Of a stretch of DNA of 64,000 nucleotides, positions 1 through 64,000 are shown one piece after another (within the stretch, counting starts at the first letter, position 1; every line of letters starts with the position of its first letter). Origin of the DNA: an uncultured Bacteroides sp. Lineage in GTDB: Bacteria; Bacteroidota; Bacteroidia; Bacteroidales; SM23-62. The notes below the pieces were generated by a model. It ran no database searches, had not been told where the DNA came from, and saw only the letters and a list, made by a program, of their open reading frames with translations. The position numbers and the translations under genes were made by a program. The stretch lies in NCBI GenBank assembly GCA_964627835.1, contig CAZVLG010000174.1:1455-65454 (forward strand), read 5' to 3'.

Positions 1-1238
1 AGAAAGACGGACGGGATTATGGCGTGGTTATTTCAAGGGAACTGTATGTCAATGACAAGCGGGAAGGACTATCGTATTATTTTTACGATGACGGCAGGAT
101 CAAGAGCGAGGTAAGTTACGTGAACGGGAAGAAGCAGGGACTCAGCAAAGAATATAGCAAAGAAGGAATGATCCGTTCACTTGTATATTATCATAACGGG
201 CAGATGACGGACAGGGAAGAAATTAACCGGCTTGATAAAAACGGGCAAAAGCAGGGGGTATGGAAAGATTTTTACCCGGATGGGAAATTGAAAACCGAAC
301 GGACATACCGGGACGGCATGCTGGATGGACTCTACAAAGAATTCAACAAAAAAGGGAATCTGGTTATGGTCATGAAATATGAAGAAGGACAAGTTGTTGC
401 AGAAGACGTATCAAGCGAGGAAAGCATAGAAATACGCAATGAATACAACGAACAGAACCGTCTTGTCAGAAGCGGGCCATATAGACAGAATGTTCCCATA
501 GGCATACACCGGGACTACAGTCCCCAGGGCGACATTATCGCAGCAAAGACTTACGATAATAACGGAAAAGTAATTGCCGAAGGAATCATCGACGAAGAAG
601 GCGACAAACAAGGCCCATGGAAAGATTTTTTCCCCGGGGGAAAACTCAAGGCAGAAGGGTGGTATACAGATAATTACAGGACAGGGAAATGGGTATTCTA
701 CAGGCCGAATGGCAGAGTTGAGCAAACCGGGGAATATAACCGGGGCAGGCCGCATGGGTTGTGGATTTGGTACTACGAAGACGGGAGCACCATGAGGGAA
801 GAATATTTTTTCAACGGCCGGGAAGATGGAAGGCTGATCGAGTATGCACCCGACGGAACAGTCATAACCCAGGGAGATTATATTGACGGGGAAAAAGAAG
901 GGAAATGGTATTACAAGGAAGGAGACCAGGTAGAGGTCGGAAGCTATATTACAGGACTGCGGGACGGCAAGTGGGAGTATTTTTACAAGGACGGGAACCT
1001 GAAATTTGAAGGTTATTATATACAGGGAAATCCCGATGGCAGGCATAAATTGTTCTATCAGAACGGAAATCTGAAAGAAGAAAGATATTACGTCATGGGC
1101 ATACGGGAAAAGAGCTGGAAAAAATACGACGAAGAGGGGAATCTTACCATGACAATCACTTATAAGAACGATATCGAAGCAAGGGTGAACGGGGTGAAGG
1201 TTGACCTGCCAGAAGGCTCGAGGATCCTGATTCAATAA
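1..1238 (+). CDS. MORN-variant (YwqK-like) repeat protein, 5' end cut by window edge
   Basis: ORF 24..1238 stays open upstream to nt 3, and the upstream codons (KDGRDYGVV) continue the repeat. Many tandem ~23-aa units of the type G-x-x-K-x-Y-Y-x-x-G-x-L-K-x-E, e.g. GLSYYFYDDGRIKSE, GVWKDFYPDGKLKTE, GKWEYFYKDGNLKFE. Confidence 0.8.
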   Translation, partial: KDGRDYGVVISRELYVNDKREGLSYYFYDDGRIKSEVSYVNGKKQGLSKEYSKEGMIRSLVYYHNGQMTDREEINRLDKNGQKQGVWKDFYPDGKLKTERTYRDGMLDGLYKEFNKKGNLVMVMKYEEGQVVAEDVSSEESIEIRNEYNEQNRLVRSGPYRQNVPIGIHRDYSPQGDIIAAKTYDNNGKVIAEGIIDEEGDKQGPWKDFFPGGKLKAEGWYTDNYRTGKWVFYRPNGRVEQTGEYNRGRPHGLWIWYYEDGSTMREEYFFNGREDGRLIEYAPDGTVITQGDYIDGEKEGKWYYKEGDQVEVGSYITGLRDGKWEYFYKDGNLKFEGYYIQGNPDGRHKLFYQNGNLKEERYYVMGIREKSWKKYDEEGNLTMTITYKNDIEARVNGVKVDLPEGSRILIQ

Positions 1239-1251
1239 GGCCTGAAATAAA

Positions 1252-2274
1252 ATGGAAGATAAATTTGGGATACATAGCGGGGGACTGACCGACCAGGACA
1301 GGGAATATGAACGAAGATTACGACCACTGAGTTTTTCGGATTTCAGAGGCCAGCCCAAAACTGTGGAAAACCTGAAAGTATATGTACAGGCCGCCCGCCA
1401 GAGAGGAGAAGCCCTGGACCACGTCCTGCTGCATGGACCGCCGGGACTAGGAAAGACCACCCTTGCCTATATCATATCCAATGAAATGGGTGTAAATCTC
1501 AGGGTAACATCCGGTCCGGTGCTGGACAAGCCGGGAGACCTGGCCGGGATATTGACAGGATTGGAAGAATCGGATGTTCTGTTCATCGATGAGATCCACA
1601 GGCTGCCTCCGGTGGTTGAAGAATATCTTTATTCTGCCATGGAAGATTACCGCATAGACCTGATGATCGACAAAGGGCCAAGCGCAAGGTCCATTCAACT
1701 CGGACTCAACGCCTTTACCCTGATTGGCGCCACCACCCGGTCCGGCCTCCTTACCAGTCCCCTTAGAGCCCGTTTCAGCATAAAGTTCCTGCTTGAATAT
1801 TACGATGCGGAGGTACTGAAGAAAATCATCCGGCGCTCGGCCGGAATCCTTGATGTGGAAATTAATGACAAGGCTTCAGGTGAACTGGCTTCCCGGAGCA
1901 GGGGCACCCCAAGAATTGCAAATGCTCTGTTAAGAAGGGTAAGGGATTTCGCGCAGGTGAAAGGGAGCGGTAAAATCGACCTGGATATTACCAGGTATTC
2001 GCTTGAGGCCATGAACATTGACCAGCACGGGCTGGATGAAATGGACAACAAAATCCTTTCCACCATCATTGAAAAATTCAAAGGAGGACCCGTGGGCATA
2101 TCTACCATAGCTACTGCTGTAGGTGAAGACGGGGGAACCATCGAAGAGGTCTACGAGCCTTTCCTGATCAAGGAAGGCTATATCAAAAGAACCCCAAGGG
2201 GAAGGCAGGTAACCGAGCGAGCATTCAGGCACCTGGGAAAACCATTGTTTGGAGATTCAGAAATCCAGTTCTGA
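1252..2274 (+). CDS. ruvB: Holliday junction branch migration helicase RuvB
   Basis: 340 aa. Walker [15 protein letters not shown], Walker [28 protein letters not shown] sensor region and [17 protein letters not shown], all typical of RuvB. Confidence 0.97.
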
Positions 2275-2281
2275 TACGGGA

Positions 2282-2989
2282 TCATTCGTAGAGGTTTCCA
2301 ATGCGGATAAGACCCGGTTCATCCAGGATCTTGATCTTTCTCCCGTTCAGTTCAATCAGCTGGTCCTGTTTAAATTCAGAGAGCAGGCGAATAACGGATT
2401 CCGTTGCCGTACCTACAATATTAGCCAGTTCCTCGCGGGTAAGGGAAATCTGCAGGACCTTATTGTCGTCCAGGCCAAAATCATTTTTAAGGTGAATCAG
2501 GATCTCCGCCAGACGCTCCCTTACCGTTTTCTGAGCAATGTCGGTGATGTAGGCGTTTGCTTCACCCAGTTCCTTGCAGGTTATCTGCATCAGCTCCATG
2601 GAAAAATTCCCATTGTGTTTTACGAGGTGAATCAGGGTTTCGGAAGGAATATAACAGGTAACAGCATCGTCGAGCACCTCCGCGGTGGTACAGGCAAGTT
2701 CATTGCTTAGAACCGAACGAAAACCGATAATATCACCGGTCTGTGCAAATCGTATGATCTGTTCCTTTCCGTCGATGCCGGTCTTGAATACCTTAATGAT
2801 GCCTTTCTGAATAAAGTAACAACCGTTGATCCTGTTGCTTTCACGGTAGATAACCGACCCTCGCTTGAATTGTTCGACGGTCTTTTCAAAATTCAGCAGG
2901 TCGAGCTCTTCCCTGGTCAGATGCTTGAAAATGGAGTTTGAGCTGACCAGACAACCATCATCGCAAGATAAGGATTGGGGATTTTTCAT
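2282..2989 (-). CDS. Crp/Fnr family transcriptional regulator
   Basis: 235 aa. N-terminal cNMP-binding-like beta-roll (GSVIYRESNRINGCYFIQKGIIKVFK...GDIIGF). C-terminal HTH (LTREELANIVGTATESVIRLLSEFK). Confidence 0.85.
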   Translation of the reverse strand: MKNPQSLSCDDGCLVSSNSIFKHLTREELDLLNFEKTVEQFKRGSVIYRESNRINGCYFIQKGIIKVFKTGIDGKEQIIRFAQTGDIIGFRSVLSNELACTTAEVLDDAVTCYIPSETLIHLVKHNGNFSMELMQITCKELGEANAYITDIAQKTVRERLAEILIHLKNDFGLDDNKVLQISLTREELANIVGTATESVIRLLSEFKQDQLIELNGRKIKILDEPGLIRIGNLYE

Positions 2990-3052
2990 ACACCACAGAT
3001 AGACCTACGATAAAGTACGGAAATAACGGCTGTGCAATATACAATTTATCCC

Positions 3053-3060
3053 TAACTTTG
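3053..3060 (+). promoter_or_regulatory. candidate Bacteroidota -7 promoter box TAACTTTG (TAnnTTTG) for the OsmC-family gene
   Basis: Exact match to the TAnnTTTG consensus, 21 nt upstream of the ATG at 3081. Confidence 0.4.
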
Positions 3061-3078
3061 CGAATTAATTATTTGCAA
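3058..3078. promoter_or_regulatory. 21-bp imperfect palindrome TTGCGAATTAATTATTTGCAA, possible operator
   Basis: 8 of 10 symmetric positions pair around centre 3068. Overlaps the -7 box and ends 3 nt before the OsmC-family start. Lies in the divergent region shared with the Crp/Fnr gene. Confidence 0.35.
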
Positions 3079-3080
3079 AA

Positions 3081-3500
3081 ATGAAGAAGGAAAAAATCAA
3101 TCTGAAATGGACGGAAGGCATGTCCTTCGAGGCTGACATGGCGGGTTACAAGGTCGTAATCGATTCAGATCCGGAGTTCGGGGGACAGGGCAAAGGACCC
3201 AAACCAAAGCCATTAATGATGTTAGCCCTGGCAGGTTGCACGGGCATGGATCTCATCTCACTGATGAACAAGATGAGGGTTGAATACGATAGCCTGAATG
3301 TCGTTATTGAGAGCGACCTGACCGAAGAACACCCGAAACATTTCACAAGAATGAAAGTAATCTACGAGATCGGGGGTAATAATGTTGACCGGAATAAAGT
3401 AGAAAAAGCCGTGAACATGAGCAAGGATAAATATTGCGGAGTGAGCTATTCCTACAAGAAGGCAATGGATCTCGAATATGAAATTAAAATACTGGAATGA
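3081..3500 (+). CDS. OsmC/Ohr family (peroxiredoxin-like) protein
   Basis: 139 aa. GGQGKGPKPKPLMMLALAGCTGMD and DKYCGVS segments carry the two conserved Cys of OsmC-family proteins. Confidence 0.85.
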   Translation: MKKEKINLKWTEGMSFEADMAGYKVVIDSDPEFGGQGKGPKPKPLMMLALAGCTGMDLISLMNKMRVEYDSLNVVIESDLTEEHPKHFTRMKVIYEIGGNNVDRNKVEKAVNMSKDKYCGVSYSYKKAMDLEYEIKILE

Positions 3501-3583
3501 AAAAGAATGTTATCGCGCCGTGGTACAGGAATTCAGGGTTCGCCCTCATCTTGTGCTGACCTGACGCAGGGACAGGAAAATCA

Positions 3584-4603
3584 TTACCAGGCCGAACGGA
3601 ACTGGTCAAGAAAACGCTTGTCGTTCTCAAAGTAAAGCCGCAGATCATTAATCTGGTATTTCAGCATGGCAATACGCTCGACACCCATTCCAAAAGCGTA
3701 ACCCGTGTATTTTTCTGAATCAATATGACAATTCTCAAGTACATTGGGATCCACCATTCCGCACCCCATGATTTCCACCCAGCCGGTATGTTTGCAGACA
3801 TTGCATCCGCTTCCCCCGCAGATACTGCATGAGATATCCATTTCGGCAGAAGGCTCTGTGAAAGGGAAAAAAGAAGGACGCAACCGTATCTCGGTCTGGT
3901 GCCCAAACAATTCACGGGCAAAATACAGCAATATTTGCCGCATGTCAGCGAACGAAACACCCTCGTCAATGTATAATCCTTCCACCTGATGAAAAATGCA
4001 ATGTGCGCGCGCAGAGATAGCTTCATTGCGAAATACCCGCCCCGGAGAGATGGTACGGATCGGGGGCTGCTGTTTTTCCATTACCCGTACCTGAACAGAA
4101 GAAGTGTGGGTACGTAACAAAATATCCGGATTCCTACGGATGAAAAAGGTGTCTTGCATGTCCCTGGCCGGATGATCATGGGGAAAGTTAAGCGCAGAAA
4201 AAACATGCCAGTCATCCTCAATTTCAGGTCCTTCGGAAATCACAAAGCCAACACGAGAAAAAATATCTATGATTTCACGCCTGACTATGGAAACAGGATG
4301 CCTGGAACCGAGCGGCATCTGTACGCCGGGACGGGTAAGATCTGGCTTTTCTTCGCCGGGGTGTTTATTTACACCGGAAAACCTGAAATCTTCGAGTTTC
4401 TGAAGGGCAAGCTGTTTCAGGTCGTTTAGCTTCTGTCCAAATTCTTTTTTTTGTTCAGAAGGAAGAGCCCTGAAAGCATTGAACAACTCAGAGACAAGTC
4501 CCTTTTTACTGAGATAGCGAAGCTTGAACGATTCCGTCTCTTCTTGGGAATGGGACTGAAATGCAAGAATTTCCTTTTTTATTCTGTCGATCTGTTCAAG
4601 CAT
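3584..4603 (-). CDS. pheS: phenylalanine--tRNA ligase alpha subunit
   Basis: 339 aa. Class II aaRS motifs: HPARDMQDTFF, FRNEAISARAH, FPFTEPSAEMD, GMGVERIAMLKY. Confidence 0.95.
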   Translation of the reverse strand: MLEQIDRIKKEILAFQSHSQEETESFKLRYLSKKGLVSELFNAFRALPSEQKKEFGQKLNDLKQLALQKLEDFRFSGVNKHPGEEKPDLTRPGVQMPLGSRHPVSIVRREIIDIFSRVGFVISEGPEIEDDWHVFSALNFPHDHPARDMQDTFFIRRNPDILLRTHTSSVQVRVMEKQQPPIRTISPGRVFRNEAISARAHCIFHQVEGLYIDEGVSFADMRQILLYFARELFGHQTEIRLRPSFFPFTEPSAEMDISCSICGGSGCNVCKHTGWVEIMGCGMVDPNVLENCHIDSEKYTGYAFGMGVERIAMLKYQINDLRLYFENDKRFLDQFRSAW

Positions 4604-4633
4604 GCCATGAAATGTTGAACAAAAATAAAGAAA

Positions 4634-5305
4634 TTAGTTAAGAACCGTGATCCTGATAATTTTGATATCTTCTATGGGGCGGTCCCTTGAATCTGTAGGT
4701 ACCGATGCAATCTCATCGAGTACATCAAAACCCTCCACCACTGCACCAAAAACCGTGTACGCATAATCAAGATGCGGGGCGCCCCCGGAAGTACCGTACA
4801 ACGTTCTCTGTTCAGGAGTGAATTTTATATGCGATCCAGAGGCCACCATGGCATCCAGGTCTGCATCGGTCATTTTTCTGCCCTGCACGATATAAAACTG
4901 CGATCCATTAGACTCACGGGAAGGATTGACCTGGTCTCCCTGGCGGGCTGCCCCAAGGGCTCCCCTCCTGTGATAAAGGCCCGGATGGAATTCTGCAGGT
5001 ATTTTGTAACCCGAATCACCGTATCCCAGTGCAATATCCTTAGGCGCATCCCGGGAATTCGGATCCCCCGATTGTATCATAAAATCAAGGATCACCCGAT
5101 GAAAGAGAAGGCCGTTGTAAAAACCTTCTTTTGCCAGCTTGATAAAGTTTTCAGAATGGAAGGGTGTTTCCTCGTATAGGATACAGCGGAGGTTCCCCAT
5201 GCTGGTTTCTATGAGCACCGTAAATGCGGGTGTCTGGGAAAATAACTGACGCTGCCCTGCAAAAACCAGAACAAAAAGCAGGAATATTTGTATTCTGTTT
5301 ATCAT
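4634..5305 (-). CDS. cyclophilin-type peptidyl-prolyl cis-trans isomerase, secreted
   Basis: 223 aa with N-terminal signal peptide. FHRVILDFMIQSGDP and SNGSQFYIV motifs of cyclophilins. Confidence 0.9.
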   Translation of the reverse strand: MINRIQIFLLFVLVFAGQRQLFSQTPAFTVLIETSMGNLRCILYEETPFHSENFIKLAKEGFYNGLLFHRVILDFMIQSGDPNSRDAPKDIALGYGDSGYKIPAEFHPGLYHRRGALGAARQGDQVNPSRESNGSQFYIVQGRKMTDADLDAMVASGSHIKFTPEQRTLYGTSGGAPHLDYAYTVFGAVVEGFDVLDEIASVPTDSRDRPIEDIKIIRITVLN

Positions 5306-5344
5306 CTTCTAGTAACTTGAAGTCACAAAACTAAATCATTTCCC

Positions 5345-6202
5345 TTGAAAAAGAAAACCATACTGATCGCAGGATATACAGGCACGATTGGGAGCGCCAT
5401 GGCAGATCATCTGAAACAGCATCGTATTATCGGCATCGGGAGAAAGGATTTTCAGAAAAACGATTCAGAATTTGTAAGAGAATACGAAAAAGCCGATATG
5501 ATCCTGAATTTTGCCGGGACCCCGGTCATACGAAGATGGACCTCCCGGAACAGGAGGAAGATAATGGAAAGCAGGATCCTAACAACAAAAAAACTTGGTT
5601 TGATATTGAATAACGGAACGCCAAAGGAAAGGCATTTAATTAATGCATCCGCCGTTGGCATTTATTCAGGCCAGGGCATTCATACAGAAAAAAGCATGAT
5701 TAAAGCAGAAGGATTCATGCGGCAAGTCGTGGATGAATGGGAAAAAGAAGCTCTTCAGCTTGCAGGAAAAAACAGCAAGGTTGCGGTTCTCAGGATAGGG
5801 GTTGTTCTGAGCAAACAGGGAGGCATGCCCGGGAGGCTGCTGCCTCTGTTTAAATGGGGACTCGGAGGGCGCATTGGAAGCGGGAAACAGGCTTTTGCCT
5901 GGATACATATAATGGATCTTTTAAGGGCCACAGAAAATATTCTGGAACAGGGGAAGACTGGGATCTATAATCTGGTAGCTCCTGGCATATGCACGAACCG
6001 TGAATTCACACGCATACTTAGCCGGATATTGCACCGACCGGCCATCCTTGCGGTTCCGGTCATTGCACTGAGGCTGATTTATGGAAAAGGGGCAGAAGTG
6101 CTAAGCGGGGGACAGTACGTGCTACCGGAAAGATTGAAAAAGGAAGGGTTTGTATTCAGATACCCGGACCTGGAAACCGCCTTGCTGGATATTGTTAATT
6201 AA
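5345..6202 (+). CDS. TIGR01777/YfcH-like epimerase family protein (NAD-binding Rossmann plus DUF1731-like C-terminus)
   Basis: 285 aa, TTG start. GYTGTIGSA glycine loop, ILNFAGTPVIRRW, SAVGIYS, GSGKQAFAWIHIMD, and a C-terminal GFVFRYPDLETAL pattern typical of this family. Confidence 0.75.
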   Translation: MKKKTILIAGYTGTIGSAMADHLKQHRIIGIGRKDFQKNDSEFVREYEKADMILNFAGTPVIRRWTSRNRRKIMESRILTTKKLGLILNNGTPKERHLINASAVGIYSGQGIHTEKSMIKAEGFMRQVVDEWEKEALQLAGKNSKVAVLRIGVVLSKQGGMPGRLLPLFKWGLGGRIGSGKQAFAWIHIMDLLRATENILEQGKTGIYNLVAPGICTNREFTRILSRILHRPAILAVPVIALRLIYGKGAEVLSGGQYVLPERLKKEGFVFRYPDLETALLDIVN

Positions 6203-6259
6203 TTTACCCTTTGTGCATGCCCTGATTTAACGCGGCAAACTATCTTTGAGCAGAATCTG

Positions 6260-7744
6260 GTGGATGGCGTGAATCCAATTAAACAATTGTTCGGACAGAC
6301 GGCAGTTTATGGTTTTGGAACCGTAGTGCCCAGGCTTCTTAATTACCTGCTTCTTACACCCTTTTTCACCCGGGTATTTGAACTTGGCGAATACGGGGTG
6401 GTAACGGAATTATATGCCTACGTCGTATTCCTTATGATCATCCTCACATACGGGATGGAAACGGGCTATTTCCGATATGCACAGTTAAATAAAAATGGCG
6501 AGGAAGTTTTCAGTACCAGCATGCTGTCGCTGTTGTTCACCTCCGGCGGATTCATTTTCCTTGTAAGTATGTTCCACGGGAATATTGCCTCCTTACTGGG
6601 TTATGAGAACCAGCCGGAATTTATTCTGTGGATTGGAATAATTGTTGGTATCGATGCTTTTACAGCCATCCCCTTTGCACGGTTACGATGGGAAAACAAG
6701 GCCTTAAAATTTGCCACCATACGCGTGGCAAGCGTGATCCTGAACATAGGCTTGAATTTCGCCTTCCTGTATTTTATACCAAAAGTTGCATCTGAAAAAG
6801 GCCTTCCTGACTGGCTGGATGCAGTTTATAACCCAGACATAGGAGTGGGGTATGTCTTTATTTCCAATGTTGCATCGAGTGCGTTTACGCTTTTATTATT
6901 ACTCGGAACCATCGCCAGGATGAGGTTTCGGTTCAATGCCGGGCTCTGGAAAAAAATGCTGTCCTACTCCTTCCCGCTGCTTGTTGCGGGAATGGCCGGA
7001 ACCATCAATGAAGCGCTTGACCGGATATTGCTGAAACATCTGCTGAGCGATCCGGATACGGCACTCGCACAGCTGGGAGTGTACGGCGCCAATTATAAAA
7101 TAGCAGTATTGATGACGCTTTTCATCCAGATGTTCCGGTATGCCAGTGAACCCTTCTATTTTGGACAGGCAGAACGGAAAAACGCCAGGGAGCTTTTTGC
7201 AGAGGTAATGAAATATTTCATAATTGCCGCCATCGGGATATTTCTCGTAGTCACCCTGTACATGGATGTGTTCAAGCATTTTATAGGAGGTGCCTTTCGC
7301 GGTGGACTACACATCGTCCCCGTAATACTTCTGGCCAATCTGTTGCTGGGCGTGTTTTTTAATTTATCCATATGGTATAAGTTGAATAACCTGACACGCT
7401 TTGGAGCCATGATAACCCTTATGGGTGCAGGCATCACTTTCCTGATAAACTGGTTTTACATTCCGGTATACGGATATACCGCCTCTGCCTGGGCACATGT
7501 GGCATGCTACGGAAGCATGGTTCTGGTCTCCTGGCTGCTTGGACGGAAATATTACAGGATTCAATACCCGATGGGAAGAATCGGATTGTATGTGTTTATT
7601 GCCCTTATTATTTTTGTTCTTGCCTATTATGCAGGAAACATGCCACGCGGCCTTAATTTGTTGTTTAATACCGCATTATTGGCAGGATTTAGTATAATTG
7701 TCGTTCTTAAAGAACGCAGGGACATACGAAAGCTCAACACATAA
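6260..7744 (+). CDS. MOP-superfamily polysaccharide/oligosaccharide flippase (Wzx-like)
   Basis: 494 aa, GTG start, about 12-14 hydrophobic helices along the whole length. Sits directly upstream of dut, as commonly seen in Bacteroidota. Confidence 0.7.
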   Translation: MDGVNPIKQLFGQTAVYGFGTVVPRLLNYLLLTPFFTRVFELGEYGVVTELYAYVVFLMIILTYGMETGYFRYAQLNKNGEEVFSTSMLSLLFTSGGFIFLVSMFHGNIASLLGYENQPEFILWIGIIVGIDAFTAIPFARLRWENKALKFATIRVASVILNIGLNFAFLYFIPKVASEKGLPDWLDAVYNPDIGVGYVFISNVASSAFTLLLLLGTIARMRFRFNAGLWKKMLSYSFPLLVAGMAGTINEALDRILLKHLLSDPDTALAQLGVYGANYKIAVLMTLFIQMFRYASEPFYFGQAERKNARELFAEVMKYFIIAAIGIFLVVTLYMDVFKHFIGGAFRGGLHIVPVILLANLLLGVFFNLSIWYKLNNLTRFGAMITLMGAGITFLINWFYIPVYGYTASAWAHVACYGSMVLVSWLLGRKYYRIQYPMGRIGLYVFIALIIFVLAYYAGNMPRGLNLLFNTALLAGFSIIVVLKERRDIRKLNT

Positions 7745-7753
7745 ATTAATAAA

Positions 7754-8185
7754 ATGAAAATCAGGATAGTGAACCGATCAAAACACCCATTGCCGGCCTA
7801 CAGCACAGCCTTGTCCGCGGGAATGGATCTGAGGGCAAACCTGGACGAAGCGATTGTTATTGGTCCGGGGGAAAGAATGCTGGTCCCGACAGGCTTATTT
7901 ATGGAACTGCCCCCCAATTACGAAGCTCAGATTCGACCACGCAGCGGATTGGCATTGAAAAAAGGCATTACGGTGCTGAATACACCGGGAACCATTGATT
8001 CCGATTACCGGGGCGAAGTAGGCATCATACTTATTAACCTGTCGGAAAAAGCCTTTGTGATTAAAGACGGAGAACGCATATGCCAGATGATCGTGGCAAA
8101 ACATGAAACCATTGAATGGAATGAGACCAACAGCCTGAATGACACCGCAAGGGGAAGTGGAGGATTCGGACATACCGGGCAATAA
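7754..8185 (+). CDS. dut: dUTP diphosphatase
   Basis: 143 aa. [26 protein letters not shown] and [10 protein letters not shown] dUTPase motifs. Confidence 0.95.
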
Positions 8186-8228
8186 GAATGCAATGTGAAG
8201 CGTAAATAAGAGGCAACGGAGAAAGAAA

Positions 8229-9959
8229 ATGAATGCAAGAAAGAAAATAAAATATTATCTGCTGATTTCAGCGGTAACAGGGATTATGCTGGCAGGATGC
8301 AAGGGAACAGAAAAAACCGTTGTGGTGAATGCTCCTAAAACCATGAGCGAAAGCCAGCAGCGGGAATATAATTATGCCCTGACCGAAGCAACCAAGCAAA
8401 AACTTTTCGGGAACTTTAAACAGGCGGCTGCATTGTATAGAAAATGCATAGAAGTGAATCCTTACAGCGATGCGGCATACTTCCAGCTGTCGGGCATATA
8501 TATGGTTGGAAGGAATTTAAATGCAGCAAAGGTTGTGAATCGGAAAGCATGCGTGCTTGCCCCGGATAACTACTGGTATAAAATACAAATGGCCCAGCTG
8601 TATTTGATGACCAGGGAAGTTGATAGTGCGGCAAGCGTATATGAAGAAATACTGGAAAGATGGCCGGAGAAAATCGAAGTAAAATATGAATTAAGCCGCC
8701 TGTATTCGGAGATAGGGAAAACCCAAAGGGCGCTGAAAATGCTTAATGAAATAGAATCTGAAAACGGGATATCGGAACCCGTTTCCCTGCTTAAAGAGCA
8801 AATATATGTTAGGGAGAAAAAATACGATATGGCCATTGCAGAGCTGGAAGCATTGATCCAAGCGGCTCCGGAAGAAATCAGATATCTGGGAATCCTGGCT
8901 GAGCTTTACACAACTATTGAAAGAAAAGAAGAAGCCATGGACACCTATAAAAAAATATTTCAGATAGAACCGGAAAACGGGATTGCACAGCTTTCTATGG
9001 CTGAATTTTACAGGCTGGATAATAATCGGGATAAACAATTTGAGTATCTGGGATTGGCATTCAGGAACAATTCCTTGGAAGTGGACAGGAAAATGAATGT
9101 GCTGATTGATTTTCTTACAAATGAAAGCTTATTCCTGGAATACGAAAGCGAAATAGATACCCTGATAAGGATATTGACCAAAATGCATCCGGATGACTAC
9201 AGGGTAAAGACAGCCAGAGCGGATTTTATGGCCAAACAGGAAAAATATGAGGAAGCCCTGGAAATATATGAAGAAGTTCTTGAGGAGCAAAAAGGAAATT
9301 ACTTCATATGGGAACAGACTGTATTTATTGAAAACATACTGGGAAATACAGATAAGGTTTACGAAAAGTGTAAGGAAGCCATGCAATATTTTCCGGACAA
9401 ACCCTTTCTCTATCTTTTTTATGGGAATGCAGCCATGCAGAAAGAAGAATATAAGGAAGCCATTCGTTCTCTTGAACAGGGATTGAAATATGTAGAAAAT
9501 AACATTCCGCTTACCGTGCAATTCTATTCTTTTCTGGCAGAAGCCTGGAGAAATCAGGAACAATATGAAAAATCGGATGAATATTTTGAAAAAGCACTGG
9601 AAATGGAGCCGGACAATATAATGATTTTAAACAATTATAGCTATTACCTTGCCTTGAGGGAAGAAAAATTGGATAAGGCTGAAAAGATGAGCAGGCAGAC
9701 CATTCTGGCAGAACCTGAGAATCCCACATACCTGGACACCTATGCCTGGATATTATTTAAAGAAGGAAGGTTAAGCGAGGCTCGGAAGTACATGGAAAAA
9801 GCGATGGCGAATGGAGGTAATGAAGATCCCGATATACTTGAGCATTACGGAGATATTCTGGATAAAATGGGAAACCGGAAAGATGCTGAAAAATACTGGA
9901 ATATCGCCATTGAAAAAGGCGGGAACGCCGAAAATATAGGGGGAAAATTGAATGAATAG
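8229..9959 (+). CDS. tetratricopeptide-repeat lipoprotein
   Basis: 576 aa. Lipobox IMLAGC at the N-terminus and many 34-aa TPR-like units (e.g. AAALYRKCIEVNPYSDAAYFQLSGIY). Confidence 0.75.
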   Translation: MNARKKIKYYLLISAVTGIMLAGCKGTEKTVVVNAPKTMSESQQREYNYALTEATKQKLFGNFKQAAALYRKCIEVNPYSDAAYFQLSGIYMVGRNLNAAKVVNRKACVLAPDNYWYKIQMAQLYLMTREVDSAASVYEEILERWPEKIEVKYELSRLYSEIGKTQRALKMLNEIESENGISEPVSLLKEQIYVREKKYDMAIAELEALIQAAPEEIRYLGILAELYTTIERKEEAMDTYKKIFQIEPENGIAQLSMAEFYRLDNNRDKQFEYLGLAFRNNSLEVDRKMNVLIDFLTNESLFLEYESEIDTLIRILTKMHPDDYRVKTARADFMAKQEKYEEALEIYEEVLEEQKGNYFIWEQTVFIENILGNTDKVYEKCKEAMQYFPDKPFLYLFYGNAAMQKEEYKEAIRSLEQGLKYVENNIPLTVQFYSFLAEAWRNQEQYEKSDEYFEKALEMEPDNIMILNNYSYYLALREEKLDKAEKMSRQTILAEPENPTYLDTYAWILFKEGRLSEARKYMEKAMANGGNEDPDILEHYGDILDKMGNRKDAEKYWNIAIEKGGNAENIGGKLNE

Positions 9960-10779
9960 TTTTTCACTGAGATACGGAATTAAATTTTCGATATGGATTT
10001 TGGCAGCATTGCTTATAGTAAGTTGCCGGGCAAAGCGAATAACAAAAACTCCTGAACCTGACAGCAGCGGAAATGCCGAACTGGCCATGATATCCATTCT
10101 GAAGAAAAAAACACATGGATTCCATACCATGAAAATAAACAGGGTTGATGTGGATTTTTCAATGAACGGGGTGCAGGATAAAGTAAAAGGGAAGATTGCA
10201 ATTTACAGGGACAGTATGATTGCCGTATCCATTATACCCGCCCTGGGTTATGAGGTATTTCGGATACTGTGCACGAGGGATTCTGTAATCCTGATAAACA
10301 GGCCGGAAAAAAGTTATTACGCTGACTCATTCGAATATTTCAAACGCAAGTATAATATACCTGTTGGATTTTATGACATGCAAGCCATGCTGGCCAACGA
10401 AGTATTTTATTACAAGGAAAACTATGGGGACAGGATTTATGAGAAACAATTAACAACAAGAAAAGAAAACAATTTATTCATCGTAGATGCTTTCAGGGAT
10501 GGAAACAGGATTACGAACCAGGGTATTGAAATTGACAGGGAGGGAAGGCGGCTTGAAAATATATTCGTTGTTGATTATGAGCTAAAGATGAAGCTAAACC
10601 TTGATTATGAGGAGTTTGTGGAATCAGAAGGATGGATGTTTCCAAAGAATTTAAGAGTCGATATGGTGGAAAGCAACAATACCATCCAGGTGAACATTAA
10701 CTACGGGCAAATCGTATTCGATGATTCAATAAATGTTGAATTTTCAGTCCCAGAGCATTACACAAGGGAAGACCTTTGA
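9952..10779 (+). CDS. DUF4292-like (LolB-like) lipoprotein
   Basis: 275 aa. Lipobox LLIVSC. Start overlaps the TPR gene stop by 8 nt. Position between the TPR gene and the M23 peptidase matches the conserved Bacteroidota neighbourhood. Family call is from memory of that neighbourhood, not from a search. Confidence 0.55.
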   Translation: MNSFSLRYGIKFSIWILAALLIVSCRAKRITKTPEPDSSGNAELAMISILKKKTHGFHTMKINRVDVDFSMNGVQDKVKGKIAIYRDSMIAVSIIPALGYEVFRILCTRDSVILINRPEKSYYADSFEYFKRKYNIPVGFYDMQAMLANEVFYYKENYGDRIYEKQLTTRKENNLFIVDAFRDGNRITNQGIEIDREGRRLENIFVVDYELKMKLNLDYEEFVESEGWMFPKNLRVDMVESNNTIQVNINYGQIVFDDSINVEFSVPEHYTREDL

Positions 10780-10785
10780 TCCTTT

Positions 10786-12006
10786 ATGAAGAGAGAAACA
10801 TATAAATCATCCTTAAGATGGACCCGGCTGTTGGTTTTGATGGTGGTCTCAGTATATCCGGGATTTAGCGCCGGACAAAACCGGAAGGAACTTGAAGAAA
10901 GGAAGACAAAGACACAGCAGGAAATTGAATATACGAACAATTTACTGGTTGAAACACAGAGGAACAGAAAAAGCACACTGCAGCGGGTAAAGATCCTGAA
11001 TACAAGAATTAAACTGAGAAACAATATAATAAATAACATAAACCTGGAGGTAGAATACATCGAGCAGGAAATTGAGCAGAAAAATGACTTGATATCGGAT
11101 ATGGAAAAGGATCTTGAAATAATAAGAAGCCAATATGCCGAATTGATCGTGCAGGCCTACTGGAACAGGAGAAAAAGTGATTGGCTAATATATATCATGT
11201 CTTCTGAGAATTTCAATCAGGCATACCGGAGAATGAAATACCTGCAGCAATTCTCAAAGCATCGGAAGGAACAGGCTGAATTGATCCAGAAAATGAAAAA
11301 TGAAATCATACTGGAGGTTGAAGAACTTGAAAAAATAAAAATTAAAAAAGAAGCGCTGGTGCTGGAAAAGAGAAACGAGAATCATAACCTGGAAATCGAA
11401 CGAAGAGGTAAAAACCAATTCGTTTCAGATCTGATGAAAAGAGAAGAAGACCTCAGAAAGGAAATAAAGGAAAAAAGAGACATAGCAGATCGGCTGGAAA
11501 AGGAGATCGCTGCAATAATCGCCGCTGAAGCGAGGAAAGCAAGGTCAAGAAATGTTTACGAACAGTTGACTCCTGAAGAAAAATTAATATCCGATAATTT
11601 TCAGGGAAATAAAGGAAAACTTCCCTGGCCCGTGGAGCGGGGAGTTATAACAGGAAGCTATGGAGTGCATCCGCACCCGGTTTTAAAGCAGATAACCATC
11701 GCCAACGACGGGGTTGATATTTCAACGATTAAAGGAGCAGAAGCAAGGGCATTGTTTGAAGGAGAAGTAACGAAAATAGTTGCCATTCTCGGGGCAAATT
11801 ATACAATAATACTGAGGCATGGAAATTTTCTTACCGTATATCAGAACCTGGTGGATTTAAAAGTTAAACAGGGAGACAAGGTAAACGTAAAACAGGTGCT
11901 TGGGACGGTATATACTGATAATGAAACAAATAGTACTGTTTTACATATGCAGATTTGGAAGGAAAGGAGCATTCAGAACCCGGAAGAATGGATCAGCCGA
12001 AATTGA
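10786..12006 (+). CDS. coiled-coil M23/LytM-domain peptidase (EnvC-like murein hydrolase activator)
   Basis: 406 aa. Long Lys/Glu-rich coiled-coil N-terminal part. C-terminal LytM domain: GVDISTIKGAEARALFEGEVTKIV...ILRHGNFLTVYQNL...LHMQIW. Confidence 0.85.
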   Translation: MKRETYKSSLRWTRLLVLMVVSVYPGFSAGQNRKELEERKTKTQQEIEYTNNLLVETQRNRKSTLQRVKILNTRIKLRNNIINNINLEVEYIEQEIEQKNDLISDMEKDLEIIRSQYAELIVQAYWNRRKSDWLIYIMSSENFNQAYRRMKYLQQFSKHRKEQAELIQKMKNEIILEVEELEKIKIKKEALVLEKRNENHNLEIERRGKNQFVSDLMKREEDLRKEIKEKRDIADRLEKEIAAIIAAEARKARSRNVYEQLTPEEKLISDNFQGNKGKLPWPVERGVITGSYGVHPHPVLKQITIANDGVDISTIKGAEARALFEGEVTKIVAILGANYTIILRHGNFLTVYQNLVDLKVKQGDKVNVKQVLGTVYTDNETNSTVLHMQIWKERSIQNPEEWISRN

Positions 12007-12113
12007 AACCCCCCTAAAAAAGTTAGATAAAAAAACCACATCTAAAAAAACAGGTAAAAAAGGTAACCTATTGAAACGTTATTAAGTATAAAGGAATACC
12101 TGAATTTAGGGAT

Positions 12114-12509
12114 ATGGAAAAAGTGTTGAAAATAGCATCCAGGGTGGATAGCCTCAGGGAAGTTGAAAAAATGGTGGACGAAGTTTCAACCGCATGCAGT
12201 ATGAGTTCAGAAATATATGGAAATGTGTTAATTGCAACAATGGAAGCCGCGAATAATGCCATACTGCACGGAAACAAACTGGATGAAAATAAAGACGTAA
12301 ACATACAATTTCATTGGAGCAACGATGAATTGGTATTGGTTGTAACGGATCAGGGGAAAGGATTTAATTATAAGAACATACCGGATCCAACTGCCCCGGG
12401 AAATGTTGAAAAGGTTAATGGAAGGGGTGTGTTCCTGATGGAAAAACTATCCGATGAGATATCCTTCAAGGAAAAAGGAAGAAAAGTACGTCTAACTTTT
12501 AAGCTCTGA
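12114..12509 (+). CDS. RsbW/SpoIIAB-like HATPase-domain protein (anti-sigma serine kinase fold)
   Basis: 131 aa. N-box EAANNAILHG, G1 box VTDQGKGF, G2 box GRGVFLMEKL. Confidence 0.75.
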   Translation: MEKVLKIASRVDSLREVEKMVDEVSTACSMSSEIYGNVLIATMEAANNAILHGNKLDENKDVNIQFHWSNDELVLVVTDQGKGFNYKNIPDPTAPGNVEKVNGRGVFLMEKLSDEISFKEKGRKVRLTFKL

Positions 12510-12512
12510 AAG

Positions 12513-12938
12513 TTGGCCATTCGTTTCCACGATGAAAAAATACATTCCGGGATTAAACAAAAGCGGGCAATTAAATCCTGGGTTAAATCAGTAATAGAAT
12601 CCGAACAGAAAAAGACCGGAAGCATTAATCTCATTCTAACCTCTGATATGTACCTGCGAAGCATTAACAAAGCCTACCTTTCGCGGGATTATAATACAGA
12701 TATCATAACATTTGATTATTCGGAAGGATCGATTATAAGCGGCGATCTGTTCATAAGCCTGGAGCGTGTTAATGAAAATGCCGTGACCTATGGAGAAAGC
12801 AGGGAAAAGGAACTATTAAGGGTGATCATACATGGAATTTTGCACTTAATGGGATACGGAGATGCAGGGGAAGAGGAAAAGAAGGAAATGAGAAAAAGGG
12901 AAGACCAATACCTCCGATCCTATATTGAGGCAGAATAG
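12513..12938 (+). CDS. ybeY: rRNA maturation endoribonuclease YbeY
   Basis: 141 aa, TTG start 3 nt after the preceding stop. TDIITFDY and the zinc motif HGILHLMGYGD. Confidence 0.92.
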   Translation: MAIRFHDEKIHSGIKQKRAIKSWVKSVIESEQKKTGSINLILTSDMYLRSINKAYLSRDYNTDIITFDYSEGSIISGDLFISLERVNENAVTYGESREKELLRVIIHGILHLMGYGDAGEEEKKEMRKREDQYLRSYIEAE

Positions 12939-13000
12939 AAGCCACGTTACTCCCCAATCTTTTGAATTCACTAAATTTGCCATGCAAGAGATGATTAGCA

Positions 13001-14878
13001 ATGGTTGAAAAATATGATATAATCGTTGTAGGTGCCGGGCATGCTGGCAGCGAAGCCGCAGCTGCAGCCGCTAATTTGGGAAGCCGGGTGTTGCTTATCA
13101 CCATGGACATGACAAAAATTGCGCAAATGTCATGCAATCCGGCCATGGGGGGAATTGCCAAGGGCCAGATAGTCAGAGAAATAGACGCCATGGGGGGCTA
13201 TAGCGGCATAGTAACGGACAGGTCTATGATCCAGTTCAGGATGCTGAACAGATCAAAGGGGCCTGCAATGTGGAGCCCAAGAGCCCAGTGTGACAGGGTG
13301 AATTTCAGTATTCGGTGGCGGGAAGTTTTGGAGGGAATAGAAAAGCTGGATTTCTGGCAGGATATGGTCACGGAACTGATCATTGAGGGAGATAGGGTAA
13401 GGGGAGTGAAAACAAGAATGAATATTGAATTTTATTCAGAAACGGTTATACTGACAAATGGCACATTCATTAACGGGCTCATGCATATAGGGAAAAATCA
13501 ACAGAAGGGAGGAAGGGCCGGAGAGCAACATTCCGTTGGAATAAGTGAACAGTTGAGGGAATTTGATTTTGAGGTTGGAAGAATGAAAACGGGTACCCCA
13601 GCAAGACTGGACGGAAGAACGATTGATTTCAGTGTTATGGAGGAGCAGCCGGGGGACAATGAGGGACTGAAATTTTCGTATTTGCCTTATGAGGTTGATT
13701 ATTCAAAACATAGGAGCTGCTATATCGCGTATACGAATGAAACTGTACACCGGGCGCTTGAAAAAGGATTTGTGGACTCTCCTTTGTATAACGGTACCAT
13801 AGAGAGCATTGGCCCACGTTACTGTCCAAGTATTGAGGACAAGATCGTCACTTTTGCAGATAAAGACAGGCATATGTTGTTTCTGGAACCGGAGGGTTTG
13901 AATACATATGAATATTATATAAACGGATTTTCCAGTTCCTTGCCATGGAATATACAACTGGAAGGGATGAGAAAGATACGGGGATTGGAAAACGTAAAAA
14001 TTTTCAGGCCGGGATATGCAATAGAGTACGATTACTATCCGCCAACGCAGTTAAAACACAGCCTGGAAACAAAAAGAATCAATGGTTTGTATTTTGCGGG
14101 ACAAATAAATGGTACCACCGGTTATGAGGAAGCAGCGGCACAGGGGATTATGGCAGGAATAAATGCGTCAAATAAAGTAGCGGGGAAAGAGGATTTTATT
14201 CTGGAAAGAGATAATTCGTATATAGGTGTGTTAATTGATGACCTGGTTACCAAGGGTGTGGACGAACCTTACCGAATGTTTACCTCGCGAGCGGAATACC
14301 GAATTCTATTAAGACAGGACAATGCAGATGAAAGGCTCACCCCACTTTCCTTCCGGATCGGACTTGCGGGTGCTGAAAGGATGATTGCCTTAGAACGAAA
14401 ACAAACAACAAGAAAAGAAATCCTGGATTATCTGCGAAATCAGAGCGTATCCCCTTCTGAGGTTAATAAAAAACTAGAAGTTCTTGGAACAGCAGGCATT
14501 AAACAGAAGATGAAAAGTGTGAGATTAATAGAACGTCCCCAGGTTAAAATATCCGATTTATGGAAGGAAATCCCGGGATTTGAAAGGGAAATGGATAAAC
14601 TCGGTGTTGGAACGAACGATGAAATCGTTGAATCGGTAGAAATTAATATAAAGTATTCCGGATACATTGAGAGGGAAAGAAAACTGGCAGAAAAGATCAA
14701 AAGGCTGGAAAAGATAAGAATAGAGGCGTCCATCGATTATGATGCTTTAAGCTCTATCTCAACCGAAGCCAGGCAGAAATTGAAAAAAATAAGGCCCGGA
14801 ACCATAGGGCAGGCAAGCCGGATTAGCGGAGTTTCTCCTTCTGATGTCTCTGTGCTTTTGGTTCATCTGGGCCGTTGA
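13001..14878 (+). CDS. mnmG: tRNA uridine 5-carboxymethylaminomethyl modification enzyme MnmG (GidA)
   Basis: 625 aa. FAD motif [46 protein letters not shown]. Confidence 0.97.
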
Positions 14879-14897
14879 TTGTTCCACGTGGAACAAT
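14878..14897. promoter_or_regulatory. perfect 20-bp palindrome ATTGTTCCACGTGGAACAAT (hairpin terminator or protein-binding site)
   Basis: The sequence is its own reverse complement. Its first base is the last base of the mnmG stop codon. CACGTG core, followed by a T-rich stretch TTGTGGTCTGTTATGTATTT. Confidence 0.5.
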
Positions 14898-14958
14898 TTG
14901 TGGTCTGTTATGTATTTCATGGCATGGGAACTGCCATTCGGGCGGAGAAATTTCCTGA

Positions 14959-14966
14959 TAGATTTG
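14959..14966 (+). promoter_or_regulatory. candidate -7 promoter box TAGATTTG for apt
   Basis: Exact TAnnTTTG match 23 nt upstream of the ATG at 14989. Confidence 0.4.
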
Positions 14967-14988
14967 AAAGCTAAATAAACGGATAGAT

Positions 14989-15525
14989 ATGGAACATGGC
15001 AATACGATTAAAAACTCAATCAGGACCATCCCAGATTTTCCGGAGCCAGGTATAATGTTCCGGGATGTGACAACCCTTATGAAAGACAAATCTGCATTCC
15101 GAATGTCATGTGAATGCCTGGCCTCGTCTGCGGGAATGTTTGGTGGCTTTGATTTCATAGTGGGGATAGAATCCCGGGGATTCATATTTGGATCCGTGCT
15201 GGCGAATATATTGGAGAAAGGTTTTGTGCCTGTACGCAAACCGGGCAAATTGCCTGCCGATGTCTTAAAGGAAGATTATGAACTTGAATATGGCAGAGAT
15301 TCTGTTGAGGTCCACGTTGACGCTGTAATTAAAGGATATTCATACCTGGTGGTCGACGATTTACTGGCTACCGGAGGAACCGCAGAAGCCGCCTGCCGAT
15401 TAATCGAAAAAGGCGGAGGAAATGTGGCAGGGTGTCTTTTTTTGGTTGAGCTGCCGGAGCTTAAAGGACGGGAAAAACTGAAAAACAGAACAGTTGCTTC
15501 AATCGTTAAATTTGAAGGAAAATAG
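14989..15525 (+). CDS. apt: adenine phosphoribosyltransferase
   Basis: 178 aa. FPEPGIMFRDVT and PRPP-binding motif YLVVDDLLATGGTA. Confidence 0.95.
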   Translation: MEHGNTIKNSIRTIPDFPEPGIMFRDVTTLMKDKSAFRMSCECLASSAGMFGGFDFIVGIESRGFIFGSVLANILEKGFVPVRKPGKLPADVLKEDYELEYGRDSVEVHVDAVIKGYSYLVVDDLLATGGTAEAACRLIEKGGGNVAGCLFLVELPELKGREKLKNRTVASIVKFEGK

Positions 15526-17329
15526 CAAACACGAATTCTTAAAATCCATCGTTGAAGTACTTCCTGATAAACCGGGTGTTTACCAGTACTTTGACAGCGA
15601 AGGACAACTATTGTATATCGGGAAAGCCGCTGACCTTAAAAAAAGAGTTTCTTCTTACTTTTCAAGTTCAAGGAATGAAAGTTTTAAGCATCGTATCCTG
15701 GTAGGTAAAATAGCCGACATTAAACACATTGTGGTCGCTTCTGAATCGGATGCCCTGTTGCTGGAAAACAATCTGATTAAAAAACACCAGCCAAGGTATA
15801 ATGTATTGCTGAAAGACGATAAAACATTTCCCTGGATCTGCATAAAGAACGAGCCATTCCCGAGAATTTTTTATACCCGAAACCTGGCCCAGGACGGTTC
15901 AACCTATTATGGGCCATATACTTCCGTTGTAATGGTTAAGACCCTGCTGGAAATTGCCCGGCGCCTGTTTCCTGTCAGGAATTGCCGGCTAAACCTAAGC
16001 CAGGATAATATTAAAAGCGGGAAATTCAAGGTTTGCCTTGAGTATCATCTGGGAAACTGCATGGCTCCTTGTGTGGGGTTCCAGGATGAACAGGAATATT
16101 TAAATTCCATTGAACAGGTTAAGCAAATCCTCAAGGGCAACCTGAAACAGGTATCCGGATATTTGAAAGGACTTATGAAAAAATATGCCGGGGAATTCAA
16201 GTTTGAGGAAGCCCAGGTTCTGAAGGAGAAATTGGAGGTCCTTGAAAAATACAGGAGTAAATCAACCATTGTAAATCCCAAAATTCGGAATGCTGATGTG
16301 TATTCAATTGTTGAGGAAGAAGGTTTCGCTTTTGTGAATTATCTGAAGGTTATCGAGGGTGCTGTTGTACAGGCCCATACCCTGGAGTTGAAAAAGAAAA
16401 TGAACGAAAGCAAGGAGGAGCTTTTATCGCTGGCCGTGGTCGATATTAGACAGAAGACAAACAGCAATGCAAAGCTTGTTATTGTTCCATTGCGCGTTGA
16501 CCTTAGCCTGGAAAACGTCCGTTTTGTTGTTCCGCAAAAAGGGGATAAAAAGAAATTGCTTGAACTCTCCGAACGGAATGCACGCCATTACCGGATAGAG
16601 CGGAAAAAAAGGCTTGAAAATTTAAAACCCGGATCAAGGTTTTTACGAATACTGGAAACCATGAAAAAGGATCTTCGTCTGAAGCAACTGCCGGAACACA
16701 TTGAATGTTTTGACAATTCAAACCTTGGGGGCGACGACCCGGTTGCCGCATGTGTTGTTTTCAGGAATGCCAGGCCGAGCAAGCGTGATTACAGGCATTA
16801 TCATATAAAGACGGTAAGGGGGCCAGATGATTTTGCAAGCATGCAGGAAATTATATATAGACGTTACAGCAGGTTGTTAAAAGAACAAAAGGATCTGCCT
16901 CAGCTTGTGATTGTTGACGGTGGCAAGGGACAACTGAACGCTGCTATTAAAAGCCTCGAAAAATTAGGGATTCATGGTAAAATGGCCGTCATAGGGGTGG
17001 CCAAGCGTCTGGAAGAAATTTACTATCCGGGAGACAAGTTCCCAATGTATATTGATAAAAATTCAGAGACCTTGAAAATAATACAACAATTGAGAAACGA
17101 GGCGCATCGTTTTGGCATAAATTTTCACAGGGAAAAAAGAATTAAATCAATGACCGCATCTGAACTGGACGAAATCAAGGGAATCGGGGACAAGACAAAA
17201 ACACTGCTAATGGGCAGTTTTGAATCAATTGAGAGGATAAAATCTGCTGATATTGAATTGCTTGCCGAAGTAGTTGGGAAGAAAAAGGCTGAGATCCTGA
17301 AGGATTATTTCTTGCGCTCAACCACGTAA
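15494..17329 (+). CDS. uvrC: excinuclease ABC subunit C
   Basis: GIY-YIG motif (PGVYQYF...LLYIGKA...RV), UVR domain (FEEAQVLKEKLEVLEKY), an endonuclease domain with IECFDNSN, and a C-terminal HhH region. No in-frame ATG near the 5' end. The start is TTG at 15494 or, more plausibly, TTG at 15512; both overlap the end of apt. Confidence 0.93.
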   Translation: MLQSLNLKENSKHEFLKSIVEVLPDKPGVYQYFDSEGQLLYIGKAADLKKRVSSYFSSSRNESFKHRILVGKIADIKHIVVASESDALLLENNLIKKHQPRYNVLLKDDKTFPWICIKNEPFPRIFYTRNLAQDGSTYYGPYTSVVMVKTLLEIARRLFPVRNCRLNLSQDNIKSGKFKVCLEYHLGNCMAPCVGFQDEQEYLNSIEQVKQILKGNLKQVSGYLKGLMKKYAGEFKFEEAQVLKEKLEVLEKYRSKSTIVNPKIRNADVYSIVEEEGFAFVNYLKVIEGAVVQAHTLELKKKMNESKEELLSLAVVDIRQKTNSNAKLVIVPLRVDLSLENVRFVVPQKGDKKKLLELSERNARHYRIERKKRLENLKPGSRFLRILETMKKDLRLKQLPEHIECFDNSNLGGDDPVAACVVFRNARPSKRDYRHYHIKTVRGPDDFASMQEIIYRRYSRLLKEQKDLPQLVIVDGGKGQLNAAIKSLEKLGIHGKMAVIGVAKRLEEIYYPGDKFPMYIDKNSETLKIIQQLRNEAHRFGINFHREKRIKSMTASELDEIKGIGDKTKTLLMGSFESIERIKSADIELLAEVVGKKKAEILKDYFLRSTT

Positions 17330-18279
17330 TTAACTAATTTTTTAAGGGAAGCATTGTGCTCAGTATCAGGCAACTCGGATAAAATTTCAAGTGCCTGGTC
17401 ACGATACGCCATCATCTTTTTTTCCGAATATTCCAATCCATTATTGGTGATGGCAAATTCAATCACCTCCTGAACCTTTTTAGAACTGTTATTATGTCTT
17501 CTTATGGTACGGATGATGTGCTTGCGTTTCGAGTCCGGACAATTTTCAAGAGCATGTATGAGCGGAAGTGTGAATTTTTTTTCCTTGATATCATTCCCGG
17601 TCGGTTTTCCAATGATGCCTTTTTTCTGATAGTCAAAAAGGTCATCCTTTATTTGAAATGCCATGCCAACCGATTCTCCGAACTGTCTCATTTTTTCGGT
17701 CAGTTCCTGGTCCTGGCTGGATGACCAGGCCCCGCAAGCGGTGCAGGCGGCAATCAGGGTTGCTGTTTTCTTTCGGATGATTTCAAAATATTCATCCTTT
17801 GTAATATTCAATTTTCGTGATTTCTGTATCTGCAAGAGCTCTCCCTCGCTCATTTCCCTTACTGCATCGGATACCAGTTGAAGTAATTTGTATTCATTTT
17901 TCTCAACCGAAAGAAGCAATCCCCTGGCAAGAAGGTAATCCCCAAGAAGAACCGCTACCTTGGATTTCCAAAGGGCATTGACGGAAAAGAATCCCCGGCG
18001 CTCATAGGACTCATCAACCACGTCATCGTGGATCAGGCTTGCCGTGTGAAGCAATTCGATTAAACTGGCGGCATTGTAAGTGGAATCGGTAATCCCACCG
18101 GTAAGACCGGCAGTCAGGAATACGAATAAGGGCCGGATTTGCTTCCCTTTTCTTCTTAGAAGGTAGTGGATGATTATATTCACCAGCGGGATTTTGCTTT
18201 TCATCGCTTCTCGAAAATGCTTTTCGAATTCTCGCATTTCCTGATTAACCGGTTTCCGGATCTCTTCAAGCTGGGTCAT
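17305..18279 (-). CDS. polyprenyl diphosphate synthase (IspB-like, trans-isoprenyl)
   Basis: FARM motif LIHDDVVDES and SARM motif QIKDDLFDY. The track ORF extends to 18366, but the ATG at 18279 (MTQLEEIRKPV) gives the usual ~324 aa length. Confidence 0.9.
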   Translation of the reverse strand: MTQLEEIRKPVNQEMREFEKHFREAMKSKIPLVNIIIHYLLRRKGKQIRPLFVFLTAGLTGGITDSTYNAASLIELLHTASLIHDDVVDESYERRGFFSVNALWKSKVAVLLGDYLLARGLLLSVEKNEYKLLQLVSDAVREMSEGELLQIQKSRKLNITKDEYFEIIRKKTATLIAACTACGAWSSSQDQELTEKMRQFGESVGMAFQIKDDLFDYQKKGIIGKPTGNDIKEKKFTLPLIHALENCPDSKRKHIIRTIRRHNNSSKKVQEVIEFAITNNGLEYSEKKMMAYRDQALEILSELPDTEHNASLKKLVNYVVERKK

Positions 18280-18533
18280 CCGCTGGGCTGGAATTTTTGC
18301 AGTGGTAAAAATAGGAATAAAATGGCTCAAATAGCTGAGCGCTTGAATAGAAACATTCCAAATCACTGATATTTATGCAGATGTGACAAATTTTTAAAGA
18401 TTACAAACCAATTAAGAACAGATATTCATATATTTGTATTTGTAAATAAAACTTATTGTTTTTGCATTGTGCCTTCAGGTATGCCAGCAGCATAATGCGC
18501 AGGGCAATCGATAACTAAATAAAATTACTGGAA

Positions 18534-18833
18534 ATGAAATTTGATAAATTAAGTCCGGAAGAATTGGAAAAGGCCGCGAGCATGCTCAAGGCGATCGCGC
18601 ATCCCATGAGAATCGCCATCCTGAATTACCTGGACGATGGTAAAAAACTCACGGTAACCGAAATTCATGAGCTTCTGAAAATTGAACAGTCGACCACATC
18701 CCACCATCTTGGGATCCTTAAGGACAAAGGCGTACTGTCTTCACAGAGGGGTGGAAAAAACACCTATTATTTCTTAAAGCACGACAACCTGAGTAGTATT
18801 GTTGATTGCATAAGTCAATGTGCCTGTCTCTGA
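18534..18833 (+). CDS. ArsR/SmtB family transcriptional regulator
   Basis: 99 aa. Winged-helix signature HPMRIAILNYL...LTVTEIHELLKIEQSTTSHHLGILKDKGVL. Confidence 0.85.
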   Translation: MKFDKLSPEELEKAASMLKAIAHPMRIAILNYLDDGKKLTVTEIHELLKIEQSTTSHHLGILKDKGVLSSQRGGKNTYYFLKHDNLSSIVDCISQCACL

Positions 18834-18840
18834 GGATATT

Positions 18841-19290
18841 ATGGCAAAAATCCGGGTAACCAAGAGTTTTACTTTCGAAATGGCCCACGCTCTGTGGAAC
18901 TATGACGGGCCCTGCCGGAATATTCACGGGCATTCGTATCAACTGTACGTCACGATTATAGGTGAAACGAGTTCCGACCAGAATTCCCCGAAGCTTGGGA
19001 TGGTAATGGATTTTTCAGACCTGAAGGCCATTGTTAAGAAAGAGGTGGTTGACCGGTTCGACCATTCGGTGGTCATTAGTTCCAGGGCCAGCCAGCCTGA
19101 AATAAAGCGGGTGGAGCAGATGTTTGATAAATTTTACATTGTAGATTACCAGCCTACCTGTGAAAACCTGGTTTTGGACATGGCCATGAGGATCAGGAAG
19201 GCTTTGCCTCCGAAAGTCTCACTTCACAGTTTAAAACTGATTGAAACCGCAAGCTCCTGGGCGGAGTGGTTTGCTTCAGACAGTCCTTAG
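18841..19290 (+). CDS. queD: 6-carboxy-5,6,7,8-tetrahydropterin synthase (PTPS family)
   Basis: FEMAHAL, CRNIHGHSY and DHS motifs of the PTPS/QueD family. The ATG at 18841 was chosen over the track start at 18820, which overlaps the ArsR gene. Confidence 0.88.
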   Translation: MAKIRVTKSFTFEMAHALWNYDGPCRNIHGHSYQLYVTIIGETSSDQNSPKLGMVMDFSDLKAIVKKEVVDRFDHSVVISSRASQPEIKRVEQMFDKFYIVDYQPTCENLVLDMAMRIRKALPPKVSLHSLKLIETASSWAEWFASDSP

Positions 19291-19370
19291 GTTTCAACCC
19301 GATCATAAAATCAGGTTGTTCCTGGTATTTACAGCCTTCGCGATAAGGAGGAATTTTTTTATATTGCCGA

Positions 19371-22181
19371 ATGGAGCATAAAAAGCTTTTTTTGCTGGAC
19401 GCCTATGCACTGATATTCAGGGCTTACTATGCGTTTATTAGGGCCCAGATGATAAATTCAAAGGGATTGAATACTTCCGCGATTTATGGGTTCACAGCAA
19501 CGCTCGAAGAAATTCTGCGCACGGAGTCCCCGACTCATATCGGTGTGGTATTCGATCCTCCCGGTCCGACATTCAGGCATGATAAATTTCCAGAATACAA
19601 GGCAAATCGTGAAGCCACTCCGGAAGAGATCAAGAAATCCGTCCCCTGGATTAAAAAGATCCTTGAAGCATTTAATATCCCGGTCATTGAGGTAGAGGGT
19701 TACGAGGCCGATGATGTGATCGGAACCCTGGCTACCCAGGCCAGTTCCAGGGGATTCCTTGTCTATATGATGACCCCCGATAAGGACTTTACTCAATTGG
19801 TGAGCGATCAGGTTTTTATGTATAAACCAAGGCGGTCAGGCAATTCGGCGGAGCTTATCGGGATCAAGGAAGTAAAGGATCTTTTCCTGGTGGATTCGCC
19901 CAGGCAGGTAATAGATATTCTTGCACTCTGGGGAGATAGCTCGGACAATATCCCCGGGGCCCCGGGGATCGGTGAAAAAACATCGAAAAAATTAATCTCA
20001 GAATATAAGTCGCTTGAAAATCTCATCGACCATAAAGAGGAATTAAAGGGAAAGCTGAAGGAAAGCATAATTCAGAACCTTGACAAGATTCTTCTGTCCA
20101 AAGACCTGGCCACCATTCGTCTGGATGTCCCGGTGGAATTCAATGAACAGGATCTGGTTTATGGAGGGGCAAACAAGCAGGACCTTGTCTCGCTTTTCCA
20201 GGAACTGGAGTTTAAAACCCTCGCGGGCAAGGTATTGTCCGCATTGAAACTGGACGGTGCGGAATCCGGAAAACCCATCCCGGAAGACTCAGTTTCTGAT
20301 GGAACATATCCGGAGCAGGGGGATTTGTTTTCGGATCCTGCCATGTCCGTTTCCCCAGTATACCATTTTAAAACCATTCAGGACATTGAGCATCGGTATC
20401 TTTGTGCGGATACCATGGACAAAGCCCGGGAGCTTGCAAGGGAATTGAAAGGGCTGAAGGCATTCTGTTTTGATACAGAAACCACGGACATCAATGCCCT
20501 GGATGCAGAACTGGTTGGCCTTGCGTTTGCATGGGAACCGCACGAGGCATGGTATGTTCCCTTCCCGGATAAACGGGAAGAAGCAAAGAAACTGCTCGCA
20601 GTTTTCAGACCCATATTTGAGAATGACGAAACATTAAAAGTTGGCCAAAACCTGAAATATGATATTCAGGTCCTGAAAAATTATGATGTTTGTAGCAGGG
20701 GTCCCCTCTTCGATACGATGATCGCCCATTACCTTATTCAGCCTGAACAGAAGCATGGCCTGGATTCACTGGCCGAAGCCTACCTGGGATACAGAAATGT
20801 CCCGATAGAAGATCTCATAGGTAAAAAAGGGGCCAGGCAGGGAAACATGAGGGATGTGCCCATTGAAAAGATATGTGATTATGCCTGCGAAGATGCCGAC
20901 ATCACCTGGCAGTTGTACCTGCTTCTCAGGGAGGAGCTCAAGAATGTGGGACTGGAAAGCCTTGCAAAGGATATAGAATTTCCTCTGGTAACGGTACTTT
21001 GCAACATGGAGGCTGCCGGAATCAGACTTGACAGGGACAGCCTTGATAAATACGCCGGGGTGCTTGAAAGCGAGTTGATTGAATTAAGGGATTCCATCTA
21101 TGAACTGGCCGGCGAGGAGTTTAATATTTCTTCTCCAAAACAGCTGGGTGAGATTTTGTTTGATAAATTGAAAATAAGCTCCGATGCCAGAAAAACAAAA
21201 TCAAAGCAGTATTCAACCGGCGAGGATGTGCTGATCAAGCTGGCCGACAAACATCCGGTGATTAATAAGGTTTTGGAATTCAGGACCCTGAAAAAATTAC
21301 TGTCCACCTACGTAGAGGCGCTTCCAAAGATGATCAACGCCCGCACCGGCCTTATCCATACTTCTTACAACCAGGCAGTGGCAGCAACTGGCCGGCTAAG
21401 CTCAAACAATCCTAACATGCAAAACATTCCGATAAGGGAAGAAAAGGGAAGGGAGATCCGAAAGGCATTTGTGCCCAGGAGCAGCGAATACATTTTTCTG
21501 TCGGCGGATTACAGTCAGATTGAACTGAGACTGATGGCCCATATGAGCGGGGATCCATTGATGAGGGAAGCCTTTCAGAAAGGAGAGGACATTCATACGG
21601 ATACCGCCTCGAAGATTTTCAACATTGCGGCTGAAGATATTAGCAGGGAGCAGCGCGGAAAGGCCAAAACAGCTAATTTCGGGATCATTTACGGGATATC
21701 CGCATTCGGCCTTGCCCAGCGGTTGAACATTCCCCGGAAGGAGGCCAAGGAGTTGATTGATAATTATTTCGACACTTATAAGCGGGTAAAGGAATACATG
21801 GATGAATGCATCGCCACCGCCCGGGAAAAAGGATATGTCGAAACCATACTCGGGAGGCGAAGAATTCTTCGGGATATTCATTCAAGGAATGCCATTGTGC
21901 GTGGATTTGCAGAGCGCAATGCCATCAATGCCCCCATACAGGGATCCGCTGCAGACATTATAAAAATCGCCATGATCCAGATACAGGACAATCTCCAGGA
22001 AATGAATATGATGAGCAAAATGATCCTGCAGGTCCACGATGAACTGGTTTTCGATGTCTATCGACCGGAACTGGAGGCCCTGAAGCAAATGGCAATCAGT
22101 AAAATGGAAAACGCCTATGAATTATCGGTTCCTCTGATTGTTGAATACGGTACCGGCGATAACTGGCTGGAGGCGCATTAA
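19371..22181 (+). CDS. polA: DNA polymerase I
   Basis: 936 aa. 5' nuclease domain (LLDAYALIFRAYYA, GYEADDVIGTLA), 3'-5' exonuclease domain (FCFDTETTD) and polymerase motifs RLSSNNPNMQNIP, DYSQIELRLMAH, QVHDELVF. Confidence 0.98.
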   Translation: MEHKKLFLLDAYALIFRAYYAFIRAQMINSKGLNTSAIYGFTATLEEILRTESPTHIGVVFDPPGPTFRHDKFPEYKANREATPEEIKKSVPWIKKILEAFNIPVIEVEGYEADDVIGTLATQASSRGFLVYMMTPDKDFTQLVSDQVFMYKPRRSGNSAELIGIKEVKDLFLVDSPRQVIDILALWGDSSDNIPGAPGIGEKTSKKLISEYKSLENLIDHKEELKGKLKESIIQNLDKILLSKDLATIRLDVPVEFNEQDLVYGGANKQDLVSLFQELEFKTLAGKVLSALKLDGAESGKPIPEDSVSDGTYPEQGDLFSDPAMSVSPVYHFKTIQDIEHRYLCADTMDKARELARELKGLKAFCFDTETTDINALDAELVGLAFAWEPHEAWYVPFPDKREEAKKLLAVFRPIFENDETLKVGQNLKYDIQVLKNYDVCSRGPLFDTMIAHYLIQPEQKHGLDSLAEAYLGYRNVPIEDLIGKKGARQGNMRDVPIEKICDYACEDADITWQLYLLLREELKNVGLESLAKDIEFPLVTVLCNMEAAGIRLDRDSLDKYAGVLESELIELRDSIYELAGEEFNISSPKQLGEILFDKLKISSDARKTKSKQYSTGEDVLIKLADKHPVINKVLEFRTLKKLLSTYVEALPKMINARTGLIHTSYNQAVAATGRLSSNNPNMQNIPIREEKGREIRKAFVPRSSEYIFLSADYSQIELRLMAHMSGDPLMREAFQKGEDIHTDTASKIFNIAAEDISREQRGKAKTANFGIIYGISAFGLAQRLNIPRKEAKELIDNYFDTYKRVKEYMDECIATAREKGYVETILGRRRILRDIHSRNAIVRGFAERNAINAPIQGSAADIIKIAMIQIQDNLQEMNMMSKMILQVHDELVFDVYRPELEALKQMAISKMENAYELSVPLIVEYGTGDNWLEAH

Positions 22182-22192
22182 TAAAAACAGGT

Positions 22193-22426
22193 ATGTCAAT
22201 TACGGTAAATTATTTGGGGATCCTTGCCGGGAAAGCGGGCCTCGGCAAAGAATTGATTGATCACACCGGTTTAAGATCCGGGGTGCTTCAAAAAATCTTG
22301 AAAAAACATACTGCATTCAGTGCGATCAGTTTTGTGGTGGCCATTAATGGCTGCATTGTGCACGAAGAAAAGGAAATACGGGACGGAGACCAGATCACCC
22401 TGATTCCTCCTGCTCCAGGCGGCTAA
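22193..22426 (+). CDS. MoaD/ThiS-family beta-grasp sulfur-carrier (ubiquitin-like) protein
   Basis: 77 aa ending in ...GDQITLIPPAPGG, i.e. a C-terminal Gly-Gly immediately before the stop, with length and pattern typical of MoaD/ThiS. Confidence 0.7.
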   Translation: MSITVNYLGILAGKAGLGKELIDHTGLRSGVLQKILKKHTAFSAISFVVAINGCIVHEEKEIRDGDQITLIPPAPGG

Positions 22427-22428
22427 AA

Positions 22429-24135
22429 TTAGTTCCCCGAACCATTGGCGCGGGCGTGGATCTCCGCGGCAGGTTCCCGCAGTGTGCTGAGATATAAATC
22501 CGGTTTTTCCAGCACCGTAATGGCCTTGTTTACTTCCGGATCGGATTTAAGTGATGCCTCCACACGGCCCTTCTGATAATAGTAACGGACTGCAATCTCT
22601 TCTTTTAGCAACTGCCGGATCTCCTTACTGAAATTATCGAGGTCTTTTTCGTTGTTATGGGCGAGTTTGCCTTCCAGGGCGGTGAATTCATCTTCGGCAA
22701 GGTCAAAATACTTCTCGCGCTTGGCCGTTTCGATGAGGGATTTTAACGATTCTTCGCTGTTTGTTTCATAGATGAAATCAAGCGAGGACACCATTTCTTT
22801 AAATTCTTCGTAATCCCCAAGCGATAAATCAAAGCGATCTACAGGACCGATACTGTCATGACGGGCGGCAAATATGGTTGCATAATCAAATATGACATTC
22901 CTGGTTATCAATGCAATACTGATCTGGCTCAGGATTTCAGGATCCGTTGCAAAATCAGGCTGGATACCTCCTCCGTCGTAAACGGTTCTTCCGTTTCGTG
23001 TAAGGTATTCGGAAATCAGGGAATCGGGAATGGTACCAACACTTCCATCCTCGTTCCTTTTTGAATAATCAAGTGCCTGGATGCATCGTCCGGAAGGGAT
23101 ATAGTATTTGGCCGTTGTCACCTTGAGTTTTGTATTGTAGCTGAGATCCCTGGTGGTCTGAACCAGTCCCTTTCCAAATGTGCGCTGTCCGATAATTACT
23201 GCGCGGTCAAGGTCCTGGAGGGCTCCGGCAACAATTTCGGACGCAGAAGCCGAACCACGGCTTACCAGGACGGCCAGGAATACGGATGTATCAACAGGCA
23301 TAAAGCGGGTCCTGTATTCCTGGTCCCATTGTTTGACCCTGCCGTGGGTACTGACAATTTCCTGTCCCTGGGGCACAAAAAGATTGGCTGCATTGACAGC
23401 TTCGATCAGGAGTCCCCCGGGATTTCCCCTCAAGTCAAGAACAATGGCATCCAGGGAAGGATTTTTCCTGAGTGCAAGTAAAGCCGATTTAGTTTCCTGG
23501 GCCGCCCCGGTGGTGAAATTGGAAAGCCTGATGTATCCGATGTGATCGTTAAGCATGCCGTAATAGGGGACATTGGAGATGGTTATCTTTTCCCTGACAA
23601 GGGAAATTTCAAGAGGATCCGGATGTCCGTATCTCTTTATTTTAAGCGTTAGCGGGGTTTTGGGCTTGCCCTTTAATTTCTCGCTTATCTGGCTGATATC
23701 CATGTTTTTCATGGATAGTCCATCAATGGACAGAATGGTATCTCCCGCCCTGAGCCCGGCACGTGTGGCAGGGAAACCTTCGTAGGGTTCGGCAATGATC
23801 GCATAATCGCCGTTTCTGCGGATCAGGGAGCCAATTCCCCCGTATTCCCCGGTGGTCATGAAATTAAAGTTCTCCCGATCGGACTCAGGAATATAGGTGG
23901 TATAGGGATCGAGTTCCTCCAGCATCCCTTTAATGCTGTTTTCCACCAGCTCCTCGGGGTTCATTTCATCCACATAAAACAGGTTAAGTTCCCGGAACAG
24001 GGAGTAATAAATTTCCAGGCTTTTAACCAGTTTAAAATCGTCGCTCGAAGACGAAAGGAAAATAAAGGATCCCGCTGCGATTAATACAATAATTGCACAG
24101 ATACCGGCCCTTCTGGTTAATTTCTTTCTACTCAT
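22429..24135 (-). CDS. S41 family C-terminal processing peptidase with PDZ domain
   Basis: 568 aa. N-terminal membrane anchor, PDZ (GLRAGDTILSIDG), catalytic region LDLRGNPGGLL and SRGSASASEIVAGALQD...GQRTFGKG. Confidence 0.9.
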   Translation of the reverse strand: MSRKKLTRRAGICAIIVLIAAGSFIFLSSSSDDFKLVKSLEIYYSLFRELNLFYVDEMNPEELVENSIKGMLEELDPYTTYIPESDRENFNFMTTGEYGGIGSLIRRNGDYAIIAEPYEGFPATRAGLRAGDTILSIDGLSMKNMDISQISEKLKGKPKTPLTLKIKRYGHPDPLEISLVREKITISNVPYYGMLNDHIGYIRLSNFTTGAAQETKSALLALRKNPSLDAIVLDLRGNPGGLLIEAVNAANLFVPQGQEIVSTHGRVKQWDQEYRTRFMPVDTSVFLAVLVSRGSASASEIVAGALQDLDRAVIIGQRTFGKGLVQTTRDLSYNTKLKVTTAKYYIPSGRCIQALDYSKRNEDGSVGTIPDSLISEYLTRNGRTVYDGGGIQPDFATDPEILSQISIALITRNVIFDYATIFAARHDSIGPVDRFDLSLGDYEEFKEMVSSLDFIYETNSEESLKSLIETAKREKYFDLAEDEFTALEGKLAHNNEKDLDNFSKEIRQLLKEEIAVRYYYQKGRVEASLKSDPEVNKAITVLEKPDLYLSTLREPAAEIHARANGSGN

Positions 24136-24163
24136 TTTTAAAAGATGGTGTTAAATGGAAGAA

Positions 24164-24171
24164 CAAATATA
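24164..24171 (-). promoter_or_regulatory. candidate -7 promoter box TATATTTG for the S41 peptidase gene
   Basis: Minus-strand TATATTTG (plus strand CAAATATA), 29 nt upstream of the ATG at 24135. Confidence 0.35.
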
Positions 24172-24247
24172 CATGTTAATAACGGATGTAGGGATCAAAA
24201 GGTTTGAAACCCTGTGTTTTTAACTATTTTTTTCATTTCAGGATAAA

Positions 24248-26611
24248 TCATTCCCTGTCGACCACCTCAAAGGAATGCGTCAGGATATTGCCGGCATCGT
24301 CAACCAGGGTTAATGTATAGAATCCATTATCCGGGGAGATCCCCATCTGGTGCAGATGCTGGGTAGATCCCAGATAAACATCATTCAGATGCCAGTGGAT
24401 GCGCGAAGAAGATTTCCGATGCGCAGCTTCCAGGATGATCTCCCCCTGTGAACCATCAAGTTCACGTGGAACAAAAACACGTGCTGAGTGCCGAGGATAG
24501 ATCATTTCCATGTACACGATGTTTTCGTTCTCACTGCAATCCGGATGCAGGTCGGGAAGTACCCGGTAGCTGGGATTCCTGGAACGGTAGTACCATTCCT
24601 GAACAGGAGGGAGCACAAACCAGGATTCGTGTTTCATCTGTTCGGTGTCCATGCAGTCGCTGTTCACCCTGTAACGTCCGTCTTTTGTGAGGTGCACCCT
24701 TATATGGTATGGACATGGACGGGAAAGGAGTCCCTTTTCGCATACCAGGATGGTATCTGTTTCCTGGCAATGGGGACCGGGAAGGTAACCGCTCTGGCGG
24801 CAGACCGGAGCCGGGAAAAGTTCGTTGAGGGGGGGATGGAACCATGGGGACGGCGGCAGAATACCGAATACGTCAAAAAGAATTGGAGCAGCGGCGGAAA
24901 TTCCGGTGAGGTCCGGGCGGCCTTCCCCGTCGGCATTCCCGGCCCAGACACCGATGGTATAAGATGGACCGGTACCTACGGCCCAGCCATCGCGGAATCC
25001 AAAACTGGTACCTGTTTTCCAGGCAATCCTGGAGCTGGACTCAAATGAACTCCAACCGGCCTGCGACACAGGACGGTTGACTTCAATTAAAGATTGAAAC
25101 GTAAGCCATATGGAAGCTGCACTGAAGGGATGGGGATTGTCCGCCGAAAAGGAAGGCCGATCAATTGATTCTCCCGTTATGAACAAAGGCGGATGAATAT
25201 CCTGCTTGCAGTATTCCCCGGTTCTGTTATAATGCCCGAGTATCCGCCCCATTGAAGCATACATACCGGTAATCCACCAGAGCGTTCCTTCCGCCCCGCC
25301 GAGGATAAGGCTCAGGCCATAATGTTCCGCCGGGAAATTAAGTGTCTGCATGTCCAGTTCCCTGAGGCGGTGGTGGAATCTTTCCAGGCCATAAGACTGC
25401 AGCATCCTTACGGCAGGAACGTTAAGCGAGCGGGCCAATGCCCTGCGGGCCGGAACAGCCCCGTCATAACCCAGGCTGAAATTTTTCGGAGAATACCCGG
25501 TGTACTGGGTTGGTATATCCGGGACAAGTGATCCGGTTAGGATCTCGCCTTCCTCGAGCATGAGACAGAACAACAGGGGCTTCAGGATGCTGCCTGTGCT
25601 ACGGGCAGAACGCACAATGTCCACATCCGGTGAATACCCGGGTTCATCCGGACCGCCGGTATTCCCCACATAAGCCAGAACCTTCCCGCTCATGGTTTCA
25701 AGAACAAGACAGGATGCATTGTGTATTTCGTTGTATTGCAGAGACTTATGATGCACTTCCAGAATCTCGTTTACCCTTTGCTGGAGTTCTGCATCAAGGG
25801 TGGACCGGAGCCTCTGACCCCTGTAGTTTGTATAAATATGATCCAGCAAATGGGGAGCCGAAGATGGCAGCGGCAAAGGCTCTCCGGGAAGGGGTTCCAT
25901 CCTGGCAAGGGCAAGACTCAGGGAATCCAGTATGCCGCGTTCATGCAGGAGTTCGAGAAGCCGGTTTCGCTTTGCCAGCAAGAGGGAACGGTTCCGCCCG
26001 GGATGTATCAGGGAAGGTGCGTTGGGAAGTACGGCCAGCGTTGCCGATTCAGCCCAGGTAAGTTGATCCGGCGATCGTCCGAAATACCGCCAGGATGCAG
26101 CATCGAGCCCCACAACATTCCCCCCGTATGGAGCATGGGAGGCATACAGGGCCAGGACCTGATCTTTCGAATGGCTCAGCTCCAATCGTGATGCCTGCAG
26201 AACCTCGATGAATTTTTCCGGGACCGTACGCGGTTTCCCTTTCCTTGACAGGCGGATCACCTGCATGGTGATGGTGCTTCCGCCGCTGACCACCCTGCCT
26301 GCCTTTACATTTTGCCGAAAAGCCCTGAGCAACGCAAGCGGGTTGACCCCATGGTGATAATAAAAGTAACGGTCTTCAAAAGAGACCAGGCATTGCGCAT
26401 ATTTTTCAGGAACACTTTCCAGTGGGGGGAAACGCCATTGTCCGTCATCGGCGATCCTGGCTCCGAGCAATTCACCCCGGCGATCCTCCAGCACGGTGCT
26501 GAAAGGGTCCTTGAACAAGGGATCTGGAAGGCAGGACCAAAACAGCAGAAGCATTGCCAGTGCTGCAGCGGCAAACAAAATGTATCCCGAAAGGAAAGGC
26601 CTTTTATACAT
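24248..26611 (-). CDS. pbpC: penicillin-binding protein 1C
   Basis: 787 aa. Glycosyltransferase-51 motifs EDRYFYYHHGVNP and GGSTITMQV, transpeptidase STGSILKP (SxxK), and a C-terminal PBP1C-type domain. Lies immediately downstream of the alpha-2-macroglobulin gene. Confidence 0.9.
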   Translation of the reverse strand: MYKRPFLSGYILFAAAALAMLLLFWSCLPDPLFKDPFSTVLEDRRGELLGARIADDGQWRFPPLESVPEKYAQCLVSFEDRYFYYHHGVNPLALLRAFRQNVKAGRVVSGGSTITMQVIRLSRKGKPRTVPEKFIEVLQASRLELSHSKDQVLALYASHAPYGGNVVGLDAASWRYFGRSPDQLTWAESATLAVLPNAPSLIHPGRNRSLLLAKRNRLLELLHERGILDSLSLALARMEPLPGEPLPLPSSAPHLLDHIYTNYRGQRLRSTLDAELQQRVNEILEVHHKSLQYNEIHNASCLVLETMSGKVLAYVGNTGGPDEPGYSPDVDIVRSARSTGSILKPLLFCLMLEEGEILTGSLVPDIPTQYTGYSPKNFSLGYDGAVPARRALARSLNVPAVRMLQSYGLERFHHRLRELDMQTLNFPAEHYGLSLILGGAEGTLWWITGMYASMGRILGHYNRTGEYCKQDIHPPLFITGESIDRPSFSADNPHPFSAASIWLTFQSLIEVNRPVSQAGWSSFESSSRIAWKTGTSFGFRDGWAVGTGPSYTIGVWAGNADGEGRPDLTGISAAAPILFDVFGILPPSPWFHPPLNELFPAPVCRQSGYLPGPHCQETDTILVCEKGLLSRPCPYHIRVHLTKDGRYRVNSDCMDTEQMKHESWFVLPPVQEWYYRSRNPSYRVLPDLHPDCSENENIVYMEMIYPRHSARVFVPRELDGSQGEIILEAAHRKSSSRIHWHLNDVYLGSTQHLHQMGISPDNGFYTLTLVDDAGNILTHSFEVVDRE

Positions 26612-26654
26612 GTCCTGTCAGTCAGAAGATCATGGTATGTCACCGTATGGCGAC

Positions 26655-29600
26655 CTACTGCACATCGATCACTTCTACCCACCTGCCGGGGACAAGCGCA
26701 TTCACCGTTTCGTCGTACATGGCCTCGCAATAGACAGCAGGCAGGTAGAACCTCCCGAGGTAAGCTGCATTCAGCTGAATAACAAAATTTTTGCTCCCCT
26801 GCCGCCCGATGTCGAAATAGGTATATACCCGGTCATCCCGTATATCCTGGTAGCCGGGGCGGTCTGAATGGTAGGCCGGACTGAATTCATCCATGCGGGC
26901 ATTGTGGATCTCCCAGCCGGAAGGAAAGATCTGGGTCAGGGCCATGTCCTTGTAAATTTGCACACCCAATGGATTTGCTAGGCTGACATGGGCGAGAAAA
27001 TCCGTACCCTGCCGGATCCTTGCAACATCCATGGGATGCCCGGCCATATCGGTATAAGAAACATTCATTCTAAGCTTATTTTCAGCGGCATTTTCCCTGC
27101 CGGTTTCCGGTATCCCTTCCATGGTGATCCGTACGAAAAGCATGCCTTCCCCTTTGTTTTCCAGTAGGATCTTTCCCCCGGGTCTTCCTCCGGGCTCTAT
27201 GTCTATCCTTGCCATGGATAATTTTGTGATCGCATTGACCTTATTCCCATCGTTTACAAGGTAGCTGAAGCGAAGCTCTTTGGAAACCCCCTGGCTTCCG
27301 GCAAACTTTGACATGGCCAGCAGGCAATATGCGGTGGTCTGGGTACTCATCCAGCGCTGGCTTCTGAGTTCATCGGAGATTTCCCGGGCCAGGCTGGCTC
27401 CCTCGCTTCGCTTATTCATTAATACCAGGGTCTCCAGGACCATGGCCATGTCTCTTTCCCGGGAACCAAAGCTGTAATTAAAGCCGGAATAGGCAGGAAT
27501 TTCCGGGACACCTTCACGTATGAGTTCTTCAGCGGTTCCCGGCTGGCCGGCAAGTGCGTATGCGGCTGCAAGCCGCCAGCGGGACTGGACCGAGATCCCT
27601 TCCATTTCACGCAGGCGGTTCATGGCGCCCAGTTCGGGTTCACCTGCAAGGGCAAGGGTATACAGGCGATATGCCTGAACCAGGTCATCCTGGCGGTACT
27701 GTTCCGCATTTCTTTTCCATCGGTTTGATTCCCTGCTCTGGAACCGAATCCATTGCCTTTTGAAATTTACCGGCAGGGCAAATCCCTTGTTCTCCGCTTC
27801 AAGCAGGAAATGTCCGGCATAGGAAGTGGCCCAGTGGCTGGCATCACTTGTTCCGGGCCAGTATGCAAATCCGCCGGATGGCAGCATAAAGCTTTGAAGC
27901 CGCTTAATGGCAGCTTTGATATTGTTTTCGGTTCTGACCCGTAAAACATCGTTCATCTGGGTTATGTCGCCAAGGTAAAGCTGCGGGAAAGCTGCAGAGG
28001 TTGTTTGTTCGATGCATCCGTGGGGATACCTCAGAAGATATTTAAGCCTCCTTCCAAAATCAATAGGAGGAATATTCGAAACCTCAAGAATTGCGGAATT
28101 CGTACCGGGCATTCCGGGGAAGGTATAGTTCCGCTCAAGGGATTGCCCGGGGTCAAGGACTTCATCCATGAATTCCGTGACCGGCGGATTTGGATTACGG
28201 ATTTCAATTTCTATTTCATAAGAAGCTGTTTCTGAACCACTGCTGGCGATTACCTCAACTTTACCTATACCAATTTTCTTTACGACATTGAGCTGAAATG
28301 TCTCCAGTTTGTCACCGGTCTGTTCAAACGGGATGCGTTTTTCCTTTTCCCCGGACAGTTCAAGAAATTCATTGGTTTTAATTTCCAGTTTTACGTTGCG
28401 GATGTTTTCCTCCATGGCAAAAACTGTGACCGGAAGGCTGACCTGTTCGCCAGGACCAAGCACCCTTGGAAGGGTGGCCAGGACCATTAATGGTTTTTTT
28501 ACCGGAGTGGTTTTTTCTGTATTCCCGTATGCAAATTGATTTCCGGCAATGACCATGGTTCTCACCGAACCCACGTAATTTGGAAGGGTGATGGAATGGG
28601 TATGCGTCTGGCCCTTTTTCAGGGTGAAAGGACCCAGGACCCTGACCATGGGTTTGAAACGCATTGCCCGGCTCTGTGCATCTTCACCGGCTTCCTCTTC
28701 ATCAAAGCCTCCGCCGATGGCGAATATTTGTTCGATCCTTCCACCATAGGACCCGAGAACTGCATCGTAGACATCCCAGGTCCTGACCCCCAGTGCCTCA
28801 CGGGCGTAGAAATGTTCCCAGGGACCAGGGGTGGCAAAACGGGTGAGATCCAGGAGTCCCTCATCAACCATGGCCAGCGTATAGGAACATTCCCTGCCGT
28901 TTCGTTCGCTTACCTTGATGCTGACTTTTTTCTCGGGCCGCAGCACATCGGGCATCTTTAGTTCCGGATGCAATTTAGTTTCCGGATCTTCCACCATCAG
29001 TGGAATTACCCCGTAAAGACGTATCGGGAGATCGTTTTTGGATTGTGCATGAGGCTGGACAAGGGTGATATTCACGTAGATGTTGGGGGCCATTTCGGGA
29101 CTGATTTTAAAATTAAACCTGGTCTCCGGTTCCATGGCTTCCACCCAGTATGCATCGAGCACACCCGATCCGTTTTCAATGCTTACCAGGATCCGTCCCT
29201 GGCCGGAAGCAGGTATGGATACCGTTGCAGTTTCACCCACCTGGTATTTTTGTTTATCGGCACTGAAACTTAGCATGGCCGCCCCGCCGGGATGCTCCCG
29301 CTGGGCCCGTCCGGCCCAGCCAGGCCAGTCTATATAGACAGTTTTTCCGCTGGCATGACCGCTCACGGGATCCACCGCACGTATCAGGTACCGGCCCCAT
29401 TCCGGGTAATCAATTCGAAAACGGAAACTCCCTTCCCCATCAAGGGTGCTAACCTTGCCGCTGTAGACGGGCTGATGCTCGGAACTGCCCACATAGGAGG
29501 CCAGGTTATCGTATCCCGCATCCCACCACCATCGCCAGGATACTTTGTAGATCCTGACATCAATATTGTTCCGGTCAATCCTGTTACCATCCGGATCAAG

Positions 29601-32228
29601 GCTTACCAGTTCCACCGTATGGCTGGTATCGGTGAGCAACATCCCCCTTGCCCTGTCTCCTTTCGGGGTTTTTATCCCAACGTAACTGGAATACGGTGAG
29701 TAAAGCATGGAATGACGGTCAATGCTGAATTCGCCGCTTTCTTCAAATACACGCGTGACAAAACCTGCACGGAGCATTCCGGGACTTGAATTTCCGGTTT
29801 GTATCCGGGTGGCAAAGCTTGCTTTTCCTTCTTCATCCAACTTCCCATCGAACAACGTATGTTCTTCGGAGTAGTAACTGCGGACCGGGTCGTCAAACGC
29901 ATAATCCGGATACCTGTCAAAAACAGTCTTAACCTGGTTCAGGACCACGGACACATTTGCCCTGAGATTTCTAGCCACGGCACCATGCAGCCAGGTTACG
30001 GCAAGCTTGCCGCGCACCGAAGGATCGGACACGGAAAGCATTTCGGTGCCAAAATCAAGATTGATTTTCAAACGATTGGGTTTGACGCTTTCGATTCTCA
30101 ACCATTTTGTGAAGCTGAGTCCGCCCACCCGGATCCTGGCGGTCCAGTTCCCGGTAGGGGCATCCGGATGTGTCAGGGTAACAAAAGAATAAAATCCATG
30201 GGACGCACTGCTGCGTGTCATTTTCTTGACCAGCTGGCCCTGGGGATTCAGCAATTCAAAACGAACCGGGTGATCCGGAGGCAATTGTTCTTTTCGGTCT
30301 TCCAGCATAAATGTGAGGAAAAGGGTATCTCCGGGGCGCCAGACCCCCCTTTCACCATAAATAAAAGCTTTTACTCCTTTCTGGATAACATTCCCGGACA
30401 CGTCGAAGCGGCTGAGCGAAAGAGATGAACCATCATCCAGGCGTAGATAGCCTCTTTGTTCCCCATACCTGGCAATAAGCATAAATGGCTTATTGTCAAG
30501 CGAAAGCGTGGCGATGCCTTTATCATTGGTTCGGGTGGACCCGATGGCTTGCTGCTGATAATTGAAGATTTCAATTTCGACACCAGAAAGCGGCTCTGTT
30601 GTCCGGAGATCCGTTACGGCCACAGACAATGAATTGTCCGATCCTCCCTTTGCAATGATCCCAAGATCGGAAGCAAGGATATTGCGGGCCACCGAACGAT
30701 GTTTCCCGTAATAGGAAGGGGAGCATGGATCCTCTCTTTCGCTCCAGTCATAATAGTAATAATCCTCATCGTAATAATAATTCTCGTAGGAGTCCCAGTA
30801 ACTTAATTCCGATTCAAATGTCTGATCAAAATCTTCGTCCATATCCTCAAGGCTTACCTCATCCTCTGCTGCTGTGCCGCAGGGGAAAAGGGAATGTTTT
30901 TTACGGAAACCGAGTTCGACCCTGTACAGGGCGCCGGGCTCACTTTTGATCAGGTCTGAAAGATCAAGAGAAAAGGCATTCCACCTGCCAAAATCAATGG
31001 CCGTACCCGTATTCAACGGAACGGTCTTGCGCAGGATCAACCGCCCGACACGTTTCAACTGATAATCCCCATCCAGGTGGTTCACCTGCAGGAACTGCCC
31101 GATATTGTTTTCATAGATGCGAATGATCCGGACCTCGACGGCACTCAGGTTCACCGCCTCAAAAGGAAGGATGAGTCCATCGGAAGAAGGGAGTATAACC
31201 CCTTTCCCGAGAAGACGGACGGCTGGCTTCACCTCCTCAAAACTGACCGTATATTCATCGCCTGCCTTGAGTTTATAATCCAGTATGTTTCGGATGCCCG
31301 ATGAAACCAGTACCTGCATGCTGCCTTTCTGGCGGACCGATGGATAAGCTTTGATCTCGTTGCTTTCGACGATGAAAGAGAGATCGGTTCCATTGTCAAG
31401 GGATATCAAGCCGTTGAGGTATTGCTTCTGCTTAAGGGGATCTGAAAATGTAAGGGATATGTATTGTTCCGGCTGTTGTACGACGCTAATATCCATCAGT
31501 TTAAAATCACCGAGGGCCGGAATCAGGACTTCCTCTTCTCCCCTGCTTTCTGCCTTGATTTTCCTCCCGTCCCAGGCCAGGACAAGCCGGCCTTCCTTCT
31601 CTCTTCGTTCAATACTGTCAATGACGAATGTATGGGTTCTTCCGTCCGGATCCTGTTCCCAGCGGATATTCAGTTCCCCGGATCCCATTTCAGCCTTTAC
31701 CAGCCCGGGAAGTTCGGAGTTCTGAAGAATATCAGCCGATCGCAGAATTCCTTTCAAATAGAGCCATCGAAGATTATTGAGATCATAGGTCCGGGGACTT
31801 TCATGGCTGATTGAAAAGCCCTGTTCTATGGTTTGAAAATCAAATGAAAAAGTTTTGAAGTTCGCAGGAACGTCCAGGAGTTTATCCAGGGCAAAATTCA
31901 CCTTGTATGCCGTTCCGGATTTCATTTCCTCGTCCGGCCGGAACTCAATGGTCCGGGTATCTATCCAGTAAGCCGATCCTTTTACCGGAGGAGTTAATTG
32001 GAATAATTTTTCATCAAGGGCTTCCTGCATCCCCTCGTCGATTTCCTCGGCGAGCCGAACCCGTATGAATGCCTGTTTGCTGACATAGCCCGAAGTAAAA
32101 GCCGATATATACGAAGTGAAGCCCGGGTCTATGGGGACCGGTTTTCCGGGTTCGTGCCGGCAGGAAAAAGAACATACGATCAAGGATGCAAGAAAGATCC
32201 TCTGGATGATTGCCATGGGTTTTTTCAT
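26655..32228 (-). CDS. bacterial alpha-2-macroglobulin family lipoprotein (YfhM/ECAM-like), thioester-containing
   Basis: 1857 aa. Signal peptide with lipobox SFSC. Thioester motif YPHGCIEQT (CIEQ encoded at 28005..28016). Length and the pairing with pbpC match the YfhM type. Confidence 0.9.
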   Translation of the reverse strand: MKKPMAIIQRIFLASLIVCSFSCRHEPGKPVPIDPGFTSYISAFTSGYVSKQAFIRVRLAEEIDEGMQEALDEKLFQLTPPVKGSAYWIDTRTIEFRPDEEMKSGTAYKVNFALDKLLDVPANFKTFSFDFQTIEQGFSISHESPRTYDLNNLRWLYLKGILRSADILQNSELPGLVKAEMGSGELNIRWEQDPDGRTHTFVIDSIERREKEGRLVLAWDGRKIKAESRGEEEVLIPALGDFKLMDISVVQQPEQYISLTFSDPLKQKQYLNGLISLDNGTDLSFIVESNEIKAYPSVRQKGSMQVLVSSGIRNILDYKLKAGDEYTVSFEEVKPAVRLLGKGVILPSSDGLILPFEAVNLSAVEVRIIRIYENNIGQFLQVNHLDGDYQLKRVGRLILRKTVPLNTGTAIDFGRWNAFSLDLSDLIKSEPGALYRVELGFRKKHSLFPCGTAAEDEVSLEDMDEDFDQTFESELSYWDSYENYYYDEDYYYYDWSEREDPCSPSYYGKHRSVARNILASDLGIIAKGGSDNSLSVAVTDLRTTEPLSGVEIEIFNYQQQAIGSTRTNDKGIATLSLDNKPFMLIARYGEQRGYLRLDDGSSLSLSRFDVSGNVIQKGVKAFIYGERGVWRPGDTLFLTFMLEDRKEQLPPDHPVRFELLNPQGQLVKKMTRSSASHGFYSFVTLTHPDAPTGNWTARIRVGGLSFTKWLRIESVKPNRLKINLDFGTEMLSVSDPSVRGKLAVTWLHGAVARNLRANVSVVLNQVKTVFDRYPDYAFDDPVRSYYSEEHTLFDGKLDEEGKASFATRIQTGNSSPGMLRAGFVTRVFEESGEFSIDRHSMLYSPYSSYVGIKTPKGDRARGMLLTDTSHTVELVSLDPDGNRIDRNNIDVRIYKVSWRWWWDAGYDNLASYVGSSEHQPVYSGKVSTLDGEGSFRFRIDYPEWGRYLIRAVDPVSGHASGKTVYIDWPGWAGRAQREHPGGAAMLSFSADKQKYQVGETATVSIPASGQGRILVSIENGSGVLDAYWVEAMEPETRFNFKISPEMAPNIYVNITLVQPHAQSKNDLPIRLYGVIPLMVEDPETKLHPELKMPDVLRPEKKVSIKVSERNGRECSYTLAMVDEGLLDLTRFATPGPWEHFYAREALGVRTWDVYDAVLGSYGGRIEQIFAIGGGFDEEEAGEDAQSRAMRFKPMVRVLGPFTLKKGQTHTHSITLPNYVGSVRTMVIAGNQFAYGNTEKTTPVKKPLMVLATLPRVLGPGEQVSLPVTVFAMEENIRNVKLEIKTNEFLELSGEKEKRIPFEQTGDKLETFQLNVVKKIGIGKVEVIASSGSETASYEIEIEIRNPNPPVTEFMDEVLDPGQSLERNYTFPGMPGTNSAILEVSNIPPIDFGRRLKYLLRYPHGCIEQTTSAAFPQLYLGDITQMNDVLRVRTENNIKAAIKRLQSFMLPSGGFAYWPGTSDASHWATSYAGHFLLEAENKGFALPVNFKRQWIRFQSRESNRWKRNAEQYRQDDLVQAYRLYTLALAGEPELGAMNRLREMEGISVQSRWRLAAAYALAGQPGTAEELIREGVPEIPAYSGFNYSFGSRERDMAMVLETLVLMNKRSEGASLAREISDELRSQRWMSTQTTAYCLLAMSKFAGSQGVSKELRFSYLVNDGNKVNAITKLSMARIDIEPGGRPGGKILLENKGEGMLFVRITMEGIPETGRENAAENKLRMNVSYTDMAGHPMDVARIRQGTDFLAHVSLANPLGVQIYKDMALTQIFPSGWEIHNARMDEFSPAYHSDRPGYQDIRDDRVYTYFDIGRQGSKNFVIQLNAAYLGRFYLPAVYCEAMYDETVNALVPGRWVEVIDVQ

Positions 32229-32275
32229 GGGGTATGATTTTTACTGAATTTCAGGGCAGATGGCTGGGCCATTAC

Positions 32276-32283
32276 CAAATGTA
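32276..32283 (-). promoter_or_regulatory. candidate -7 promoter box TACATTTG for the A2M-pbpC pair
   Basis: Minus-strand TACATTTG, 48 nt upstream of the ATG at 32228. Confidence 0.35.
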
Positions 32284-32320
32284 AGAATTCTGGCAGAAAA
32301 GTGTGGGACCGGAAGGTTAA

Positions 32321-33199
32321 TTATCGGAGTCGGAATTCAATGGGAACACTTACCTGGATGGGAGCAGGAACCCCGTCAACTTCACCCGGTATCCATTTGG
32401 GGAACTTCCCAACCACCCGGAGGGCCTCCTCATTAAAGTATTTCTGGTCGCCGTTCACAACCCTTGGATCCTTGACCCATCCTTTTTCGTCAACGGTAAA
32501 CAAAATAATAACAGCTCCTTCGATTCCTCTTCGGCGGGCTTCTGCCGGGTATTTCAATTCCTTTTCAATATACTCACGAAGGCTTTTATGTCCCCCGGGA
32601 AACACCGGCATCAAGACATAAGGGAAATAATCAACCTGCTCTCCTTCAGGAGAATAACATGTCCCCTCGACAAGCGTGCCGTATTCATAAAAATCGTTTC
32701 GGGTCATTTGGCCGTTCGGATAGAATGACTGGAAATTACCATGTTTTTCTCCCCTGTGATAACGGGCTTTCAGTTTCAGGCTGCCGTCTTCCCGCCAGGA
32801 GGTATATTCCCCGTCCAATAATCCACCGCTGAATTCCTGCTTGGTTTCGGGCTGACCGGATGCATACCATTCCTCCAGGGTGCCATGCAAAAGATTGTTC
32901 CTGTAATGGCACTCCATCTGCTTTTTACCATCCTCATACCGGTATATGAAGTGACCGTCCTTGTTATCGGGACGAATGGACTTATAGGTGCCGGACATCT
33001 GGATCTGTCCATCGGGATAATAGTCCTCCACATAAAAACGAAATTCACCCGAGGTATCCATGGAGATATAACGGTAGTAGCAGAAATCAGATGTACCGGC
33101 CTGCTCCCAGTTCCGGTCGAAATACATGGTATCCAGCACCTGGGAATATCCCGGCAGGGGCAGCAGCAGCAGCAGTATGTAACACCATCTGATGGGCAT
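32321..33199 (-). CDS. MORN-variant repeat protein fused to a TonB C-terminal domain
   Basis: Signal peptide MPIRWCYILLLLLPLPGYSQ starts from the ATG at 33199; the track start at 33253 would overlap rnpA. MORN-like units (GHFIYRYEDGKKQME, GTLEEWYASGQPETK, GEYTSWREDGSLKLK). C-terminal TonB_C pattern: PVFPGGHKSLREYIEKELKYPAEARRRGIEGAVIILFTVDEKG. Confidence 0.8.
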   Translation of the reverse strand: MPIRWCYILLLLLPLPGYSQVLDTMYFDRNWEQAGTSDFCYYRYISMDTSGEFRFYVEDYYPDGQIQMSGTYKSIRPDNKDGHFIYRYEDGKKQMECHYRNNLLHGTLEEWYASGQPETKQEFSGGLLDGEYTSWREDGSLKLKARYHRGEKHGNFQSFYPNGQMTRNDFYEYGTLVEGTCYSPEGEQVDYFPYVLMPVFPGGHKSLREYIEKELKYPAEARRRGIEGAVIILFTVDEKGWVKDPRVVNGDQKYFNEEALRVVGKFPKWIPGEVDGVPAPIQVSVPIEFRLR

Positions 33200-33203
33200 G
33201 TGC

Positions 33204-33593
33204 TTAAGTAAAATTGCCTGCCAGTTTCCGGAGCATGTCTCGCATGTTCTCATCCAGGCGCTCGAAAGATATGAATTCGTCCGAAAGGAACAAAATGATC
33301 ATCGTGATACACAGTTCCTTCTCCCGGAGCGGATCGTAAATGAGGTCCTTGTTAAGCCTATATGCTTCCCGTATCCTGCGTTTCATAAGATTCCGGTCAA
33401 CGGCCTTTTTAAACTTGCGCCTGGGTACGGAGATGGCTACTTTTGCAGGGAATTTCTGTCTCAGGTCATCCGAAGGCTTCCAGTAAATTTTAAGGGGGAA
33501 CCCGGATACCGTCTGCCCACTTGCCAGAAGATCCTGTATGGCCAGGTTGCTTGACAGGCGTTCTTGCTTACCAAATGTAAATTTAGCGGCCAT
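33204..33593 (-). CDS. rnpA: ribonuclease P protein component
   Basis: 129 aa, basic. KKAVDRNLMKRRIREAYR matches the RNR motif region of RnpA. Confidence 0.85.
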   Translation of the reverse strand: MAAKFTFGKQERLSSNLAIQDLLASGQTVSGFPLKIYWKPSDDLRQKFPAKVAISVPRRKFKKAVDRNLMKRRIREAYRLNKDLIYDPLREKELCITMIILFLSDEFISFERLDENMRDMLRKLAGNFT

Positions 33594-33634
33594 GATTGTC
33601 TTGGCTGACAGTAAACCACTAAGTTAACCAAAGA

Positions 33635-34390
33635 TTACTTCCTGGAATTCTTATTGAAGGATTTAATGTAAAGGTCGAGGGCCATGGTCATGGAAGGAGC
33701 CTCTGGCAGGGGGGCCCTGACATCCAGCCGTAAACCGGCTTCTTCAACCGCACTGGCCGTAGTGGTTCCGAAAGAAGCGATTTTAATGCTGTTCTGCTTG
33801 AAATCCGGGAAATTCTGTTTCAGGGATTTTATGCCTGAGGGACTGAAAAATACAAGCATGTCGTATTCCAGAACGAGGAGGTCGGAAAGATCGCTGCATA
33901 CCGTGCGGTATATGATGGCCTTGTTGAATTTGATTTTGTGATCTTTCAGTGTTTTGGGAACTTCTTCCTTGTGAATGTCGGAGAGGGGAACCAGAAAAGT
34001 CTCATCCCTGTGCTTGTTGATCAGGTCCATCAGATCGGAAAACTGGCCGTTTCCGTAAAATATCTTCCGTTTCCGGTAGACAATATACTTTTGAAGATAA
34101 TAGGCAGTTGCCTCTGAGATGCAAAAATATTTCATGGAATCGGGCACCGTGATACGCAGCTCTTCGCAGATCCTGAAAAAATGATCCGCGGAGGTTTTAC
34201 TCGTAAAAATTACTGCTGAATGCTCCAGGATGTCGATTCGTTCCTGCCTGAACTCCTTGGCGGGAATTCCTTCCACATGAATGAAGGGTCGGAAATCTAT
34301 TTGCAGATTGTTCTGCTCAGCTAATTCAAAGTAGGGGGATTTCCCATTATCTGGATTGGGCTGGGAAACAAGTATTTTCTTAATCCTCAT
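33635..34390 (-). CDS. uroporphyrinogen-III synthase (HEM4-domain) family protein
   Basis: 251 aa. Two-lobed HEM4-like pattern (VIFTSKTSADHFF...VFFSPSGIKSL). Conserved Bacteroidota position between a DUF4271-like membrane protein and rnpA. Confidence 0.7.
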   Translation of the reverse strand: MRIKKILVSQPNPDNGKSPYFELAEQNNLQIDFRPFIHVEGIPAKEFRQERIDILEHSAVIFTSKTSADHFFRICEELRITVPDSMKYFCISEATAYYLQKYIVYRKRKIFYGNGQFSDLMDLINKHRDETFLVPLSDIHKEEVPKTLKDHKIKFNKAIIYRTVCSDLSDLLVLEYDMLVFFSPSGIKSLKQNFPDFKQNSIKIASFGTTTASAVEEAGLRLDVRAPLPEAPSMTMALDLYIKSFNKNSRK

Positions 34391-34407
34391 GAAAGTATCA
34401 ATTAAAC

Positions 34408-35511
34408 CTATCCTTCTTGTATCAACAAAGAAAAAAACCTGTAAAAGAACAGTAATGGTAAAATTTCAAGGATACAAAGGTATAAAATCAAATAAAATAT
34501 TAAAATATCTTTTTTAGTAAAAATAATTTTCAATCCCTTGATAACACGTAAAATTAAGGCTGCTGCCAGAAGTAAAAAAGCGGCGTAAACCAGGTAAACA
34601 CGCAGGTCTTCATGGATATAGGCGATCCCTATGACCAGCACCAGCAGGTAGATCCCAAGGTTTTTATAGATCAAAAGCAACTGATGCTGGTATTCCCGGA
34701 ATTCGTAATGTGTATCGAATATATAACCGATGGCATGGGAGGCGATGAATCTCAGGACCAGGAACCCGGTAAGGATCCCGGCATAAGCCAGATAGGACAA
34801 AATATCGCTCAGGGGAAAAGGCCTGAAATGGAAATATCCAAAAATCAGGTAGATCCCGGCAGCCCCGATGAGTATAAAATGAAGGTTCAGCAGGAATGCC
34901 ACCCTTCTTGAAAAGATGTTCTGGTCACGCAACAGCTTCGTGGATAACTGGTAATTAAAGAGCGATTGCATGGTCTGGTCGAAAAATTTATTGTAAAACA
35001 GTTTCAGCCATGCAAGAAGGACCAGGCTACCGATAATGAGTCCCAGCAGCCAGTCAGGCCGAAGATCATGTGCCGGGGAAGAATCCGGAGAGGCTTGAGA
35101 ACGGACCTCGACAAGAGGCAGGGTTTCGGAGGGAATGTCCTGCTCCAGAAAAACGGGTTTCATGGTATCTTTTGAAGAAAAGAACCTATGGCTGAGCTGG
35201 CCGAGCGGATTCGGGTCCGGATACCTTGATTCCTGATTGAAATTATATGGGACCGCGGCGGTATCAAAGCCTTTCGGGCGTTCCTGCTCGCGGGAACGAA
35301 GATATGTATGGTAGGCCCGTACGCGGGTTATGGAATCAAGCGCTCTTTCCCTTTGTTCCATGGCCCTGAAAATATCATCAACATCTTCCGTACTGAATTT
35401 TCGCACGCCGGTGACGGAATCATGCTCAACGGCAGGAGCGGGAACCGTATCAGACGGAGTCCGGACAATGGTATCCTGGGCAAAGAAATAAGTTGAATTC
35501 ACAGGGGGCAA
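34408..35511 (-). CDS. DUF4271-like integral membrane protein
   Basis: 367 aa. A soluble N-terminal half followed by about 6 hydrophobic helices. The neighbourhood with the HEM4-domain gene is the basis of the family guess. Confidence 0.55.
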   Translation of the reverse strand: MPPVNSTYFFAQDTIVRTPSDTVPAPAVEHDSVTGVRKFSTEDVDDIFRAMEQRERALDSITRVRAYHTYLRSREQERPKGFDTAAVPYNFNQESRYPDPNPLGQLSHRFFSSKDTMKPVFLEQDIPSETLPLVEVRSQASPDSSPAHDLRPDWLLGLIIGSLVLLAWLKLFYNKFFDQTMQSLFNYQLSTKLLRDQNIFSRRVAFLLNLHFILIGAAGIYLIFGYFHFRPFPLSDILSYLAYAGILTGFLVLRFIASHAIGYIFDTHYEFREYQHQLLLIYKNLGIYLLVLVIGIAYIHEDLRVYLVYAAFLLLAAALILRVIKGLKIIFTKKDILIFYLILYLCILEILPLLFFYRFFSLLIQEG

Positions 35512-35541
35512 AGATAGTAAATATCCAGTTTAATGGAGGTT

Positions 35542-36414
35542 CTAGAAGTAATCCACCGGATCGCTGCTCTCACCCTCAAGCCTGGCGATCTCGGTAAGGA
35601 TATGGTTGGCAAGACGGCTGGCACCAATCCTGAAAAAAGCAGGATCGAGCCATTCTTCGCCGAGTACGGACCGAATGATACCGGCATAGGAAAGAGCCTG
35701 TTCCGCCGTGCTGATTCCTCCGGCCGGTTTGATGCCCGACATGATCCCGGTATCTTCATGGTGATCCTTGATGGCCTGGCACATTACCAGTACGGATTCA
35801 GGAGTTGCGGCCGGCTGGATTTTGCCGGTGGAGGTTTTAATGAAATCCGCTCCGGCCTGCAGGCTTGCCAGGGATGCCTTATATATATCTGAGGGACCCG
35901 GCAGGAGACCGGTTTCAAGGATCACTTTGAGTTTAGCCGGAGCAACGATCTGTTTGATCCTGCTGATCTCCCGGCTCACAAATTCAAGATCGTTTTCCAG
36001 GTACCTGCCGACTGAAATCACAATATCAATTTCAGTTGCTCCCGCCTCCACAGCCATTCTGCATTCCAGTTCTTTCACGGGCAGGAATGTCTGGGAGGAT
36101 GGAAATCCGGCGCCAACCGATGCAATACCAACCCCCTGGACCCTTAAATTCTCACTGACCGCAGGCACCAGGGAAGGGTATACGCAGATGGCTCCGATAT
36201 TTGGTGTCGCCGGGAATTTTTCTGGAAATTCGTTTATTCTCCGGCATAGCTCTTTGATCCCGCCAGGGGTATCATGGGTATTCAAACTGGTCAGGTCAAT
36301 CAGGCTGAACATCAGCCTTAAATTGTCAGGTGAATTTTCCAGATATCCCCGTGATCCGACCTGCTCGAGACGGTTCTTCAGGTCTTCCGGGCTGAAACGG
36401 GCAGCATTACTCAT
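35542..36414 (-). CDS. deoC: deoxyribose-phosphate aldolase (long form)
   Basis: 290 aa. Class I aldolase TIM-barrel pattern with Schiff-base lysine context DFIKTSTGK, plus IDIVISVG and KVILETG. Confidence 0.85.
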   Translation of the reverse strand: MSNAARFSPEDLKNRLEQVGSRGYLENSPDNLRLMFSLIDLTSLNTHDTPGGIKELCRRINEFPEKFPATPNIGAICVYPSLVPAVSENLRVQGVGIASVGAGFPSSQTFLPVKELECRMAVEAGATEIDIVISVGRYLENDLEFVSREISRIKQIVAPAKLKVILETGLLPGPSDIYKASLASLQAGADFIKTSTGKIQPAATPESVLVMCQAIKDHHEDTGIMSGIKPAGGISTAEQALSYAGIIRSVLGEEWLDPAFFRIGASRLANHILTEIARLEGESSDPVDYF

Positions 36415-36458
36415 TTTTATTAACTTTAGAAACCAAAATTATCAAACATCCGGAAATT

Positions 36459-36893
36459 ATGAGCCACAGACTTTATTTCTTTTCCATAATTTGCCTATTG
36501 TTTCATGCATGCAGTACAGACACGGTTGAAGACCTGATGGAGGCAGACAGAAATTTCTCCGGCTGCTCGGTCGAAAAAGGCAAGAAAAAGGCCTTTCTTG
36601 AATTTGCCGATGATTCTGCCGTACTGCTGCAGAGAAACAGGATGCCTGTCGTTGGGAAATATGCCATAATGCGTTCTTTCGAATCCTTTTCTGACACCGG
36701 GTTTGTCCTTACCTGGGAACCCCTGTCCGGAGATATTTCAAGAACCGGGGACCTTGGTTATACGTATGGCATTTACAGCCTGGTAAATAAAGCGGATAGC
36801 AGTATTTCCAGGGGCAAGTACGTAAGCATCTGGAAAAAACAGGAAGATGGATCATGGAAATTCGTTCTTGATGGAGGGAACGAAGGGATATAG
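36459..36893 (+). CDS. NTF2-fold (DUF4440/SnoaL-like) lipoprotein
   Basis: 144 aa. Lipobox LLFHAC. C-terminal GKYVSIWKKQEDGSWKFVLD pattern typical of DUF4440-type NTF2-like proteins. Confidence 0.6.
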   Translation: MSHRLYFFSIICLLFHACSTDTVEDLMEADRNFSGCSVEKGKKKAFLEFADDSAVLLQRNRMPVVGKYAIMRSFESFSDTGFVLTWEPLSGDISRTGDLGYTYGIYSLVNKADSSISRGKYVSIWKKQEDGSWKFVLDGGNEGI

Positions 36894-36987
36894 CCATGAA
36901 CCTGGATTGAATTACGCGAGCGCATTCCCCGCAGCTCTGCTGCGTGGGTTAGCGAGCACAATTAAAATAAACAATGAATCGATGATT

Positions 36988-37007
36988 CCTCGCGGCTTGC
37001 CGCGAGG
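36988..37007. terminator. GC-rich hairpin CCTCGCGGC-TT-GCCGCGAGG between convergent genes
   Basis: Perfect 9-bp stem. T-rich tract follows on the minus strand (TTGTTTATTTTAATT), downstream of dtd. Lies in the 175-bp gap between convergent genes. Confidence 0.5.
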
Positions 37008-37068
37008 AGATTCAATTCATGAGTGGGATAGCTGTCGGACCCATGCACGGACCTGCTGGATAGGGGTT

Positions 37069-37521
37069 TTACTCCCTGTTTCTTGAATCCATGATAATGG
37101 TGACCGGGCCGTCGTTGACAAGTTCAACCTGCATATAGGCACCAAACTCCCCGGTCCTGACTTCCCGGCCTGAGTCAAGCTCAAGCTGGCGCACAAATTT
37201 TTCATAGAGAGGGATGGCGATCTCGGGTTTTGCGGCCCGTATATAGGAAGGCCGGTTTCCTTTTTTAGTGCTTGCGTGCAGGGTAAACTGGCTGACTACG
37301 AGTACATCCCCTTTAACATCCTGCAGGGATAGATTCATCACTCCATCCCTGTCACGAAATACACGCAGGCGGGCAATTTTACCACTGAGCCACTCCAGGT
37401 CCTGGATCTGGTCTGATTCCTCAATTCCAAGCAGGATAAGAAGTCCCCCATCAATCGAAGCCTTCGCTTCACCCCCGATCGATACGGAGGCATTCTGAAC
37501 CCTCTGGATTACTGCCCGCAT
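37069..37521 (-). CDS. dtd: D-aminoacyl-tRNA deacylase
   Basis: MRAVIQRV N-terminus, GLLILLGI, VVSQFTLHA and LVNDGPVTI motifs. The ATG at 37521 was chosen; the track start at 37623 would overlap the upstream M16 gene. Confidence 0.92.
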   Translation of the reverse strand: MRAVIQRVQNASVSIGGEAKASIDGGLLILLGIEESDQIQDLEWLSGKIARLRVFRDRDGVMNLSLQDVKGDVLVVSQFTLHASTKKGNRPSYIRAAKPEIAIPLYEKFVRQLELDSGREVRTGEFGAYMQVELVNDGPVTIIMDSRNRE

Positions 37522-37528
37522 ATTGATT

Positions 37529-39607
37529 TTACCTGAAAGCGGAATCTTCAAGCCCGGAATTGAAAACAACGCTGTCGACGGTCCCGGTGAGTACCTGGGG
37601 ACCGATACTGAATATAATTTCATGCGGATAAAGTATACCGCTAACCTCCCTGTAATCCCCGTATTTCGTAATCTGAACCATGGGTCCTTCGGGCGTCTCC
37701 TCCGTCATTTCCTCCCGGATCCTCAGGCTGGTTTCGGCATCGTACCAGGCCAGGCTTGTTCTCCCGGAGGGATCTTTAAATTCAAGTTTGTAAGCCTCTG
37801 TCCCGTCCACTTTTTCGATTGAAAGCAGGTTCAGGGCGTATCCTGCTCCCTGGTAATCCAGTTCCGGCATGAACTGTGCCTGGGTACGAAGGCCCTCAAG
37901 TTCCTCTCCTTCCAGTATCTGCTCGCCTCCCTGCATGTCGGCAGATTTGCCGATGGAGCCGTCATACGAGATTCTGGTTAACAGATACTCCCCCGCGGTC
38001 ATGCTCAGGAAGAATTTATCCGGTGCTTTTCGCAGGGTCTCCGATTCAATCTTCATCCCCTGCATGTCCATGGTCATTTTCACACGGATGTCGCTGAGGG
38101 ATTCAAGTTTTGATCTGCCCCCGATGGCGGTAAGGTAGTTCTCGATAACATCGCCGGCCGTGAGTTCTGAAGGCAGTGCCTCTGCCATGCCTGCAGGATC
38201 GATCCGATTGCCTTCGACGTCATAATAGTTGATGGTTTTTGTGTGTGAGAACGCCGTGAGTTTATCGGCGACCTCATCGGCTTTGCCAACAATGAGAATA
38301 TGGCAGTTATCAGGTTTCAGGTATTTCCGGGCCGCAGCCTGGATATCGTCGGGGCTAACGGCTGCAATGTACTTAAGGTAATTTGCATAATAATCAACCG
38401 GAAGGTCATAACGGGCTATGTTCAGGGCAAAACGGGCTACGGTGCCGGGTTGTTCAAGGGCAAGGGCAAATGTGCCGGACATATAGTTCTTGATTTTTTC
38501 AACTTCTTCCACCGGGGCCAGTTCGGTGCGAATCCTGTTCATTTCATAAAGTATTTGATATACAGCAGAATCGGTCACTTCATTTCGGACATCCGTTGAA
38601 ACAGAAAAACTGCCTATCCATTTATCCTGGCTGAGGAAGGAGTTGACCCCGTAAGTATAGGCATGATTTTCTCTTAAATTCTGGTCGAGCCTGGCAACGC
38701 TGCCGCCGAGCATCAGGTTCATTACCCTGGCATTCACGTAGTCTTCCATGCCGACCGTATATATTGCTGGATGGGCCACTTTCACAACGCTCTGGACTGC
38801 ATGGGGGCGGTCTACGATCGATACCTGAACGCTTTCAGGAGCCGTAGGTATGTCATACCGGTGTTGGGGAACCGTGCCCGCTTGCCATTCGCCAAAGTAC
38901 TTTCCGGTAAGTTTTTTGGCTTCTTTCAGATCGATATCCCCGACAATGGCCAGGTAGGCAATATTGGGCCTGAAATAGGTACGGTAAAAATCTTCGCACA
39001 TCTCCAGGGTAACCGACTCAACGGATGTTTCCGTCGTAACCTCCCCGTATGGATGGTCCTTCCCGTAAAGCAGGACATCTCTTACCACACCTGAAATCGA
39101 AGAAGGATCCGTTTTATTGAAGGCCAGTCCGGAAAGAGTTTGTTTCTTAATCTTATCAAGCTCATCCTGATTGAAAACAGGATTCAGCAGGATATCCGAC
39201 ATTAGATTCAGGAGTTTCTCGTTGTGTTTTTTGAGGGATGCACCGTACATCGAAGCCGAGGAGGTACTGAGTGAAGCGCCGATAAAATCAATCTCCTCAT
39301 CGATCTGGTCCTTGGTCCTGGTGGTGGTTGCCGTACCCAGAAGGTCGCCGGCAATGGTTGAATACCCCATACTGTCGCCTTCCGTGAAAGGATCTATGTC
39401 AAGCACCAGGGAATACGCAACCCTGGGGATCTTGTGGTTTTCCACCACAAAGACCTTCAAGCCGTTCTTCAATTCAAAGGAACTGTACTCCCCGATCTTT
39501 ATTTCGGGTGCCGGTCCCGGTTCCGGTGCCTTGCTGCGGTCGATCTGTGCAGACAGAACAAATGATAAGAGGAGAAGAAGTCCGGAGGATATATATCTGT
39601 AATTCAT
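37529..39607 (-). CDS. M16-family peptidase-like protein lacking the zinc motif, with extra C-terminal domain
   Basis: 692 aa with signal peptide and two M16-like lobes. The position of HxxEH reads GYSTIAGDLLG, so no zinc ligands are present. An extra ~235-aa C-terminal domain follows. Confidence 0.8.
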   Translation of the reverse strand: MNYRYISSGLLLLLSFVLSAQIDRSKAPEPGPAPEIKIGEYSSFELKNGLKVFVVENHKIPRVAYSLVLDIDPFTEGDSMGYSTIAGDLLGTATTTRTKDQIDEEIDFIGASLSTSSASMYGASLKKHNEKLLNLMSDILLNPVFNQDELDKIKKQTLSGLAFNKTDPSSISGVVRDVLLYGKDHPYGEVTTETSVESVTLEMCEDFYRTYFRPNIAYLAIVGDIDLKEAKKLTGKYFGEWQAGTVPQHRYDIPTAPESVQVSIVDRPHAVQSVVKVAHPAIYTVGMEDYVNARVMNLMLGGSVARLDQNLRENHAYTYGVNSFLSQDKWIGSFSVSTDVRNEVTDSAVYQILYEMNRIRTELAPVEEVEKIKNYMSGTFALALEQPGTVARFALNIARYDLPVDYYANYLKYIAAVSPDDIQAAARKYLKPDNCHILIVGKADEVADKLTAFSHTKTINYYDVEGNRIDPAGMAEALPSELTAGDVIENYLTAIGGRSKLESLSDIRVKMTMDMQGMKIESETLRKAPDKFFLSMTAGEYLLTRISYDGSIGKSADMQGGEQILEGEELEGLRTQAQFMPELDYQGAGYALNLLSIEKVDGTEAYKLEFKDPSGRTSLAWYDAETSLRIREEMTEETPEGPMVQITKYGDYREVSGILYPHEIIFSIGPQVLTGTVDSVVFNSGLEDSAFR

Positions 39608-39623
39608 CGTATTCGGGTTTTTA

Positions 39624-40952
39624 TTATTCTTGTTCTTTAGGCAGGTAATGAAGGACTACGCGATTTTCCGGAACAAGGTATTTTTTTGCCACGGCAACGA
39701 TATCTTCCGGTGTTACCGCGAGGTATTTATTGATTTCGGTATTGATCAGTCCGGGATCGCCGAAAAAAGTATAATAACTGGCCAGATTTTCAGATATGCC
39801 TGCCATGGTGGTATTCTGACTGATAAAATCGTTTTCGGTCTGGTTAAGCAGTTTCTGGAACTCCCTTTCGGTTAATCCCTCTTCCACAACCTTTCGTATC
39901 TCTTCGTCCATGGCGGCTTCGATTTCTTCAAGCGATACCCCGATGTTGGCAACTCCGTAAACGATGAACAACCCTGCATCTTCGAGGGTAAGCGGTACGG
40001 CGGTGCTTTGAAGAGCAAGCTGTTGATTGTCCACGAGTGATTTATAAAGCCGCGAGCTTTGTCCCCCGGCAAGAAGGGATTGCAGCATGCCCAGGGCGTA
40101 AGTGTCGGGATCGCCCATCCCGGGCATGCGGTAGGCGGTAAATATGGCGGGCAGTTGTATGTTGTCGTAGACGGTTTTCCGAAACTCTTTGGTGGACGGG
40201 GGTTCCTTTGCATCCGGCCGGTAGATCAGGTGGCCTCCGGAAGGGACCTCCCCAAAATAATCCTGTACGAGCTTCAGGGTATGTTCGTAGTCTAGGTCTC
40301 CGGCAATAACAAGCACCGCATTTTCCGGCACGTAGAAATGTTCATAGAATTCTATGAATTCATTAAGTTTTGCCTCGTCTATATACTGGATATTGCCGAT
40401 CGGCACCCAGTGATAGGGATGTTCATGAAAAGAATTGGAGAACACCTCTTCCTTGAATGACATATACGGCTGGTTATCATACGTTTCCCGGCGTTCCTCC
40501 TTAATGACATTTCGCTGGGTTTCAACACCCAGGCTGTCAATACGAAGATGCAGTAACCTTTCGGACTCCAGCCATAATCCCAGTTCAAGCTGATTGGATG
40601 GAAGGATCTCATAATACATGGTATAATCAAAAGAGGTCCCCGCATTGTTAACCCCACCGGCATTCTGAACGTAATTGTCGAAATCCCCCCGCTTGATGTA
40701 TTCCGAGCCTTCAAACATCAGGTGCTCAAAGAAGTGGGCAAAGCCGGTCCGGTCGGGTTGTTCATTCTTGGATCCCACATGGTAAGTAATATTTAAGGCC
40801 ACAATGGGTGTGCTGGGATCCCGGTGCAGGATTACATGAAGGCCGTTCTCCAGGTCAAATTCCCGGAATTCTATTTTATTTAATTGCCCGTATGAGAAAC
40901 TGTACAATGCAATCAGCAAGGGGACAAAGATTAACAGGGTTTTAAAACGCAT
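39624..40952 (-). CDS. M16 family zinc metallopeptidase (pitrilysin/insulinase-like)
   Basis: 442 aa with signal peptide. Inverted zinc motif HFFEHLMFEGS (HxxEH) plus a downstream glutamate region (NAGTSFDYTMY). Confidence 0.9.
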   Translation of the reverse strand: MRFKTLLIFVPLLIALYSFSYGQLNKIEFREFDLENGLHVILHRDPSTPIVALNITYHVGSKNEQPDRTGFAHFFEHLMFEGSEYIKRGDFDNYVQNAGGVNNAGTSFDYTMYYEILPSNQLELGLWLESERLLHLRIDSLGVETQRNVIKEERRETYDNQPYMSFKEEVFSNSFHEHPYHWVPIGNIQYIDEAKLNEFIEFYEHFYVPENAVLVIAGDLDYEHTLKLVQDYFGEVPSGGHLIYRPDAKEPPSTKEFRKTVYDNIQLPAIFTAYRMPGMGDPDTYALGMLQSLLAGGQSSRLYKSLVDNQQLALQSTAVPLTLEDAGLFIVYGVANIGVSLEEIEAAMDEEIRKVVEEGLTEREFQKLLNQTENDFISQNTTMAGISENLASYYTFFGDPGLINTEINKYLAVTPEDIVAVAKKYLVPENRVVLHYLPKEQE

Positions 40953-41000
40953 GATGAATAGAAGAATTGATGGAAGATCAAAATTATAAGAATTTATTTT

Positions 41001-41645
41001 TCAGGCATCAAGGAATCGGAAGAAAACATGGAGGAAAAGGAAAAAGATCCATTGAATGACCACGAAGTATCTCAGGAGCCTGTTTTCAATACGGATCCTG
41101 GCCAGCACGGTTGCAGCCGATATCCCGAGTGCGATGATGAACCATGCCAGGTAGTTTTGAAAGGGGATATGCTGATCCTGCCAGTTCCAGTAGTCGAGCT
41201 TCATGGCCACGGGTTCCATGGTATAGTCAAACAGGACCAATCCCAGAGCTGCCAGCACCGGAACGATCCAGGCGGCAGGACGGAGCGACCGGACCAGGGA
41301 GGTCATCCCCAGTACCAGCATGACCCAGTTGAATGGGATGATCAGGGGAACCTGCAGTACCTGTATTTTCATGGTGTTGCCGTAATGATAAACCCCGAAG
41401 ATTTCCCCGCTGGCCGTACCGAGCGCTTCCGCAAAAAAGGTTATCAACCAGGCCGCTGCAAAAAACAGCAGAAAAAACCCGGTCCTGTTCATCTTCAGTA
41501 TTTTTATAAATACAATGGCATTGGCAGCAAACAGAAAAAGATCTGTGATATATTCCGGGATAAAAGAAAGCGCAGGGACCAGATGGAGAAAAATCCCGAC
41601 CAGGAAAAACACCGCATATCCCGCTATAATTTTGTTTTCTGTCAT
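41001..41645 (-). CDS. DUF422-type carotenoid biosynthesis membrane protein (CruF-like, possible carotenoid 1',2'-hydratase)
   Basis: About 7 hydrophobic helices over ~214 aa, divergent from crtI. The ATG at 41645 (MTENKII) is preferred to the TTG at 41660 used by the track. The family call is from memory of PF04240-type proteins in crt clusters. Confidence 0.6.
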   Translation of the reverse strand: MTENKIIAGYAVFFLVGIFLHLVPALSFIPEYITDLFLFAANAIVFIKILKMNRTGFFLLFFAAAWLITFFAEALGTASGEIFGVYHYGNTMKIQVLQVPLIIPFNWVMLVLGMTSLVRSLRPAAWIVPVLAALGLVLFDYTMEPVAMKLDYWNWQDQHIPFQNYLAWFIIALGISAATVLARIRIENRLLRYFVVIQWIFFLFLHVFFRFLDA

Positions 41646-41651
41646 TTGATG

Positions 41652-41682
41652 CCTAAACAATTTGCCTGCAGGCTTGTTTAGG
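41652..41682. promoter_or_regulatory. 31-bp near-perfect palindrome CCTAAACAA-TTT-GCCTGCAGGC-TTGTTTAGG in the divergent crt promoter region
   Basis: 9-bp arms at 41652..41660 and 41674..41682 are exact reverse complements. The central GCCTGCAGGC (41664..41673) is itself a perfect 10-bp palindrome. Located 7 nt upstream of the minus-strand ATG and 36 nt upstream of the crtI ATG. Confidence 0.5.
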
Positions 41683-41717
41683 TTATCAAAAATAGTTTAT
41701 AATTTGGAAGTCGGGCA

Positions 41718-43196
41718 ATGAAAAAAACATTGGTCATAGGAGCCGGTTTCTCGGGACTATCAGCTGCCGCGCATCTGGCCAGGGAAGGATATGACGTGAC
41801 GGTGCTGGAGAAAAACCCTACGATAGGAGGCAGGGCGAGAAAATTTGAGGCCGAAGGGTTTCTTTTTGATATGGGCCCTTCCTGGTATTGGATGCCCGAG
41901 GTGTTTGAGAATTTCTTCAGGACATTCGGCCGCGAGGTCAGTGATTTTTATACCCTCGTGCGGCTTGATCCTGGGTACAGGATGATCTTTTCAAAGAAAG
42001 AACAAATCGATGTACCCGCCGGAACCGACGATCTTTACGGGGTTTTTGAAAGCATCGAACCGGGAAGTGCCGGGCGCCTGAAATCCTTTCTTGATCGTTC
42101 GGCCGTAAAATACGACATCGGCCTGAACAAAATGGTGCACCTCCCCGGCCGTTCTGTATTCGAGCTGTTCCGCCCGGACCTGATCAGAGGGATGTTGAAA
42201 ATGGATGTCCTCAAACCGCTCTCTCGTTCCGTACGAAAAGTTGCAAGCGATCCCAGGCTTGTGCAATTGCTGGAATTCCCCGTTCTTTTCCTGGGTGCGA
42301 CGGCCAGTGAAACGCCTGCATTGTATAGCCTGATGAACTATGCCGATCTTGTTCTCGGAACCTGGTACCCCATGGGGGGGATGCATAAAGTAGTGGAAGG
42401 CATGGCAGATCTTGCGTCATCCCTGGGTGTTAAAATCCTGACCTCCACCCCTGTATCGAAGATTGATGTTAGCAATGGCATGGTTTCTGGCATCATTGCA
42501 GGGGGGCAAAAATACGATGCCGATGTCCTTGTAGGTTCGGCAGATTATCATTTCATTGAGCAAAATCTCCTGCCCGAAAACTACCGGGGCTATACGAAGG
42601 AATACTGGGAAAGCAGGAAAATGGCGCCTTCGGCGCTGATGTTTTTTCTGGGACTCGATACGAAAGTCCCCAATCTCCTGCATCATAATCTTTTCTTCGA
42701 TGAGGATTACAGGGCGCATGCGGCAGATATTTACGACCATCCGGCCTGGCCGGAAAAACCGGCCATCTATGTTTCATGCACCTCCGTGACGGATCCTTCC
42801 GTGGCCCCTGAGGGGAAGGAAAACATTACCGTACTTATCCCTGTTGCCCCAGGATTGCAGGATACGGAAGAAATACGCGAAAGGTATTTCGATTATGTCA
42901 TGCAGAAACTGGAAATGCTCAGTGGAAAAGAATTGCGAAGCCATGTGATCCTGAAACGAAGTTATGCCCAGAGTGATTTTATTTCCGATTATAATGCGTT
43001 CCGGGGGAATGCCTATGGATTGGCCAACACACTCAGGCAGACAGCGATTCTTAAACCCAAGATGCGAAGTAAAAAAGTCCGTAATTTATTTTATGCCGGG
43101 CAATTAACGGTTCCCGGCCCAGGGGTTCCACCCGCACTGATCTCGGGAAAGGTGGTAGCCGGGGAAATAACCCGATATTTTCCCCCGGCAGGCTGA
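41718..43196 (+). CDS. crtI: phytoene desaturase
   Basis: 492 aa. FAD dinucleotide-binding motif VIGAGFSGLSAA...VTVLEKNPTIGGRA. C-terminal FYAGQLTVPGPGVPPALISG typical of CrtI. Confidence 0.92.
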   Translation: MKKTLVIGAGFSGLSAAAHLAREGYDVTVLEKNPTIGGRARKFEAEGFLFDMGPSWYWMPEVFENFFRTFGREVSDFYTLVRLDPGYRMIFSKKEQIDVPAGTDDLYGVFESIEPGSAGRLKSFLDRSAVKYDIGLNKMVHLPGRSVFELFRPDLIRGMLKMDVLKPLSRSVRKVASDPRLVQLLEFPVLFLGATASETPALYSLMNYADLVLGTWYPMGGMHKVVEGMADLASSLGVKILTSTPVSKIDVSNGMVSGIIAGGQKYDADVLVGSADYHFIEQNLLPENYRGYTKEYWESRKMAPSALMFFLGLDTKVPNLLHHNLFFDEDYRAHAADIYDHPAWPEKPAIYVSCTSVTDPSVAPEGKENITVLIPVAPGLQDTEEIRERYFDYVMQKLEMLSGKELRSHVILKRSYAQSDFISDYNAFRGNAYGLANTLRQTAILKPKMRSKKVRNLFYAGQLTVPGPGVPPALISGKVVAGEITRYFPPAG

Positions 43197-43251
43197 TGTA
43201 TAACCTGCGTTCGGCATCCGCATGCCAGGGTAACAATAAAAAAAATGCAAC

Positions 43252-44088
43252 GTGAAATATCTTTTTGACAACCTGTCCAGGGCCACCAGCAAAATGGCAA
43301 CTCGCCTTTACAGCACCTCCTTTTCGATGGGTACAAGAATGCTGGGGAGGCGTTACCGCGAGCCCATTTATGGGATCTACGGTTTTGTCCGTTTTGCCGA
43401 TGAAATTGTAGACACCTTCCATGAATTTGACAAGCCAAGATTGCTTGATAAATTCAAGAAAGACACCTACGAGGCGATCGATGAAGGCATCAGCCTGAAT
43501 CCGATACTGAACAGCTTCCAGCATGTTGTGAACCAATACAAGATTGACAGGGAGCTTATCGATACCTTCCTGAGAAGCATGGAAATGGACCTGGGGCTTC
43601 TGGAATATACCCGGGATAAATTCGAGGAATATGTGCTTGGTTCTGCCGAAGTGGTCGGGCTTATGTGCCTGAAGGTATTTTGTAATGGAGAAGAGGAAAA
43701 ATACCTGGCACTGAAGCCCAGCGCAATGAAACTGGGAGCCGCCTACCAGAAGATCAATTTTTTGCGGGACCTGAAAGCTGATTTTAAAGGTTTGAACAGA
43801 TCCTATTTTCCCGGAATAAACCTGGAGTCTTTTACGGATAAAGACAAACGCAGCATAGAGGCCGAGATCGAATCCGATTTTGCTGCCGGATTAAGAGGGA
43901 TCCGGGAACTTCCCAGGGAGGTGCTGTTCGGTGTATACATGAGTTATGTTTATTTTTACGCCCTTTTCAGGAAGATAAGGAAAACACCGGCCGAAAAAAT
44001 ATTGACCCAAAGAATACGGATATCCGATTCCGCGAAATACAGGCTCGTGATCGGATCGTATTTTAAATTCATAATAGGGAGGATTTGA
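43252..44088 (+). CDS. crtB: phytoene synthase
   Basis: 278 aa, GTG start. YSTSFSMG, YGFVRFADEIVD (Asp-rich motif 1) and YQKINFLRDLKADF regions typical of the squalene/phytoene synthase family. Confidence 0.9.
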   Translation: MKYLFDNLSRATSKMATRLYSTSFSMGTRMLGRRYREPIYGIYGFVRFADEIVDTFHEFDKPRLLDKFKKDTYEAIDEGISLNPILNSFQHVVNQYKIDRELIDTFLRSMEMDLGLLEYTRDKFEEYVLGSAEVVGLMCLKVFCNGEEEKYLALKPSAMKLGAAYQKINFLRDLKADFKGLNRSYFPGINLESFTDKDKRSIEAEIESDFAAGLRGIRELPREVLFGVYMSYVYFYALFRKIRKTPAEKILTQRIRISDSAKYRLVIGSYFKFIIGRI

Positions 44089-44612
44089 TGAACAAACGCA
44101 TGCTGCTGGTCCTGGTCTCAATAATGTCCCTGCTGTCGGTTCATGGCAGGGATGCCCATGCTTCGGCAAGGGAGCTTTTTTTTGTTGCGGGACAGGAAAC
44201 CTGCCGGGCAGAGGAGCTTCTTCGCGTCACGGAACAGGAAGGACATCAAAACCACGCAATGTATGCATACCATGGTGCTGCCTACACCATGCTGGCAGAC
44301 TGTGTACAGGGGCCCATGAAAAAATGGAAATATTTTAACCGCGGGAAACAAATCATTGAAGAAGCAATCCTTCTGGATCCGGAAGATCCGGAAATACGCT
44401 TCATACGTTTTATGGTGCAGGACCGCGCACCCGCTTTCCTTTCGTACGACAACCGTGATGAGGACCTGCCTGAGCTGATCCAGGCCATTCAAGGGAGAAC
44501 GGTCCAGGGACCGGGGCATGCCTTTCTTGTAAAAATGGCCCGGGCCATCGCTTCTTCGGATTACCCCGATAACGAACAGAGGAAAATCATCGAAGGATTG
44601 GTTAATCAATAA
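44085..44612 (+). CDS. hypothetical secreted protein embedded in the crt operon
   Basis: 175 aa. The ATG overlaps the crtB stop (ATGA at 44085..44088). N-terminal signal-like segment MLLVLVSIMSLLSVHG. No motif that I recognise. Confidence 0.6.
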   Translation: MMNKRMLLVLVSIMSLLSVHGRDAHASARELFFVAGQETCRAEELLRVTEQEGHQNHAMYAYHGAAYTMLADCVQGPMKKWKYFNRGKQIIEEAILLDPEDPEIRFIRFMVQDRAPAFLSYDNRDEDLPELIQAIQGRTVQGPGHAFLVKMARAIASSDYPDNEQRKIIEGLVNQ

Positions 44613-44622
44613 AAACCTGGAA

Positions 44623-45090
44623 ATGGAATGGTATCTTATTTTGATCATCGTGCTTGGAGCATTTTTTTTCATGGAATTCATGGCATGGTTCACCCATAAG
44701 TATGTTATGCACGGATTCCTCTGGGTCCTGCATCAGGATCACCATGTCCCCACCGGTAAACGATGGCAGAAAAACGATCTCTTTGCGTTGATGTTTGCAA
44801 TACCCAGCATGCTTCTCTGTGTCCTTGGCTCGATAGATAAGATTGACTACCGGTTCTGGATAGGCATCGGCATTGCCCTTTACGGGATTACCTATTTTTT
44901 ACTGCACGACACGCTTGTCCACGAGCGCACTCCGCTGCTGCGGAATGTAAACAATGCCTATTTCCGCGCCATTGTAAGTGCACATAATGACCACCACATC
45001 GGGAAAAAGAATTATGGTTTCGTGCTGATGTTCCCCTGGAAATATTTTAAAAAGGAAAATCAGAAAAACCTGAAACGTAAATCCTGGTAA
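44623..45090 (+). CDS. crtZ: beta-carotene 3-hydroxylase
   Basis: 155 aa. Four histidine boxes: HKYVMH, HQDHH, HDTLVH, HNDHH. Fatty-acid-hydroxylase superfamily, with CrtZ length. Confidence 0.88.
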   Translation: MEWYLILIIVLGAFFFMEFMAWFTHKYVMHGFLWVLHQDHHVPTGKRWQKNDLFALMFAIPSMLLCVLGSIDKIDYRFWIGIGIALYGITYFLLHDTLVHERTPLLRNVNNAYFRAIVSAHNDHHIGKKNYGFVLMFPWKYFKKENQKNLKRKSW

Positions 45091-45092
45091 GC

Positions 45093-45770
45093 TTGTCAAC
45101 CTATTTTATCATACTGGCTGCTGCAATTGTTTTTCCGGTTCTCCTGAGCTTCGATAAAAAAGTCGCCTTTTATCGCAGGTGGAAATACCTGTTCCCTGCC
45201 ATGTTCATCACGGCCTTCGTATTCATAGCGTGGGATGTTTTTTTTACCCGGAGAGGGGTCTGGGGATTTTCCCCCGAGCACCTGTCAGGACTGCATATTT
45301 TGTCAATTCCGGTGGAAGAATGGCTGTTCTTCCTGGTAATACCGTATGCATCCGTTTTTACCTTTGATGTTGTCAAAGCCTACTTCAAGGGGATGAAAGG
45401 ACAAAGGGCAGCCAGCCTGGTCAACCTTGTGCTTCTGGGACTGGCTTTTCTTGCGATGATACTTTTTCCCGGCCGTGCCTATACCTTTGCCACATTCTGC
45501 CTTATGGCCGTTCTGCTTGTCCTGCACCAGTGGATGCTGAAAAGTACCTGGATGTCCCGGTTCTATTTTTCCTACCTCCTGATACTCATTCCTTTTCTCC
45601 TTGTCAATGGAGTACTAACAGGAACTGCGGTGCCGGGCGAAGTCGTCTGGTATAACCCCGGCGAAATTATGGGCTTGCGAATAGCTACCATCCCCCTGGA
45701 AGATGTCTTTTATGGTTTCGACCTGATCCTGCTGAACATCACCCTGTATGAATTATTCCAACGATCTTAA
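45093..45770 (+). CDS. fused heterodimer-type lycopene cyclase (CrtYc-CrtYd)
   Basis: 225 aa, TTG start 3 nt after the crtZ stop. Polytopic membrane protein with two halves, each carrying the conserved P-x-E-E/D motif (IPVEEWLFF and IPLEDVFYGF). Confidence 0.8.
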   Translation: MSTYFIILAAAIVFPVLLSFDKKVAFYRRWKYLFPAMFITAFVFIAWDVFFTRRGVWGFSPEHLSGLHILSIPVEEWLFFLVIPYASVFTFDVVKAYFKGMKGQRAASLVNLVLLGLAFLAMILFPGRAYTFATFCLMAVLLVLHQWMLKSTWMSRFYFSYLLILIPFLLVNGVLTGTAVPGEVVWYNPGEIMGLRIATIPLEDVFYGFDLILLNITLYELFQRS

Positions 45771-46066
45771 TGGGTACGGCAGGCCTTGATGAATTCAGCT
45801 TCAATGGCTCCCGGATATTCGATGGTTCTGTAAAAATCATCGATGTAGCGGACAAGCTTTTGTTTCTCACTGTCGTTTAATTGGGGAACGGATTCAATGG
45901 TCCGGTAAACCTCTTACAAGCAGAAAATGAAGCAAAACAGCGAGGCAAATCCAGACCGGGTGTGCAGGTGTTTCCACGATTCACAGGTTTTAAAATGCTT
46001 ACCTATGCAATTTGGCAGAGATCCTGTTTGAAATCAGGCCGGGGAGTTAAGGCAATTTACAAAAAA

Positions 46067-47644
46067 TTAGTTGATCTTTTTTTGATGAGCCGAGGAATCC
46101 AACAGGTAGATATCATTGCCTTCAACCAGAAGGCCCTGGATCGGGAATCCATGTGTGTAGAACGGGACATCAATGGCAAAGGCATGGTTGTCGTACAGGG
46201 AAGTTACCTGTTTTACATTGGTATGCCCGACAAAGACATATTGTGCACTGAAATAATCCAGCACTTTTTTAAACTCCTCTTCAGGCAGATGATCGTATTC
46301 ATGGTTGTCCTCGAGAAAACCGCGATACCAGAACGGGCCATTTGGTCCCAGCAGAACACTGCGGCTGACTTCTCCGTTGTACATGCGTTCGGGATGGTTG
46401 AGAAAGTAGCGGACATTATCGTTGATCTCCCCGATGTCCAGGCCGGAGGCCATCAGGTCGGGGGATAATCCAGCATGAACGAACAAATGACCGTTGATCT
46501 TTACGATGGTATTCCTTGTGCGAAGCCACTGGCCAAGCACGGTCCGTTTGCCGAAAAGCCAGGGATAATCGATGTTGAGCCTTGAGGTCATAAGCAGGTA
46601 CTTGTCCGACACATAATCCGTCTTGCCCGACAGCACCATTATTTCATGATTGCCGAGGACCAGGTGCACGGCACCTCCTTCCTGCAGGGCCTCCTGTTCC
46701 AGCTGGTAGATCAGCCAGAGAGCTTCTGTAACCTTGTCGCCACGGTCAAAGATATCCCCCACGAAAACAAGATAATCCCGGCCCCATGTCCAATGCAAGG
46801 AATCGTCGATAACACCGTTGCTCTGCAGGAAATTAACAAGGCTGTCGTATCCGCCATGAATATCCCCCATGACCATGATCCGCCCGACATTATCCAAACG
46901 GTCGGGCGGGACCTCCCTGCGGGAATCTATACGATACTCCAGGGAATCCCCTGAAAAACCCTTGATCAGGTAAGGATCTGAATCTGCCTTGAAACGGGCA
47001 CTGGACCTGCGGGTGATCTGGGATTTTGATTCGTGGACAAGATACATGACTTTGACTTTCCGTCTCCCCTTCCATTTAACATAGGGGCCGTCCAGGAGAT
47101 CCGGCAGGTTCTTTTCAGCCTGGGTCCGGAGGTATTTGGCAACCTCTGTACGGCTGTGCCTGACGGCCATATCATACGCGGTGAACCATTTGTTATTCTT
47201 ATGGAAAAGATCGGCCCCCCGCCTGACAAGGTGTTTGGTGATCTTCAGATTTCCGTTGCTTGCCGCATAAAACAGGGCCGTATTCCCCTCGGGATCCATG
47301 GCTTCCATGTCCGCACCTGCCTGGATCAATGCTGTTACCTTTTTTCCATCCTCCATGCCGGAAGCATACATCAGGGGGGTAATTCCATCAACTGCCTGGT
47401 TTGCGTCCGCTCCCCTGCCGATAAGCCAGGCCGTTGTTGCGGCATCACCATGCTGAATTGAGTGGAGCAGCATCGTTGTACCGGATTCCCCGTAACGGCC
47501 GTTCACATCATGGTTCAGGAGGTACTGTTCGATGCTTTCAACATCTCCCTTTTCAACCCAGGAAAGCACAGGATCGCCGGATTGGGAGAACCCCGGTTGC
47601 ATCCACAGGGACAGGATGGAAAATATAAATAACAATCCTTTCAT
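46067..47644 (-). CDS. secreted ankyrin-repeat protein fused to a PPP/Shelph-type metallophosphatase
   Basis: 525 aa. Signal peptide MKGLLFIFSILSLWMQPGFSQ. About 4 ankyrin repeats (TMLLHSIQHGDAATTAWLIGRGADAN, TPLMYASGMEDGKKVTALIQAGADME, NTALFYAASNGNLKITKHLVRRGADL). Phosphatase motifs GDIHGGYD, GDIFDRGD, GNHE, VHAG. Confidence 0.85.
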   Translation of the reverse strand: MKGLLFIFSILSLWMQPGFSQSGDPVLSWVEKGDVESIEQYLLNHDVNGRYGESGTTMLLHSIQHGDAATTAWLIGRGADANQAVDGITPLMYASGMEDGKKVTALIQAGADMEAMDPEGNTALFYAASNGNLKITKHLVRRGADLFHKNNKWFTAYDMAVRHSRTEVAKYLRTQAEKNLPDLLDGPYVKWKGRRKVKVMYLVHESKSQITRRSSARFKADSDPYLIKGFSGDSLEYRIDSRREVPPDRLDNVGRIMVMGDIHGGYDSLVNFLQSNGVIDDSLHWTWGRDYLVFVGDIFDRGDKVTEALWLIYQLEQEALQEGGAVHLVLGNHEIMVLSGKTDYVSDKYLLMTSRLNIDYPWLFGKRTVLGQWLRTRNTIVKINGHLFVHAGLSPDLMASGLDIGEINDNVRYFLNHPERMYNGEVSRSVLLGPNGPFWYRGFLEDNHEYDHLPEEEFKKVLDYFSAQYVFVGHTNVKQVTSLYDNHAFAIDVPFYTHGFPIQGLLVEGNDIYLLDSSAHQKKIN

Positions 47645-47663
47645 ATTCAGGAAAAAACGGAGG

Positions 47664-47671
47664 CAAAGATA
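47664..47671 (-). promoter_or_regulatory. candidate -7 promoter box TATCTTTG for the ankyrin-phosphatase gene
   Basis: Minus-strand TATCTTTG, 20 nt upstream of the ATG at 47644, in the 39-nt gap after the upstream permease stop. Confidence 0.4.
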
Positions 47672-47683
47672 AGAAAAATTGCC

Positions 47684-50101
47684 CTACTCGTATTTCAGGG
47701 ATTCGGCCGGGTTTGTATTGGCGGCCCGGACCGTTTGCAGGGCGACAGCCAGGAGGGCAAACACGATAACCAGCAATCCGGTTGCCACGAATACAGGCCA
47801 GTGAATGCCGGCCTTATAGGGATAATTTTCGAGCCATCGCCGGACAATCCACCATGTAATGGGTGTCGCAATCAGGATTGACAGAAGGATCAGGTCAAAA
47901 AATTCACGAGAAAGCAGGAAAAGGATCCGGTTCACACTGGCCCCGGTTACTTTCCGAATACCGATCTCCTTGGTGCGCTGAAGTGTGGTATAGGAAGAAA
48001 GTCCGAAAAGTCCCAAAGCAGCGATGATAATGGCAACCAGGGAAAAAACGCCGACGGCAGCAAAAATCTGTTTCTCGATCCGGTACTGCCGGTCATAAAA
48101 AACATCGAGGAAGAAATAGTCAAAGGGATTACCGGGGAAAAACTCATCGAAGGTGGCTTTCAGCTCACCCATGGCCTGTTCACGCCTTTCGGGACTCAGC
48201 TTCAATGCAAAAAAGGAGCGGTTGGCAGGCAGGTACCGGTACAACAGGGGAATGGGTTCCTGTTTCAGAGACATCTGGTGGTAATTTCCGATCACCCCCA
48301 CAATATGTCGCTCCTCCCCATCAATATCAACTTTTTGCCCGATGGCTGCATCGGGGGAATCATAACCGAGGAAATCAACGGTTTTCTGATTGATGATGAC
48401 GGCAAGATCCTCGGTGCCGTATTCCGGTGAAAAATTGCGTCCGGCAAGAAGTTCAATATCAAAGGCGGGAATATAGTCCTCGTCCATTCCGATCTTGTAC
48501 ATCACGCCCCGGCCCTGTTCTTCATCGGTTCGGCGGATGCCGCTGGCCCAGAAGATCTCGTCACCGGGCACGTTGGTCGAAGCCGTCAGGTGATCTATCC
48601 CCGCAATGGAATTGATTTCATTCTTGAAGGTCCTGAATTTTTCATCGAAGGTAGTATCAATGCCGACCCCGGGTCCCCTGAGAACAAGGGTCTGCTCTAT
48701 CTCGACGCCAAGGTCCTGGTTGCGCATATACCTTAACTGTGAATAGATAAGGAAGGTTCCGGCGATAAAGGCCACCGAAGCCGTAAACTGGAAAACGACC
48801 AGAATTTTCCGGAGCAGGTACCCGTGCCCGGAACCACTGAATTTTCCTTTAAGTACCTCAACGGGCCTGAAGGAAGAAAGAATAAAGGCGGGGTAAAGGC
48901 CTGAAAGAATGGCACCGGTCAGGAATAAGGCACTCAGTCCCGCCCAGAAAAACGGTTCTGCAAAAAGGGACATACTCAGGTTTCTTCCGGTAAGCCGGTT
49001 AAAATACGGAAGCACCAGGGCCACGATCAGGATGGATATGCCGGCTGCCAGCAGGTTCATCAGAAGGGCCTCGGTTAGGAATTGCCGCACCAATTGCCGG
49101 CGATGGGCTCCGACCACCTTTCGTATCCCTACTTCCCGGGCCCTTTCCAGGGCACGGCTGCTGCTCATGTTGATGTAATTTACCCAGGCGATGATCAGGA
49201 CGGCCAGCGCGATCAGGGATAACATAAAGACCGCATCCGCATCCCCGTTTTCATCTGGCTCGGATTCCTGAAGAAGGTCCGAATGAAGATGGATATCCGT
49301 CAGGGGCTGTAAAATGAATTCCTGCCGGCTGTTGTATTTTTCCCAATCCTCCTTTCGCTCTTCTGCAAGCCACCCGGCAAACTTATTCTGGAACTCAAGT
49401 GGGTCCGCACCTTCCTCCAGCTGGACGTAGGTATTGAAATCATACCAACCCCAGGCTGTACGGCTCTGGTTATCTGATTCCTGATGAAGGGTTTCTGCGG
49501 AAACCAGAACCGAGAATTTTATATGAGAATTATCGGGGACATCCCTGATCACCCCTCTTATCTCGCAAGTAATATCGCCCCAGAAGGTTATTTCCTTTCC
49601 GATGGGATCTTCATCACCGAAGTATTTCTTTGCGGTTGATTCGGTCATGACTGCGGTATAGGGTTGCCTAAGGGCACTGGTGTCTCCGAGGATCAGTTCC
49701 CAGTCAAACATCCTGATAAAGGATGGCGTGACTACCTGCATTCTCCTTTCGCGGAATGAAATATTTTCACCGGTAGTAATGATGCCATCGAAGGGAAAGG
49801 CCCAGGAATATTCAAGCACCTCGGGGAAATTGTCCCTCATCGCCGGTCCCACAGCAGGAACGGCTGCGGCACAGGCAAACATCAATTCACCGTTCCGGTA
49901 TCCGTCGTAGCGAACCCGGTAAATTTGCCCGCTGTTCCGATGGAACCGGTCGAAGCTGTTCTCGTAGTAGACGTACTGCAGGAGAAGAAGGCAGGCAGCA
50001 ATGCCCGTGGACAATCCAAGCAGATTGAGGATCGAGTAAACTTTGTTTTTAGCGATGTACCTGAATGCCGAAAGCAGGTAATTGAAAAGGATCTGGAACA
50101 T
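47684..50101 (-). CDS. ABC transporter permease with two FtsX domains (MacB-like, ~800-aa Bacteroidota type)
   Basis: 805 aa. Two four-helix FtsX-type bundles, each preceded by a large extracytoplasmic domain. Repeated REVGIRKVVGA / KEIGIRKVTGA amphipathic-helix signatures. Confidence 0.85.
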   Translation of the reverse strand: MFQILFNYLLSAFRYIAKNKVYSILNLLGLSTGIAACLLLLQYVYYENSFDRFHRNSGQIYRVRYDGYRNGELMFACAAAVPAVGPAMRDNFPEVLEYSWAFPFDGIITTGENISFRERRMQVVTPSFIRMFDWELILGDTSALRQPYTAVMTESTAKKYFGDEDPIGKEITFWGDITCEIRGVIRDVPDNSHIKFSVLVSAETLHQESDNQSRTAWGWYDFNTYVQLEEGADPLEFQNKFAGWLAEERKEDWEKYNSRQEFILQPLTDIHLHSDLLQESEPDENGDADAVFMLSLIALAVLIIAWVNYINMSSSRALERAREVGIRKVVGAHRRQLVRQFLTEALLMNLLAAGISILIVALVLPYFNRLTGRNLSMSLFAEPFFWAGLSALFLTGAILSGLYPAFILSSFRPVEVLKGKFSGSGHGYLLRKILVVFQFTASVAFIAGTFLIYSQLRYMRNQDLGVEIEQTLVLRGPGVGIDTTFDEKFRTFKNEINSIAGIDHLTASTNVPGDEIFWASGIRRTDEEQGRGVMYKIGMDEDYIPAFDIELLAGRNFSPEYGTEDLAVIINQKTVDFLGYDSPDAAIGQKVDIDGEERHIVGVIGNYHQMSLKQEPIPLLYRYLPANRSFFALKLSPERREQAMGELKATFDEFFPGNPFDYFFLDVFYDRQYRIEKQIFAAVGVFSLVAIIIAALGLFGLSSYTTLQRTKEIGIRKVTGASVNRILFLLSREFFDLILLSILIATPITWWIVRRWLENYPYKAGIHWPVFVATGLLVIVFALLAVALQTVRAANTNPAESLKYE

Positions 50102-50123
50102 GCTGATACTCTAAAAAGTGGTA

Positions 50124-50585
50124 TCAAAAACTGATTACCTTTTTCCCGGATTTAATGAAATCCGTCAGGTAGGTGCCCGTATATCTCACCTCGATGCCCA
50201 GCTCCTCCAGCTTCGGGCTTATTCCGTACTGGTCCGCACATCCCTTACAGGCAAGCAGTTCAACCCCTGCCTCCTTCATTTGCTTCAGGGATTCCTGGAT
50301 TTTTTCATCCTCGGTGCTGAGTTTGGCAGAAGGCCCCCAGACCAGGAGCGTTACCTGATCCCACCAGCCGTTTTTCTGTGCGTTGAGAGCGTACATGAAC
50401 ACCATTTTATGGGCCACGTCCGGATCTCCACTGGTCCAGACGATCAGCAGATGTTCAGAAGAAGTTTCTTTTTTCATTTGAATGGCCGACTCATGATTAT
50501 CATCGGACGTTTCGAGGGCAGATAAAGTTACAGAATTCAGGCCAAAGAAAAACACGGCCAGAAGACAGGCGATGCAATGTTTCAT
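50124..50585 (-). CDS. DsrE/DsrF-like family protein with signal peptide
   Basis: 153 aa. N-terminal MKHCIACLLAVFFFGLNSVTLSA. Body LLIVWTSGDPDVAHKMVFMYALNA...VTLLVWGPSAKL...ELLACKGCADQYG resembles DsrE-family (DrsE_2-like) proteins and includes a CxxC. Confidence 0.65.
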   Translation of the reverse strand: MKHCIACLLAVFFFGLNSVTLSALETSDDNHESAIQMKKETSSEHLLIVWTSGDPDVAHKMVFMYALNAQKNGWWDQVTLLVWGPSAKLSTEDEKIQESLKQMKEAGVELLACKGCADQYGISPKLEELGIEVRYTGTYLTDFIKSGKKVISF

Positions 50586-50664
50586 AAGGAAAAATTTAGG
50601 TTTTCATGAAAGTTAAGGATTTAAAGCAAGCCGGTCAATTTTCGGCCCGGATACAGATCGGGAT

Positions 50665-50786
50665 GGGTACAGGTGGAGGAGGTCCTAAAAATACCGATCA
50701 GGATGCAAACCAGGGAGGGTTCAGGTGGAGGAGGTCCTAAAAATACCGATCAGGATGCAAACCAGGGAGGGTACAGGTGGAGGAGG
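50665..50786. repeat. 52-bp direct tandem repeat, about 2.3 copies
   Basis: The units 50673..50724 and 50725..50776 (GTGGAGGAGGTCCTAAAAATACCGATCAGGATGCAAACCAGGGAGGGT[T/A]CAG) differ at one base. Partial copies flank them: GGGTACAG at 50665..50672 and GTGGAGGAGG at 50777..50786. The repeat ends 3 nt from the stop of the barrel gene. Confidence 0.95.
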
Positions 50787-50789
50787 GTT

Positions 50790-51962
50790 TTAGAAATTCC
50801 ATTTCAGGCGAAGGAAGACCATGCTGATCTCCTGCCTGAAAACGCTCCCGTTCAGGGGATTCGTGGATTCGGCATTGAAGTATTGAAGGAAAAATCCCAG
50901 GTCAACGTTGTTGATTACGTTATAGCTCAGGCTCGGGCCGATAAAAAATCCTTTCAACTCCGGGAAATACATGCCCGCAAGGCTGGCTGTGAAAAGGGGA
51001 GTGACCGGGTAGGAGCCGGAAACAAATATCGTATGATCGGTGAATGCGAGTTGTTTGACCGTCAGGGGACCGGAATAATAATCCAGGAATCCGAAGGCCG
51101 AGCTGAAAGGATTGCTGGAATAGAGGTACTCTCCCTGCAACATCAATGAATTCGGGAACACATAGTCGATTCCTGCAGAAAACATGAACATGCCTGAGGT
51201 ATCGCGGGGGTTCTTTACAGGATGGAAATAGCTGGCCTCCCCCCGGAAACCCGCCCCGCCAATATTCCCGGACCATCCAAGTCCCCCGACAAAATCATCC
51301 TCCTGCAGCAGGCAGGCCAGTATCTGGATGTCATAGCTTAACACATTGAAATAATACCTGGCCGCTGCCGTCAGGGTATTTGAGCTGTCGATTTTGGCAG
51401 CAAGCTCGATGGAAGAGGTAAAATTCGGGTAGAACTGTAATCTGAGGGCATCTGATCCGGGGCGTTCTTCATAATCGAAATCGAAATAGGAATAGGCATT
51501 GAAAATATCGTTGACGTTCCAGACGAATGTTTGTCCCCAGTTAATCCGCTGCCTCCCTGCCGTGGCAACAAAGGCACCCGTGGAATATTGAAGCCATACC
51601 CGGTCGAAAGCAGAATTTAACACATAGGATTTCCCGCTGAGGAGGTTGAAGGAAAGATCGACCCATCCGATATCCTGGCCAAGGGCCTCGACATAGCCGG
51701 GGATCATTTGAAGTGTTTCCCCGTACATAAGGCGGTTACGAAGCTGGATCGAACCGGTAAAATGCTCTCCCCCGTACCAGAAGAAATTCAGACGGTTATG
51801 GAACAGGTTATCCATGATCCAGTCTTCATCTGGTTCCTCAAACATGACGGATTGCATATTGCTGAGGTATCCCTGGAACTCGAACGGAGAATCCTCATTC
51901 TGTGCCAGCAGGCCTCCGGCCAGGAAGAACGTGAGAAAGACATATACGGAAATCCTCCACAT
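50790..51962 (-). CDS. predicted outer-membrane beta-barrel protein of the exporter operon
   Basis: 390 aa. Signal peptide ending LLAQ. Alternating hydrophobic/aromatic beta-strand pattern throughout. C-terminal ...FLRLKWNF with a terminal Phe, typical of OMPs. GRQRINWGQ motif. Confidence 0.65.
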   Translation of the reverse strand: MWRISVYVFLTFFLAGGLLAQNEDSPFEFQGYLSNMQSVMFEEPDEDWIMDNLFHNRLNFFWYGGEHFTGSIQLRNRLMYGETLQMIPGYVEALGQDIGWVDLSFNLLSGKSYVLNSAFDRVWLQYSTGAFVATAGRQRINWGQTFVWNVNDIFNAYSYFDFDYEERPGSDALRLQFYPNFTSSIELAAKIDSSNTLTAAARYYFNVLSYDIQILACLLQEDDFVGGLGWSGNIGGAGFRGEASYFHPVKNPRDTSGMFMFSAGIDYVFPNSLMLQGEYLYSSNPFSSAFGFLDYYSGPLTVKQLAFTDHTIFVSGSYPVTPLFTASLAGMYFPELKGFFIGPSLSYNVINNVDLGFFLQYFNAESTNPLNGSVFRQEISMVFLRLKWNF

Positions 51963-51967
51963 GTGGC

Positions 51968-52651
51968 TTATTTTACCTCGTCTTTCAGCACCTTGCCGTC
52001 CTCCAGGGAGATGACCCTCCTGGCCTTTTTCATCACCCTGGCGTCGTGGGTGGCAAAAATAAAGGTGATGTGCTCTTCCCGGTTCAGTTTTTCCATGATA
52101 TCCAGGAGGTTTTCGGTAGCTTTTGAATCAAGGTTTGCCGTGGGTTCATCGGCCAGGACAAATTTTGGCTTGGACGCCAGGGCCCTGGCGACGGCAACCC
52201 TTTGTTGTTGTCCGCCGGACAATTTTGCAGGACGGCTGTTCAGTCGGTCAGCAAGCCCCACAGCTTCCAGCAACTCCCTGGTGCGGGCATCCCGTTCGGT
52301 CCTGGACCTTCCCTGGAGATGCATGATAAATTCAATGTTTTCCTTTGCAGTCAGGACGGGGATCAGGTTATAGGCCTGGAAAACAAACCCGATATTGTAC
52401 AGCCTGAAATTGATGCGTTCGGATGATTTAAGGGTACTGATATTGATGCCACCGATATTGACCTCCCCGCTGGTCGGATTATCAAGTCCCCCAAGCATGT
52501 TCAGGAGCGTGGTCTTTCCGCAACCGGAAGGGCCTGCAATGGCAGCAAACTCGCCTTCTTCAAAAGAAAGGTCAATACCCTGCACTGCATGCACCTCGTG
52601 CTCTGAATCGTTGTAGATCTTATGCAGGTTTTTGATTTCAATTACTTTCAT
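51968..52651 (-). CDS. ABC transporter ATP-binding protein (LolD/MacB type)
   Basis: 227 aa. Walker A GPSGCGKTT, Q-loop, signature LSGGQQQRVAVARAL, Walker B FVLADEPT, H-loop ATHD. Confidence 0.95.
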   Translation of the reverse strand: MKVIEIKNLHKIYNDSEHEVHAVQGIDLSFEEGEFAAIAGPSGCGKTTLLNMLGGLDNPTSGEVNIGGINISTLKSSERINFRLYNIGFVFQAYNLIPVLTAKENIEFIMHLQGRSRTERDARTRELLEAVGLADRLNSRPAKLSGGQQQRVAVARALASKPKFVLADEPTANLDSKATENLLDIMEKLNREEHITFIFATHDARVMKKARRVISLEDGKVLKDEVK

Positions 52652-52680
52652 GATCTTGGACTTATTTACGTTATGGAATT

Positions 52681-54111
52681 TTACATATCGACCCGTAGCG
52701 CTTCGGCCGGGTTAAGTTTAATTGCTTTCCGCGCGGGATAGATCGATGCGAGTATCCCGGTAAGGATCACCAGGAAGAGGATTTCGAAAAACGAATCCAG
52801 TCCAATGGCCGGGTACACCTTCGCAGAGAAACCGATTGCTTCCAGTCCCTCTTTATAAAGTGCGGAAAGATCAACACCCGTGTTGCCGGTCCACCACACC
52901 AGCAGATAACAGAGCACCGTTCCGGCCATGGCGCCCGTAAGACCCAGGAAAATGGTTTCCAGCATGATCATGCTGAAAACCCTGCGCCTGTTCATACCGA
53001 TGGCCATCAGCATCCCGAGTTCCTTGACCCTTTCAAGCACGGCCATCAGCATGGTGTTGACGATCCCAAAGCCAAGGGCCAGGAGAATGATCACCAGGAA
53101 GATGAACAGATAATAGTTCATGGCTTCTGAGAGCATGGCAGCTTCCGGCATGATGCTATCCCAGGTCTGGACATCCATATCCGGCAGCATATCCCTGACC
53201 TGCTGTGCTACCTCTTTATCGTCGTTCACCGAATTAAGCAGGATGGCAATCTGGTTCACCTGGCCGGGATCCAGTGCAGCAACAGGCGAGATATCGGTGC
53301 TGCGGACGAACAGGTTCATTCCGTCAAAACCTGTGTTTCCGGTTTTATAAACGCCAACCACACGGAAGGCATCGTATGCAATGTTGCCGTCAAGTGCCTG
53401 GAAACTCAAAACGATCTTCCTCTTGAGGCGGTACTTCAGGGCTGCGTCCTTCACCCAGTAGGATATTCTGCCTGCCTCTTTTTCCCCAAATAAAGCGATA
53501 AGGGCATGATCAAATTCTGTTTCGGTACGGAAAGATTGGCCCGAGAGAGAATCCAGCACAGGCAGGATATTCCGGAATTTCTTTCGTTCGGCAAGGTAGG
53601 AAAGGTCTTCAGGAAGCAGTTCATAATAGGTGAGTTTTAGTGTTTTGGCCAGCTTTTCCCCGATCACGATGGGCTTCCTGCCATCGCCATTGAAGAAGGA
53701 TCCACCGTTCCGGACAATGGATCCGGCTATGCCCGTGACCTGGCGTTCACGGTCGATGTCAATGCCGTTGATCATAACCCCGGAAGCATTTCCCGAGGTA
53801 CTTGCCATGCCGAGTAACTTGACGCGGGGACTTACTGCTTTCACCTGCGGGATCTTTTCGATTTCCGCTACGGTCTCCTGGGCATTGTCAATGGTATATT
53901 TCAATTCATTGTTTTCAAGATATTTCGGGTGGTGAATCTGAATATGGGAGGATTCATTGCCGATGGCCGTCTTTATCCTCGAATCCATCATTCCGTAAAA
54001 GAAAGCCACCATATAAACGCCTCCGAATATTCCCAGGGTAAAGGCCACAATGACCACCATTGAGCGTGTTTTATTGCGCCATACGTTCTTCCATGATATT
54101 GACCAGATCAT
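52681..54111 (-). CDS. ABC transporter permease, FtsX/MacB-type with large periplasmic domain
   Basis: 476 aa. TM1, then a ~270-aa extracytoplasmic domain, then three C-terminal helices with the KELGMLMAIGM signature. Ends in PAEALRVDM. Confidence 0.85.
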   Translation of the reverse strand: MIWSISWKNVWRNKTRSMVVIVAFTLGIFGGVYMVAFFYGMMDSRIKTAIGNESSHIQIHHPKYLENNELKYTIDNAQETVAEIEKIPQVKAVSPRVKLLGMASTSGNASGVMINGIDIDRERQVTGIAGSIVRNGGSFFNGDGRKPIVIGEKLAKTLKLTYYELLPEDLSYLAERKKFRNILPVLDSLSGQSFRTETEFDHALIALFGEKEAGRISYWVKDAALKYRLKRKIVLSFQALDGNIAYDAFRVVGVYKTGNTGFDGMNLFVRSTDISPVAALDPGQVNQIAILLNSVNDDKEVAQQVRDMLPDMDVQTWDSIMPEAAMLSEAMNYYLFIFLVIILLALGFGIVNTMLMAVLERVKELGMLMAIGMNRRRVFSMIMLETIFLGLTGAMAGTVLCYLLVWWTGNTGVDLSALYKEGLEAIGFSAKVYPAIGLDSFFEILFLVILTGILASIYPARKAIKLNPAEALRVDM

Positions 54112-54135
54112 CTTGATAATTTTTAAAGTTTAATT

Positions 54136-55359
54136 TCAGGCACGCAGAGCCTTGATCTCCTTGAGCCTTAATACAGAATTAACGGGATAGATTATAGCCA
54201 GGATGAAGATCAGCAGTACCACGGACGATTGCCCGATAAAATAGCTAAGATCGAATTCCGCCGGCATAATGGGTTCAAAGCCATAGATCTCGAAGAGTTC
54301 GGCATATTCCCCGGTAAACCGGATGGGATTATTGACAAAATAGCCGATAATGGGCAAGCTGCCAATCACACCCGAGGCTACTCCCACAACACCCATCAAA
54401 AGCATTTCGATGGTTAAAATAATTCCAAGTCTCCGCTTCTGCATGCCAATGGCCACCATGACCCCGAACTCCTTTCTTCGTTCGGTAGTCATCATGATCA
54501 GGGTTCCAAGCACTCCGAATCCAACGATCAGATAAAGCATGCCAAGCATGATGTACCCCCCGGTCTGGTCGCTCTGGATCTGCTGTACGAGTTCCGGGTT
54601 CATTTCCTTCCAGTCCAGGATCTCGTAAAGCTCCTCATCAAGCAAATCCCCCAGGGCTTTTTTCGTTTTATGGAGCTGGCCGGAGTCATCTACATTAATG
54701 ACCAGGGAGCTAAGCATGTTCCGGGCCCCGTAAAATTCCTGGGCATAGGGAAGGGTCATGAAAACAATGCGTCGATCCAGCTCGGGATTCGGCATTTTCA
54801 CGATCCCGATGACCGGGTATATTCCTGCAGCACTGGCCCCGTGGTATCCTGTGCTCAGCATGGTAAGGGTGTCATTTAGCGAGAGGTTAAGGAACTCTGC
54901 CAGCCTGCTGGAAACCAGCACCCCGTCTGGGGATCCGTCGAAATAAACACCTTCCACCAGCTTCCGGTCCGGGTGAGTCAGCTCAAGTTCTTTTTCAGGA
55001 TCGATTCCTACCACCAGGATTCCCTTGGTCTGTTCTCCCGTTGATGCCAGTGCGAAGGATTCAAGCCTGGGGATGACGGCTTTTACGTTCTCGGTGGACT
55101 CGATCTTTGAGACTATTTCAGGAGCATACTCGAAAGTATTGTCGAGGGTCTGGTCTTCCCAGTAACCGTTCCGGTGAATCTGCAGGGATCCGGTATAGGC
55201 CTCCACGATCCCATCAGCCATATAACTGTAACTTCCGACCTGCATGGATCGCATGACCAGAGAAAGAAGAAGGGCAAAGAAAACCGATGCAATGGTGATC
55301 AGGGTCCTGCGTTTATTTCTCCAGATATTCCTCCAGGCCAGTTTCAGATAGTCTTTCAT
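54136..55359 (-). CDS. ABC transporter permease, FtsX/LolE-type
   Basis: 407 aa with the same topology: TM1, periplasmic domain, three helices. KEFGVMVAIGM signature. Confidence 0.85.
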   Translation of the reverse strand: MKDYLKLAWRNIWRNKRRTLITIASVFFALLLSLVMRSMQVGSYSYMADGIVEAYTGSLQIHRNGYWEDQTLDNTFEYAPEIVSKIESTENVKAVIPRLESFALASTGEQTKGILVVGIDPEKELELTHPDRKLVEGVYFDGSPDGVLVSSRLAEFLNLSLNDTLTMLSTGYHGASAAGIYPVIGIVKMPNPELDRRIVFMTLPYAQEFYGARNMLSSLVINVDDSGQLHKTKKALGDLLDEELYEILDWKEMNPELVQQIQSDQTGGYIMLGMLYLIVGFGVLGTLIMMTTERRKEFGVMVAIGMQKRRLGIILTIEMLLMGVVGVASGVIGSLPIIGYFVNNPIRFTGEYAELFEIYGFEPIMPAEFDLSYFIGQSSVVLLIFILAIIYPVNSVLRLKEIKALRA

Positions 55360-55418
55360 CTTGGAATGAGTTTTAATTATTCATGATTCTAATTCGGGGC
55401 TTCGGCCGCATGGATTTA

Positions 55419-56183
55419 TTACCGGACTTTTTTCATGTTCTGCTGGGAAAAGAATCCGTCCGGAATGGGTTTATTGAACAGGATATCATCCATCACAACC
55501 ACCGTTTTGTGGCCTTCTTCTTCTTCCGGTATCAGCTCGAATTTGGATGGGATCAATCTTCCGTCCATGGTTTTAATATCATAGGCCAGTTCTGTCTTGA
55601 TCAGGTAATCATCTTCATCGTAATATTCGCTTTTCATCTGCAGGTACTCTTTTTTCGATATCCATTTCAGGATCCGGCCCCAGACAACGGCGGCTTCTTC
55701 ATGAGGGATGAGCTGGATTTTATAACAGTCCCATCCATCAATCTCTTCCTCGCCGATGATCTCATGGGTATAATCAACCACGATGGAAGATTCCTTTAAT
55801 AAATCGTCATTCGTGAAATCCGAACCCATCCATCCCTGGGACATCATGGAAGGGGGCAGCTTGATGAGGCGGTTGATGGTGGGATTCCAGTTCCACATTT
55901 CATTCTGCCGTTTCAGGAATGTCTGGCCTTTCTCACGGGGCGGGGCCGTTATGAGCGCCAGGGTATAGTCCCTGCCTTTTGTCCAGTTCCTAAATGTTAT
56001 GATGCGTTCCCAGGTTGGCCGGACAATGGTCATGGTCATGGTACTCTGGCTGGTCTCTTCTCCCTGCATTTTTTCGTCCGCTTTCTTAATGATTTCGCGT
56101 GCATCCTGGGCATTTGCCGTTAATCCGGCAGCCAGCAGGCTGAGGACAATGATGTGACTGATTGTATTCATTTGGATCTGCAT
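55419..56183 (-). CDS. LolA-fold periplasmic protein (outer membrane lipoprotein-sorting protein family)
   Basis: Signal peptide. Pattern TMTIVRPTWERIITFRNWTKGRDYTLALITAPPREKGQTFLK...IDGWDCYKIQLIP resembles LolA-like (PF17131-type) proteins. The ATG at 56183 shares a base with the tetR stop (TAATG); the track start at 56189 is a TTG. Confidence 0.62.
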   Translation of the reverse strand: MQIQMNTISHIIVLSLLAAGLTANAQDAREIIKKADEKMQGEETSQSTMTMTIVRPTWERIITFRNWTKGRDYTLALITAPPREKGQTFLKRQNEMWNWNPTINRLIKLPPSMMSQGWMGSDFTNDDLLKESSIVVDYTHEIIGEEEIDGWDCYKIQLIPHEEAAVVWGRILKWISKKEYLQMKSEYYDEDDYLIKTELAYDIKTMDGRLIPSKFELIPEEEEGHKTVVVMDDILFNKPIPDGFFSQQNMKKVR

Positions 56184-56764
56184 TAGCAATACATTTTTAA
56201 GAGTTTGTTCTTTACTTTTTCAAGAGGGAAATTTTCGGGATTGACCATAAACTGAAACCCGATCCCGTCAAGCAGGGCGCCGAAAAATATCGCATCCGTA
56301 TTTGGATCTTCCGACCCGGTTGAAGCAAAATAGGCGGAAAGCATCTTCAGGTAGGTGTTCACCATGACCAGGAGCCTTTTCTCAACCAGCTTGAGCACCC
56401 TGGGCTGGAAGAACAGGTTGAAATACAATCTCCAGTACTGGGATTCTGTCTTCAGCGCCCGGAACATACCTTCCAGAAAGAACCTCATTTCCTCCTTGGT
56501 AAGGACCCCGTCCCTGTTTGGATCAATGAATTTTGTCAGGCTATCGATCCCGTTATAGATAATGGTCTTTATCAGATCTTCCTTGCTGTCGAAATAATTA
56601 TAAAGCAATCCCTTCGAAATGCCTGCGCGTTCAGCAATTTTACTGATGGATGTTGAATAGAAACCCTCCGTGGAAAACAACTCCAGGGCTGTGTCCATGA
56701 TCTCCTTTTTGCGGGATTCACGGATCTCTCCAAATTGTTGTTCTGTTCTTGGCGACATAATCAA
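56183..56764 (-). CDS. TetR/AcrR family transcriptional regulator
   Basis: 193 aa. N-terminal HTH FYSTSISKIAERAGISKGLLYNYFDSKEDL. Confidence 0.9.
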   Translation of the reverse strand: MIMSPRTEQQFGEIRESRKKEIMDTALELFSTEGFYSTSISKIAERAGISKGLLYNYFDSKEDLIKTIIYNGIDSLTKFIDPNRDGVLTKEEMRFFLEGMFRALKTESQYWRLYFNLFFQPRVLKLVEKRLLVMVNTYLKMLSAYFASTGSEDPNTDAIFFGALLDGIGFQFMVNPENFPLEKVKNKLLKMYC

Positions 56765-56771
56765 CTATTTT

Positions 56772-56791
56772 TCGATTAAACGTTCAGTCAA
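56772..56791. promoter_or_regulatory. operator-like site 1, TCGATTAAACGTTCAGTCAA
   Basis: 17 of 20 identical to the reverse complement of site 2. Lies 8 nt upstream of the tetR start codon. Confidence 0.45.
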
Positions 56792-56827
56792 TATATAAAT
56801 AATTTTTAAACTGCCCGGAGACAGTTT

Positions 56828-56847
56828 TTGACTGAACGTTTGGTCAA
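56828..56847. promoter_or_regulatory. operator-like palindrome, site 2, TTGACTGAACGTTTGGTCAA
   Basis: TTGAC-N10-GTCAA dyad with 8 of 10 half-site positions symmetric. Overlaps the candidate -7 box of the operon. Confidence 0.5.
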
Positions 56848-56852
56848 AGATA
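56845..56852 (-). promoter_or_regulatory. candidate -7 promoter box TATCTTTG for the tetR-led operon
   Basis: Minus-strand TATCTTTG, 81 nt upstream of the tetR start at 56764. Overlaps operator-like site 2 by 3 nt. Confidence 0.4.
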
Positions 56853-57010
56853 ATACACGGAATTCCATTTGTCAAGTTTATTTGACTTTTTTTTTGCTTA
56901 ATTTTATAAGGCTTTTCATATTTTGCTGATATTCAGTTAAAAGCGGAGCGTCATAATTCTTACAGTAACTTTTTATTAAATAGAACGTCGTATAAAGTAC
57001 AAAACAGGGA

Positions 57011-57496
57011 ATGACTGTAGAGGAATATAATCATTGCGTGGAGGCACATTCAGACGGATTGTACCGCTTTATTCTGAAGAACATCAGGGACCCGGAAAAA
57101 GCGGAAGATATTGTGCAGGACAGTTATGAAAAATTATGGAGGAAGGTGAAGGAAGTACGGTATGAAAAATCAAAATCATACCTTTTTTCCACGGCTTACC
57201 ATACCATGGTCGATGTTATACGAAAAGACAGAAGGATGGAGGATTTTGCCAGGGGGAAGAAAGAAAGCATTGCTCATGACCGGCAGTACAGCGATCTGCA
57301 GGAGATACTGCACGCAGCGCTTGAACGCTTGCCGCAGACCCAGCGGACGGTTATCCTGTTGAGGGATTATGAGGGATATACCTATGCTGAAATAGGTGAA
57401 ATAACCGGCTTGAGTGAATCACAGGTCAAGGTCTATATCTACCGGGGCAGGATCTTTCTGAAGCAATACATCGGGAGCCTGCAGGCAGTAATTTAA
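57011..57496 (+). CDS. ECF-type RNA polymerase sigma-70 factor
   Basis: 161 aa. Region 2 (AEDIVQDSYEKLW). Region 4 HTH (YTYAEIGEITGLSESQVKVYIYRGR). Confidence 0.9.
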   Translation: MTVEEYNHCVEAHSDGLYRFILKNIRDPEKAEDIVQDSYEKLWRKVKEVRYEKSKSYLFSTAYHTMVDVIRKDRRMEDFARGKKESIAHDRQYSDLQEILHAALERLPQTQRTVILLRDYEGYTYAEIGEITGLSESQVKVYIYRGRIFLKQYIGSLQAVI

Positions 57497-57502
57497 AAGG
57501 AA

Positions 57503-58651
57503 ATGAAGATCGGCAGACATAATTATGAATCATGGTTCCTGGATTACCTGGACGGCAAGCTGGATGCCGGGCAGGAAGAAACCCTGCTATCCTTCCTGGA
57601 TTTCAATCCGGATCTCAGGGAGGAGTTTGAGGGACTTGAAAGAATACGTCTTGAGGGGAAAAATTTGACATATGACCTCAAGGCAACGCTGCGAAAACCG
57701 CTTGCCCAGCCTGACCGACAGGACATGTTGGATCATTTTGAAGATTACTGCATCTCAAGCATCGAACAACAATTAAGTCCCCAGGAAGAAACAATGCTGC
57801 AGGGGATACTGGAAGATGAGCCCGCTAAACGCAATATTTACAGGCTCTACCGGTCCACCATTATAAAGGCCGAGGAAGGCATTCAATACCCCGGGAAATC
57901 CAGGCTGAAGAAAAGGTATATTGACATTCCGCGGGTAAGGCTGGCGGTATCTTCAATTGCTGCGGCGGTTCTGCTGGGACTTGCCATAACCTTGTTGTTC
58001 AGAAAACCGGCCGAACCAAACCTGATCACCCATGCACCCGACCCATCGTCCGTTTTGGAAGAACCAGAGTCCCTCGAGAAGGGCGTGACAGAAAAGACCC
58101 TGGAGAACCCTGTTATAGGGGAAGCCCATCCCGATATTATCGAGGATAAAGAAGGAATGGAAAGAACAGCCCGTGGGAAAGCAGAAACTGAGCCCGATCC
58201 GATTCCGCAAAAAGGGGATTTGAAAGATTTCGTCACAGGTGTTCAGGATGAAATACAAAGCCCTGTCCCGGGTCCGACTTTAACAGGGAGGGAAATCCTT
58301 ATCCTGGCCAGGCTTGAATCCATTGAAGCCGGACCGCTGGAAAATCCCGGCAGGATGAACAATCTCAGCCTGTCCCATCGACAGGGGTTTTCAGATTTCG
58401 ATGATTATCTCCCGCTGGATGAATATGTCATGGAGCGAATCAACAGGAGAAGAAGCACCAATGCAGGGGAAAGGAAAATATCATTCTGGAAACTGGCCGA
58501 TGCAGGGATCCAGGAGATCAATGAAGCAAGCCAGGAGGAATATTCCCTGGAAAGGGAAACGGATGATTACGGACATGTCCGCAGGCTTACTTTTGAAAGC
58601 CCGTTCTTCGGAATTTCCACTCCTACGAGAAATTCTGACCTGCCCCGGTAA
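57503..58651 (+). CDS. putative anti-sigma factor (single-pass membrane protein)
   Basis: 382 aa, starting 6 nt after the sigma gene. N-terminal ~90-aa cytoplasmic segment, one TM helix (LAVSSIAAAVLLGLAITLLF), then a Pro/Glu-rich extracytoplasmic part. The role is inferred from position only. Confidence 0.5.
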   Translation: MKIGRHNYESWFLDYLDGKLDAGQEETLLSFLDFNPDLREEFEGLERIRLEGKNLTYDLKATLRKPLAQPDRQDMLDHFEDYCISSIEQQLSPQEETMLQGILEDEPAKRNIYRLYRSTIIKAEEGIQYPGKSRLKKRYIDIPRVRLAVSSIAAAVLLGLAITLLFRKPAEPNLITHAPDPSSVLEEPESLEKGVTEKTLENPVIGEAHPDIIEDKEGMERTARGKAETEPDPIPQKGDLKDFVTGVQDEIQSPVPGPTLTGREILILARLESIEAGPLENPGRMNNLSLSHRQGFSDFDDYLPLDEYVMERINRRRSTNAGERKISFWKLADAGIQEINEASQEEYSLERETDDYGHVRRLTFESPFFGISTPTRNSDLPR

Positions 58652-58714
58652 CTTTTGACCCACCTTCGCCGTCTTATTTCAAAAACCAGAAATTGTTTTA
58701 CTAATACTATCAAC

Positions 58715-59653
58715 ATGAGAAAAGTTATAATACTGATACTGGGACTTTCCTTTGCCCTGATCCTGCAGGCACAGGAAGCAGAGGATACCACCCGGGTTGG
58801 AATCGGCAAGAAGAATATCGTAACGGTAACCGAAGACGATAAGGGGACCAATGTCAATGTCAAGGAAGATTTTGTAATCGTTGATGATATGGATGATACG
58901 ATCAAGGTAAAACTCGGCAATAAAGCCATCAGCATAGTCGAGGATGGGGACAGGACGCATGTGGAGATCATTGAAGAGAAGGATTTCTCCAGACATGGAT
59001 GGAAGAAAAAGCCGTATCGCTTCAAGGGTCATTGGGCCGGGTTTGAGTTGGGACTGAATAACTGGGTGGACAAAGGGGGCCATCTTGCCGGAACAGAATC
59101 CGAGCACCTTTTTCTAGATCTGAACACAGGCGAATCATGGGAGCATGATCTGAACATCATGCAATTTAACCTTCCCTTTGGAAAACCGCTGGGCCTGGTA
59201 ACCGGAATGGGATTTAAATGGAATAATTACTGGTTCAACGGGAACAACAGCATTATGAAGGACCCCGTAACAAGCGAAATTGTACCACGCTATCCGCCGG
59301 CCGGGGTCTCCTATGCCAAGACCAAACTGAATACATCTTACCTGACCGTGCCCCTGATCTTTGAGGTTCAATTTGGTCCCAAGAAAAAAGGTTTCATCGG
59401 CGTGGGGGTCATCGGGGACTTGAAACTCTGTTCAAATACAAAACTGAAGTATTACGATGGAGGTTCCAGGCAACGGGAAAAGACAAAAAGTGATTTCAAC
59501 ATCTCCCCGTTCAGGTACCACCTGACGGCAAGAGCCGGTTACAGTTTTGTGAAGATCTTCGCCAACTACAGCATGGTGCCGATGTTCAAGCATAATATGG
59601 GACCCGAACTGTACCCCGTAACCATTGGCCTTACCCTCATCAGCTTCAGATAG
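58715..59653 (+). CDS. outer-membrane beta-barrel (porin-family) protein
   Basis: Signal peptide MRKVIILILGLSFALILQAQ from the ATG at 58715. The C-terminal half has alternating beta-strand patterns and ends ...IGLTLISFR. Confidence 0.62.
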   Translation: MRKVIILILGLSFALILQAQEAEDTTRVGIGKKNIVTVTEDDKGTNVNVKEDFVIVDDMDDTIKVKLGNKAISIVEDGDRTHVEIIEEKDFSRHGWKKKPYRFKGHWAGFELGLNNWVDKGGHLAGTESEHLFLDLNTGESWEHDLNIMQFNLPFGKPLGLVTGMGFKWNNYWFNGNNSIMKDPVTSEIVPRYPPAGVSYAKTKLNTSYLTVPLIFEVQFGPKKKGFIGVGVIGDLKLCSNTKLKYYDGGSRQREKTKSDFNISPFRYHLTARAGYSFVKIFANYSMVPMFKHNMGPELYPVTIGLTLISFR

Positions 59654-59724
59654 GATTGCCCGGGAATACCGGCCAGAAGACAGTCATTCCCTGATCCCGC
59701 CGGCCGGATGTTCCCGGGAAAAGG

Positions 59725-59754
59725 AAAGGGACCCGCATCAGGGATCCCTTTTTT
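59725..59754 (+). terminator. rho-independent terminator downstream of the beta-barrel gene
   Basis: AAAGGGACCC-GCATCA-GGGATCCCTTT hairpin followed by a T-run (TTTTTT). It is preceded by a second imperfect long hairpin (arms 59659..59674 and 59702..59718). Confidence 0.6.
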
Positions 59755-59775
59755 CATATGGACCGATATCCAAAA

Positions 59776-60127
59776 CATGGCAGGGCTGAGTTTACCGGGG
59801 GAATACTATATTTGGCGTAAATATTTCCCATGCCTTCACATTCATTATCAGATCGGGAGCAATGATATTGGGAAATTGAAAGCCATTATAGCAAAAGAAA
59901 GGCTTTCAGCCCTGAACCCGGATATAGACTTTGAGGTTTATAACCTGCGCATCACCCCTGAAAACATACTTCGCGTGATCGGGAATTATGACCTGGTCTT
60001 TGATGCTACTGATAATTTTTCGACCCGGTACCTCATCAATGATGCCTGTATTCCAGCGCATTTAATAAACCAGTGCTGTCTTTTCATAGACTCCATGAGC
60101 AACATCCGGATTCCAAGCATCTGTTAA
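59776..60127 (+). pseudogene. decayed ThiF/MoeB/HesA-family (E1-like adenylyltransferase) remnant
   Basis: The translated segment HYQIGSNDIGKLKAIIAKERLSALNPDIDFEVYNLRITPENILRVIGNYDLVFDATDNFSTRYLINDACI aligns by eye with the central part of MoeB/ThiF (RQ...VGxPKVESAxxxLxxxNPxI...DLVLDCTDNxxxRxxLNxxC). The N-terminal GxGxxG Rossmann part is missing. The track ORF start at 59708 runs through the upstream terminator. After NDACI, homology seems to continue only in another frame (NKPVLSF). Confidence 0.55.
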
Positions 60128-60159
60128 GATCTTTCTGCACAGGGCTTCAATGGTTTTAC

Positions 60160-60167
60160 TAATTTTG
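60160..60167 (+). promoter_or_regulatory. candidate -7 promoter box TAATTTTG for pepE
   Basis: Exact TAnnTTTG match 16 nt upstream of the ATG at 60183. Confidence 0.4.
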
Positions 60168-60182
60168 ACGGAAAATATCCAG

Positions 60183-60887
60183 ATGAAACTATTACTAATC
60201 AGCAACAGCACCAATGCGGGTGAGGCCTATCTGGAACATCCTCTGAAGCAGATTAAAGCTTTCCTCGGACCCGATCCTGTGAATGCTCTGTTTATTCCGT
60301 ATGCAGGGGTGACTGTTTCATTCGATGAATATACCGAAAAGGTGCAGGGCCGATTCAGGGAGATAGGCCATGACATCACATCGGTTCATCACGCTGCCAG
60401 TGCCCCGGAAGCAGTGGAAAATGCCCCGGCAATTGTTGTCGGGGGCGGCAACACCTGGCATTTGATTAAATCGATGCAGGACAGAGGATTGATCGAAGCG
60501 ATTCGGCGCAAAGTCCTTCAGGGTACCCCATATATCGGATGGAGTGCAGGCAGCAACGTGGCATGTGCCAGTATCCGGACCACCAATGACATGCCCATTG
60601 TGGAACCGGACAGCTTCACTGCCATGAACCTGATACCTTTCCAGATCAATCCCCACTACCTGGATGCAAACCCGGAAGGTCATGCAGGGGAAACCCGTGA
60701 AATGCGGATCGAGGAATTCATTGAAGTCAATCCCGGTATGTTTGTTGTGGGATTGCGGGAGGGAACCATGTTCAGGATTGAAGATGGTTCGATTGCCTTG
60801 ATCGGGCCCAGGCCTGCCCGGATCTTTAAAAAGGATTCCGAGCCCTTTGAACTTGAACCCGGAGCCGATTGTTCGTTTCTTTTATAG
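60183..60887 (+). CDS. pepE: dipeptidase E (peptidase S51)
   Basis: MKLLLISNST...AYLEH, VVGGGNT, YIGWSAGSNVACASIRTTNDMPIVEP, FQINPHY and EGHAGETRE track E. coli PepE almost motif for motif. The ATG at 60183 is preferred to the track start at 60150. Confidence 0.93.
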   Translation: MKLLLISNSTNAGEAYLEHPLKQIKAFLGPDPVNALFIPYAGVTVSFDEYTEKVQGRFREIGHDITSVHHAASAPEAVENAPAIVVGGGNTWHLIKSMQDRGLIEAIRRKVLQGTPYIGWSAGSNVACASIRTTNDMPIVEPDSFTAMNLIPFQINPHYLDANPEGHAGETREMRIEEFIEVNPGMFVVGLREGTMFRIEDGSIALIGPRPARIFKKDSEPFELEPGADCSFLL

Positions 60888-60918
60888 GTGGCCGTTCTGA
60901 TCGTTTAGCATTTCCCCG

Positions 60919-63609
60919 ATGCGGATATTCAGGAAAATAATCGTCGTTGCGCTAATCCTTGGCGGGGTACTGCTGGTGGCCGCTTCCATCCTGGGAAGGA
61001 TATTCGAAGATGAACTGACCCAGTATGTTGTAGGCGGACTGAACCGTCATATACGAACAGAAGTGAAAGTGGAGGATGTCAAGCTTTCCTTTATTAAAGG
61101 ATTCCCCGATGCCACGCTTGAATTTCAGAATGTTTTCATTGCCTCCGTACCGGATTTCCAGCGGGCTGTTTTCGCTGAACAAAACACCGATACCCTGCTC
61201 GTGGCAGCAAATCTTTTCCTTCGGTTTAATGTCTTGAAGCTGCTTAAGCACCAGTACCTGGTAAAGGAAGTAAAGGTGCGTTCCGGCAAATTGAACCTTT
61301 ATATTGACAGGGCCGGAAATGGAAATTATTTGTTCTGGGGCAAAAGGGAAGGAGGTCCTGAGAAAGATTTCCTTCTTGCACTGGATAATGTGAAACTGGA
61401 CGACGTGTATCTGAACTATGATAACCGTGCACTGGAGATCAATGTTGAGGGACTGGTACAAAAAAGTTATTTCAGGGGCCGGCTTTCCATGGATTCCTAC
61501 CGGATGTCTGCAGGGTTTGAGGGCATCATCCGGCAATATCGGAATAAGGGAGCGGTTTTGCTGAAGGAGCAGGAGATCTTTTCAGAGGCTACCTTGTTCA
61601 TTGATCCTCAATCTATTGAGATCTCCGGTGGAGACCTTATTCTGGCCGGCCAGCACCTGCTGGTCTCGGGGAAGATACTGAGGCCCCGTCCCCTGGAACT
61701 TGACATCAGCCTGGAAGGAAAACAACTCGACCTGGAATACCTTATTAAGCATATTGTATCCATCACGGATAAATACCCGGAGGATCTCAGGGCGGGGGGA
61801 AAGCTCAGTTTCAGGGGACAGGTAAGGGGAATTGTAAGCAATACTAAAATGCCGGGGATTGAAGCTGATTTTTCACTTCAGGATGGCTGGCTGAATACCT
61901 CCCTGCTGAAGGAAGACATTCGCGAACTCAAAACCAGGGGGAGCTATTCAAACGGAACCGGGAGAGGTCCCCAGACCACAAGGATCCAGTTGAACGGGCT
62001 ATCGCTTAGATTTGGCAACTCCCGTTTGGGAGGGGATTACTCGGTACAAAATCTCCTTAGCCCTGACTTCAACTATAAGATTAAGGCAGACCTGGATCTT
62101 CAAGACATACAGAATATTATGTCAGCAGATTCCCTTTTTGAAAGCATGCAGGGAAGGGTTCAGGCAGAAGTACAGATGAAAGGGGACCAGGCTTTACTTG
62201 AGAATTTCAATAAAACCGATCTTCTAAATTACGATTATCAGGCGACGATCCGTCTTGAGGGACTTAACCTGCAATGGAAAAAGGTTCCCTTGCGATTTAA
62301 AAACTTCAGCGGTGATGCAGTTTTCACGGATCACCTGAACGTAAAGAACCTGAATGGTTTAATCGAGGAAAGCCAGGTTAGCCTGAACGGCAGGGTGGAT
62401 AATTTTCTGGAATATCTTCTCACCCCTGACGGCAATCTCTGGATGGATGTGAACCTTTATTCGGAACGGATGGATCTGAATTATTTAAGATCGATCAATT
62501 CAGGGGGAAATGAAAGAATAGATAATGACACCCTTTTCCTTCCGGAAAGGCTATACCTGAAAACAAGGTTCTGGTTCGATGAACTTGAAATAAAGGATTT
62601 TAAAGCTGAACAGGTAACCGGTGACCTGGTCTACCAGCCCGGGAGGCTGAACGTTACCCACCTTGAACTGCTGTCGATGGATGGAAGGGTTGAATCAGAA
62701 GGCATTTTTGAACAACAGAAAGATATGGGCTTTCTGGTGAAAAGCCTTTCCCGGGTCTATTCGGCAGACATTACAAAAGCTTTCTCTTCCTTTAATAATT
62801 TCGGACAGAATTTCATTGTAGACCGGCACATTAAAGGCTCGCTTAGCGGCACGGTTAATTTTTCCACAGGCCTGAATGAACGGATGAAAATCAAGAAAGA
62901 AACCATACTTGCGGATTGCGATATCGTTATTCAGAACGGGCAGCTTTCGGGTTTTGAACCCATGATGAAACTATCCAGGTTCATCGATGTCGCCGAGCTT
63001 GAAAATATACAATTTTCAACCCTGACCAATGAGGTATTTATCCGGAACGAAGAGGTCGTGATCCCCAAAATGGACATTCATTCATCTGCTTTTGACATTA
63101 CCGCCTCGGGCATTCATGGGTTTGATAAAAATTTCACCTATAAGGTTAAGGTATCCCTGTCCGAACTGCTGGCAAAGAAGTCCGCCAGTTCTGCCGGCCA
63201 GGATTCAGAATTTGGCATCATTGAGGATGATGGACTGGGTCGTGTATATCTTTATCTGATCATTGAGGGCACACCGGAAAGGACAGATGTCCGCTATGAC
63301 CGGCGGGGCGCAATACAGAACATACGTGAACAGCTCACGGAAGAGAAACTGGAATTAAGGGAAATCCTGAAGGAGGAATTAGGGCTGTTTAAAAAGGATT
63401 CTTCCATTACTGGTAAAGGCAGGGAACCGGAACCCCCGGAATTTATCATTGAATGGGATGAGAATGCAGACAGTATCAAAAAAGAGGATATCAAAAAAGA
63501 CAATATTTCCGGGGAAGAACGGTTTATCATTGAGTGGGACGAAGATGAAAACGACCAGGCCACCCAGGTGCCGGAGAAAAAGAAAAAACGAAAGAAAAAG
63601 AAAGAATAG
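60919..63609 (+). CDS. AsmA-like / TamB-like large envelope protein
   Basis: 896 aa. One N-terminal TM anchor (IIVVALILGGVLLVAASILG), then a long beta-rich body with repetitive L-x-G-x-l-x-l segments, and a charged C-terminal tail. The family call is from overall architecture. Confidence 0.6.
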   Translation: MRIFRKIIVVALILGGVLLVAASILGRIFEDELTQYVVGGLNRHIRTEVKVEDVKLSFIKGFPDATLEFQNVFIASVPDFQRAVFAEQNTDTLLVAANLFLRFNVLKLLKHQYLVKEVKVRSGKLNLYIDRAGNGNYLFWGKREGGPEKDFLLALDNVKLDDVYLNYDNRALEINVEGLVQKSYFRGRLSMDSYRMSAGFEGIIRQYRNKGAVLLKEQEIFSEATLFIDPQSIEISGGDLILAGQHLLVSGKILRPRPLELDISLEGKQLDLEYLIKHIVSITDKYPEDLRAGGKLSFRGQVRGIVSNTKMPGIEADFSLQDGWLNTSLLKEDIRELKTRGSYSNGTGRGPQTTRIQLNGLSLRFGNSRLGGDYSVQNLLSPDFNYKIKADLDLQDIQNIMSADSLFESMQGRVQAEVQMKGDQALLENFNKTDLLNYDYQATIRLEGLNLQWKKVPLRFKNFSGDAVFTDHLNVKNLNGLIEESQVSLNGRVDNFLEYLLTPDGNLWMDVNLYSERMDLNYLRSINSGGNERIDNDTLFLPERLYLKTRFWFDELEIKDFKAEQVTGDLVYQPGRLNVTHLELLSMDGRVESEGIFEQQKDMGFLVKSLSRVYSADITKAFSSFNNFGQNFIVDRHIKGSLSGTVNFSTGLNERMKIKKETILADCDIVIQNGQLSGFEPMMKLSRFIDVAELENIQFSTLTNEVFIRNEEVVIPKMDIHSSAFDITASGIHGFDKNFTYKVKVSLSELLAKKSASSAGQDSEFGIIEDDGLGRVYLYLIIEGTPERTDVRYDRRGAIQNIREQLTEEKLELREILKEELGLFKKDSSITGKGREPEPPEFIIEWDENADSIKKEDIKKDNISGEERFIIEWDEDENDQATQVPEKKKKRKKKKE

Positions 63610-63615
63610 TCAGCC

Positions 63616-64000
63616 ATGGATATTTATTACCGAAAACAACGATGGAAACTATACCTGTTTCTGTTTGCCGCTATCATAGGAGTAGGATCCCTCCTGTATA
63701 CCAACCGGCTGGTAAAAGTACTTGCCCTGGAAGAAAAAAAGAAAGTAGAATTGTGGGCCGAAGCCACCCGTCAGCTTGCCGATATCAACCTGACCGGTCA
63801 GGATTTTGGTTTCCCCCTGCATGTGGTGCAATACAACACTACCATTCCGGTGATACTGGTTGACCAGGATGAAAATATCATAGAGAAAAGAAACCTGGAT
63901 TCCCTGAAAATGAAAAATCCGGAATACGTGAGGAGGCAGCTGCAGAAAATGAAAGATGAGAACCTACCCATAGAGGTGGATCTGGGGGACGGCCTGGTGC
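63616..64000 (+). CDS. membrane protein, 3' end beyond window (possibly the N-terminus of a sensor histidine kinase)
   Basis: The ATG at 63616 opens a frame with no stop to the window end, so it is absent from the ORF track. MDIYYRKQRWKLYLFLFAAIIGVGSLLYTNRLVKVLALEEKKKVELWAEAT gives one TM helix followed by a soluble domain. The kinase guess comes from remembered N-termini of Bacteroidota sensor kinases. Confidence 0.55.
   Translation, partial: MDIYYRKQRWKLYLFLFAAIIGVGSLLYTNRLVKVLALEEKKKVELWAEATRQLADINLTGQDFGFPLHVVQYNTTIPVILVDQDENIIEKRNLDSLKMKNPEYVRRQLQKMKDENLPIEVDLGDGLV

Follow-up and report, generated by a model that had tools for sequence, protein, structure and literature searches.

Envelope transporters built around DUF1302 and DUF1329 proteins are poorly understood. 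Deletion of one of them, AmeABCD, makes cells less tolerant of monoterpenes and increases their Nile Red accumulation (PMC6394551), and a published AlphaFold-Multimer model of a DUF1302-DUF1329 complex has an ipTM of 0.84 (PMC13499233). P. gingivalis LolA3, a protein with a hydrophobic groove, is not a partner of LolB (PMC13103446). At the inner membrane, type VII ABC systems such as LolCDE and YbbAP-TesA pull hydrophobic molecules out of the membrane (PMC12646458). The gene cluster described here, carried by a 64,000-nt stretch (the window) from an uncultured Bacteroides sp. (SM23-62; GCA_964627835.1, contig CAZVLG010000174.1, positions 1,455-65,454), is best seen as an ABC-powered relative of the DUF1302/DUF1329 transporters.

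The window had been assigned an eight-gene minus-strand operon in a sequence-only reading. Recomputation of the open reading frames and Pfam searches recovered all eight, with the positions, domains and spacings given there (Table 1). The proposed span, 47684-56852, places the genes correctly, but its upper end lies past the tetR frame, the intervening stretch being the promoter/operator region. The conserved unit, however, has six genes, not eight: tetR, a LolA-like gene, two FtsX permease genes, an ABC ATPase gene and the gene for a 390-aa barrel. As shown by neighbourhood comparison, this set recurs, whereas the genes for the DsrE-like protein and the 805-aa permease do not and are no part of the conserved system. 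The order LolA-like/permease/permease/ATPase/barrel is kept in 57 of the 61 related species loci that have sufficient flanking sequence, and the six-gene system is present in hundreds of species. Since this order persists across dozens of species whose barrels are just 43-79% identical, the arrangement is far beyond chance. The LolA-like start (ATG 56183) overlaps the tetR stop in a TAATG (-1); the following gaps measure 59, 24, 29 and 5 nt, and no terminator-like site was found in any of these core gaps (-1 to 59 nt). The barrel is separated from dsrE by 204 nt, and dsrE from the 805-aa permease by 22 nt. That the cluster has neither adaptor nor TolC is borne out: HlyD/MacA and TolC families are absent from the 12 larger frames scanned with Pfam between 37.5 and 63.6 kb, as well as from the families of genes found repeatedly near the cluster across 80 related loci.

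Table 1. Features of the cluster and its surroundings (window coordinates).
Feature	Position	Strand	Basis or remark
ADOP-type duplicated FtsX permease, 805 aa; neighbour, non-core	47684..50101	-	MacB_PCD x2 + FtsX x2
Ankyrin-repeat + metallophosphoesterase protein; ninth co-directional gene	46067..47644	-	Pfam
DsrE-like protein, signal peptide; neighbour, non-core	50124..50585	-	Pfam DsrE 6.4e-8
Predicted outer-membrane beta-barrel, 390 aa, signal peptide, C-terminal Phe	50790..51962	-	AF2 model, Foldseek, hhalign
ABC ATPase, LolD/DevA/MacB-NBD/YbbA-like	51968..52651	-	ABC_tran E 8.2e-36
FtsX-type permease, 476 aa	52681..54111	-	Pfam FtsX + MacB_PCD
FtsX-type (type VII ABC) permease, 407 aa, LolF/LolE-like	54136..55359	-	Pfam FtsX
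Soluble periplasmic LolA-superfamily protein, PF17131/DUF1329 ("LolA3") type, 256 aa	55419..56189	-	PF17131 E 1e-55
TetR-family regulator	56183..56764	-	193-aa ORF; Pfam TetR_N E 4.6e-18
Palindrome, proximal copy	56772..56791	.	TTGACTGAACGTTTAATCGA on minus strand; 13 nt before tetR ATG
20-bp palindrome, distal copy; predicted TetR operator	56828..56847	.	TTGACCAAACGTTCAGTCAA
Divergent trio upstream of tetR	57011..59653	+	Pfam
ECF sigma factor (trio)	57011-57496	+	Pfam
Single-pass anti-sigma-like protein (trio)	57503-58651	+	Transmembrane segment visible in translation
OMP_b-brl_2 outer-membrane protein (trio)	58655-59653	+	Pfam

As had been proposed, tetR stands at the head of the operon; a conserved palindromic candidate operator precedes it. 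The gene leads the cluster in 43 of the 59 loci whose flanks are long enough; its start here is most likely ATG 56758, and its product reaches the cut-off of no NCBIfam equivalog. Two copies of a 20-bp palindrome (consensus TTGACyrAmCGTTCAGTCAA) lie upstream. The same motif occurs just 5' of tetR in 41 of the 45 related loci that carry this gene. All 52 matches with up to 4 mismatches in 1.26 Mb of loci are just upstream of tetR, none being found elsewhere in these sequences or in loci lacking tetR. Judged from this distribution, the palindrome is likely to be the TetR operator. Divergent homologues of the trio on the far side of tetR are found in 32 (sigma factor), 31 (anti-sigma-like protein) and 17 loci (OMP_b-brl_2 protein), or in 22 of 43 loci under a strict criterion of at most 1.2 kb; the trio is a recurrent neighbour and possibly a co-regulator.

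The 256-aa protein has the LolA-type fold ascribed to it. Its AF2 model (pLDDT 83.3) gives Foldseek TM scores of 0.83-0.86 to 4Z48, 3BUU, 9TP6 and 3BK5, and of 0.4-0.6 to LolA, LolB and RseB. The protein is homologous to DUF1329/PF17131 proteins, with 188.7 bits to PF17131 (LolA_like) in Pfam and PDB sequence matches to 3BUU (2.9e-19), 9TP6 (6e-17) and 4Z48 (8.6e-16). It carries an SPI-type signal peptide ending in ANA, followed by QD, and a lipobox is absent from 58 of 61 family members.

Both core permeases resemble LolF/LolE more than MacB, in keeping with the Lol-like logic suggested earlier. The 407-aa protein finds LolF (3.2e-16), LolE (8.6e-9) and MacB (6.5e-7), in that order, as its best PDB matches and scores 107.8 bits (E 5.8e-31) against TIGR02212 (lolCE), below the cut-off of 362. 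The 476-aa protein reaches 129.7 bits in two stretches against the same model, also below 362. Its alignment to LolF (3.9e-19) is likewise split, residues 78-161 pairing with 78-160 and 246-474 with 183-410, around an insertion of about 65 aa (residues about 162-246) where LolC and LolF have the Hook. In pairwise alignments neither permease keeps a canonical LolC-type Hook, and docking of the carrier on the permeases therefore stays conjectural. The ATPase remains below the cut-offs for both LolD (TIGR02211, 232.7 bits against 307.75) and DevA (224.7 against 295.8).

The 390-aa protein, which has no Pfam match, is predicted to form a porin-like barrel with about 18 strands (pLDDT 79.7, pTM 0.73; 19 strand segments by DSSP), in line with its earlier designation as an outer-membrane barrel. 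It has an SPI signal peptide without a lipobox, ends in LKWNF and bears an invariant loop motif, GRQRINWG...W-N-ND-FN...F-DY-E-PGSD. Foldseek matches the model to C. jejuni MOMP (7.9e-12), AlgE (2.6e-10) and Occ channels, with TM scores of 0.52-0.59. PF06980 is weakly matched over the motif region by 11 of 38 family members. Profile comparison (hhalign) with four bona fide DUF1302 barrels of MMPL-type loci (Prob 86.6%, E 4.5e-6, 311 columns) identifies it as a remote DUF1302 homologue.

The six genes most likely serve, when induced, to pull a hydrophobic compound out of the inner membrane and to move it to or through the outer membrane. The fuller proposition, namely that they form a TetR-autoregulated operon for a three-tier trans-envelope transporter acting in this way, has in our judgement an even chance of being correct. 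TetR would occupy the two palindromes at its own promoter until a hydrophobic ligand releases it. A type VII (mechanotransmission) ABC complex, composed of the two different LolF/LolE-like permeases and a presumed pair of ATPase subunits, would hand the compound to the hydrophobic groove of the soluble LolA-fold protein forming the periplasmic tier. The latter would deliver it to the dedicated DUF1302-like barrel, or be docked there, and from the barrel the compound would exit the cell or enter the outer membrane. The analysis establishes the gene content, folds, homologies, conserved gene order and operator motif; we infer co-transcription, contacts between the proteins, outward direction and a hydrophobic small molecule as cargo. 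Several observations sit uneasily with this scheme. About a quarter of the loci are without tetR; the barrel finds its top structural matches among solute channels and charged residues abound in its conserved loop, so that a hydrophobic route through it is not obvious. Also, the homologous P. gingivalis MMPL operon responds to iron/haem limitation, not to a xenobiotic (PMC10434189, PMC10470040).

Rather than serving detoxification, the ABC complex might extract a self-made membrane lipid (an aminolipid, N-acyl amino acid lipid or methylated lipid, for example) for insertion into the outer membrane by carrier and barrel, comparable to Lpt for LPS and Lol for lipoproteins. We regard this as possible but rather unlikely. 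It would suit the Acetyltransf_5 gene (OlsB/N-acyl amino acid synthase family) that follows the PF17131 gene in Nitrosomonas eutropha and Nitrosospira lacus, the PEMT/ICMT-type membrane methyltransferase directly after the barrel in 19 of 80 Bacteroidales loci, the methyltransferases inside two MMPL-type loci (L085, L086), and the "export of a cell wall component" proposed by Price et al. for DUF1302/DUF1329 (bioRxiv 072470). Yet biosynthetic genes are neither conserved in the majority of loci nor present in the operon of the window, the system is not universal in Bacteroidales, and ligand-type TetR autoregulation is more typical of inducible efflux. Transport could also run inward, the barrel admitting a hydrophobic nutrient, the LolA-like protein ferrying it and the ABC complex powering its release or insertion at the inner membrane, in a Mla- or FadL-like logic; we consider this improbable. 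The characterised type VII ABC systems (LolCDE, MacB, FtsEX, YbbAP) are not known to import, and FtsX permeases are not known to have a transmembrane substrate path. No catabolic gene is conserved beside the cluster among the families recurring in the 80 related loci, and the AmeABCD data favour export (PMC6394551). What speaks for uptake are the P. putida mutants in DUF1302/DUF1329 and BNR/RND genes, whose failure on fatty esters (Tween 20, butyl stearate) could have this meaning (10.1101/2020.07.04.188060), and the presence of DUF1329 genes in islands for the catabolism of aromatics, steroids and alkanes (bioRxiv 072470; PMC6394551).

A second, specialised Lol pathway, sorting a lipoprotein subset (surface-exposed ones, for instance) with the barrel in place of LolB, would account for LolF/LolE being the permeases' best solved relatives, TIGR02212 their best NCBIfam match, and the carrier having a LolA-superfamily fold; a comparable role has been proposed for Borrelia BBJ23-29 (PMC13078400). 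Such a role is decidedly doubtful. Every Lol equivalog score falls far below cut-off, the carrier belongs to PF17131/DUF1329 and not to the LolA family, the operon has no conserved lipoprotein gene, and TetR control together with patchy distribution ill befits a housekeeping sorter. Moreover, the LolA arginine and LolB leucine signatures are missing from P. gingivalis LolA3, whose binding to LolB is only weak (PMC13103446). Finally, a true eight-gene unit would make working parts of the DsrE-like protein and the 805-aa permease, with a crt pigment or a sulfur compound as cargo. We give this very little credence, neighbourhood analysis having largely refuted it. In favour of such a unit, all the genes run in one direction, and no ATPase gene belonging to the 805-aa permease (277.6 bits against ADOP TIGR03434, below the cut-off of 622) is nearby. 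Eight of 80 loci have a DsrE-like gene within a few kb of the barrel, but it adjoins the barrel only in L001, L002, L004 and L037, being farther away and on the opposite strand in the other four. Only L001 and L004 have a full-length homologue of the 805-aa permease downstream of the barrel. An ankyrin-phosphoesterase gene, missing from the earlier list and 39 nt beyond this permease gene, travels with both (homologues in L001, L004 and L002), and none but the closest relatives (L001, L004 and, in part, L002) have the three behind the barrel. The 204-nt gap contains an unrelated tandem repeat. Pigment cargo, suggested earlier, fares no better: lone crt genes are near the barrel in just two of 80 loci (L007, L045), crtI, crtB and the cyclase gene are absent from L004, the closest full-length relative, and the crt genes of the window are on the other strand, past another gene.

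The arrangement of carrier and barrel without adaptor or TolC, noted in the sequence-only reading, is indeed present here, but it has precedents in the RND/MMPL-driven DUF1302/DUF1329 systems. In Bacteroides zoogleoformans, Saccharicrinis, Porphyromonas macacae and a P. gingivalis-like contig, the same pair comes after MMPL transporters. We found no description in the literature of a LolA-like/DUF1302 pair with an ABC engine; ABC, PF17131 and DUF1302 genes also occur together in Nitrosomonas eutropha and Nitrosospira lacus, and in Nitrosomonadaceae this version surrounds the solved protein 3BUU. In AmeABCD (PMC6394551), in the Pseudomonas (PP_0765/6) and Shewanella fitness clusters (bioRxiv 072470; 10.1101/2020.07.04.188060) and in P. 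gingivalis PG1178-81 (PMC10434189), the DUF1302/DUF1329 pair is coupled to an RND/MMPL engine, whereas in the present cluster the engine is an ABC complex.

The eight minus-strand ORFs that the sequence-only reading had assigned to the cluster were all found in place, as shown in the table below. The upper boundary given in that reading, 56852, lies beyond the tetR ORF and, with the start of tetR most likely being the ATG at 56758, takes in the promoter region. The tetR stop codon and the carrier start codon overlap as TAATG; the gaps from the carrier onward are 59, 24, 29 and 5 nt, with a longer one of 204 nt ahead of dsrE and 22 nt separating dsrE from the gene for the 805-aa permease. Most of the 204-nt interval is taken up by a 52-bp tandem repeat (2.4 copies, 96% match) that is unique within the window and not present in 80 related loci. 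The interval matches no Rfam family, and a test for RNA folding was negative (z -0.45).

Features of the cluster and its surroundings (window positions)
Feature	Position	Strand	Remarks
crtI-like (phytoene desaturase)	41718-43196	+	
Phytoene synthase	43252-44088	+	
Lycopene cyclase	45093-45770	+	
Two small ORFs, 175 and 155 aa	within 41718-45770	+	crt region; no Pfam match
Ankyrin repeats + calcineurin-like metallophosphoesterase	46067-47644	-	Ninth co-directional gene, 39 nt past perm805
perm805 (805-aa permease)	47684-50101	-	Pfam MacB_PCD x2 + FtsX x2
DsrE-like, 153 aa (dsrE)	50124-50585	-	Pfam DsrE, E 6.4e-8
52-bp tandem repeat	50660-50786		Between barrel and dsrE
Barrel, 390 aa	50790-51962	-	No Pfam family
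ABC ATPase	51968-52651	-	Pfam ABC_tran
perm476 (476-aa permease)	52681-54111	-	Pfam FtsX + MacB_PCD
perm407 (407-aa permease)	54136-55359	-	Pfam FtsX
Carrier, 256 aa	55419-56189	-	Pfam PF17131 LolA_like, E 1e-55, 188.7 bits (cut-off 30)
tetR	56183-56764	-	Pfam TetR_N, E 4.6e-18; start most likely ATG 56758
20-bp palindrome	56772-56791		Upstream of tetR
20-bp palindrome	56828-56847		Upstream of tetR
ECF sigma factor, single-pass anti-sigma-like protein (no Pfam match), OMP_b-brl_2 protein	57011-59653	+	Divergent from tetR
Short ThiF-family ORF, 139 aa	59708-60127		Upstream of 896-aa ORF
Peptidase S51	60150-60887		Upstream of 896-aa ORF
ORF, 896 aa	60919-63609	+	No Pfam match

Relatives were collected by scanning one genome per species with the barrel sequence, which returned loci from at least 572 species; the 80 best were kept (loci compared with the window carry L numbers). 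The window proteins were mapped onto these 80 loci, and gene order was counted in those with at least 4.7 kb of upstream sequence.

Nearly all of the best 80 of at least 572 loci come from Bacteroidales or Bacteroidota MAGs. Draconibacterium, Perlabentimonas and Prolixibacteraceae were met in the scan, solely as MAGs. A carrier gene, two or more FtsX permease genes and an ATPase gene lie co-directionally and directly upstream of the barrel gene in 57 of 61 loci (six of the 57 having three permease ORFs), and tetR stands at the head of the cluster in 43 of the 59 loci with enough flank. The set proposed by the sequence-only reading, from tetR to barrel, is thus conserved as a neighbourhood. The same genes occur with the barrel first in L061 and L055, while L037 has the barrel followed by a LolA-like gene at the contig end. 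The two remaining members of the eight-gene unit fared differently. Among the 80 best loci, dsrE and the ankyrin-phosphoesterase gene are found 3' of the barrel only in the closest relatives, L001, L004 and L002, and perm805 only in L001 and L004. Since these three genes are confined to the closest relatives, the conserved system comprises six genes; by this distribution, the last genes of the original cluster are lineage-specific neighbours, and dsrE and perm805 were rejected as core parts.

Cargo had been linked speculatively to the crt genes, which lie past the ankyrin-phosphoesterase gene on the opposite strand. They are present in the window but not conserved beside the cluster: a lone crt gene is found near the barrel in just two of the 80 best loci (L007 and L045), and L004, the closest full-length relative among the 80, is without crtI, crtB and cyclase. 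A carotenoid or other pigment cargo was rejected on these grounds. Of the two small ORFs in the crt region, that of 175 aa has a homologue in L004, where the crt genes are absent. In 19 of the 80 loci (for example L005:9817-10563), the gene that immediately follows the barrel on its strand encodes a membrane methyltransferase of the PEMT/ICMT type. These methyltransferases are possibly a clue to a methylated, lipid-like cargo.

The carrier matches several solved structures in direct sequence searches (3BUU, 2.9e-19; 9TP6, 6e-17; 4Z48, 8.6e-16; 3BK5, 4.4e-9). Its AlphaFold2 model (pLDDT 83.3, pTM 0.76) superposes on these four with TM scores of 0.77-0.86 (0.83/0.86 for 4Z48, a "DUF1329 family protein"), in contrast to just 0.4-0.6 for canonical LolA, LolB and RseB. 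Because of this difference, the model places the carrier in the DUF1329/PF17131 ("LolA3") branch of the LolA fold, an assignment on which Pfam and structure superposition agree. Canonical LolA identity was rejected, the Pfam match being to PF17131 and not to the LolA family and the TM score to LolA being low. The signal peptide is of the SPI type (…LTANA/QDA) and no lipobox was seen in 58 of 61 members of the carrier family, so the protein is predicted to be soluble and periplasmic.

The 390-aa protein carries a signal peptide and ends in Phe. Its model is a closed beta-barrel (pLDDT 79.7, pTM 0.73) with 19 strand segments by DSSP, and its closest solved structures in Foldseek are 18-stranded channels, namely C. 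jejuni MOMP (7.9e-12), AlgE (2.6e-10) and OccD/OccK, with TM scores of 0.52-0.59. No PDB entry was matched when the barrel sequence itself was used as query. The two predictions on which the sequence-only reading had made itself depend, a LolA-type fold for the 256-aa protein and a barrel for the 390-aa protein, are therefore both upheld, the former by model and PDB homology and the latter by the closed barrel and its channel-like structural matches.

Affiliation of the barrel to a known family is less direct. The window protein has no Pfam match, PF06980 (DUF1302) included. Weak PF06980 matches occur in 11 of 38 members of its family (best E 1e-5), those examined staying under the 23.2-bit cut-off, and all span an invariant loop, GRQRINWG…ND…DY-E-PGSD. 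The BLASTP alignment with the barrel of Bacteroides zoogleoformans is restricted to the GRQ..WG motif. Alignment by hhalign of the barrel family with a profile of four DUF1302 barrels, taken from loci of the MMPL type described below, gave a probability of 86.6% and an E-value of 4.5e-6 over 311 columns; significance was reached only with this four-sequence profile, since a single DUF1302 sequence gave a negative result (probability 3%). The barrel-family (A1) profile also matches the DUF1302 barrel of Saccharicrinis (4.6e-7). These comparisons support a remote homology of the barrel to DUF1302, and do not support strict membership of Pfam PF06980. The family is large and without a name: 6742 of the candidates scored match at E <=0.001, and a count of 50%-identity clusters gives 3014, of which 579 reach E <=1e-30.

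For both permeases of the core operon, the closest solved relative is LolF (9W35, 9W37; 3.2e-16 for perm407 and 3.9e-19 for perm476), with LolE the second-closest PDB relative and MacB weaker. TIGR02212 (lolCE) is their top NCBIfam match, scoring 107.8 bits with perm407 and 129.7 with perm476, well under its cut-off of 362.45. The ATPase is nearest to LolD, DevA, MacB-NBD and YbbA and stays below every cut-off (232.7 against 307.75 for LolD, TIGR02211). Because permeases and ATPase alike miss the equivalog cut-offs, the engine, predicted to be a heteromeric type VII ABC transporter of LolCDE-like stoichiometry, is not a Lol orthologue; its likeness to Lol is limited to the architecture and to the order in which its closest relatives rank. 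In pairwise alignments perm407 is about 6 residues shorter than LolF at the Hook region, and perm476 has an insertion of about 65 residues (~162-246) exactly at that region, the position of the LolA-binding Hook of LolC/LolF. Either permease position may hold a 410-aa or a 478-aa ORF in related loci; the insertion is thus variable across the family.

The lack of an MFP and of TolC, claimed from the outset, was borne out for the operon and its conserved neighbourhood. The ORFs scanned between 37.5 and 63.6 kb include neither a HlyD/MacA-type adaptor nor a TolC-family duct, and neither type belongs to the families that recur, within 10 kb, across the 80 loci. In place of a duct, the operon encodes a predicted porin-like barrel as its outer-membrane component.

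Two copies of a 20-bp palindrome lie within 90 nt of the tetR start codon. Its consensus across loci is TTGACyrAmCGTTCAGTCAA. With as many as four mismatches tolerated, the 1.26 Mb of related loci contain it 52 times, each time immediately upstream of tetR; it is present in 41 of 45 loci with tetR and never in those without it. This pattern is what one would expect of an operator through which a TetR regulator controls its own promoter, and we infer that the regulator binds there; a TetR_N HTH and a predicted palindromic operator at its own promoter are the features of a TetR-family autoregulated operon. Scans for sigma-70 promoters and intrinsic terminators yielded counts equal to the shuffled expectation and are uninformative for a Bacteroidota genome, with every terminator-like match falling inside a gene. 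Homologues of the divergent trio recur upstream of tetR in 32 (ECF sigma factor), 31 (anti-sigma-like protein) and 17 (OMP_b-brl_2 protein) of the 80 best loci, and the trio is found in 22 of 43 loci under a strict distance criterion. This recurrence hints at a link between the transporter and envelope-stress signalling.

One of the carrier's structural matches, 9TP6, is LolA3 of Porphyromonas gingivalis, which lacks the LolA signature residues and binds LolB weakly (PMC13103446). The LolA3 family was retrieved with the 9TP6 sequence rebuilt from the alignment. Its Bacteroidota members match both PF07044 (DUF1329) and PF17131, and the order MMPL, LolA3 and DUF1302 protein of 405-420 aa was found in B. 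zoogleoformans, Saccharicrinis fermentans, Porphyromonas macacae and one further genome. The gene following LolA3 in a P. gingivalis-like contig begins 63% identical to the P. macacae DUF1302 barrel. The window carrier is 25% identical to B. zoogleoformans LolA3 (E 1e-18). Because the carrier matches LolA3 and the barrel aligns with the DUF1302 barrels of these loci, sequence comparison supports carrier and, at a remote level, barrel as a homologous two-protein module common to the ABC-type operon of the window and the MMPL-type PG1178-81 locus. The MMPL-type loci sometimes include TetR, two ABC_membrane half-transporters or methyltransferases: two MsbA-like half-transporters flank L084 and L085, TetR is present in L085, and SAM-dependent methyltransferases lie inside L085 and L086. 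Loci L082-L086, all of this type, resemble reported iron-limitation-induced operons of P. gingivalis and Prevotella intermedia.

The top PDB match of the carrier, 3BUU (NE2245 of Nitrosomonas europaea), led to N. eutropha (L087, 654-9657) and Nitrosospira lacus (L088, 1-9544). Both loci have a PF17131 gene beside a DUF1302 barrel gene and two permeases of about 400 aa of the FtsX/MacB_PCD type. An ABC ATPase gene adjoins in N. eutropha; none was seen in the stretch fetched from N. lacus. The Nitrosomonadaceae proteins are homologous to those of the window (ATPase 1e-64, permease 2e-31, carrier 1e-21). These loci differ, however, in gene order, the carrier being divergent from ATPase and barrel, and in their larger barrel (482-556 aa); TetR was not seen among the called genes, and a gene of the Acetyltransf_5 type (OlsB / N-acyl amino acid synthase family) adjoins in both. 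The N. eutropha locus is interrupted by an IS element. Gene content and homology indicate that the ABC version is not confined to Bacteroidota and also occurs in Betaproteobacteria. A literature search found no description of a combination of ABC transporter, PF17131 and DUF1302. Altogether, the form with an ABC engine appears new to the literature and widespread, with a defined predicted operator.

LolA-fold proteins shield hydrophobic moieties, and type VII ABC transporters are not known to move substrates through the inner membrane. The latter spend ATP on extraction or expulsion at the periplasmic side, as LolCDE, MacB and YbbAP-TesA do (PMC12646458). By analogy, a hydrophobic ligand would release TetR, the PF17131 carrier would receive a hydrophobic compound and the DUF1302-like barrel would serve as the exit or insertion site in the outer membrane. 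We give about an even chance to this reading of the operon as an inducible system that moves a hydrophobic small molecule outward. Trafficking of an endogenous lipid, at which the PEMT/ICMT-type methyltransferases following the barrel in 19 loci and the Acetyltransf_5 gene of the Nitrosomonadaceae loci both hint, is in our estimate rather unlikely. Uptake is more doubtful still. A specialised Lol pathway, suggested by the kinship of the permeases to LolF and LolE and at odds with the missed equivalog cut-offs, ranks as the least probable of these three.

Along with outward transport of a hydrophobic small molecule, a broader proposal can be put forward tentatively, at well short of an even chance: the operon could be the Bacteroidota member of a cross-phylum, unrecognised class of ABC-powered trans-envelope conveyors, in which an extractor resembling LolCDE would pass an endogenous lipid, or a metabolite similar to one, to a LolA-fold protein of the DUF1329 type that sits on a barrel of the DUF1302 type. 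If this were true, the class would add a separate path by which hydrophobic molecules reach the outer membrane or cell surface, beside Lol, Lpt, Mla and TolC-dependent pumps, and would give the long "dark" DUF1302 and DUF1329 families a defined mechanism. Both families, DUF1302 of the outer membrane and DUF1329/PF17131 of the periplasm, are widespread. Their mutants have phenotypes in several bacteria, and the pathogen P. gingivalis regulates them strongly; we know of no agreed mechanism for them and of no solved DUF1302 structure. That at least 572 species, and ammonia oxidisers too, combine the carrier-barrel module with an ABC engine of the Lol-like kind argues for a general outer-membrane end-station for hydrophobic cargo that can be driven by more than one source of energy. 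The ABC version lends itself well to experiments, as its ATP dependence can be reconstituted, and TetR with its predicted 20-bp operator offers a direct handle on the inducing ligand and thereby, probably, on the cargo. Being widespread and having a defined predicted operator, the ABC form makes the cargo question experimentally approachable. An endogenous lipid as cargo would mean a new route of envelope biogenesis; a xenobiotic would mean a TolC-independent efflux architecture, with a bearing on how bacteria of anaerobic sediments, and possibly Bacteroidales associated with hosts, tolerate such compounds.

Among known systems, LolCDE and LolDF share with the window operon a type VII ABC transporter made of two 4-TM FtsX permeases and a separate ATPase, a soluble periplasmic partner of LolA fold, the absence of adaptor and TolC, and the closest solved relatives of the permeases (LolF and LolE). 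They differ in that the window proteins miss all equivalog cut-offs, the carrier belongs to PF17131 and not to LolA, and one permease has a shorter Hook region while the other has an insertion of about 65 aa in its place. The Lol receiver is the lipoprotein LolB, whereas the window operon has no LolB-like gene and an integral barrel in last position; moreover, the window system is predicted to be under TetR control and is not universal. The tripartite type VII ABC pumps MacAB-TolC and DevBCA-HgdD resemble it in their FtsX/MacB_PCD permeases and in an ATPase, that of the window operon being close to MacB-NBD and DevA. In contrast to them, the window operon has two different permeases, neither fused to the ATPase, and its operon and conserved neighbours are without HlyD-type adaptor and TolC-family duct.

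Like the window operon, Mla and the BBJ23-BBJ29 system of Borrelia combine an ABC transporter, a soluble carrier of hydrophobic ligands and an outer-membrane barrel complex without MFP or TolC. The barrels are not homologous to that of the window in either case, Mla having an MCE/MlaE-type ABC transporter, the MlaC fold and MlaA-OmpC/F, and Borrelia an Omp85-type barrel with TPR chaperones. The Borrelia proposal, with BBJ26/27 as a MacB/LolE-like type VII ABC transporter and BBJ28 as a LolA-like protein, is the nearest published idea and is purely computational (PMC13078400).

The Lol-like logic of a carrier and a dedicated barrel working without MFP or TolC, central to the sequence-only reading, holds; its principle, however, was already published for DUF1302/DUF1329 systems driven by RND/MMPL proteins. 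AmeABCD of Castellaniella defragrans confers monoterpene tolerance and Nile Red efflux (PMC6394551), DUF1302/DUF1329 cofitness clusters were reported in Shewanella, Kangiella and Pseudomonas (bioRxiv 072470), and PP_0765/6 are required on fatty esters (10.1101/2020.07.04.188060). These cassettes pair a LolA-superfamily periplasmic protein with a dedicated DUF1302-type 18-strand barrel, both from families to which the window's carrier and, remotely, its barrel are homologous; they too lack MFP and TolC and have ties to hydrophobic compounds. A 2026 study models DUF1302 as an 18-stranded barrel whose top Foldseek matches, as for the window barrel, are an Occ channel and AlgE (TM ~0.55), and gives an ipTM of 0.84 for an AlphaFold-Multimer complex of DUF1302 with DUF1329 (PMC13499233). 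The engine of these cassettes is a proton-driven HAE3 RND/MMPL protein with a BNR beta-propeller, as opposed to the heteromeric FtsX-type ABC transporter of the window. No MMPL/RND gene was found in the operon or its conserved neighbours, and no BNR/Ycf48-like beta-propeller (AmeC) among the scanned window ORFs or recurrent neighbour families, nor in the Bacteroidota MMPL-type loci. The regulators are LuxR or AraC instead of TetR, and the proteobacterial proteins are larger (barrel ~540-600 aa, DUF1329 ~450 aa). The window module corresponds, more distantly, to the proteobacterial DUF1302/DUF1329/BNR/HAE3-RND cassette.

PG1178-PG1181 and related loci have an MMPL engine, often with two ABC_membrane half-transporters. 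The PG1178-81 genes form one transcript, whose levels rise strongly when iron or haem is limiting, and are tied to NO stress (PMC10434189, PMC10470040, PMC11018363). PG1178-PG1181 shares with the window operon its phylum, a leading TetR, a carrier of the PF17131/DUF1329 class and a remotely homologous barrel, there of ~400-420 aa.
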